From a virus, in the IMG/VR virus record IMGVR_UViG_3300035187_000563: a stretch of 30,541 nucleotides of DNA; one strand, given 5' to 3'. Shown piece after piece: positions 1 through 30,541 of the stretch. Position 1 is the stretch's first letter, and the number at the start of each line of letters is the position of its first letter. The position numbers and the translations under genes were made by a program. The notes beneath the pieces were generated by a model. It was not told the DNA's origin. It saw nothing but the letters and a program-made list of their open reading frames with translations, and did no database searches.

Positions 1-127
1 TCAGTAAGCAAATCAGCGAATTGGAAGCCAAATTTGAAGCCCGTTTGAGTGCATTGGAAGCCGAAAAGGTTGCATTGTCTGCACAGAACGAGGAACTATT
101 GGAAAAATTGGCCACCGAACCCGCCCC
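1..127. repeat. Terminal direct repeat, copy 1. It is identical to 30415..30541 and represents the circular-closure overlap.
   Basis: Base-by-base comparison shows 1..127 equals 30415..30541 exactly. The reading frame is preserved across the join, because the offset of 30414 is divisible by 3. Confidence 0.95.
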
Positions 128-242
128 TCACACACCATTCAATCCCGAAGCCAACACCAAAGAATCTAATTTGATTTTCAAATTGGGTGCCAAGCGTGAA
201 GAAACTTTGAAGGACAGAGTATTTAATCAACTATTCAACTAA
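1..242 (+). CDS. Scaffolding-like protein, 3' portion. It is the continuation of 30015..30541 across the circular junction.
   Basis: The frame is open from base 1 and in phase with the ORF that runs off the window end. The product is a coiled-coil sequence (EAKFEARLSALEAEKVALSAQNEELLEKL). The gene sits between the prohead protease and the capsid gene. The joined ORF is 213 aa. Confidence 0.65.
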   Translation, partial: SKQISELEAKFEARLSALEAEKVALSAQNEELLEKLATEPAPHTPFNPEANTKESNLIFKLGAKREETLKDRVFNQLFN

Positions 243-251
243 CCACAAAAA

Positions 252-1193
252 ATGAAAAATAATCTTATCAAAACCCATTTGAGTGGCCCAACAGTATCGC
301 CAAACACCTACGCGGGTTTATTTGGTAACAAATACATTGCGGCTGCTCTGTTGTCAGGCGAAACCTTGGCAAAAGAACTTATCACATTGCACCCCAATGT
401 GGCTTTCAAAGAAGTTATCCGTAACTACCAAGATTCAATCAGCATCGCCGATGCAACTTGTGATTTCACAGATTCAAGTTCAGTAACATTGGGCGAATAT
501 GTGTTGACCACAACCGAAAAGCAAGTGAATTTGCAGTTGTGCAAAAACCAATTGCGTACCACATGGGAATCAGCACAAGCGGGTTTCAGCGCATTTGAGA
601 AACTTCCCGCAACTTTTGAAGAATTCATGTTGGCCCAAACCGCTGCCGAGGTAGCACAAGCAAACGAATTGGGTATTTGGAAATCAAACCTTTGGTATGA
701 TTCCGCCATCGTTGCTGGTCAAGATGGTATGGTAGGTTATTTGATTGATAACTCTGCAATCGTACGCCCATTCTCGGGTGCAACAAGTGGATCGAATGTT
801 GTTGCTCGTTTGCAAGAAGCATTGGATTACTCACCCGCTGCATTGTATGGCAAAGAAGGTTACCAATACTATGTTGGCCCCGCCACAATGAAAGCATACC
901 AAGCCGCGTTGTCTGCTGGTAACTACAACTTCCAATTCTATGTTGGTGAAAAGCCAATGAACTTCCAAGGTATCCCCGTTACAATGTGTCCTGGTCTTAA
1001 CGACTACGATTGCGTATTGGGTATGAAGAGCGATTTGCACTTTGGAACTGGTTTGTTGAGCGACTACAACGAAGTGAAGGTTATCGACATGAGCGATATC
1101 GATGGTTCACAGAATGTTCGTGTAATCATGCGTTTCACAGGTGGTATCATTGCTACCAACCCAACTCAACAAGTTGTAATTAATGTAACCTAA
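252..1193 (+). CDS. Major capsid protein (probably HK97-fold)
   Basis: A 313-aa ORF lies directly downstream of the protease and scaffold genes. It is followed by the strongest intrinsic terminator in the window. The assignment rests on synteny and size, not on a search. Confidence 0.7.
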   Translation: MKNNLIKTHLSGPTVSPNTYAGLFGNKYIAAALLSGETLAKELITLHPNVAFKEVIRNYQDSISIADATCDFTDSSSVTLGEYVLTTTEKQVNLQLCKNQLRTTWESAQAGFSAFEKLPATFEEFMLAQTAAEVAQANELGIWKSNLWYDSAIVAGQDGMVGYLIDNSAIVRPFSGATSGSNVVARLQEALDYSPAALYGKEGYQYYVGPATMKAYQAALSAGNYNFQFYVGEKPMNFQGIPVTMCPGLNDYDCVLGMKSDLHFGTGLLSDYNEVKVIDMSDIDGSQNVRVIMRFTGGIIATNPTQQVVINVT

Positions 1194-1216
1194 TTTGAGG
1201 TAAAACATAAAATAAC

Positions 1217-1247
1217 GGGGTGGGCCTAACACCCACCCCTTTTTTTT
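1217..1247 (+). terminator. Rho-independent terminator after the capsid gene
   Basis: GGGGTGGG (1217-1224) pairs perfectly with CCCACCCC (1232-1239) around a 7-nt loop. A run of 8 T follows at 1240-1247. Confidence 0.85.
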
Positions 1248-1268
1248 AACCAAATAATATATAAAAAA

Positions 1269-1838
1269 ATGCCAAGTTGTGGAACATTATTAGGAAGATA
1301 CGAACCATGTAAACAATTCGTTGGTGGTTTGAAAGGTGCGTTTTTCGTACCATTTGAATTTGCAAACGCCATTACAACCGATGGTTCTGGTTTGGTTACC
1401 CAAATCAACAATGGTGCAACCCCACCCGTAAAATCAACGGGTTACTTTTGGGAGTTGAAAGGTTTGTCTACATTGGAAACCGCCGTGATTGCTTCGCGTG
1501 ATAACGGAACATCAGCGTATGAAACAACCTTTACTTTGTCATTCAAACCAAGCGGGAAAACCCCCGTAACGGGTGATTCGGACATGGATCAATTGAAAGT
1601 TTTAACCCAGGGAAGATGGCAAATCATCGTTTGGGATAGAAACGACCAATTTTGGTTGATTGGTGCAACCCTTGGTTGTGATGCCAATGGTGGTTCAAGT
1701 GCATGGGGCGTACAAATGGGCGATGCTCGTTTGAATACTTTGACTTTTATGTCAAGCGAACCAAACCCCCCAATGGCAGTTGATGCCGATACTTATGCTG
1801 AATTGGGTAGCGTTATTACCATTCAAACCGCGGCTTAA
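1269..1838 (+). CDS. Putative major tail (tube) protein, or another abundant virion protein
   Basis: The ORF is 189 aa. The patterns CKQFVGGLKGAFFVP, SAYETTFTLSF and WQIIVWDRNDQFWLIGATLGCD resemble siphovirus tube proteins of Bacteroidota phages as I recall them. The gene is bracketed by two terminators, which suggests high expression. Confidence 0.45.
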   Translation: MPSCGTLLGRYEPCKQFVGGLKGAFFVPFEFANAITTDGSGLVTQINNGATPPVKSTGYFWELKGLSTLETAVIASRDNGTSAYETTFTLSFKPSGKTPVTGDSDMDQLKVLTQGRWQIIVWDRNDQFWLIGATLGCDANGGSSAWGVQMGDARLNTLTFMSSEPNPPMAVDADTYAELGSVITIQTAA

Positions 1839-1865
1839 TTTAGATTGGATTTATAGTTATGTAAG

Positions 1866-1890
1866 CCCTCACCAATCGGTGGGGGTTTTT
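1866..1890 (+). terminator. Rho-independent terminator
   Basis: CCCTCACC (1866-1873) pairs with GGTGGGGG (1878-1885), including one G-U wobble, around a 4-nt loop. TTTTT follows. Confidence 0.75.
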
Positions 1891-1927
1891 CATTTGTAAC
1901 AAAAACGATTAATGGCGTTTTGTAGGT

Positions 1928-2275
1928 ATGCACATCAACGGAACATCCACCAACATCACATTCACACCATTTGTGGATTTTGAGGGTGTAGCGACTGCAA
2001 AAATTGAGGTGTGGCACAAACCCACCAAAACAATGGTACAAGTGACCACGGCGTGTGTAAAGTCCTATTCATTCATCACCATGGCGTTGCCTACATTGAC
2101 ATCAATCAATGCGGTGGCAAAGAACACCGATGAATTGTTGTTTCGGGTTTACAATGGCAATGTATTGATGTGGGAGGTATTGGGATATTGGATTACGGGA
2201 ACAACAAACATTTACAACACTTGGAAGCAATTTACAACAACCGCCCCAGGTACACCTAATTGGAAAACATTATGA
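1928..2275 (+). CDS. Hypothetical protein (115 aa)
   Basis: The ORF is in the operon orientation. Its TGA overlaps a possible portal start (ATGA at 2272). Its C-terminus carries a TWKQFTT motif shared with two other virion ORFs. Confidence 0.5.
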   Translation: MHINGTSTNITFTPFVDFEGVATAKIEVWHKPTKTMVQVTTACVKSYSFITMALPTLTSINAVAKNTDELLFRVYNGNVLMWEVLGYWITGTTNIYNTWKQFTTTAPGTPNWKTL

Positions 2276-4488
2276 GTTTAGAATTTATACAACTTCAATC
2301 ATACACCGCACCATCCATCATTGAGCAAAAGAACAAAGATTGGGTGCAATACGGCGATGATAACAATTATTATCAGTATTTGATTGATTTGTACCATTCA
2401 TCACCAACCAACAACGCTTGTATCAAAGGCACAGTTGACCAAATTTTTGGTAAGGGGTTGGAAGTAACCAAGGCATCACGGGATTTGGCGGGATACATTG
2501 AATTCAAAAAGATGTTTTCCAACGATTGCATCCGTGCCATTGCCATGGATTTGAAAATGTTGGGCCAAGCATCGTTCCAATTGGTGAAGTCAAAGGATCG
2601 CAAAAAGTATGTACAAGCCAAACACTTTCCACAACAAACCCTTCGCCCCGCAAAGTGCAACGAAAAGGGTGAAATTGAAAAGTATTATTATTGCCCCGAT
2701 TGGGCGAATTTGAAGCGTGGCCATACGCCAATTGAGTTTAGGGCATTTGGTTACGACCAAAACGCAAACGAATGTATCCTTACAATCAAACCATATTCAA
2801 CGGGTTCTTTTTACTTCGCACCCGTGGATTACCAAGGAGGTACGCAATATGCCAACTTGGAAGCGGAGATTTCCAATTTCCACATCAACAACATCATGAA
2901 TGGTTTGGCACCTTCAATGTTGATAAACTTCAACAATGGGCAACCACCCGCAGAGGTAAAAGATACAGTTGAAGCCCAAATCAAACAAAAGTTTGGTGGT
3001 TCATCCAATGCAGGTCGGTTTATTATTTCATGGAACGATGGTCAAGATTCCAAAGCGGATATCACACCCGTTCAATTGAGTGATGCCCACAACCAATATC
3101 AATTTTTGAGTGGTGAAGCCATGCAAAAAATCATGGTATCGCACCGAGTTGTTTCACCGATGTTGTTAGGTATTAAAGACAATTCGGGATTTGGTAACAA
3201 TGCCGAGGAAATGAAAACCGCATCAATCTTGTTTGATAATGTTGTGGTACGACCATTCCAACGATTGATTATTGATGCAGTAACCCAGGTATTGAACTTC
3301 AATGGGTACAATTTGAATCTTTATTTCAAAACCTTACAACCCCTTGAATTCACCGATTTGAGTGGCAACATCATTGATGATGAAACCCGTGAAGAAGAAA
3401 CGGGCGTATCATTGTCATCCGAAAAAAAAAAGATTGAATTGGTAAAGCCCAATGCGGGTGAATCCAAAGATGATTTTTTAGGGCGTTGCATTCCGATTGT
3501 AGTTCGTGAGGGCAAAGACACCGACCAAGCCACGGCAATTTGTTATTCTTATTTTGAAGGTAAAACGGAATTAGCCAGTTACACTGATTATCCCGATGGG
3601 GCGGTGAGCAATGCCAAGAAAGCATTGGAATGGGCTGAAAAGAATGGTTGGGGAGATTGTGGCACACCCGTTGGGAAAGCCCGTGCAAACCAATTGGCAA
3701 ATCGTGAACCCATTTCCCGTGATACCATTGCAAGGATGGCAGCGTTTCGCAGACATCAAGAAAACAAAGACACCCCATATTCGGAAGGATGTGGCGGGTT
3801 GATGTGGGATGCATGGGGCGGTGATGCGGGGATCCGATGGGCTGAAAGCAAATTAAAAGAAATTGATTTGGCCAAGGATATGACCATCGAGGATGAAAAT
3901 TCGTGGTTGGAACATTTGAAAGGCAAGGGCGAAACAATTAACACGGATGAGTGGGAACTTATTGATGTTACGGAAGTTACCGATGCCGATGAAGAATTAA
4001 AATTTAACCTTGCGTATGAAAACCCCAATAAAAAAAGTGATGACGATAAAGGGGTGTACAAAATCCGTTATCGGTACGGCCCTAATTTCGTATCCAACAA
4101 TTCAAGGCAGTTTTGTACTGCAATGGTTCAAGAATCCAAAGGGGGAGTAATTTATCGCCGTGAAGATATTATTGCCATGGGCGATGCGGGTGTCAACGGA
4201 CAATTCGCACCACAAGGGGAATCCACTTATTCAATTTGGAAATACAAAGGCGGTGTTAATTGCCACCACCGATGGGAACGATTGACATTCAAACGCAAAC
4301 AAGTCAAAGGAAAGTTTTTACCAAAACAACCCGATGAAACGGGTGATAATAGAAACTTGGAAAACTACAAAGAGGTTTCAAACAAATCAGCAAACGCGGC
4401 GGGTGTACCATTTTCACCAAGCGGGTGGGATACCGCCAAAACAAGGCCCATTGATATGCCAAACAAAGGATCATTAAAGAACAAATAA
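2260..4488 (+). CDS. Portal protein fused to a MuF/SPP1-gp7-like minor head protein domain
   Basis: The ORF is 742 aa. The N-terminal ~370 aa (WVQYGDDNNYYQYLIDLYHSSPTNNACIKG...) look like a portal protein. The C-terminus has FCTAM...YRREDI...YKGGVNCHHRW, matching the MuF-type C-terminal motif. The alternative start at 2272 forms an ATGA overlap with the upstream gene. Confidence 0.65.
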   Translation: MENIMSLEFIQLQSYTAPSIIEQKNKDWVQYGDDNNYYQYLIDLYHSSPTNNACIKGTVDQIFGKGLEVTKASRDLAGYIEFKKMFSNDCIRAIAMDLKMLGQASFQLVKSKDRKKYVQAKHFPQQTLRPAKCNEKGEIEKYYYCPDWANLKRGHTPIEFRAFGYDQNANECILTIKPYSTGSFYFAPVDYQGGTQYANLEAEISNFHINNIMNGLAPSMLINFNNGQPPAEVKDTVEAQIKQKFGGSSNAGRFIISWNDGQDSKADITPVQLSDAHNQYQFLSGEAMQKIMVSHRVVSPMLLGIKDNSGFGNNAEEMKTASILFDNVVVRPFQRLIIDAVTQVLNFNGYNLNLYFKTLQPLEFTDLSGNIIDDETREEETGVSLSSEKKKIELVKPNAGESKDDFLGRCIPIVVREGKDTDQATAICYSYFEGKTELASYTDYPDGAVSNAKKALEWAEKNGWGDCGTPVGKARANQLANREPISRDTIARMAAFRRHQENKDTPYSEGCGGLMWDAWGGDAGIRWAESKLKEIDLAKDMTIEDENSWLEHLKGKGETINTDEWELIDVTEVTDADEELKFNLAYENPNKKSDDDKGVYKIRYRYGPNFVSNNSRQFCTAMVQESKGGVIYRREDIIAMGDAGVNGQFAPQGESTYSIWKYKGGVNCHHRWERLTFKRKQVKGKFLPKQPDETGDNRNLENYKEVSNKSANAAGVPFSPSGWDTAKTRPIDMPNKGSLKNK

Positions 4489-4489
4489 G

Positions 4490-5002
4490 ATGTACGCAAA
4501 CGATGATATTCTATTAATCGACAAAGAGTTGATTTTTAAGTATACCCAATTGGGTGGTAATGTGGATGTAGACAAAATCTACCCATTCGTGAAAATCGCC
4601 CAAGATATTCAAGTTCAAGAATTGTTGGGAACAAAATTGTATCGCTACATTTTAACCCAGGTGGAAGCGGGTACATTGACGGGCAATTACCAAACTTTGG
4701 TTTCACACTATGTACAACCGATGTTGATTCATTATGCCATGGCCGATTTGTTATTGTTTCATGGTTATGAGGTAACCAATGCGGGTATATTGCGTAACTC
4801 ACCCGAAAACACCACATTGCCCGATAAAAGCGAATTGGATTCATTGGTTCAACGCCAAAGAAACATCGCCGAAACTTATCGCCGTAGGGTTGTGGATTAT
4901 TTGAGTTACTACCCACAATTATTTTCACAGTATACCGAAAACCAAGAAGCGGGGGAATACCCAAACACGAACCCATCCAACTATGTTTCATGGAATTTGT
5001 AA
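4490..5002 (+). CDS. Putative head-tail adaptor / head completion protein
   Basis: A 170-aa helical protein lies immediately after the portal gene. The pattern (VDKIYPFVKIAQDIQVQELLGTKLY...YVQPMLIHYAM) recalls gp6-like connector families. No search was run. Confidence 0.4.
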   Translation: MYANDDILLIDKELIFKYTQLGGNVDVDKIYPFVKIAQDIQVQELLGTKLYRYILTQVEAGTLTGNYQTLVSHYVQPMLIHYAMADLLLFHGYEVTNAGILRNSPENTTLPDKSELDSLVQRQRNIAETYRRRVVDYLSYYPQLFSQYTENQEAGEYPNTNPSNYVSWNL

Positions 5003-5499
5003 AAAAGACATACAAGCCCAAGGATGAAAAGGTTAAGAAATTGACCAAATACTTCACGGAATTGAAAATCGTGAAACCCGCCAATTGTGATTTGTTTACC
5101 AAGGCGACTATCATATTGGTGATGTTGACGGGGTGTTCTGCGCAGTATCATTTGAAACAAGCCATCAAGAAATGCCCAGAGATGGCACAAATAAGTGTGT
5201 ATGGCATTGATACCATCTTTGTACGCGATTCCGTGACCATTACAGACACTTTCAACACAAAAACGATTGATACCCTCACAATTGAAAAAGATGGCGTAAA
5301 AACGATTGTATACCGCAATCACGATGTAATAAGAATTAAGACAGTTGTAAAGGCCGACACCATCCGATTCACCAAGACAATCACATTACCACCACAAATC
5401 CAATACAAAGAACGAATCAGTTTGCCCCAAATGGTGGGTGTTGGTTTGGGATTGATATTGGCATTGTTATTTTTGATACTTTTAATTACAAGAAAATGA
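4990..5499 (+). CDS. Lipoprotein with a C-terminal transmembrane anchor (unimolecular-spanin-like architecture)
   Basis: It has a lipobox (LVMLTG|C), a strand-rich middle region, and a C-terminal TMD (MVGVGLGLILALLFLILLI) followed by TRK. The start is uncertain. GTG at 5071 or TTG at 5092 would give a canonical short signal peptide (MFTKATIILVMLTGC). Confidence 0.55.
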   Translation: MEFVKKTYKPKDEKVKKLTKYFTELKIVKPANCDLFTKATIILVMLTGCSAQYHLKQAIKKCPEMAQISVYGIDTIFVRDSVTITDTFNTKTIDTLTIEKDGVKTIVYRNHDVIRIKTVVKADTIRFTKTITLPPQIQYKERISLPQMVGVGLGLILALLFLILLITRK

Positions 5500-5684
5500 G
5501 CAATTGGAACAACCCCAACAACCCGAACAATACGCAAAACGGATGGAAAACACCATCACGGAGTTCACCACAAGGCGGTGGAACAAGGGCGTGTTTATGC
5601 AAAGACAAAAACACCTATTCAAAAAAGTGTTGCGATGGCACATTGTGGGCGCAAGGTGTGGGCAATGTATCGCGTAACCCCTAA
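5496..5684 (+). CDS. Small Asn/Pro- and Cys-rich hypothetical protein (62 aa)
   Basis: Its start forms an ATGA overlap with the upstream stop. It is in the operon orientation. It contains a CLC...CC cysteine pattern. Confidence 0.45.
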   Translation: MSNWNNPNNPNNTQNGWKTPSRSSPQGGGTRACLCKDKNTYSKKCCDGTLWAQGVGNVSRNP

Positions 5685-5712
5685 CAAAAAACATTAAAAT
5701 CGTTTTATCAAT

Positions 5713-5985
5713 ATGAGCATTTCAGCATCAGCATTTTCGGCGGGATACACGGGGTGTACAGTCGTTTCAAATACAAGCGCAAAAACGGGGCAATTCCGTG
5801 GTTTTGTGGTAAATTTTGATTGTGTAGTTTCGGCTTGTTTGGATAAGGATGGCAATTCATTGATGACATCGTTGGGATTAACGAGCAACACAATCAACCA
5901 AGGTGCATTTATTTGTGTAGCCGATGGCGATTGGATTAGTTCAATCACTTTGGCAAGCGGATCAATTATCCTTTATACAATCTAA
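5713..5985 (+). CDS. Hypothetical protein (90 aa)
   Basis: The + strand ORF is preferred over the antisense ORF 5694..5948 because every supported gene is on the + strand. Confidence 0.45.
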   Translation: MSISASAFSAGYTGCTVVSNTSAKTGQFRGFVVNFDCVVSACLDKDGNSLMTSLGLTSNTINQGAFICVADGDWISSITLASGSIILYTI

Positions 5986-5987
5986 TT

Positions 5988-6116
5988 ATGTGGGTTGGTA
6001 TTGGCGTAGGCGTAGGCCGACAGAGATTCGCACAATCATCACCTGATTTTGCAAATCAACAATGGCAACTTATTGTAGAACAATGGCAATCAATTAACGA
6101 ACTTTGGAATTCATAA
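5988..6116 (+). CDS. Candidate micro-ORF (42 aa, MWVGIGVGVGRQRF...QWQLIVEQWQSINELWNS)
   Basis: I translated it by hand and it falls below the ORF-track size cutoff. It exactly fills the gap between 5985 and the tail-fibre start at 6121. It carries a heptad Trp motif. Confidence 0.35.
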   Translation: MWVGIGVGVGRQRFAQSSPDFANQQWQLIVEQWQSINELWNS

Positions 6117-6120
6117 AACT

Positions 6121-7215
6121 ATGGGAACTTCTTTAACGGGCTTAACACCCGCAACAACTTACGATGCCTTGATTAAGGTAGGCGATAATGGTGCATTAAG
6201 TGCAACGGCAAAAGTATTGAGTGATGGATTAGGCAATGATTCACCACTTGCAATGTCTACAACTTTGGTAGGTATCTCAACAAATGCACCTTCTTACCCT
6301 TTGGGAATTGTTGGTGACACGGGACTTGAAGGCAACGAAAACTATTTGTACTTTCACTCAAGTGCAAACGTAGGAAGCAATGCTCGTGCGAGAATCCGTG
6401 CCGTTGGCGCTGGTGGAGGTTCGGGCTTTGGAGGTGATTTGCGTATTGATACAAGAGCGCAAAATAACGTATGGAATACTAACGTTCTTACTGTTGCTAA
6501 CGATGGAAATGTAGGTATAGGAACGACTACGCCTATCTCTAAATTAGAAGTATCTGCAGGAACTACAATTTACCCTATTAACATTACGAGTTCATCGGGT
6601 GCTGCTACAACTACGGGTATTTCAATGGGTAGTTTTACAGGTCTTGGAGGTGGTGCAAATGGTTCTGTTTACATCGCTTCTGCACATAACCACGCTGCTA
6701 CTGCTCAATCTGATATGGTATTTTATACCCATACGGGAAGTGCATTGACCGAAAAAGGTCGTTTCCTTGCAAGTGGTGGCCTAACCTTCAACGGCGATAC
6801 ATCAGCATCAAACGCTTTGGATGATTATGAGGAGGGGACTTGGACTATGGGGGTTGCGTTTGGTGGTGGAACTACGGGTATAACTTATTCAACCAATACG
6901 GGAACATATACCAAGATAGGAAGGCAAGTAACGGTTAATGGTTATCTTGAACTTACAAGCAAAGGAAGTTCTGGGGGCGCTGCAACTATTACGGGGTTGC
7001 CTTTTACTATTCCTAATTTAAATCAAAATTATTCAGCGGTGAGTTTGTGGTTTAATGCTATTACTTTTGCCAACCAATTTATTGCAAATGGCACTATTAA
7101 CACTACTACCATATCTTTACAAGAATCAACTATATTGGGTGTAAATAGTACAATAACAGACGCTGACTTTGCTAACAATAGCGGAATAATCGTTAACTTC
7201 ACCTACTTCGTATAA
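6121..7215 (+). CDS. Tail fibre / receptor-binding protein
   Basis: The ORF is 364 aa, Gly/Thr/Ser/Asn-rich. It has the motif GNVGIGTTTPISKLEV and the C-terminal LDDYEEGTWT...YTKIGRQVTV pattern typical of Bacteroidota phage fibres. Confidence 0.7.
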   Translation: MGTSLTGLTPATTYDALIKVGDNGALSATAKVLSDGLGNDSPLAMSTTLVGISTNAPSYPLGIVGDTGLEGNENYLYFHSSANVGSNARARIRAVGAGGGSGFGGDLRIDTRAQNNVWNTNVLTVANDGNVGIGTTTPISKLEVSAGTTIYPINITSSSGAATTTGISMGSFTGLGGGANGSVYIASAHNHAATAQSDMVFYTHTGSALTEKGRFLASGGLTFNGDTSASNALDDYEEGTWTMGVAFGGGTTGITYSTNTGTYTKIGRQVTVNGYLELTSKGSSGGAATITGLPFTIPNLNQNYSAVSLWFNAITFANQFIANGTINTTTISLQESTILGVNSTITDADFANNSGIIVNFTYFV

Positions 7216-7232
7216 CACAAAAAATAAAAATC

Positions 7233-7493
7233 ATGATAGAAGAAATAATTTACATCAGCGGTTTCAATGTAAACGCTAATGGCTCGATTGAAGTTCGTAA
7301 AACTACGGATGTTGTAAAAGATGGCGTTGTTATCGCTTCGTCTTATTGGCGTGGTGTGTTAGCAGTAAACGACCCAACTGCGGATGAGGTATTAGGAGTT
7401 GACACTTACTATGCTAACATCGCAACTTACACTTGGAGCATTGCACCCGTTCCAGTTGAAGAACCCGTTTCGGAAGCAACAGAAGAAGCATAA
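7233..7493 (+). CDS. Hypothetical protein (86 aa), a possible fibre-associated or chaperone protein
   Basis: It lies directly downstream of the fibre gene. It shares the distal fibre's atypical codon usage (GCT/ACT/TTA). Confidence 0.45.
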   Translation: MIEEIIYISGFNVNANGSIEVRKTTDVVKDGVVIASSYWRGVLAVNDPTADEVLGVDTYYANIATYTWSIAPVPVEEPVSEATEEA

Positions 7494-7615
7494 TGGAACA
7501 TTTGCAACAACGACTAGAGCAATTAAAACAGCAAGAAGCCTCTTTGTTGATGCAACTTGATGAAATCAAGGTTCTTATCAATGCGTATGAAAATACATTG
7601 AAGGAAAAGGAATAA
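7493..7615 (+). CDS. Candidate micro-ORF (40 aa coiled-coil, MEHLQQRLEQLKQQEASLL...)
   Basis: Hand translation. It has TAATG overlaps at both ends (7491-7495 and 7613-7617), so it links two flanking genes with no gap. Confidence 0.4.
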   Translation: MEHLQQRLEQLKQQEASLLMQLDEIKVLINAYENTLKEKE

Positions 7616-7887
7616 TGGCTACGCCCAAGAATGCTTTGCCCGTCAATTTTGACCAATTTCGTAAGAACCCAGTTGCTGCCGTTGCTTTTTGTATGCTGTT
7701 GGCTGTGGGGTATCTTTATATTGATTTGCGTTCGGGGTACAAAGAACAAATTGAAAAGGCCAATGCAAAGATTGAGGCGTTGGATATCAAGATTGACAAA
7801 TTGAGTTACGCCCTTAAAAAGTCGGATTCGTGTTTGGCAAGTGCCATGACCGAGATCCGTATAATGCAAACGATGAAAAAACTATGA
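7615..7887 (+). CDS. N-terminally membrane-anchored coiled-coil protein (i-spanin-like or holin-like)
   Basis: The ORF is 90 aa. One TMD (VAAVAFCMLLAVGYLYI) is followed by a coiled coil (EQIEKANAKIEALDIKIDKL). It lies in the lysis region. Confidence 0.5.
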   Translation: MATPKNALPVNFDQFRKNPVAAVAFCMLLAVGYLYIDLRSGYKEQIEKANAKIEALDIKIDKLSYALKKSDSCLASAMTEIRIMQTMKKL

Positions 7888-8225
7888 AAAACGCATTGAT
7901 TGTTTTCACGGCCCTATTCATTACGGGATATTTGTTCACAAGCGTAAACGCAAAACAAAGCCCTACAATTGACGAAATTGATGCGTTGCTAACCAAGGTA
8001 TCAAAAAACATTGAAAGTGCGGGAGAATGCACGAAAATGGCTCAAACGATGAATGCAAAGATGGTTGAATCAAAGGTTGCAGAAAAGGAAGCGTTAAAAA
8101 AGGAAGTGGCCCAGGCGGAAGCCAAGGCGGAAAAGTATGCAAACACCATGATTTTTATGGGCATTGATACAGCGGACATAGACACGGCATCCATTTCAAA
8201 CATGATTAAATTAAACGGGTTGTAA
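7884..8225 (+). CDS. Secreted or membrane coiled-coil protein (113 aa from ATG 7884)
   Basis: Its start forms an ATGA overlap with the upstream stop. It has a signal-like N-terminus (MKNALIVFTALFITGYLFTSVNA) with no lipobox Cys, followed by a Lys/Glu/Ala coiled coil. Confidence 0.5.
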   Translation: MKNALIVFTALFITGYLFTSVNAKQSPTIDEIDALLTKVSKNIESAGECTKMAQTMNAKMVESKVAEKEALKKEVAQAEAKAEKYANTMIFMGIDTADIDTASISNMIKLNGL

Positions 8226-8344
8226 TGGCAAAGGTTTCCAACACATCAACATTTCGTGCCAAGCCCAAACGCAAATTGGGAAGGCATACGAAGTCAGTTA
8301 ACAAACACAAATCATCCAAACCATATAAAGGCCAAGGCAAATGA
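8225..8344 (+). CDS. Candidate micro-ORF encoding a 39-aa extremely basic peptide
   Basis: Hand translation gives MAKVSNTSTFRAKPKRKLGRHTKSVNKHKSSKPYKGQGK, with 13 K/R and no acidic residue. It has a TAATG overlap upstream and an ATGA overlap downstream. Confidence 0.4.
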   Translation: MAKVSNTSTFRAKPKRKLGRHTKSVNKHKSSKPYKGQGK

Positions 8345-8568
8345 AAAAGATATTCGAGATTTTCAAAGGCGATAAAGGCGAATTGAGTTCCAAGCGGTTC
8401 GTGGGAATCATTGGGGCGTTCGTACTATTCGGAACGATGGCACACAATTCTATGTCACCACAAGATATTGCACCATCCAAAGAATTGGTGGAGGCGGTGG
8501 AATGGATCGTGATAATGTCATTGGGTTTTACATCAATTGATAAATTCAGCAAACAAAATGAAAATTAA
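8341..8568 (+). CDS. Putative holin (two TMDs)
   Basis: The ORF is 75 aa. It has two hydrophobic helices (FVGIIGAFVLFGTMA and AVEWIVIMSLGFTSI) and a charged C-terminus. It lies immediately upstream of the endolysin. Confidence 0.55.
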   Translation: MKKIFEIFKGDKGELSSKRFVGIIGAFVLFGTMAHNSMSPQDIAPSKELVEAVEWIVIMSLGFTSIDKFSKQNEN

Positions 8569-9193
8569 ACAAGTACCATTTCGGGCATACAATCGCGAAG
8601 CGGTGAAGAAAACCCAGGTGTATTTACACCACACGGCGGGAAACGGAAGCGGTGAACAAACCTTTGCGTATTGGGAAAAGGTAGCCAACAAGGTTTCAAC
8701 TTGTGTTGCCATCAGTACGGATGGAACAATTGTGCAAGGATTTGGAAGCGAGTATTGGGCTTATCATTTGGGATTGGGAACAAAGCATTTCCAACCTTTG
8801 GGATGTCCTTATTTGCCGTTGGACAAAACATCAATTGGAATCGAGGTGTGCAATTGGGGGCCAATCACCAAAAAGGGAACAAAGTTTTACAATTATGTGG
8901 GTGGTGAAATACCGAAAGAAGAAGTAACCGAATTGGAAAAACCATACAAGGGATACAAGTTGTGGCATTCGTACACGGATGAACAAATCGCATCCATCAA
9001 AGACCTTTTGATCCTATGGTCAACCAAATACGGCATCCCATTAGAATACAATGAAGATATTTGGGCAGTAACCAAACGAGCATTGAAGAATGAACCAGGG
9101 GTTTACACACACAATTCAGTTCGCCCCGACAAAGCGGATGTGTACCCATGCCCCAAATTAATTGCCATGTTGCAGTCACTCACAAAGGATTAA
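8537..9193 (+). CDS. Endolysin, N-acetylmuramoyl-L-alanine amidase (Amidase_2 / T7-lysozyme / PGRP type)
   Basis: The motifs YLHHTAG, SIGIEVCN and HNSVRPDKADVYPCP match the zinc amidase pattern. The alternative start is ATG 8558. Confidence 0.8.
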   Translation: MINSANKMKIKQVPFRAYNREAVKKTQVYLHHTAGNGSGEQTFAYWEKVANKVSTCVAISTDGTIVQGFGSEYWAYHLGLGTKHFQPLGCPYLPLDKTSIGIEVCNWGPITKKGTKFYNYVGGEIPKEEVTELEKPYKGYKLWHSYTDEQIASIKDLLILWSTKYGIPLEYNEDIWAVTKRALKNEPGVYTHNSVRPDKADVYPCPKLIAMLQSLTKD

Positions 9194-9208
9194 GGCCATT
9201 CACAAAGA

Positions 9209-9235
9209 AAAGGGATTTATTTCCCTTTCTTTTTT
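9209..9235 (+). terminator. Rho-independent terminator ending the long late/lysis transcription unit
   Basis: AAAGGGA (9209-9215) pairs with TCCCTTT (9222-9228) around a 6-nt loop. CTTTTTT follows. Confidence 0.7.
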
Positions 9236-9245
9236 CATCAAATGT

Positions 9246-9276
9246 TTTGGAATTTGAAATTTCAAATGTATATTCG
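9246..9276 (+). promoter_or_regulatory. Promoter-like element A (Bacteroidota sigma-A type)
   Basis: TTTG (9246-9249), then a 19-nt spacer, then TATATTCG (9269-9276). The ATG at 9286 is 9 nt downstream. It shares the 13-mer TGTATATTCGTGG with element B. Confidence 0.5.
9252..9267. promoter_or_regulatory. Perfect 16-bp palindrome ATTTGAAATTTCAAAT in the promoter A spacer (operator candidate)
   Basis: The sequence equals its own reverse complement. It sits between the -33 and -7 boxes. The half-site ATTTCAAAT recurs in promoter C at 17822-17830. Confidence 0.45.
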
Positions 9277-9285
9277 TGGAACAAT

Positions 9286-9507
9286 ATGACAAACGACATG
9301 GATTTAATCTACCTAATCATTTTAACGCCTATCACCATTGCGGTGATGTATGCGTGGCATTGTATCAAACGCAATTCCAAGCGTTTCCAAAACATCGAGG
9401 AAGCCAAGCCCTACCAATTTGAACGCGATGAAATCATCCCCGAATTTGATGAGTTCACCCAAATGTTGTACCAACGCAGAATGTACAAAGGGAGGGCCGA
9501 CAAATGA
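9286..9507 (+). CDS. Small membrane protein (73 aa)
   Basis: I chose ATG 9286 because the longer track ORF (start 9148) would cross the terminator and promoter. It has one TMD (LIYLIILTPITIAVMYAW). Confidence 0.5.
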   Translation: MTNDMDLIYLIILTPITIAVMYAWHCIKRNSKRFQNIEEAKPYQFERDEIIPEFDEFTQMLYQRRMYKGRADK

Positions 9508-9734
9508 AAATCCTTTACCCATTAAACTTTCTGTTCGCTGATGAAATGGAACAAGTGGTTGGAGTAATCCAAAAAAGCGAATACATGAGCCAATCAATCA
9601 AGGTTGTGGAAAAGCGTTATTTCAAATCCCCAGGTACGGACATTGATAGCGGTGCAATGGTTTTGGAAATTTCCGAAATTGGATTGCTTTATCACCTTGG
9701 GGTGGCGGTTGGCCTTAGCAAGATACCATTTTAA
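9504..9734 (+). CDS. Hypothetical protein (76 aa)
   Basis: Its start forms an ATGA overlap with the upstream stop. Confidence 0.45.
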   Translation: MKILYPLNFLFADEMEQVVGVIQKSEYMSQSIKVVEKRYFKSPGTDIDSGAMVLEISEIGLLYHLGVAVGLSKIPF

Positions 9735-9738
9735 TTTT

Positions 9739-9951
9739 ATGACAACATACGAAGCATTAAACGAAGTATTCAGCAAATCAAACAAAGAGTTATCCGAGTT
9801 ATTGCAAACCAATTATTACACAGTTACCACATGGAAATTTCAATTCAAGCGTAACGGGTTATCAATGGAAAAGCAATTTGAGATTCTACAAAAACTAAAT
9901 TACAACCTAACAAATCAAATATCATGGAACAAAACAAAAGAAGTGCGGTAA
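9739..9951 (+). CDS. Small Cro/XRE-like helix-turn-helix protein (70 aa)
   Basis: I chose ATG 9739, which follows the upstream stop at 9734. The segment KELSELLQTNYYTVTTWKFQFKRNGLSMEKQFEIL fits an XRE-type HTH pattern. Confidence 0.4.
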   Translation: MTTYEALNEVFSKSNKELSELLQTNYYTVTTWKFQFKRNGLSMEKQFEILQKLNYNLTNQISWNKTKEVR

Positions 9952-10403
9952 CCAATGTAACCGCCAACGGAACTTACAACGGCCAGTATGGTATGTTGTA
10001 CAAATTTCAAATTTCATTCGCTAACGGAGATGTGGCAGAGTACAACGCCAAAACCCAAAACCAAACCAAGTTTGTGGTGGGCCAGGAAGTGGATTATGTG
10101 TTAACGGATCGTGAGTACCAAGGCACAATTTATTACAAGTGTAAACCCGCCGAGGTTCAACAAGGTGGATTTTCGGGTGGTGGATTCCAAGCCCCGAAAC
10201 CCAAGGATCCCGACACGGGCAAACACATCATGAGAATGAGCGTGTTAAAAGTTGCGGGGGATTTAGCCATCAATGGCGACATCAAGTTGCACGAGGTATT
10301 GGCATACGCCCAAATCTTTGAACAATATGTTTTGACTGGTTCGGATACATTGAGCCAATTGAAACCCACATCAAAGTTTGAAAGTGACGATTTACCTTTT
10401 TAA
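9924..10403 (+). CDS. SSB-like protein with a canonical acidic C-terminal tip (…FESDDLPF)
   Basis: It has a strand-rich N-terminal domain, a Gly-rich linker (QQGGFSGGGFQAPKPK) and a terminal DDLPF (10386-10400). That ending is identical in form to bacterial SSB C-terminal tips. Confidence 0.6.
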   Translation: MEQNKRSAVTNVTANGTYNGQYGMLYKFQISFANGDVAEYNAKTQNQTKFVVGQEVDYVLTDREYQGTIYYKCKPAEVQQGGFSGGGFQAPKPKDPDTGKHIMRMSVLKVAGDLAINGDIKLHEVLAYAQIFEQYVLTGSDTLSQLKPTSKFESDDLPF

Positions 10404-10412
10404 CAAATAGAT

Positions 10413-10751
10413 ATGACACAACAACAATTATTTGGCCAATTCACAGAGGAGGAGTTGGCCACATTGAAACAAGCATCGGAGATTTTGAACCGATTGTTTC
10501 AAGGACACAAACCCAAACAAACCCGTGGTTGGAGGGTACGCCAAGCAACCCGTGATTTCATGGAAGATGTACAAAGATTCTATGGCAAAGAATGGGTGTA
10601 TCGTTACGATGAAGAATTCATCAAGATCCAGGCAAGGCATCAAGTAACCGAGTTATCAAATTGGTTGAAGATGTACGAAAAGGGTGGTTTCATTGATGTG
10701 GTTCGCGTTCAAAACACAAACCGAAACATCGTTAAATTTAGATTCGTATGA
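10413..10751 (+). CDS. Hypothetical protein (112 aa)
   Basis: Operon orientation, with its stop overlapping the next gene's start (ATGA). Confidence 0.5.
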   Translation: MTQQQLFGQFTEEELATLKQASEILNRLFQGHKPKQTRGWRVRQATRDFMEDVQRFYGKEWVYRYDEEFIKIQARHQVTELSNWLKMYEKGGFIDVVRVQNTNRNIVKFRFV

Positions 10752-11152
10752 AACACATGATTGAAACATTGAGCGATGCAATGTTGGAAGTTGGGGGCGG
10801 TAATTATTGCCCCCTTCAATTCCACATCGAGTTAAAAGAATTGGCAGATACCATCAAGAACTTCCAAGACCAAATCAAACCATTGGCATTGAACGAAGCA
10901 TCCAAATGGAATGGGCAAGTGTATTGTGGTTATGAGATTACACGAAAAGCGGGTGCGGGGCGTTATTCATACGACCACATCCCCCAGGTGGTGGAACTCA
11001 AAAACGCATTAAAGGAACGCGAGAAACTGCACCAAATGGCGTACAAGAACATGAACAAAGGATTGTTCCTAAACGAGCAAACGGGCGAGGTGTACGAACC
11101 CGCACAGTATGTTTCCAACGAAGATTCAATTTTAATCAAAGCCGTAAAATGA
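10748..11152 (+). CDS. Hypothetical protein (134 aa)
   Basis: ATGA overlaps at both ends. Confidence 0.5.
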   Translation: MKHMIETLSDAMLEVGGGNYCPLQFHIELKELADTIKNFQDQIKPLALNEASKWNGQVYCGYEITRKAGAGRYSYDHIPQVVELKNALKEREKLHQMAYKNMNKGLFLNEQTGEVYEPAQYVSNEDSILIKAVK

Positions 11153-11337
11153 AAAACATCCTAATCGTATTTACTACAATCGTTCTGGGATTGGCATACG
11201 GGTATTGCATTGTGCATTATCCAATCATGGCCCAAATCATCGCGGGTGGAATGGGGTTAGGATTTTTATTTGTGGCGATGATAGCGTTGTACCAACTTAA
11301 AAAGGAAGGGGGCAATGACGCCCCCCAATCCAATTGA
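11149..11337 (+). CDS. Small two-TMD membrane protein (62 aa)
   Basis: It has two hydrophobic helices (ILIVFTTIVLGLAYGYCIV and IIAGGMGLGFLFVAMIALY). Confidence 0.5.
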   Translation: MKNILIVFTTIVLGLAYGYCIVHYPIMAQIIAGGMGLGFLFVAMIALYQLKKEGGNDAPQSN

Positions 11338-11359
11338 TATGACAAATAACAAAAAGGAC

Positions 11360-11390
11360 TTTGCAAATATAGTTGTTTTTTGTATATTCG
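11360..11390 (+). promoter_or_regulatory. Promoter-like element B
   Basis: TTTG (11360-11363), then a 19-nt spacer, then TATATTCG (11383-11390). It lies in a 154-bp intergenic gap. The -33 box is part of the palindrome TTTGCAAA. Confidence 0.5.
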
Positions 11391-11491
11391 TGGTGTATTA
11401 CAGTTATGTCGCAGATAACTTTGAAAAATCTTTACAACCCCATTCAGTTTTTGGCACTGCGACCGCCATCAATTGTTTGGGGTTTTAATTT

Positions 11492-12148
11492 ATGTCAAAA
11501 GATCCAGCATTTTTATTTTATTCAAGTGACTTCCTAACGGGCACGATGTTCATGGACAATGAGCAAGTTGGCAAATTCATACGATTAATGTGCGCCCAAC
11601 ACCAAAAAGGTAGGTTGAGCGAAAAAGATATGTTAAAGATATGTGGCACACATGATGCAGATATCTTTGAAAAGTTTGAACGCGATGAGGCGGGGAACTA
11701 TTTTAATCCCAGGTTGGAACAAGAAGTTGATAAGCGTAAAGCGTATTCCGAATCAAGAAGGAATAATAGGAAAAAGAAAGAAGATATGTTAATCACATCA
11801 AAAACATATGTTTTACATATGGAAAATGAAAATGAAAATGAAATTGAAATTGTAAATGAGAAAGTAGATAATAATTTAATCAAAGAACAATTTGAACAAG
11901 TTTGGATTGCATACACAAAGGTTGGCCCAAAGAAAGTTGCATACGAGCGATTTAAGCGATTAACTGAAACCAATCGGTTGCATATTATCAACCATGTACC
12001 AAATTACATACAAAGCCACCGCAAGGCCGAAAAAATGGATTTTATCCCACATTTCGCAACTTACATTTCACAAGAACGATGGAACGATGAACTACCTTAT
12101 CAACAGAGTGTGGAAAATAAGGGAAGTTGGTTGGATCAATTTAGATAA
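11492..12148 (+). CDS. Replisome organiser / replication initiation protein (DUF1376/YdaU-like N-terminal domain)
   Basis: The N-terminal pattern PAFLFYSSDFLTGTMFMDNEQVGKFIRLMCAQ matches the DUF1376 signature. The C-terminal pattern is FEQVWIAYTK...HFATYISQERW. A low-complexity ENENENEIEI linker joins the two domains. Confidence 0.65.
   Translation: MSKDPAFLFYSSDFLTGTMFMDNEQVGKFIRLMCAQHQKGRLSEKDMLKICGTHDADIFEKFERDEAGNYFNPRLEQEVDKRKAYSESRRNNRKKKEDMLITSKTYVLHMENENENEIEIVNEKVDNNLIKEQFEQVWIAYTKVGPKKVAYERFKRLTETNRLHIINHVPNYIQSHRKAEKMDFIPHFATYISQERWNDELPYQQSVENKGSWLDQFR
11801..11851. repeat. 14-bp perfect palindrome plus five tandem hexamers inside the organiser gene
   Basis: AAAACATATGTTTT (11801-11814) is self-complementary. 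GAAAAT x3 and GAAATT x2 run tandemly from 11822 to 11851. An A/T-rich stretch follows. Confidence 0.8.
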
Positions 12149-12160
12149 TATATTTACACC

Positions 12161-12859
12161 ATGACAAATAAACAATGGGTTTACGACCTAACGGACATTG
12201 AAATTGCCACCGCCATTGACAAATTGGTTCGGGTGGGCGATATTGAACCAAACGAAGCCATGAAAGAAATCGTGGATTTGCTTAAACAAACTTATTCCCG
12301 TTATCACTTCCTTTTATTTGAAAAGGCATTTGATGCGTATTTGATTGGTTCGATGTCGGACATTCACCGCGTTAAAAAAATCAACGCAGTATTTCTCACA
12401 AACATCATCAATCGGTTTATCAAGGATGTGAAAGTACCCAGATACAACCCGTTTGAAAAAGCCCCCGCGGAGGTGGTGTACACCGATGAAGAAGTTTACC
12501 AACAAGGCATCACCACATTGAAGCATTTGAAAAACGATTTTATCAAGGCATATTGGGAACACGATGCCGATTCACGATTATCGTTGGTATTGCTGAAAAT
12601 CGGTTATGACTTTGTAACCAAACATAAAATGTACGAAGCGGATTTGGTGGAATACGATACCATGAAACAATGGTTGTACGATTTTGAACAGCGCAAAAAC
12701 GCACACATAAAACGAAACATTGAAAACGAAAACAAACACCGCCAGGTGGGAAGCATCGTGGATCATTTGATGTCATCCCCAACGGCAATTGAAACATTGG
12801 ACAAAGCCACAAAAATGGCGTTAATCTTAAAATCAAAGACAAATGAAAATGGACATTAA
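12161..12859 (+). CDS. Hypothetical protein (232 aa). Its position is analogous to a helicase-loader partner of the organiser.
   Basis: Only synteny supports this (it is the gene immediately after the initiator). I saw no NTPase motif. Confidence 0.5.
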   Translation: MTNKQWVYDLTDIEIATAIDKLVRVGDIEPNEAMKEIVDLLKQTYSRYHFLLFEKAFDAYLIGSMSDIHRVKKINAVFLTNIINRFIKDVKVPRYNPFEKAPAEVVYTDEEVYQQGITTLKHLKNDFIKAYWEHDADSRLSLVLLKIGYDFVTKHKMYEADLVEYDTMKQWLYDFEQRKNAHIKRNIENENKHRQVGSIVDHLMSSPTAIETLDKATKMALILKSKTNENGH

Positions 12860-13151
12860 AAAAACGGTGATTGAGTTGTTAACTCAATACTCCGACTTCA
12901 AAGACAACGACCAACAATTGGTGGCGTGGTTCTGGAAACTTGAAATGGAAGCCCACGGCTATCCCGCATCAAGCACCCAAACACAAACATTCTTTAAACT
13001 GATGGCATTTGGTAAACTAACATCCGCCGACACCATCACACGGGTTCGGAGGTTGGTGCAAGAAGAAACACCCGAATTGCGTGGCAAGAAGTACAACGAA
13101 CGCCAGGCCAAACAAGAACAAGTTAAAAAGGATTTAGGGTATGGCCAATAA
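12843..13151 (+). CDS. Hypothetical protein (102 aa)
   Basis: Operon orientation. It contains the motif TITRVRRLVQEETPELRG, which I recall seeing in small phage proteins of unknown function. Confidence 0.5.
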   Translation: MKMDIKKTVIELLTQYSDFKDNDQQLVAWFWKLEMEAHGYPASSTQTQTFFKLMAFGKLTSADTITRVRRLVQEETPELRGKKYNERQAKQEQVKKDLGYGQ

Positions 13152-13176
13152 ACAACAAACGGCAGTTGAGTGGTTA
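13141..13176. repeat. Diverged copy of the 39-bp gene-start repeat
   Basis: ATGGCCAATAAACAACAAACGGCAGTTGAGTGGTTA shares AATAAACAACAAACGGCAGT.GAGTGGTT with the copies at 13301 and 13522. Confidence 0.8.
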
Positions 13177-13293
13177 TTCAATGAATTTCAAATGATTAAT
13201 AGTAAATATCGTTTTGAAAGTATTGAATATTTTAAGGCAAGACAAGAGGCATTTGAAATAGCCATCAAGATGTACAATGAAACAGACAAATGA
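13141..13293 (+). CDS. Small paralog 1 of the TAVEWL family (50 aa)
   Basis: Hand translation gives MANKQQTAVEWLFNEF...ARQEAFEIAIKMYNETDK. The ORF falls below the track size cutoff. Confidence 0.45.
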   Translation: MANKQQTAVEWLFNEFQMINSKYRFESIEYFKARQEAFEIAIKMYNETDK

Positions 13294-13300
13294 AAAAACT

Positions 13301-13339
13301 ATGACAAACAATAAACAACAAACGGCAGTGGAGTGGTTG
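13301..13339. repeat. 39-bp gene-start repeat, copy 2
   Basis: ATGACAAACAATAAACAACAAACGGCAGTGGAGTGGTTG matches the copy at 13522..13560 at 38 of 39 positions. Confidence 0.9.
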
Positions 13340-13525
13340 TGGGAAATTGCATATAATCAAGAATTAACCGTTGAAGATTGGAAACAAGCCAAAGAAATGG
13401 AGAAGGAAAGAATTGAAACTGCATACAACAAAGGAACAGTTCATGGAATTGATTATCCTGAAAGTACATTACCAATAACTGGTGAACAATACTACAACGA
13501 AACCTACGGAGGAGGTGAGCAATGA
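13301..13525 (+). CDS. Small paralog 2 of the TAVEWL family (74 aa from ATG 13301)
   Basis: MTNNKQQTAVEWLWEIA...QAKEMEKERIETAYNKG. I chose the start by homology with paralog 3. The track start is 13277. Confidence 0.55.
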   Translation: MTNNKQQTAVEWLWEIAYNQELTVEDWKQAKEMEKERIETAYNKGTVHGIDYPESTLPITGEQYYNETYGGGEQ

Positions 13526-13560
13526 CAAACAATAAACAACAAACGGCAGTGGAATGGTTG
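13522..13560. repeat. 39-bp gene-start repeat, copy 3
   Basis: It differs from 13301..13339 by one base (GAG to GAA). Confidence 0.9.
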
Positions 13561-13770
13561 GCAGAACAAATGGAAATTTTACATTATGATTATTGGGCTG
13601 AACATATATCAAAAGATGAAAAAAATCAAAGGTTAAAGCAATTAAAAGAACAAGCCAAAGAAATGGAAGTTGCGGGAAGGGAAATGAGTTACGATGAAGG
13701 TTATGCCGAAGGTTACAAACGAGCATTGGAATTGATTGAATGGAAAATACAACAAGTAAAAACGAAATGA
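13522..13770 (+). CDS. Small paralog 3 of the TAVEWL family (82 aa)
   Basis: MTNNKQQTAVEWLAEQ...EQAKEMEVAGREMSYDEGYAEGY. Confidence 0.55.
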   Translation: MTNNKQQTAVEWLAEQMEILHYDYWAEHISKDEKNQRLKQLKEQAKEMEVAGREMSYDEGYAEGYKRALELIEWKIQQVKTK

Positions 13771-13955
13771 ACAAATACGACACCATGAAAACCGCATTAG
13801 AACAATTCATCGAATGGTTGGAACAAAACCACCCAACGGCCGTGCCACCACCAGAAACCAAAGAACATTTTTTTATGAAAGAAAAGATTGACCAACAAAT
13901 GGCGTACAACGCTGGATTCACAAAAGCCAAAACAATTTATTTGGATGGAGAATGA
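13767..13955 (+). CDS. Small paralog 4, a diverged member of the TAVEWL family (62 aa from ATG 13767)
   Basis: ATGA overlap upstream. ALEQFIEWLEQ...MKEKIDQQMAYNAGF shows the same two-motif layout as the other three. Confidence 0.5.
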   Translation: MNKYDTMKTALEQFIEWLEQNHPTAVPPPETKEHFFMKEKIDQQMAYNAGFTKAKTIYLDGE

Positions 13956-14305
13956 AGCACCTTGAAAGCCGTTTACAAATCAACTGCGTTAAGTGGTTTC
14001 GGTTGGCACATCGCCAATATGCAAACCATTTGATTCATGTTCCCAACGGAGGATCACGGGATTTGCGAACGGCCCAAAGGTTAAAAGCCGAGGGAGTATT
14101 GCCAGGGGTGGCCGACCTTGTGTTATTCATCCCCACACAAACACACCACGGGTTATTCATCGAACTCAAAGTCAAACCAAACAAACAATCAGTACATCAA
14201 AAAGAATGGGAAAAATTGGTTACCGCGATGAATTATCATTATGTGGTGGTATATTCGTTTGAGGATTTCAAATTACAAATCGAAGCATACATTGGTAACA
14301 CTTGA
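13952..14305 (+). CDS. VRR-NUC domain nuclease (PD-(D/E)xK)
   Basis: ESRLQINCVKWFR...HVPNGGSR...AQRLKAEGVLPGVADLVLF...GLFIELKVKPNKQSVHQKEW matches the VRR-NUC pattern, including D...ELK. Confidence 0.8.
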   Translation: MKHLESRLQINCVKWFRLAHRQYANHLIHVPNGGSRDLRTAQRLKAEGVLPGVADLVLFIPTQTHHGLFIELKVKPNKQSVHQKEWEKLVTAMNYHYVVVYSFEDFKLQIEAYIGNT

Positions 14306-14900
14306 AGCCATAGCCAAACGCCACATTGAATGGATCAAGATTGCCAAGTACATAGGTGCAAGCAACGATGAAGCGGATGACATGGTACAATCAATGTATT
14401 TGAAGTTGGCGGAAATCCAATTGGCAGAGGGAAATTTTGTGAGGTTGACCAATTACAACGGAACCATCAACACCATCTATTTGTTTAAGATGCTACACAA
14501 TGCGTTTATGGACATCAAACGGGCATCAAACAAGACAATACCACACCAAGACCAATTTAACCCCGTAGAAAGCCCCGAAATGGCTGAAATGGCACATTTG
14601 GACTTGATGGGTGAAGTAAAAAAGGCAATTGATGAACTGCGAGATTATGACCAGATGTTATTGGAACTACATTTTGTGTACGGACATTCAATGAGGGATA
14701 TTGAAAAACGCACGGGAATACCAACACATTCGGTTTTTAACTCAATCAAAAACGCCAAACAACACATCAAACAACGAACACAAACAAAATACAAAATATA
14801 TGCAGAAGAAAAGCGACACACGGAAACAATTTACCGAATCACGACCATCAATCGGGTTGGGGGATACGATTCAGAAGGTAACGAAAGCCACGGGGATTGA
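14241..14900 (+). CDS. Phage-encoded ECF-like sigma-70 family factor (regions 2 and 4)
   Basis: Region 2-like segments: ADDMVQSMYLKL and YLFKMLHNAFMDIKR. Region 4 HTH: LRDYDQMLLELHFVYGHSMRDIEKRTGIPTHSVFNSIKNAKQHIKQ. The start is uncertain (ATG 14241 or TTG 14292). The 3' tail overlaps the next gene. Confidence 0.7.
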   Translation: MWWYIRLRISNYKSKHTLVTLEAIAKRHIEWIKIAKYIGASNDEADDMVQSMYLKLAEIQLAEGNFVRLTNYNGTINTIYLFKMLHNAFMDIKRASNKTIPHQDQFNPVESPEMAEMAHLDLMGEVKKAIDELRDYDQMLLELHFVYGHSMRDIEKRTGIPTHSVFNSIKNAKQHIKQRTQTKYKIYAEEKRHTETIYRITTINRVGGYDSEGNESHGD

Positions 14901-15207
14901 AGCCATTGTCAAATGGGTAAACTCCGAGGATTGCGGTTGCGATGCCCGTAAACACAAATTAAACAAACTATTTCCAAATCGGAAACCATTGTGTATGACC
15001 GAAGGCGAATACGATTGGTGGACACATTTCAAATCGGTAAATTCCCAAACCTTATCACCAATGGAAGCCACGAAGGTTGCGGAAATTTGGTCAAGGGTAT
15101 TCCAATCCAAAAGAATTTACAAGCCGTGTACTTGCAACCCCAAGGCATGGCAAACCATGATAAATGAGTTAACCCAGGTTTATGAAACTTACGAGAAACC
15201 TTTGTGA
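14800..15207 (+). CDS. Conserved hypothetical protein with a GLGDTIQKVTKATGI motif and Cys clusters (135 aa from ATG 14800)
   Basis: I recall the GLGD..x.K.T...GI motif followed by CGC...RK..LN from small phage proteins of unknown function. The 5' end overlaps the sigma gene by 101 nt. Confidence 0.5.
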   Translation: MQKKSDTRKQFTESRPSIGLGDTIQKVTKATGIEAIVKWVNSEDCGCDARKHKLNKLFPNRKPLCMTEGEYDWWTHFKSVNSQTLSPMEATKVAEIWSRVFQSKRIYKPCTCNPKAWQTMINELTQVYETYEKPL

Positions 15208-15379
15208 TTGTTGCGATAACAATAAAGAATCAACCAAAGAATTGATAAACGAAACGGGGCCAATGATTGAACCCAACCAAATTTATATGTGTACAAAATG
15301 CAGAATACAATTTCAAGACCGAGCAAAATGGGGGCCATGGCTGACCGCAGTAAAACAACTGCAAAGCAATACGCTGTGA
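15182..15379 (+). CDS. Small zinc-ribbon-like protein (65 aa)
   Basis: It has CDCC...CTKC cysteine pairs. Confidence 0.45.
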   Translation: MKLTRNLCDCCDNNKESTKELINETGPMIEPNQIYMCTKCRIQFQDRAKWGPWLTAVKQLQSNTL

Positions 15380-15525
15380 TGATTTTACGCGATGATTACC
15401 ATTACACATTCCGAGCAATTGGCGAACGGATGGGGGTATCGGAATCGGTGGCGTTTAGGTTATACGAAAAGGGAATCAACAATGAAAAAACATACAAAAA
15501 TTTATTTGAATTATTTTGGGTATGA
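15337..15525 (+). CDS. Small HTH protein (sigma region-4 / LuxR-like), 62 aa from ATG 15337
   Basis: TAKQYAVMILRDDYHYTFRAIGERMGVSESVAFRLYEKG fits an HTH pattern. The start is uncertain (15289, 15328 or 15337). Confidence 0.4.
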   Translation: MADRSKTTAKQYAVMILRDDYHYTFRAIGERMGVSESVAFRLYEKGINNEKTYKNLFELFWV

Positions 15526-15733
15526 CACATCCGATTTTATCCCGTGCGAAGTGTGTGGAAGCCAGGCGGTTGACATCCACCACATTGAATGCCGTGGCAT
15601 GGGTGGAAGCAAGGAAGCCGATAAAATTGAAAACCTACAAGCCCTTTGCAGAAAATGCCACATCCAATTTGGGGATCAAAAACAACACAAAGATTTTTTA
15701 ATTATCACACACCAAATAAAAATGAACAAATGA
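15482..15733 (+). CDS. HNH endonuclease (83 aa from ATG 15482)
   Basis: CEVCGSQAVDIHHIECRGMGGSKEADKIENLQALCRKCH is a canonical HNH/zinc motif set. Confidence 0.8.
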   Translation: MKKHTKIYLNYFGYDTSDFIPCEVCGSQAVDIHHIECRGMGGSKEADKIENLQALCRKCHIQFGDQKQHKDFLIITHQIKMNK

Positions 15734-16305
15734 TACAAATTGTTAAAACAAAAGACATTATTGCCAATGAGAATAATCCCAGGGTGATAAAAGATGACAA
15801 ATTCCGTAAATTGGTACAATCAATTAAGGACTTCCCACAAATGTTGAACCTCCGCCCGATAGTCGTGAATGATGAAATGGTAGTTCTTGGCGGCAATATG
15901 CGTTTACGGGCCGTGCAAGAAGTTGGGTTGAAGGAAGTAGCCATCATTAAGGCATCCGACCTAACCGAAGAACAACAAAAAGAGTTCATCATTAAAGACA
16001 ATGTGGGCTTCGGAGAATGGGATTGGGATGTGTTGGCTAATGAATGGGAACCAGAATTGTTGAGTGAATGGGGGTTGGATGTTTGGCAACAACCCGTGGA
16101 GGTCGACTATTCACTTTTGGATGAAGAAGATTTATCCGACGAACTTGCGGACATGGCCGATGGTGTAAAGAAAGCCATCCAAATTGAATTTGAACCCGAC
16201 CATTACGATGAAGCCACCGAATTGGTAAAGTTTTGGCGGGAACGCGGGGCGTATGTTGGTTACATGATCATGCAATACCTCAAAGAAGAAAAAGATAAGT
16301 TATGA
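15730..16305 (+). CDS. ParB N-terminal (ParB/Srx-like nuclease) domain protein with an acidic Trp-rich C-terminal region
   Basis: IIANENNPRVIKDDKFRKLVQSI...VVLGGNMRLRAVQEVG matches the NPR and GxxRxxA boxes. ATGA overlaps at both ends. There is no fused methyltransferase domain. Confidence 0.7.
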   Translation: MIQIVKTKDIIANENNPRVIKDDKFRKLVQSIKDFPQMLNLRPIVVNDEMVVLGGNMRLRAVQEVGLKEVAIIKASDLTEEQQKEFIIKDNVGFGEWDWDVLANEWEPELLSEWGLDVWQQPVEVDYSLLDEEDLSDELADMADGVKKAIQIEFEPDHYDEATELVKFWRERGAYVGYMIMQYLKEEKDKL

Positions 16306-17006
16306 AAATCTTTTTGATGTATTATGACCGATACAAAGAAGCAACAACATCTAAAATGTTGCAAACTGAACACATCGTGTTATGCCACAACAATGCAGAC
16401 AAATTCACTTGCATCGGCCCACAAGGTGAATTGATACAAACTAACGAACCCAAAGGCATTCAAAACAATTTCAATTATGGCTTACGCATGTTGAACCCTG
16501 GCGAGTGGGGCATATTCATGAGTGACGATTGTGTTGGGGCAAAAAAAATACAGAACGGCAAGTTCGTGGATTGTTCAGTTATGGAATCATTGAACGAATT
16601 ATTGGCAATCATTCCGAAGGCCGACAAAATGGGAGTGAAATTGATTGGCCTAAATTCAACTGGGAATCCATTTTATGCAAAAACAAAGTATTCTAAATAT
16701 GGATTAGTTGATGGGCGTTGTTTTGCTATCAAAAGAACGGAGTTTGAATTCCATCCAATCATTAATACGATCCCCGATTATTACGCTTCGGCTTATCATT
16801 TGAATAAATACGGGGGCAATTTAATTTTGAATTACACCTTCATAGATTTCAAGAGATACGAAAAAGGAGGGTTGGGAAGTGAAGAAGATAGAATACATGA
16901 CAAAATGAAAGATGTCAATATCATGTTGTCAACATTCCCGAAGAATGTCCAACTGAAAGACAAACCAGGTCAACCAAAAAATTCACACATAATAATCAAA
17001 CGATGA
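16302..17006 (+). CDS. GT-A-like glycosyltransferase candidate (partner of the TET/JBP dioxygenase)
   Basis: The ORF is 234 aa. It has an N-terminal beta-1 strand (KIFLMYYDRY) and NNFNYGLRMLNPGEWGIFMSDDC, which is a DxD-like SDD in the usual GT-A context. It is translationally coupled to both neighbours. Confidence 0.4.
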   Translation: MKIFLMYYDRYKEATTSKMLQTEHIVLCHNNADKFTCIGPQGELIQTNEPKGIQNNFNYGLRMLNPGEWGIFMSDDCVGAKKIQNGKFVDCSVMESLNELLAIIPKADKMGVKLIGLNSTGNPFYAKTKYSKYGLVDGRCFAIKRTEFEFHPIINTIPDYYASAYHLNKYGGNLILNYTFIDFKRYEKGGLGSEEDRIHDKMKDVNIMLSTFPKNVQLKDKPGQPKNSHIIIKR

Positions 17007-17803
17007 AACGCGTAGATTTAACCCTACAACCCCATGAAGCAAAAATCGGTCAAGACTGCCCGTATTTAGCCCCAAACATTACCGAAGATTGCATTTTCTA
17101 TGAGAATGGTGAAGCCATTGGGTTTTATATTAAGTCAATGCCAGAAAGAGCAGCGAAGTTAGCGAACCTGGCCAACATGGAATTCAATAGTAAAAATGTA
17201 CCAAAAACATATTTGGACAGAATGGAAACTGTGAAATTGTCAAAAGAGGGGATGAAGCGTTCCGATGCCCGTAAAATTGGCGTTAGTCAAATGTCGGTGA
17301 TTTTGGGGGGTGTCCCACCAAAGCCAGTTATGCGTAGACCATATCCAACCATTTCATCAGTTCATCAAGTGAAGTCGGCACAAACCTACATTAAAGCAAT
17401 GCTAATGTTGGCAAAGGAAAGCGAATCAATTATGCACGATATACTACCAGAACAATACGAACGGCAAAAAAAACTATTTGAGCAAGTGCCCGACCAATGG
17501 AAGTTCGCCAATCTTTTCACATCATCTATTGCCAATTACAATATATCAGCACCTTTCCATCGTGATACTGGTAACATTGTCGGGGCGGTGAATGTGATTA
17601 TCACAAAGCGTTTGAACGCCAAAGGTGGCAATCTATATGTTCCCGATTACGGGGCGGTCATGGATAGCGCAGATAACTCAATGTTGGTTTACCCCGCATG
17701 GAAAAATGTGCATGGAGTTACACCAATTATCCCAACGCATGAAGGTGGGTACCGCAATAGTTTGGTGTTTTACCCCCTCAAAGCATTCGTGGGATTAAAA
17801 TAA
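17003..17803 (+). CDS. TET/JBP-family 2-oxoglutarate/Fe(II) dioxygenase (nucleic-acid base hydroxylase)
   Basis: The ORF is 266 aa. It has H186-R-D188 (17558-17566, FHRDTGN), a distal H237 (VHGVTP, 17711-17713) and R251-N-S-L-V-F-Y (from 17753). These correspond to the metazoan TET motifs HRD...LHATTP...RISLVFYQH. Confidence 0.8.
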   Translation: MKRVDLTLQPHEAKIGQDCPYLAPNITEDCIFYENGEAIGFYIKSMPERAAKLANLANMEFNSKNVPKTYLDRMETVKLSKEGMKRSDARKIGVSQMSVILGGVPPKPVMRRPYPTISSVHQVKSAQTYIKAMLMLAKESESIMHDILPEQYERQKKLFEQVPDQWKFANLFTSSIANYNISAPFHRDTGNIVGAVNVIITKRLNAKGGNLYVPDYGAVMDSADNSMLVYPAWKNVHGVTPIIPTHEGGYRNSLVFYPLKAFVGLK

Positions 17804-17816
17804 TTTATCTTTTTAT

Positions 17817-17846
17817 TTTGTATTTCAAATTAAAAATGTATCTTCG
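17817..17846 (+). promoter_or_regulatory. Promoter-like element C
   Basis: TTTG (17817-17820), then an 18-nt spacer, then TATCTTCG (17839-17846). The ATG at 17851 follows after 4 nt, giving a near-leaderless mRNA. Confidence 0.45.
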
Positions 17847-17850
17847 CTTC

Positions 17851-18027
17851 ATGGAAATAGGACAAATGGTTAAATGGCAGTTAGATTCAATCGGTAACAT
17901 TGAATGCGTGGGTGTTTTTTTACAACAATTGAACGACAAAACATCCGAGGTAATTTGCCACTACATGAACGACAAGAAGTGCGTTACTAAATTACAAGTT
18001 GAAACAACAAAATTAGAACAGATATGA
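17851..18027 (+). CDS. Hypothetical protein (58 aa from ATG 17851)
   Basis: The track start (TTG 17818) and ATG 17836 both lie inside the promoter-like element, so I prefer 17851. Confidence 0.45.
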   Translation: MEIGQMVKWQLDSIGNIECVGVFLQQLNDKTSEVICHYMNDKKCVTKLQVETTKLEQI

Positions 18028-18320
18028 CAAACACAATTGAAATCACGGGGATTGGCAACTCAATTTCCTACTGCGAAGCAAAAGGATTGGGATTGATTTT
18101 TCAAGCGTATGCAAATCAATGTGCAAACGAAGAAATCATGGGCGTTGGATTTAACGCTAATTCGGGTTATGTTTACATAGCCCTTGAAAATGGAATCTCA
18201 ATTTGCTCTTGCATGGGGCATCAAGTTGATTACCTCGTAACAAATTTTTACAATGGCGAAGAAACATTTTACGACACTTACCAAGAAGCATTAGAACATG
18301 AAAGCGTGGAGGAAGATTGA
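18024..18320 (+). CDS. Hypothetical acidic protein (98 aa)
   Basis: ATGA overlap upstream. Confidence 0.5.
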   Translation: MTNTIEITGIGNSISYCEAKGLGLIFQAYANQCANEEIMGVGFNANSGYVYIALENGISICSCMGHQVDYLVTNFYNGEETFYDTYQEALEHESVEED

Positions 18321-18480
18321 ACGAACATTACCACAAGAAGAAACCCCCGTATTGGTTAAGACCGTGCGGGGTTTTCCCCATGTGGCGGTTTATTATGATG
18401 AACAATGGCATTGTTATCACACGGATCAAAGATTACATGTGGTTTACTGGATGCCAATACCCCTAACCCCCGATGAATAA
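18298..18480 (+). CDS. DUF551-like small protein (60 aa)
   Basis: WRKIERTLPQEETPVLV...VVYWMPIPLTP resembles the DUF551 pattern (W...P...vL...W.plP). Confidence 0.5.
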   Translation: MKAWRKIERTLPQEETPVLVKTVRGFPHVAVYYDEQWHCYHTDQRLHVVYWMPIPLTPDE

Positions 18481-18833
18481 TGGCCTATAAAACAAACGAA
18501 TTGGAACGGCTATCATTGGAAGCCATAGAAAAATACAAGTTGTTTTTTATTGAGGATGTAGTCGCTTATTTGCCGTGTGATAAAAGCACATTTTACGCCC
18601 ATAAACTCCACGAATCCAACGCAATAAAAGAGGCATTGTTAACTGTGAAGACCAACATCAAAGTATCTATGCGTTCCAAATGGTATTTGAGCGAGCAACC
18701 CACATTGCAATTGGCGTTAATGAAATTGATAAGTAGCGAAGAAGAACTCCGCAAACTATCCATGAGCCACAATGTGTTGGAGGAAAAAGAGAAACCCATT
18801 TTTAACGGAATCAATTTAGATGTAGACAAATGA
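18480..18833 (+). CDS. Candidate terminase small subunit (HTH protein)
   Basis: The ORF is 117 aa with a TAATG overlap upstream. An HTH-like segment (VVAYLPCDKSTFYAHKLHESNAIKEAL) is followed by KVSMRSKWY...PTLQLALMKL. It lies in the terminase operon, two genes upstream of TerL. Confidence 0.45.
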   Translation: MAYKTNELERLSLEAIEKYKLFFIEDVVAYLPCDKSTFYAHKLHESNAIKEALLTVKTNIKVSMRSKWYLSEQPTLQLALMKLISSEEELRKLSMSHNVLEEKEKPIFNGINLDVDK

Positions 18834-19447
18834 AATTTGTGAAAAATACACGATACTATCGTGGCGTGGTTTATGAATGGAACTTGCCCACGGGTAGCAC
18901 TTGCCCATTTGCGATGGAGTGTAAAGTAACTGTGGATCGCATCACGGGGAAATTTGACATTCATCGGGGGCAATACAAATGCTATGCAGCGGGGCCAGAA
19001 CGATTCCCAGGTGTACGGGAACATCGATGGAAAAACTTTGAATACACAAAAAATGGTGGTATCCCACAAATTCCAAAAGGGTGTAAAGCAATTCGCATCC
19101 ATGCGGCGGGGGATTTTTACAACCAAGATTATTTTGATATGTGGTTGGAGGTTGCACGGGAAAACCCACAAGTTGAGTTTTGGGCTTACACCAAATCATT
19201 GAATTATTGGATTAAAAGGTTGGGTGAAATACCTAACAATTTAACATTGACCGCATCACGGGGGGGGAGGTTGGATTGTTTGATTGACCAACACGAACTG
19301 AAAAATGTAACTATATTCAAATCCAAATACGAGGTACCCGAACAAATGCCGATTGATACAAACGATGATTGGGCAAGGACACCAAATGTCAATTTTGCTT
19401 TGATTGATAATTACGCCAAAGAAACACCCCAAATTTCATTATTGTAA
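18830..19447 (+). CDS. GP88-like Cys-motif protein of unknown function
   Basis: LPTGSTCPFAMEC...GQYKCYAAGPERFPGV resembles the Gene-product-88 family signature (C-P..s..C...CYA) as I recall it. It is coupled by overlaps to both terminase genes. Confidence 0.4.
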   Translation: MKFVKNTRYYRGVVYEWNLPTGSTCPFAMECKVTVDRITGKFDIHRGQYKCYAAGPERFPGVREHRWKNFEYTKNGGIPQIPKGCKAIRIHAAGDFYNQDYFDMWLEVARENPQVEFWAYTKSLNYWIKRLGEIPNNLTLTASRGGRLDCLIDQHELKNVTIFKSKYEVPEQMPIDTNDDWARTPNVNFALIDNYAKETPQISLL

Positions 19448-20604
19448 TGTTGCAGAAAACAACGGCCCAGGTCAAGATTAGTCGGTTACGCAAACGGGTT
19501 AGGATTGTAAGGGGTGGAACAAGTAGTTCAAAAACCTTTTCAATTATCCCCTTGCTAATTGATTACGCGGTTAAAAACCCAAAGGTAGAAATCAGCATCG
19601 TATCGGAAACCATCCCCCACCTACGGAGGGGTGCTATTCGTGACTTCCTTAAAATCATGGAAATGGTCGGAATGTTTGATCCGTTGAAATGGAACAAATC
19701 TTCATGGACTTATTCATTCAGCAACGATAGTTACATTGAATTCTTTTCAGCAGACCAACCCCAAAAGTTGAGGGGTGCAAGGCGTGATGTGTTATTTGTA
19801 AACGAGTGCAACAACATTGATTGGGAATCATACTATCAAATGGCAATCCGTACCCGTAAATTCATTTATTTGGATTACAACCCCGTGGCGGAATTTTGGG
19901 TGGATAGTGAATTGGTAAACGATGCGGATGCGGAAATGATTGTACTAACCTACAAAGACAATGAAGCGTTGGACAAATCAATCGTTAACGAAATTGAAAA
20001 GGCACGGGATAGGGCGGAAACATCAAACTATTGGGCTAATTGGTGGCGGGTGTATGGGCTTGGTGAGATTGGAAACTTACAAGGAGTTATATTCAGCAAC
20101 TGGCAAACCATCGATAAAATACCAGAGGATGCAAGATTGGTTGGTTGTGGTGTGGATTTCGGTTACACAAACGACCCCACGGCGATTGTTGCCGTTTATG
20201 AATACAATGGTCAACGAATCGTTGATGAGGTCGCATATCGCACGGGAATGCTCAATTCGGACATTGCAAGGGCATTACCCACCCATGTTCCCGTTTATGC
20301 GGATAGTGCCGAACCAAAATCAATTGATGAGATACGGAGGTATGGAATAAGAATCAAGGGCGTAACCAAGGGCAAAGATTCAATTAACTACGGAATTCAA
20401 ATCATGCAATCCCAATCTTATTTGGTTACATCCACATCAACAAACCTAATTAAAGAATTACGGAATTATTGTTGGGATAGTGATGCCCAGGGGCGAACGA
20501 TGAACACACCAATTGGAACGGATCACGGGATTGATTCATGGCGTTATCATGAGATGATGGCACTTGGAATCAAATCCAATTACGGAAACTACGATATTCG
20601 TTAA
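19447..20604 (+). CDS. terL: Terminase large subunit (PBSX/XtmB, Terminase_3-like)
   Basis: Walker A-like RGGTSSSKT, Walker B RRDVLFVNE, and nuclease-domain motifs (GVDFGYTNDPTAIV, YADSAEPKSIDE). The ORF is 385 aa. Confidence 0.85.
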   Translation: MLQKTTAQVKISRLRKRVRIVRGGTSSSKTFSIIPLLIDYAVKNPKVEISIVSETIPHLRRGAIRDFLKIMEMVGMFDPLKWNKSSWTYSFSNDSYIEFFSADQPQKLRGARRDVLFVNECNNIDWESYYQMAIRTRKFIYLDYNPVAEFWVDSELVNDADAEMIVLTYKDNEALDKSIVNEIEKARDRAETSNYWANWWRVYGLGEIGNLQGVIFSNWQTIDKIPEDARLVGCGVDFGYTNDPTAIVAVYEYNGQRIVDEVAYRTGMLNSDIARALPTHVPVYADSAEPKSIDEIRRYGIRIKGVTKGKDSINYGIQIMQSQSYLVTSTSTNLIKELRNYCWDSDAQGRTMNTPIGTDHGIDSWRYHEMMALGIKSNYGNYDIR

Positions 20605-20635
20605 TTGTTTATTTCGTGTGGATTTTGTATATTTG
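20605..20635 (+). promoter_or_regulatory. Promoter-like element D, at the head of the late/structural unit
   Basis: TTG (20605-20607), then a 20-nt spacer, then TATATTTG (20628-20635), an exact match to the Bacteroidota -7 consensus TAnnTTTG. The ATG at 20644 follows after 8 nt. Confidence 0.5.
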
Positions 20636-20643
20636 CGTTTGAT

Positions 20644-21087
20644 ATGACAAGCCATTACCAAGAAATACACAACTTAAAACAAGAAATAAAACGACTGCGA
20701 TTGTTGGTAGTTGAAAACAAGATGGCCCATGACCGCGAAGTTCGGTTGCTGAAACAAGAAATTGTCAAACCCAAAACGGACATCAACGATAACCCCACCA
20801 CATGGGGTGAAGTGTTACGGGTTATTTGTGAGGTAATGGATATGACTCCCGACCAAATCATCACCAAGTCAAGGAAACGCAAACCAATGTATGCCCGTCA
20901 TATGTTCAACCACATTTGCCGAAAAAGATTGAACATGACTTTCATGGAGATTGGCAACATTTCACACCTTGACCATTCCACCATTATTTCATCGGTTCGG
21001 GAATTTACGGATATTTTGGTAACCGATAAGGAGATGCAAAGGTATCACGCCCAGGTTCACACGATCCTTCACGAAAGGTTAGTATAA
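20644..21087 (+). CDS. DnaA domain IV-like (Bac_DnaA_C) DNA-binding protein with an N-terminal coiled coil
   Basis: ITKSRKRKPMYARHMFNHICRKRLNMTFMEIGNISHLDHSTIISSVREF aligns with the DnaA C-terminal pattern (R..v.aRq.amyL.r.lt..s..eIG..fg.rDHsTV.ha...i). I chose ATG 20644 because the track's TTG start lies inside the promoter element. Confidence 0.65.
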   Translation: MTSHYQEIHNLKQEIKRLRLLVVENKMAHDREVRLLKQEIVKPKTDINDNPTTWGEVLRVICEVMDMTPDQIITKSRKRKPMYARHMFNHICRKRLNMTFMEIGNISHLDHSTIISSVREFTDILVTDKEMQRYHAQVHTILHERLV

Positions 21088-21092
21088 ACAAT

Positions 21093-21110
21093 CGCCATTA
21101 TTGGCGTTTT
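21093..21110 (+). terminator. Weak hairpin plus T-tract (possible attenuator)
   Basis: CGCCA (21093-21097) pairs with TGGCG (21102-21106) around a 4-nt loop, then TTTT. The stem is only 5 bp. Confidence 0.3.
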
Positions 21111-21118
21111 ATGGGTAT

Positions 21119-21862
21119 ATGATTGAAACAAAAACCATCATTGTACCCACGGAGTTGAAGGATGTCAAGTTACATCAAATGTTGGCGTACAATGAATTGA
21201 AGGCGGACATGGATGAAACACAAAGGCAGTTGGAATCGGTTGCCATCTTTTGTGAATTGACCATGAGCGAGGTGAAGGCCATCCCATTTGACATTCTCAA
21301 AGATTGTGTGATTAAGATTTCCAAGATGTTGGAATCAAAACCTGTGTTCACCCCCAGGTTCAAAATGAACGGCATCAAATACGGCTTCATCCCAAACATG
21401 GATGAATTGTCAACGGGTGAATTTATCGACATTGAAACATACCAAAAAACCCCCAATGATATTTGGAAGGTGTTATCGGTTTTATACCGCCCCATCAGTA
21501 AAGAAGGCCAAAACGGAAGGTATGAAATTGCCCCGTACAATGCGGAGTTGAACGCAGATTTCAAGGACATGGATTGCAACACGGCGTTTGGTGCGTTGCT
21601 TTTTTTTTGGAGTTTAGGAATCGACTTGTTGAATTCTACCCAGAAGTATTTGGCGATGGTGAGGAGGGGGGAAGTGTCGATGAAGTACGACTTACCGAAA
21701 AATGGGGATGGTTTGGAATGGTCTACCGACTTGCTAACCGAAGTTTCCTCAACCTTGAAGAAGTATATACAAAACCCATTCACTCCGCTTGTATGTGGAT
21801 CGCTTACGAAAGCGACATTGCGAAAATGGAACAAAAAGCAATTAAACAACGATGAACAATAA
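21119..21862 (+). CDS. Hypothetical virion-module protein (247 aa from ATG 21119)
   Basis: It is a long ORF with the native codon usage (TTG for Leu). The track's TTG start at 21101 lies inside the hairpin. Confidence 0.55.
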   Translation: MIETKTIIVPTELKDVKLHQMLAYNELKADMDETQRQLESVAIFCELTMSEVKAIPFDILKDCVIKISKMLESKPVFTPRFKMNGIKYGFIPNMDELSTGEFIDIETYQKTPNDIWKVLSVLYRPISKEGQNGRYEIAPYNAELNADFKDMDCNTAFGALLFFWSLGIDLLNSTQKYLAMVRRGEVSMKYDLPKNGDGLEWSTDLLTEVSSTLKKYIQNPFTPLVCGSLTKATLRKWNKKQLNNDEQ

Positions 21863-22343
21863 TCACATAGGAACGGCATTTGAGGTGATGAAAGACATTG
21901 CCGATTTGGAGGGGTGGAACTATTCACACGGCACATTAACCGAATTTGATTTCAAGGCGTTTTTGGTATTCCCGTTGATGCATTGTTCAATTCAATCGGT
22001 GGCATTAACCGACCAAGTGGCAACCATCCAAATGAATATCATGGTGGCGGATAGGGTGAACTTCTTGAAAACGGAAAACGAACAAGAAAATTTAATCACC
22101 GAATACAGCCAATACGGATACACCGAGAATCAAAACTATGCGAACATTTTACAAGATTTGTATGTAAGGTTTTCAAAGGGCTTATGGAAAACGGAACAAG
22201 ATTATTTTAACCAAATCCAATACATACGCCCCATTACTTTTCAACCATTTGTGGAAACATTGGATTCAGTATTGGCGGGTTACCAAATCACAGTTGGAAT
22301 TGAATTAATTAACCCATGGGTTACGGATGGCGATTGCGTATAA
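21852..22343 (+). CDS. Hypothetical virion-module protein (163 aa)
   Basis: Operon orientation, with an 11-nt overlap on the upstream gene. Confidence 0.55.
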   Translation: MNNNHIGTAFEVMKDIADLEGWNYSHGTLTEFDFKAFLVFPLMHCSIQSVALTDQVATIQMNIMVADRVNFLKTENEQENLITEYSQYGYTENQNYANILQDLYVRFSKGLWKTEQDYFNQIQYIRPITFQPFVETLDSVLAGYQITVGIELINPWVTDGDCV

Positions 22344-22875
22344 AAATAGCGAACAAGTAGTTGCGGAGTATTCCAACAAATGGGCGATTGCGTGTCGTAC
22401 CCTATTGGAGGTAAAACGCCCACGAACTTCAATCCGTGCCAAGTGGAAAAAGGTTGGTGAAGGTTGGACACCCATTTCCGTTTCCAAAAAAACATTCCGT
22501 GGAAATTATGTGGCATCTGGTCAATTGGTGAATTCTATTCAACCCGCACCCAAAGGGTTGGACATGGGGATTACAATGAACCAAACTGCCGATTATGTGC
22601 AGAACGGAAGGAAGCCAGGCAAGGGAATACCATTGGCATCAATGCGGAATTGGACAAAGATGAAACGCATTCAACCGCGTGATTTATCCACGGGAAAATT
22701 TAAGAGCAAGGCAACCGCCGAGGGTATGCGGTTCATGATGAATAGAAAAATCAAACACTTTGGTATTGAACCATTCCCATTTGTAACAATGGCACGAAAG
22801 GAAATTTTACCATCATTCAATAAGGCATTAACCAAGGCCATGGCCCAAGACATAAAAGCAAGATTCAAACGATGA
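22327..22875 (+). CDS. Putative head-tail joining / tail completion protein (HK97 gp10-like)
   Basis: The ORF is 182 aa and basic. The ASGQLVNSIQ segment resembles the TGxLrxSI motif of the gp10 family. The call is weak. Confidence 0.35.
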   Translation: MAIAYKNSEQVVAEYSNKWAIACRTLLEVKRPRTSIRAKWKKVGEGWTPISVSKKTFRGNYVASGQLVNSIQPAPKGLDMGITMNQTADYVQNGRKPGKGIPLASMRNWTKMKRIQPRDLSTGKFKSKATAEGMRFMMNRKIKHFGIEPFPFVTMARKEILPSFNKALTKAMAQDIKARFKR

Positions 22876-23993
22876 CATTCAACGAACAACCACAAGACAT
22901 AGCGGGGTGTTATTCCCCATTAATGTACCAATTTTATGATGCGTTATACACCGCAGATTCATTCTATTATCAATGCGATGTGTATGTGTGGAGTGGCACA
23001 ACGACAATCCCAGGTTCACCCAATTGGACAATTAACCGCAAACCCGACCAATACGGAAGTGGCCGTGGATGGATTGATATTCACAAATTGGTGCAACAAG
23101 AAGTGGCACAAAACTTTTTGGATAACCCAACATACAAACCAAACATCGGCAATGGTGCAAAACGGGTTGCGGTCAAAGTTCGTGGGGCATACAAAGTTGC
23201 GGGTGTTGATACCTATACGGCATATGTAACATCAAATGTAATTTTGGTAACCGCGGGATACACCTACACGGCCCAGGGGTTCAATGTGGGCTATCCAACC
23301 AAATATGTGTTCACCGATAAAACCCAAGTGACATTAACCACGGCAACGCCATCCGCGTATTTGTGGTATGATGCTTCCGTAATTACTTCAATTACTTGTG
23401 GGAGTGCCACAGTAACCCCAAACGCGGTTGGTGGTAGTAGTTCAAACACAATTCAAGGAATCGAAATAAAGCAACTAATGACCGCTGGGGGTGTGTGGGG
23501 TACGGATGCCAACATTACCTTCGTTAAAACGGGTGATGATGTGGTTATACCCGTTGATTTTGTGTGTGAGAATAAGTATGGCCAACAAGATGTGTTGTTC
23601 CTAAACAAATACGGGGTGTATGATTCGTTTTTGTTCAATGGTGTTTTCCGTTCAACCTTTGGGGTGAGCAAAGAAAAGTACGAACAACCGATATTCAAAC
23701 AAACCAATATGGCCGAATCGTGGACATACGGAGTGCCAATTACCACAAGTTATTTGGTGAATTCCGTGCAAACGATGACTGTGAACACCGATTGGATTAG
23801 TCAAAACGATGTTGATATTGTTGAGCAAATTTTTTATTCAACGAACCTTTTGGTATTGGATAGTGCCGAGGTATTATCAGCCCGTATCGTTGATACCACA
23901 TTTGAAAAGAAAACCCGTGTGAATGAAAAGTTGATTTTGTACACCATCCAAATGGAATACAACCAACCGAAGATTAATAAAATGGTACGATAA
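22872..23993 (+). CDS. Tail/baseplate structural protein (373 aa)
   Basis: It is a strand-rich protein coupled by overlaps (ATGA upstream, TAATG downstream) to the 906-aa tail protein. Confidence 0.5.
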   Translation: MTFNEQPQDIAGCYSPLMYQFYDALYTADSFYYQCDVYVWSGTTTIPGSPNWTINRKPDQYGSGRGWIDIHKLVQQEVAQNFLDNPTYKPNIGNGAKRVAVKVRGAYKVAGVDTYTAYVTSNVILVTAGYTYTAQGFNVGYPTKYVFTDKTQVTLTTATPSAYLWYDASVITSITCGSATVTPNAVGGSSSNTIQGIEIKQLMTAGGVWGTDANITFVKTGDDVVIPVDFVCENKYGQQDVLFLNKYGVYDSFLFNGVFRSTFGVSKEKYEQPIFKQTNMAESWTYGVPITTSYLVNSVQTMTVNTDWISQNDVDIVEQIFYSTNLLVLDSAEVLSARIVDTTFEKKTRVNEKLILYTIQMEYNQPKINKMVR

Positions 23994-26713
23994 TGGCGAT
24001 TAGATTTTCAATAACCATTGACGGAACGCCCGTTGACCTATTCAACGATGAATCCGTACCATTAACAAGGCAATTAAAGGATTTAACAAACCTTGCCACC
24101 ATTTGGACGGATTACACCAAGGATTTCCAAATACCCGCATCCGCTACCAACAACGCCATTTTTAATTCATGGTTTGATGAAAATGTGAAGTTGGGTGCGT
24201 GGAATCCTAATTTGGGAAAAGATGCTACCATATTCATTAACGGATTGCCCGTGTTTGAAGGGCGTGTTGAATTGATTGGGTGCAAATTCAAGGATGGGTT
24301 GCCACAATTGTACAACATCATTTTTTATGGCACGACCAAAAAATTATTGGATGATTGGGGTGAAACATTGATGAACGAAGTGGATTGGTCGAATTACAAT
24401 CACATCGCCAATTACACGAATGTATTGACTTCATGGGATCAAGGTTTATTGGATGACACATGGAATCAAATTACCACCCAATGGCAGAACATTACCACCA
24501 CATGGAATCAAGCCCCATATAGCGGTGATATTTTATGGCCGATTGCAGATTACAACCAACAATGGAGATATTCCACATTAACGGGGGTGAACGGAAACAT
24601 CTTAAAACCAAGGGGTGTTGAAGTGGATGATTTACGCCCCGCAATTCGTTTACGGGCGATGCTCACAACAGTGTTTGAGGAAATTGGGGTTACATTGACG
24701 GGTTCGTTTTTATCACGCCCCGAAATGGATGATTTGTATGTATTGCCAATGCAAACGGCGGGGCCGTTGTACGATCCCGAATATGTTTTACCTGGAACAT
24801 TTGATGCAAGTGTATCGGCTTATACTTATGTAACCCGCACAACGGGGGCGGTTAATTACACGAAAATCATTTACCCAACAATCGGTGCAAACCCATCGGG
24901 GAATTACAACACATCAACGGGTATTTACACGCCAAATCGGTCGGGTAATTACACATTCCGTATTGGTATTAATGTCAATTTCATTTCGGTGTTGAATACA
25001 TCCATCAGTTTTGTTGTGATGGTCAATGGCCGAGTAATGTATACTTATGTACAACAAACGAACACAGTTGGAACGACATATTATTCAAGTAATTTGGCAT
25101 TGAATACGGGCGATGAAGTAACGATTGGTTACAACACATTTTCCACAATCGCCGCTGCGAGTATTTTAACATTTGATTGTAGCAAAGCCCCACAAGGGAT
25201 TAATGGCAATTTGGTCAACATGGTGGATGCGATGCCACAAAAACCCATCAAAGATTTTGTCAATGGGGTGTTGCAAGGTTTCAACTGCATATTGGTTCCC
25301 ATTGGTGAAAAGCAAATTGAAATTCACAATTTGGCCGATTGGTTGGCATTGGGAACAACAAAGAATTGGTCACCATATGTGGATGTGAAGGACATTCAAC
25401 ACGATAAAATGCCAATACCACGCCATGTGAGTATGGAACACCAAGAATCAACATGCTTGGCAAATGCGTACTACAAACAAATCAACAAACGGGAATATGG
25501 ATCAATTAAGTTCATGCCGTTAATTGATTACCCAACGGAGGAATTTAACATTGAAACCCCATTCCATGTGATTGCCCCCCAGGCGATGAACCAAGTCAAT
25601 TTGAATGGGCAAATAGTACGCAAAACGGAATTGAACATCCCCGTGTTTTTGGATACCGATTTCAAACCCGTTCAACAAGATTACACCTTGTTTTACTACG
25701 GAGGCAAACAATCGGTTTCCGATGTGTGGTATTTCAATAATGTTGTGCAATATGTGATGCCGTTGATGACACCATATTCCGATTACCCAACCATTTCAAA
25801 TAGTTATTCAAATGCGTTTGGATTGGAATTGTCATTGCGTGGTGATGCACCCACAAAAACGATGTATGATTTGTATTGGACGGAATACCTTACCCGTATG
25901 TATTCAACGCAATCAAGGGTGGTTAAAATGACCGCCGTGTTGCCCGTGGGTGAGTGGTTGAACCTTGAATTGAACGACACCATCGCCATTTCATCCAATT
26001 ACTACAAAATCCAATCCATCCAATACGATATGTTAACGGAGATTGCGAACCTGGAATTGGTAACATACCCCGATGTGGAAATCATGAGGTTTACCACCAC
26101 GGGGCAACGGCCCGATTTTACCAACCCCGTTGAAGTACCCGCTGGAAGAACATATTTGCGGGATTATTCGGTTGCAAAAGGTATCATGAATTCCTACAAG
26201 TTCAACGGCCAAGATTATTTGGACACCAACCAAGATGAGGACTACAACCAAAATAGCGTGTCGACATTGGTTCATCAAGTTGAGAACTTGCAATCCATCG
26301 TGCAGTTTAACCAAATCACGATGTACAACAACAACCCCGCAACCCGCACAACAGATTCAACCTTGTGGGATACCATCCCTATGGAGGAACAAGAATCAAT
26401 CGGGTATGTGCAGAACATCACGGCCACATTGAACCCATCAAAATATGTATGCACCGATGGTGGGCAATACAAGTTCACGGCGATGGCTTCGTTTGGTCAA
26501 AGTGGAAACAAATCAATTGAATATGCAATCCAAATCAACGGCATCAACACAACGGCATATGCTGCCACGGATTCAAATTTCCATAGTATTCAAATTGACA
26601 CCATATTGGATTTGGCCCCCACGGATGAAGTAACATTTGTTTGGAAAATGTACACGGGTGGTTCGCACACCATCACCATTTTGAAATCCAACTTTTTAAT
26701 ACTCAAAAAATGA
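23993..26713 (+). CDS. Large tail-tip / baseplate hub protein (906 aa)
   Basis: It is the largest ORF in the window. The N-terminus (FSITIDGTPVDLFNDESVPLTRQLKDL...DYTKDFQIPASATNNAIF) is typical of distal tail proteins as I recall them. It contains the heptad repeat TWNQITT/QWQNITT/TWNQAPY. Confidence 0.55.
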   Translation: MAIRFSITIDGTPVDLFNDESVPLTRQLKDLTNLATIWTDYTKDFQIPASATNNAIFNSWFDENVKLGAWNPNLGKDATIFINGLPVFEGRVELIGCKFKDGLPQLYNIIFYGTTKKLLDDWGETLMNEVDWSNYNHIANYTNVLTSWDQGLLDDTWNQITTQWQNITTTWNQAPYSGDILWPIADYNQQWRYSTLTGVNGNILKPRGVEVDDLRPAIRLRAMLTTVFEEIGVTLTGSFLSRPEMDDLYVLPMQTAGPLYDPEYVLPGTFDASVSAYTYVTRTTGAVNYTKIIYPTIGANPSGNYNTSTGIYTPNRSGNYTFRIGINVNFISVLNTSISFVVMVNGRVMYTYVQQTNTVGTTYYSSNLALNTGDEVTIGYNTFSTIAAASILTFDCSKAPQGINGNLVNMVDAMPQKPIKDFVNGVLQGFNCILVPIGEKQIEIHNLADWLALGTTKNWSPYVDVKDIQHDKMPIPRHVSMEHQESTCLANAYYKQINKREYGSIKFMPLIDYPTEEFNIETPFHVIAPQAMNQVNLNGQIVRKTELNIPVFLDTDFKPVQQDYTLFYYGGKQSVSDVWYFNNVVQYVMPLMTPYSDYPTISNSYSNAFGLELSLRGDAPTKTMYDLYWTEYLTRMYSTQSRVVKMTAVLPVGEWLNLELNDTIAISSNYYKIQSIQYDMLTEIANLELVTYPDVEIMRFTTTGQRPDFTNPVEVPAGRTYLRDYSVAKGIMNSYKFNGQDYLDTNQDEDYNQNSVSTLVHQVENLQSIVQFNQITMYNNNPATRTTDSTLWDTIPMEEQESIGYVQNITATLNPSKYVCTDGGQYKFTAMASFGQSGNKSIEYAIQINGINTTAYAATDSNFHSIQIDTILDLAPTDEVTFVWKMYTGGSHTITILKSNFLILKK

Positions 26714-26865
26714 TATCATTAATCATAAAATTAGCACAATCCCAAGAATGGTACGGGGTATCCGATGCGGTGGAAATCGCAAAGGGCAAAAACCAATATG
26801 CACAAACTTGGAAGCAAGTATTTACACAATATAAAAGAACATACAAATCATGGCGGATGAAATAA
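26710..26865 (+). CDS. Small hypothetical protein (51 aa from ATG 26710)
   Basis: ATGA overlap with the upstream stop. The track start at 26641 would lie inside the upstream gene. Confidence 0.4.
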   Translation: MISLIIKLAQSQEWYGVSDAVEIAKGKNQYAQTWKQVFTQYKRTYKSWRMK

Positions 26866-28742
26866 ATTTTAAGATAAACGCGGACACCAAAAAGGCCGAA
26901 AAGAACATTGATGGCCTGGAAAAAAGTTTAGGTGGTTTGGGTGGGCTTTTTGCCCGTGCGGGTAAAGGTGCAAAATCATTTGGACAAACATTGTCCGCAA
27001 TGGGGAATGCCGTTAAAACGGGATTGGGATTTGGTATCTTGTTGGGGGTATTGGATACCTTCAAATCGGTATTGAGTGAAAACCAAGCCGTGGTGGATTT
27101 GCTTAACCAAGCCATGGTTGTAATGCAAGGTGTGGTGAATGGGGTTGTTGAGGTATTGAAACCATTGTTTGGATGGTTTGCTAAGGCATTCAAAGAACCA
27201 AAAGTATGGTGGGATGATTTGGTTGCATCGTTTGAACGCGGTGCAAAGTTCATCAAAGAAAACATGATTGATGGGGTGTTCAATAAGTTCACACAATGGG
27301 CGAACACGGCCAAACTTGCCATCCTTGAATTGCGTAAAAATTGGAATGAGTTTACGGGCGACACCGAAGAAGCCAAAAAGATTGGGGATGAAATTGACAA
27401 ACTTCAAAAACAAAATGTCAAGTTAGCACAGGAAAACGCCAAGAAGATGGAAAACATCAAAGGCGTTGTGAATGATGTTGTGGAGTTCACAAAACAATCG
27501 TTCAATACAATCGCCAAGGCAACCAAAAAGGCATTTGATAACAAAGATGTATTGGCCAATGCGGAAGCCAACATTCAAAGATTGCAAACCTTGTATCAAG
27601 GTATTGTTGAAAAGTACGATTTGATGGCCGAGAAACAACGGCAATTGCGTGATGATGAAAACACAACCATTGCGGATCGTTTGGCAGCGAATAAAGAATT
27701 GCAAAGGGTATTGGCCGAAGGTGAGGAAAAAGAAAAAGAAAACATCAAAGCCCGAATGGGTATTATCCAAATGCAACAAAATTTGTTGGGTGCAAATAAA
27801 GACCGAGCAAATGAATTGTTGGCATTGCAACAAGAATTAACGGGAGTAACGGCAAAGTATGCGGGGTTGATGTCGGAAACCCTTACCAACGAAGTATCAT
27901 TGGGCAAGGAAGCATTGGACATTCAAAAGTCAATCAACGAATCAAAGTTATCCCAAATTGAAATCACCAACGAAGCGTTATTGGCTGAAAAGGAAGCGGC
28001 GATTGAAAGGGCTGATTTGTTGACCAATGAGTTCGATAAATTCAAGGCCGTTAAGGAAGCGGAACAAGCATTGAGGGATGAAGAAATCCGACAATTGAAC
28101 GAATTGAACGAAAAACGCCAAGCCGATTTTGACACCCAGTTATCACAATTGACAAAAGGCACCGCAGCGTATCAAGATGTGTTAAACCAAAAGTTGGAAG
28201 CACAAGCGCAGTTTGATGCGGATATGAAAGTCAAAACAACCGAACAAGCGACATTTGAAGCGAAGTCGGCAAAGGAATTGACCGCATTAAAAATCAGTCA
28301 ACAAGAAGCATTGGCAAGTGCAGTTACGGGGGCATTAACATCCATAGCAACCGCAGTTGGTGAGGAAACCGCAGCGGGTAAATCATTGGCCATTGCATCG
28401 GCAATCATTGACACCTACATGGGGGCAACCAAGGCATTGGCATTGGGTGCGGGAACACCCGTTGGTTATATCAACGCAGCGGCGATTATCGCAGCGGGAT
28501 TTGCCAATGTTCGGAAGATGGCATCAACACCAATCCCAGGTAGTTCGGATTCAGCACCACAACCAAGCATGGGGCCAAGTGTTTCAATTGTGGGTGGTTC
28601 GGCCGATCCATCGGCACAACTTGCAAAGAGTTTGGCAAGTCAACAACAAAAACCAATCAAGGCGTACACAGTTGCAACGGACATGAGTACCCAACAAGCC
28701 CTTGACCGCAGAATCCAACAAAACGCAACATTCCCTGGTTAA
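26850..28742 (+). CDS. Tape-measure-like protein (630 aa)
   Basis: It has long coiled-coil regions, Gly/hydrophobic segments near the N-terminus (GLGFGILLGVL), and a C-terminal AIASAIIDTYMGATKALALGAGTPVGYINAAAIIAAGFANV segment. An internal virion protein is not excluded. Confidence 0.55.
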   Translation: MADEINFKINADTKKAEKNIDGLEKSLGGLGGLFARAGKGAKSFGQTLSAMGNAVKTGLGFGILLGVLDTFKSVLSENQAVVDLLNQAMVVMQGVVNGVVEVLKPLFGWFAKAFKEPKVWWDDLVASFERGAKFIKENMIDGVFNKFTQWANTAKLAILELRKNWNEFTGDTEEAKKIGDEIDKLQKQNVKLAQENAKKMENIKGVVNDVVEFTKQSFNTIAKATKKAFDNKDVLANAEANIQRLQTLYQGIVEKYDLMAEKQRQLRDDENTTIADRLAANKELQRVLAEGEEKEKENIKARMGIIQMQQNLLGANKDRANELLALQQELTGVTAKYAGLMSETLTNEVSLGKEALDIQKSINESKLSQIEITNEALLAEKEAAIERADLLTNEFDKFKAVKEAEQALRDEEIRQLNELNEKRQADFDTQLSQLTKGTAAYQDVLNQKLEAQAQFDADMKVKTTEQATFEAKSAKELTALKISQQEALASAVTGALTSIATAVGEETAAGKSLAIASAIIDTYMGATKALALGAGTPVGYINAAAIIAAGFANVRKMASTPIPGSSDSAPQPSMGPSVSIVGGSADPSAQLAKSLASQQQKPIKAYTVATDMSTQQALDRRIQQNATFPG

Positions 28743-28750
28743 TTCGTTAT

Positions 28751-29056
28751 ATGGTTATGCAATTAAGAGGTATTAAATTGGCATTAGTTGATGATGCTAA
28801 AAAAATCGTGATGGACTTTGGTGTAAACTTAAAGGAAATTGAAACCAATGGAAAAGAATTTGAAAAATATGCAATAGCGATTGAAAGATATGGAGAAATG
28901 GGATTGGAACTTTTCAAGAAATCAAGTTCTATGGTTGACAAATTAGAGGCAGCATACAAAGCATTAGGCGTTGATCCAAATGTTAGCAATGAATACAAAA
29001 CATTGGTAAAACAAATGGATACTTTGCTGACTTATCGCAAAAGATATAGTTTCTAA
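28751..29056 (+). CDS. Hypothetical helical protein (101 aa), paralog of 29069..29404
   Basis: It shares IKLALVDDAKK and ...ALGVDPNV... with IKVEMALVDDLKK and ...DLGIDIQEL... in the neighbour. It is A/T-rich and uses TTA for Leu. Confidence 0.55.
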   Translation: MVMQLRGIKLALVDDAKKIVMDFGVNLKEIETNGKEFEKYAIAIERYGEMGLELFKKSSSMVDKLEAAYKALGVDPNVSNEYKTLVKQMDTLLTYRKRYSF

Positions 29057-29068
29057 AAATATAAAAAT

Positions 29069-29404
29069 ATGAAAACATCATTTGAAAAATTCATGGCATC
29101 AAGTGCCGTTCAGCCAATTAAAGTGGAAATGGCATTGGTTGATGATTTGAAAAAAGCGGCAATTCAACTAAATACAAGAGCATTAGAATTAAAATCCGAA
29201 TTGGACAATATCAAACAATCTAAACAAAGAGCAATATCTGCTTATAACACATTGTTAAAATTTCGAAGTGATTTAGAGTTAATACAAAGAAGTTACAATC
29301 AAAGTGCAAAAGATTTGGGCATTGACATTCAAGAACTTCCAGAAATCACAAAAGCCAAGAATTTGATGTCGGAAGCCATGAAAATTTATAGCCAAGAAAT
29401 TTAA
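29069..29404 (+). CDS. Hypothetical helical protein (111 aa), paralog of 28751..29056
   Basis: Same evidence as for the neighbouring paralog at 28751..29056. Confidence 0.55.
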   Translation: MKTSFEKFMASSAVQPIKVEMALVDDLKKAAIQLNTRALELKSELDNIKQSKQRAISAYNTLLKFRSDLELIQRSYNQSAKDLGIDIQELPEITKAKNLMSEAMKIYSQEI

Positions 29405-29405
29405 C

Positions 29406-30008
29406 ATGAGAATCGTTGAACTTATATTGGATGAACAACAAATGGCAAGTGGCATTGATGCGATAAGCATCGTGGAAGCCCCCGCCATTGAATCCAATTT
29501 TGTTGCGTTGAAATCCCATGAAGTAAAGTTTGCCAAGGTAGATGCAGAAAAACGCATCTTAATGGGTCCGATTCTTATTCCAGACAAACCCATATACCGC
29601 AAACAAATTGTGGATGGGGCTATGGATGAATTTTACATTTACTTTTCCAAGGATACCGTTCGCAAAGCATCACAGATGTTTTTGATGAAGGGCAATCAAG
29701 GCAACGCCACTATTGAACACCAATTGGCAGTTAAGGGCGTTTGCATGGTTGAATCTTGGTTAAAAGAGGACATGGAAAAGGACAAATCCGCAATCTATGG
29801 AATGACCGATCCCATCGGAACTTGGATGGGTTGTTTGAAAGTTACCAACGATGAAGTGTGGAACGATGCCAAGGATGGCAAATTCAAAGGGTTCAGCATT
29901 GAAGGTTATTTCGCGGACAAAATGAAGATGAGTAAACAACCATCATTACTTGATGAGGTTAAAGACCTTTTATTGGAATATCAAAAATCTAACAATCTAA
30001 AAAAATAA
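29406..30008 (+). CDS. Prohead protease, XkdF-like (Peptidase_S78_2 type)
   Basis: MRIVELILDE...ISIVEAPAIESNF...GPILIPDKPIYR...FSKDTVRKASQMFLMKG...IEHQ...VESWL...GTWMGCLKV.NDEVWNDAKDGKFKGFSIEG matches the XkdF domain pattern. The gene precedes the scaffold and capsid genes. Confidence 0.75.
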   Translation: MRIVELILDEQQMASGIDAISIVEAPAIESNFVALKSHEVKFAKVDAEKRILMGPILIPDKPIYRKQIVDGAMDEFYIYFSKDTVRKASQMFLMKGNQGNATIEHQLAVKGVCMVESWLKEDMEKDKSAIYGMTDPIGTWMGCLKVTNDEVWNDAKDGKFKGFSIEGYFADKMKMSKQPSLLDEVKDLLLEYQKSNNLKK

Positions 30009-30014
30009 AGTTTT

Positions 30015-30541
30015 ATGAGTATGAACGCAGAAACAATTTTGGATCGCATTATGGTAAAACTCGGCATGGCCGAAGAACCAAAGGCGGTTGAATTGGCACA
30101 AGTAAAAACCGAAGATGGCCAAGCCATTTTTGAAGCCGATACCTTCGCAGTTGGTGAAGCGGTTTTTATTGTAACCGAGGATGGAAAAATCGCCGCACCC
30201 GCTGGTGAATTCGCATTGGAAGATGGTAACATCATTGAAGTTGACGAAAACGGAACAATCGTTGAAATCAGCAAAAAAGAAGCCGAGATTGAAGAAGAAG
30301 AAATCGTTGAGGAAGTTGAAGCCCAAAACGATATCATGAAAGACGAAATCAAGGAAGAAATGATGAAGCCAAAACGCACCGTGAAAAGCAAAACCGAAAT
30401 GGAAGAATCTTATTTCAGTAAGCAAATCAGCGAATTGGAAGCCAAATTTGAAGCCCGTTTGAGTGCATTGGAAGCCGAAAAGGTTGCATTGTCTGCACAG
30501 AACGAGGAACTATTGGAAAAATTGGCCACCGAACCCGCCCC
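30015..30541 (+). CDS. Scaffolding-like protein, 5' portion. It runs off the window end and continues at 128..242 after the repeat.
   Basis: Hand translation from ATG 30015 gives MSMNAETILDRIMVKLG..., then an acidic stretch (EAEIEEEEIVEEVEAQ), then a coiled coil. There is no stop before the window end. The frame is continuous with 21..242. Confidence 0.65.
   Translation, partial: MSMNAETILDRIMVKLGMAEEPKAVELAQVKTEDGQAIFEADTFAVGEAVFIVTEDGKIAAPAGEFALEDGNIIEVDENGTIVEISKKEAEIEEEEIVEEVEAQNDIMKDEIKEEMMKPKRTVKSKTEMEESYFSKQISELEAKFEARLSALEAEKVALSAQNEELLEKLATEPA
30415..30541. repeat. Terminal direct repeat, copy 2 (identical to 1..127)
   Basis: Exact 127/127 match on direct comparison. Confidence 0.95.

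Follow-up and report, generated by a model that had tools for sequence, protein, structure and literature searches.

Phage thymine dioxygenases, both ParB-dependent and ParB-independent, have been characterised in vivo and in vitro by O'Toole et al. (bioRxiv 10.1101/2025.08.14.668559; PNAS 2026, PMC13229309). In their survey, a cytosine-C5 methyltransferase (C5-MT) occurs in only 6% of pathways built around a 5-methylpyrimidine dioxygenase (5mYOX), a glycosyltransferase (GT) in 31% and a ParB protein in 27%. The GTs were stressed in the ParB-independent clade, and 5mYOXs with no C5-MT beside them were inferred to be thymine dioxygenases. The enzyme 5mYOX176 needs its ParB both in E. coli, where the pair produces about 25-35% 5-hydroxymethyluracil (5hmU), and on double-stranded DNA in vitro; many ParB/5mYOX pairs yield less than 5% 5hmU in E. 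coli. An extended C-terminus is described as exclusive to, and required by, the ParB-dependent enzymes. The characterised phage thymine dioxygenases oxidise 5-methylcytosine (5mC) as well in vitro. Modification is sequence-selective and partial, and epigenetic-like roles are discussed (PMC13229309). Pyle et al. had earlier inferred that most GT-linked 5mYOXs make 5hmU (10.1101/2023.12.21.572611), and Burke et al. cite a proposal by Aravind and co-workers that ParB directs modification during packaging (PMC8256090).

The window analysed here is a stretch of 30,541 nucleotides, IMG/VR virus record IMGVR_UViG_3300035187_000563. It carries a cassette encoding a short ParB-like protein, a GT-A-fold glycosyltransferase and a TET/JBP-family dioxygenase. 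The original prediction called a methyltransferase-independent hydroxylation-glycosylation pathway in a Bacteroidota phage previously undescribed, a claim overtaken by the published ParB-dependent and ParB-independent thymine dioxygenases (10.1101/2025.08.14.668559; PMC13229309). Its premise that characterised phage TET loci have a C5-MT nearby is true only of clades A/B of Burke et al. 2021 (PMC8256090). A methyltransferase-free pathway is already known, and the window cassette is most likely a further example of it, not a new kind.

Results

Genome and gene chain

Positions 1..127 of the window are identical to positions 30415-30541. This direct terminal repeat (unstranded), an exact 127-nt match of both ends, bears out the earlier statement that the contig is circularly closed and fits a complete genome of some 30.4 kb. 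The carrier of the cassette is a tailed phage of roughly 30 kb, whose large terminase subunit (19447..20604, plus strand; Pfam Terminase_3 and Terminase_3C) is mentioned for context only. The modification cassette lies just 5' of the packaging genes, as it does in most relatives, and in related loci TerL is downstream of the dioxygenase. The attribution to a Bacteroidota phage is unproven: the closest cultured capsid relative, from a Nonlabens (Flavobacteriaceae) phage, is only 24% identical, and MAG-binned relatives come in part from Bacteroidota and in part from Proteobacteria.

Start and stop codons overlap as ATGA at 15730 (HNH stop and ParB start), at 16302 (ParB and GT) and at 17003, where the GT gene adjoins the start of the TET/JBP gene. 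These are the overlaps originally listed for a chain of three genes, but the chain consists of four, the first encoding an HNH endonuclease of 113 aa (15392..15733, plus strand; Pfam HNH PF01844, 4.8e-7; many HNH PHROGs). The overlaps support co-translation of the cassette, yet they are unremarkable in themselves because ATGA accounts for 10 of 46 gene junctions genome-wide and is a habit of the whole genome. In relatives the HNH gene either precedes ParB or follows the dioxygenase; because its position varies, the endonuclease, although associated with the cassette, is probably not a core part of it.

The dioxygenase

The last gene of the chain (17003..17803, plus strand) encodes a TET/JBP-family Fe(II)/2-oxoglutarate (2OG) dioxygenase, or 5mYOX, of 266 aa, recognised by Pfam, PHROGs and a Foldseek comparison of its AF2 model. 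Pfam model Tet_JBP (PF12851) matches residues 119-257 at 2.9e-10, with 40.0 bits against a gathering threshold of 34.9, and is carried by all dioxygenase homologues listed; phrog_6059 matches at 6.5e-54. The protein contains H186, R187, D188, H237 and R251, the last followed by NSLVFY, and a profile alignment sets these residues opposite the TET2 motifs HRD, HATTP and RISLVFYQH. Across 41 homologues H186, D188, H237 and R251 are invariant and R187 is at least 90% conserved. On this alignment the Fe ligands are H186, D188 and H237 and the 2OG-binding arginine is R251, in agreement with the HxD...H triad and TET-like context first reported.

When the model was compared with the PDB by Foldseek, the best 20 matches were all CcTet, CMD1, TET2 or NgTET1 (probability 0.98-1.0), with TMq up to 0.65 for TET2; other 2OG oxygenases rank below these 20. 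The model is moderately confident (pLDDT 73, with the HxD region below 50). The Pfam score above threshold and the proposed structural comparison agree in placing the protein among nucleic-acid dioxygenases of the TET/JBP family and not with other 2OG oxygenases. Its C-terminus ends 15 residues beyond R251, while that of Tonitrus gp3, a ParB-linked actinophage homologue that served as proxy for 5mYOX176 in judging the C-terminal extension, is about 47 aa longer. Public databases mis-annotate members of this dioxygenase family as 'queuine tRNA-ribosyltransferase'.

The ParB-like protein

The short ParB-like protein has 191 aa (15730..16305, plus strand). Pfam ParB_N matches residues 3-90 at 3.8e-6, with 27.3 bits against a cut-off of 26.3; PHROGs 498, 940 and 620 match the N-terminal part only, at 1e-27 to 1e-23, and the top PDB sequence match is Myxococcus xanthus ParB 7bnk (E 1.3e-3). 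The layout comprises an N-terminal ParB/Srx nucleotide-binding domain (about 1-100), an acidic linker (101-145) with 15 D/E and 0 K/R, and a C-terminal segment of about 45 aa (AIQIEFEP...), a putative domain, that is strongly conserved in 64 orthologues. Conservation among those orthologues is at least 95% for N16-P17-R18, G55-N56-M57-R58, A61 and the C-terminal motif, and at least 80% for S31. Residues N16, R18, S31 and R58 correspond, at a constant offset of +2, to N14, R16, S29 and R56, the positions mutated in ParB176.

Pfam found no HTH domain, methylase domain or any second domain in this protein, and the original description of it as ParB-like and free of a methylase domain stands. A role as a parS-binding partition protein was rejected, since Pfam detects no HTH domain in the window ParB. 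The label 'DNA methylase' attached to this ParB family in public records is a mis-annotation. The ParB gene lies directly upstream of the dioxygenase module, and the order ParB-X-5mYOX is kept, in 73 of the 73 related loci where both genes are placeable. Prochlorococcus phage MED4-184 shares the order, with a ParB 35% and a dioxygenase 48.5% identical to those of the window.

The glycosyltransferase

The middle gene (16302..17006, plus strand) encodes a GT-A-fold glycosyltransferase of the TET-associated (TAGT, JGT-like) kind, 234 aa long, as judged from its AF2 model, Foldseek and profiles. The model has a pLDDT of 92.5. Its PDB matches are WrtF, TarP, RmlT and GpgS (E 2e-5 to 2e-4), with WrtF and TarP at 2.4e-5. 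Matches in BFVD include several proteins labelled 'TET-Associated Glycosyltransferase', with TMq up to 0.78 and E from 1e-15 to 1e-10, as well as one T-even-type beta-glucosyl-HMC-alpha-glucosyltransferase at E 1.1e-11. The GT-A-like assignment of the original prediction, for which a structural comparison with GT-A and JGT-like families had been proposed, is thus supported by a confident model with both GT-A structures and viral TAGT proteins among its matches. Phage DNA GT-A enzymes similar to trypanosome JGT have been reported to show the same pattern of matches.

At the profile level, phrog_842 matches the protein over its full length (E 0.002), and hhalign relates the GT family to a TAGT-positive sister family at 95.2% (E 2.9e-8). 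The window GT has no Pfam match at E up to 0.01, TAGT PF20691 included, and that model matches only 3 of 44 family members, the best at E 1.8e-5. By these profiles the family is a divergent TAGT relative, below threshold-level membership. Residues R10, S74-D75-D76 (DxD-like) and D159-Y160 are invariant in 44 homologues. Set against the motif R...DDD...EDY/F of Pyle et al., the protein has SDD for DDD and PDY for EDY, a pattern that is compatible by motif only.

A swappable slot

Homology with related phages breaks exactly at window positions 16305 and 17003, that is, at the start/stop overlaps. Phages that are 77-99% nucleotide-identical in the flanking genes carry different genes between ParB and the dioxygenase. 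GT-A relatives, from several subfamilies, fill the slot in 49 of 73 loci; elsewhere it is occupied by an FkbM methyltransferase, by an orphan protein of 301 aa for which no relatives were detected, or by several genes together, including one for a sulfotransferase or an amino acid:DNA transferase. In orthologous loci whose dioxygenase is 66-67% identical, the same slot holds an amino acid:DNA transferase (PF18724, 1.9e-10) and a GNAT acetyltransferase, together with weak P-loop NTPase and GATase-like matches that both fall below Pfam cut-offs. Rhodococcus phage Tonitrus carries ParB, TET, aGPT-Pplase2 and a kinase.

Search for a methyltransferase

Neither Pfam, run on ORFs of at least 60 aa, nor PHROGs, run on the early and packaging genes, detected a methyltransferase in the window. 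The Pfam scan took ORFs greedily by length and admitted an overlap of up to 90 nt with a longer ORF, a limit that set aside mainly antisense frames. A six-frame regular-expression scan of the whole window found neither PCQ nor SAM motif I; DPPY/NPPY-like strings occur in antisense frames only, the longest open stretch being 188 aa and lying opposite the portal gene. Searching the window by tblastn with the C5-MTase of a relative and with an FkbM methyltransferase found nothing. The search that had been called for, carried out by profile on the chosen ORFs and by motif in six frames, sustains the statement that this genome encodes no recognisable DNA methyltransferase. A C5-MTase relative is present in 2 of 84 comparison loci holding a dioxygenase of the window family (L003-L085 plus the cyanophage MED4-184), and is never adjacent to the module.

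Discussion

Building on these gene identities, catalytic residues, folds, syntenies and the absence of a methyltransferase, we consider it likely that the cassette is a post-replicative thymine hypermodification module, with ParB-aided hydroxylation followed by glycosylation. Homology, gene context and published relatives are the grounds on which we infer thymine as the substrate, dependence on ParB, the acceptor of the sugar and a biological role. The dioxygenase is predicted to use Fe(II), 2OG and O2 to convert thymine in double-stranded phage DNA to 5hmU, by hydroxylation of its methyl group. Its predicted cognate activator or DNA-loading partner is the short ParB-like protein, whose gene lies two genes upstream, and the earlier suggestion of a targeting or loading component fits published experiments on homologous ParB/5mYOX pairs (PMC13229309). 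The GT-A enzyme, in its turn, is predicted to move a sugar from a nucleotide-sugar onto the new hydroxyl of 5hmU. This would yield a glycosyl-5hmU that resembles base J and is probably confined to certain sequence contexts, made by translationally coupled genes beside the packaging genes; the likely benefit would be the shielding of phage DNA from host nucleases.

Three targets had been offered for the dioxygenase (host-installed 5mC, thymine in the manner of JBP, or something else), and the JBP-like option, thymine to 5hmU to a glycosylated base, is the best supported. Thymidine-hypermodification enzymes in the orthologous slot support thymine as the substrate. Because thymine already has a methyl group, no cytosine methyltransferase would be needed.

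A TET-like oxidase that acts on host-installed 5mC, after which the GT glycosylates 5hmC as in Burke 2021 and Pyle 2024, would agree with catalytic motifs that are those of TET enzymes. The in vitro activity of characterised phage thymine dioxygenases on 5mC points the same way, as do the phage GT-A enzymes of similar kind that have been shown to act on 5hmC and the C5-MTase found some kilobases from the module in two related phages. We judge this reading quite improbable: profile and motif scans of the closed genome detected no methyltransferase, those two related loci are the only ones with a C5-MTase relative and neither has it adjoining the module, and host methylation would cover sparse sites only. 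Moreover, the orthologous slot holds a thymidine-specific amino acid:DNA transferase, and the published 5mC-active phage TETs of clades A/B always lie beside a C5-MT, whereas the ParB-linked enzymes are thymine dioxygenases. It is just as doubtful that the dioxygenase and ParB make 5hmU while the GT-A enzyme serves a non-DNA acceptor, such as a phage protein or, in the manner of TarP, a polymer of the host cell wall, leaving plain 5hmU or a further oxidised form as the end product in DNA. The best PDB matches are indeed wall-teichoic-acid and other non-DNA GT-A enzymes (TarP, RmlT, WrtF), and the window GT falls below the Pfam TAGT threshold; but TarP is also the top PDB match for experimentally proven phage DNA GT-A enzymes, and the closest viral structural matches are TET-associated GTs and the T-even HMC glucosyltransferase. 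The GT gene sits between ParB and the dioxygenase with an ATGA overlap to both, and in relatives its place is taken by an FkbM methyltransferase, a sulfotransferase or an amino acid:DNA transferase with a weak P-loop NTPase match, all of them hydroxymethyl-acting.

The predicted glycosylated thymine product could also serve a different end. The module may mark a few specific sites as a packaging or regulation signal, directed by ParB near the terminase step, instead of laying down a genome-wide anti-restriction coat. That it immediately precedes the terminase genes in most relatives favours such a role, as do the proposal of ParB-directed modification during packaging (Aravind and co-workers, cited in PMC8256090) and the sequence-selective, partial modification reported by O'Toole et al. 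(PMC13229309). We hold it to be unlikely, since the ParB has no recognisable sequence-specific DNA-binding domain, no parS-like repeats were seen in the genome, and rapid swaps of tailoring enzymes in near-identical phages fit an arms race with host defences better than they fit a conserved signal. A site-specific signal bears on biological role and not on chemistry, and is compatible with the thymine pathway.

As in the trypanosomatid base J pathway (JBP1/2 plus JGT), two steps are predicted for the window cassette, from thymine to 5hmU and then glycosylation by a GT-A enzyme of the TAGT family, and no methyltransferase is needed. Unlike the trypanosomatid proteins, from which they are very distant in sequence, the phage proteins have a ParB partner; JBP1 instead carries a J-binding domain of its own, and JBP2 carries a SWI2/SNF2 domain. 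With the thymidine hypermodifications of SP10, PhiW-14, ViI and M6 the predicted pathway shares 5hmU in DNA as the common intermediate. In those phages 5hmU is formed on the nucleotide, ahead of replication. In the window, by contrast, 5hmU is predicted to arise on the DNA polymer through the dioxygenase, and a GT replaces the kinase and transferase. Relatives of the window nevertheless resemble the 5-hmdU kinase/aGPT-Pplase phages in holding amino acid:DNA transferase and P-loop-like genes in the GT slot.

Clusters of C5-MT, TET and GT that act on cytosine (PMC8256090; 10.1101/2023.12.21.572611) use the same superfamilies, a 5mYOX with a GT-A or GT-B enzyme, and are post-replicative, as predicted for the window. 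The TarP-like and JGT-like fold is common to their GT-A enzymes and the window GT, whose residues are compatible with the R...D(D)D...DY pattern. These clusters differ in that they include and depend on an adjacent C5-MT, of which none was found in the window genome, and yield 5hmC-based glycans.

The closest likeness is to the ParB-dependent class (5mYOX clade C1, 5mYOX176/ParB176, PMC13229309), in which a TET/JBP dioxygenase is likewise accompanied by its own short ParB with no neighbouring C5-MT. The window ParB resembles the 5mYOX-associated ParBs in its nucleotide-binding domain, its linker and the lack of any DNA-binding domain recognised by Pfam, and its conserved C-terminal segment may correspond to their C-terminal domain. 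It also has the equivalents of four ParB176 residues at +2. As in clade C1 systems, the module is near the terminase, and loci orthologous to the window carry amino acid:DNA transferase, P-loop-like and GATase-like genes. Two features depart from that class: the window enzyme lacks the extended C-terminus, as measured against the Tonitrus gp3 proxy, and its ParB is partnered with a GT-A enzyme, whereas the published account stressed GTs in the ParB-independent clade (PMC13229309). A place in clade C1 or C2 is suggested for the window dioxygenase by context only.

The combination of ParB, a GT and a short dioxygenase without the C-terminal extension tests the generality of the published 'ParB-dependent' hallmarks. 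With the window, a class defined only recently, that of phage thymine dioxygenases associated with ParB, gains a complete, closed genome of 30 kb. Over 3,500 protein clusters and over 580 IMG/VR stretches make this a very abundant lineage. With slightly less than even confidence, we propose that the slot is a plug-and-play diversification hotspot, through which the lineage may hold a population-level repertoire of 5hmU-based hypermodifications. If the slot genes all act on the same 5hmU handle, their exchange would resemble serotype switching, presumably driven by defences that recognise modified DNA, and the 301-aa orphan would be a new DNA-modifying enzyme. That near-identical phages swap the tailoring gene so precisely points to a natural set of enzymes that work on 5hmU in DNA, the 301-aa family among them, of interest both for the biology of the phage-host arms race and for enzymatic DNA labelling.

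The dioxygenase and its partner genes

The 266-aa product of the gene at 17003-17803 scores 40.0 bits against the Pfam model Tet_JBP (PF12851; curated threshold 34.9, E 2.9e-10) and matches PHROG 6059 at 6.5e-54. All the residues named in the original prediction, H186-R-D188, H237 and R251-NSLVFY, are found in this product. H186, D188, H237 and R251 are invariant across 41 homologues that show 67-86% identity, and R187 is at least 90% conserved. The family profile aligns these motifs with HRD, HATTP and RISLVFYQH of TET2, the context that had been proposed. The AlphaFold2 model is moderately confident (pLDDT 73), and its top 20 PDB matches are CcTet, CMD1, human TET2 (TMq <=0.65) and NgTET1 only, all of them TET/JBP enzymes that modify nucleic acid; other 2OG oxygenases rank solely beneath these. 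Profile and fold comparison both place the protein among TET/JBP enzymes, and not in a family of 2OG dioxygenases that act on something other than nucleic acid. PDB sequence searches with the dioxygenase and with the neighboring glycosyltransferase, as single proteins and as family profiles, returned nothing significant; for these two proteins, PDB matching is informative through fold comparison only.

The N-terminal 122 residues of the dioxygenase have no match in Pfam. Residues 104-118 (PPKPVMRRPYPTISS; window 17312-17356) are nearly invariant among homologues, yet are modelled as disordered, with pLDDT <50. This segment lies in a region labelled a variable insertion in the literature, and may be a loop that contacts DNA or the ParB partner.

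The middle gene (16302-17006) encodes a GT-A glycosyltransferase (GT), as predicted. Its own Pfam search gave no match. Its model, of high confidence (pLDDT 92.5), shows the GT-A fold, with TarP, WrtF, RmlT and GpgS as PDB fold matches. Among viral models it matches several proteins named TET-Associated Glycosyltransferase, or TAGT (TMq <=0.78, E 1e-15 to 1e-10), and also a beta-glucosyl-HMC-alpha-glucosyltransferase of the T-even type. The Pfam model for TAGT, PF20691, is matched by 3 of 44 members of the GT family, and the family profile matches a TAGT-positive sister family with 95% probability. Residues R10, S74-D75-D76 and D159-Y160 are invariant in the family, a set compatible with R...DDD...EDY/F, the pattern seen in phage DNA GT-A enzymes; Pyle et al. 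(10.1101/2023.12.21.572611) relate those enzymes to trypanosome JGT and TarP.

The 191-aa ParB-like protein (15730-16305) scores slightly above threshold for ParB_N, its N-terminal part matches ParB-containing PHROGs at 1e-27 to 1e-23, and among PDB sequences it comes closest to Myxococcus xanthus ParB. A nucleotide-binding domain is followed by an acidic linker of 45 residues, with 15 D/E and no K/R, and then by a C-terminal segment, some 45 residues long, that is strongly conserved. Pfam searches with the whole protein and with the isolated C-terminal segment found no HTH and no methylase domain, the latter as had been proposed. The idea that the C-terminal segment is a ribbon-helix-helix found no support in the Pfam search with the isolated segment, which returned nothing.

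Genome context and absence of a methyltransferase

The window is 30,541 bp long with 41% G+C, and its first 127 bases are identical to its last 127, so it amounts to one complete phage genome, about 30.4 kb in size. Nearly every gene lies on the + strand. ATG-TGA (ATGA) overlaps occur at exactly the positions predicted, 15730, 16302 and 17003. The first of these ties the upstream HNH endonuclease gene (15392-15733, + strand) to the start of the ParB-like gene, and therefore four genes are chained. This chaining indicates co-translation, and is not unusual in this genome, where 10 of 46 gene junctions are of the ATGA type; the arrangement was rejected as a trait specific to the cassette. Scans for sigma-70 promoters and intrinsic terminators around the cassette gave scores not above those of shuffled sequence. 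Searches for parS-like or other module-linked repeats, and for tRNAs, found none.

Near the module are genes for a VRR-NUC nuclease (13952-14305) and a sigma-70 region-4-like protein (14241-14900); the protein encoded directly after the large terminase (20605-21087) has the HTH domain of the DnaA C-terminus. The N-terminal motif KQQTAVEWL is common to three small tandem genes at 13141-13955 (50, 82 and 82 aa), and is visible as a 39-nt direct repeat with copies at 13138, 13301 and 13522. They are followed by a fourth small gene, in which an IEWL motif resembles theirs loosely. The 906-aa tail protein (23993-26713) presumably binds a receptor through its C1q-like domain (PF00386, 1.1e-6).

The prediction that the genome lacks a methyltransferase withstood four kinds of search. 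Pfam found none in window ORFs of at least 60 aa, chosen greedily by length and leaving out those that overlap a longer ORF by more than 90 nt (mostly antisense), and PHROGs found none among the early and packaging genes. In a six-frame motif scan of the window, PCQ and SAM motif I were absent, and DPPY/NPPY-like strings occurred in antisense frames only, in open stretches that reach 188 aa at most (opposite the portal gene). Neither a relative's C5-MTase nor an FkbM methyltransferase, used as tblastn queries, matched the window. Among related loci only two have a C5-MTase relative, several kilobases from the module.

Relatives and conserved gene order

The dioxygenase family is very large, with 3,553 protein clusters at E <= 1e-5 and at least 584 stretches in IMG/VR. 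Among 120 matches listed, members are 259-283 aa long, many encoded on 28-37 kb contigs. Of cultured phages, the Prochlorococcus siphoviruses MED4-184, P-HS2 and MED4-117 hold the best relatives, with 48.5% identity; actinophage dioxygenases follow at 25-32%. Wherever both ParB and dioxygenase could be placed in a related locus (73 of 73), the dioxygenase comes after ParB and a variable slot, and is usually followed by a terminase.

MED4-184 (NC_020847.1: 15790-17914) has the same order of ParB, slot and dioxygenase. Its "DNA methylase" is a full-length homologue of the window ParB-like protein (35% identity) that has no methylase domain, and was rejected as a genuine source of 5mC. The gene in its slot has no relation to the window GT; by homology to that of another related locus, L019 (3051-3743), it encodes an FkbM-type methyltransferase. 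The public annotation of this phage appears to be wrong, the "DNA methylase" being a ParB and the "queuine tRNA-ribosyltransferase" a TET/JBP dioxygenase. The latter name is also attached, equally wrongly, to PHROG 6059 and to many mycobacteriophage records.

As to the host, the only cultured relatives of the window capsid are from Flavobacteriaceae phages, at 24% identity. Dioxygenase relatives in genome records (L086-L095) all lie on short MAG-binned contigs assigned to Bacteroidota and Proteobacteria; these are probably phage DNA carried along into the bins, and offer no dependable clue to the host.

Exchange of genes within the module

The slot between ParB and dioxygenase holds a GT-A/TAGT relative in 49 loci, an FkbM methyltransferase in 14, and an orphan of 301 aa in eight (L004, at 9099-10004, L005, L009, L028, L030, L034, L037 and L038). 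The 301-aa protein has no match in Pfam, PHROGs, NCBIfam or PDB sequences, and its family is a candidate for a new enzyme acting on 5hmU (5-hydroxymethyluracil) in DNA. A few loci have multi-gene sets, either a GT plus sulfotransferase (PF03567; for example L039:9435-9998) or a GATase-like protein, a GNAT, an unknown protein and a P-loop-like protein (for example L050:4899-7189). One locus pairs a GT with a 598-aa nucleotidyltransferase-like protein (L022:4127-5923), and another has an amino acid:DNA transferase (PF18724), a weak FAD-oxidoreductase-like match and a P-loop-like protein (L058:330-1858). The GATase-like and P-loop matches in the slot are weak, falling under Pfam cut-offs.

In close relatives, genes not homologous to the window GT take its place in the slot. 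By blastn, homology to the window ends at 16305 and restarts at 17003, exactly, in L007, L009, L015, L016, L019, L021 and L023, and breaks within a few bases of these positions in L027; the flanks in all eight are 77-99% identical at the nucleotide level. The ParB gene of L007 is 99% identical to that of the window, and its slot holds a different GT-A gene. The slot holds the 301-aa orphan in L009 and an FkbM methyltransferase in L019, L021, L023 and L027. The dioxygenase gene is reshuffled as well, and the module shows mosaicism at the level of single genes: L010 and L012 match the window at 99% in ParB and 97% in the GT but only 82% in the dioxygenase (nucleotide identity), while L006 matches at 99% in the GT and 100% in the dioxygenase but only 89% in ParB. 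Together, slot replacement and dioxygenase reshuffling among close relatives suggest that, in this one phage lineage, the final DNA adduct diversifies rapidly.

A GP88-family gene (18830-19447; PF17338, 2e-30; phrog_1392) separates the dioxygenase region from the large terminase and behaves as a clean present/absent cassette: L006-L010, L014, L016 and L017 lack it at that position, and L012 and L013 have it. It adjoins the modification module in some relatives.

Substrate and proposed pathway

O'Toole et al. (bioRxiv 2025; PNAS 2026, PMC13229309) describe two subclasses of phage thymine dioxygenases, or 5mYOXs (TET/JBP-type 5-methylpyrimidine dioxygenases). One needs a cognate ParB-like activator that has nucleotide-binding and C-terminal domains and no DNA-binding domain. 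In that work 5mYOX176 produced about 25-35% 5hmU in E. coli only together with ParB176, which was also needed on dsDNA in vitro. The mutated ParB176 residues N14, R16, S29 and R56 correspond to N16, R18, S31 and R58 of the window ParB-like protein, at a constant offset of +2. The window dioxygenase differs from the ParB-dependent subclass in two respects. An extended C-terminus is described as exclusive to, and required by, that subclass (PMC13229309), whereas the window protein ends 15 residues past the 2OG Arg, and Tonitrus gp3, a ParB-linked actinophage homologue, has about 47 more residues at this end. The partner of the window dioxygenase is a GT, the gene type stressed for the ParB-independent subclass, while kinases, GATases and amino acid:DNA transferases are stressed for the ParB-dependent one (PMC13229309). 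We infer the clade placement of the window dioxygenase, and its dependence on ParB, solely from strict synteny.

The contents of the slot bear on the substrate. The amino acid:DNA transferase is part of the machinery of thymidine hypermodification, the weak GATase-like and P-loop matches fit gene types listed for such pathways (PMC13229309), and the Rhodococcus phage Tonitrus encodes ParB, TET, aGPT-Pplase2 and a kinase; these gene sets point to 5hmU, hence thymine, as the handle made by the dioxygenase family. Host-installed 5mC is an unlikely substrate of the dioxygenase. Pyle et al. inferred 5hmU as the product of most GT-linked 5mYOXs that lack a methyltransferase (10.1101/2023.12.21.572611), Burke et al. 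reported a thymine-oxidising phage TET (PMC8256090), and among 5mYOX pathways surveyed, C5-MTs co-occur in only 6%, against 31% for GTs, 27% for ParB and 19% for terminases (PMC13229309). The GT, for its part, possibly acts on an acceptor other than DNA, its closest structures in the PDB including WrtF and RmlT as well as TarP; this is less likely than action on DNA, with which its TAGT and T-even-type matches agree.

By analogy with the ParB/5mYOX work, then, the cassette probably acts in DNA modification: the dioxygenase, assisted by ParB, would convert thymine in DNA to 5hmU, and the GT would glycosylate 5hmU to a base-J-like product. The modification may serve for broad protection or for site-specific marking. 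According to the account in Burke et al. (PMC8256090), Aravind and co-workers proposed that ParB directs modification during packaging.

While this mechanism, one of the three options originally put forward, is well supported by analogy, its description as new does not hold, because the studies of O'Toole et al., Pyle et al. and Burke et al. and the TAGT family name precede it; the Pfam name itself mirrors an earlier prediction in this direction. This kind of pathway was characterised in 2025-2026, and the window cassette adds a member to it. Distinctive here are the swapping of cassettes and the pairing of ParB and 5mYOX with a short C-terminus and a linked GT.
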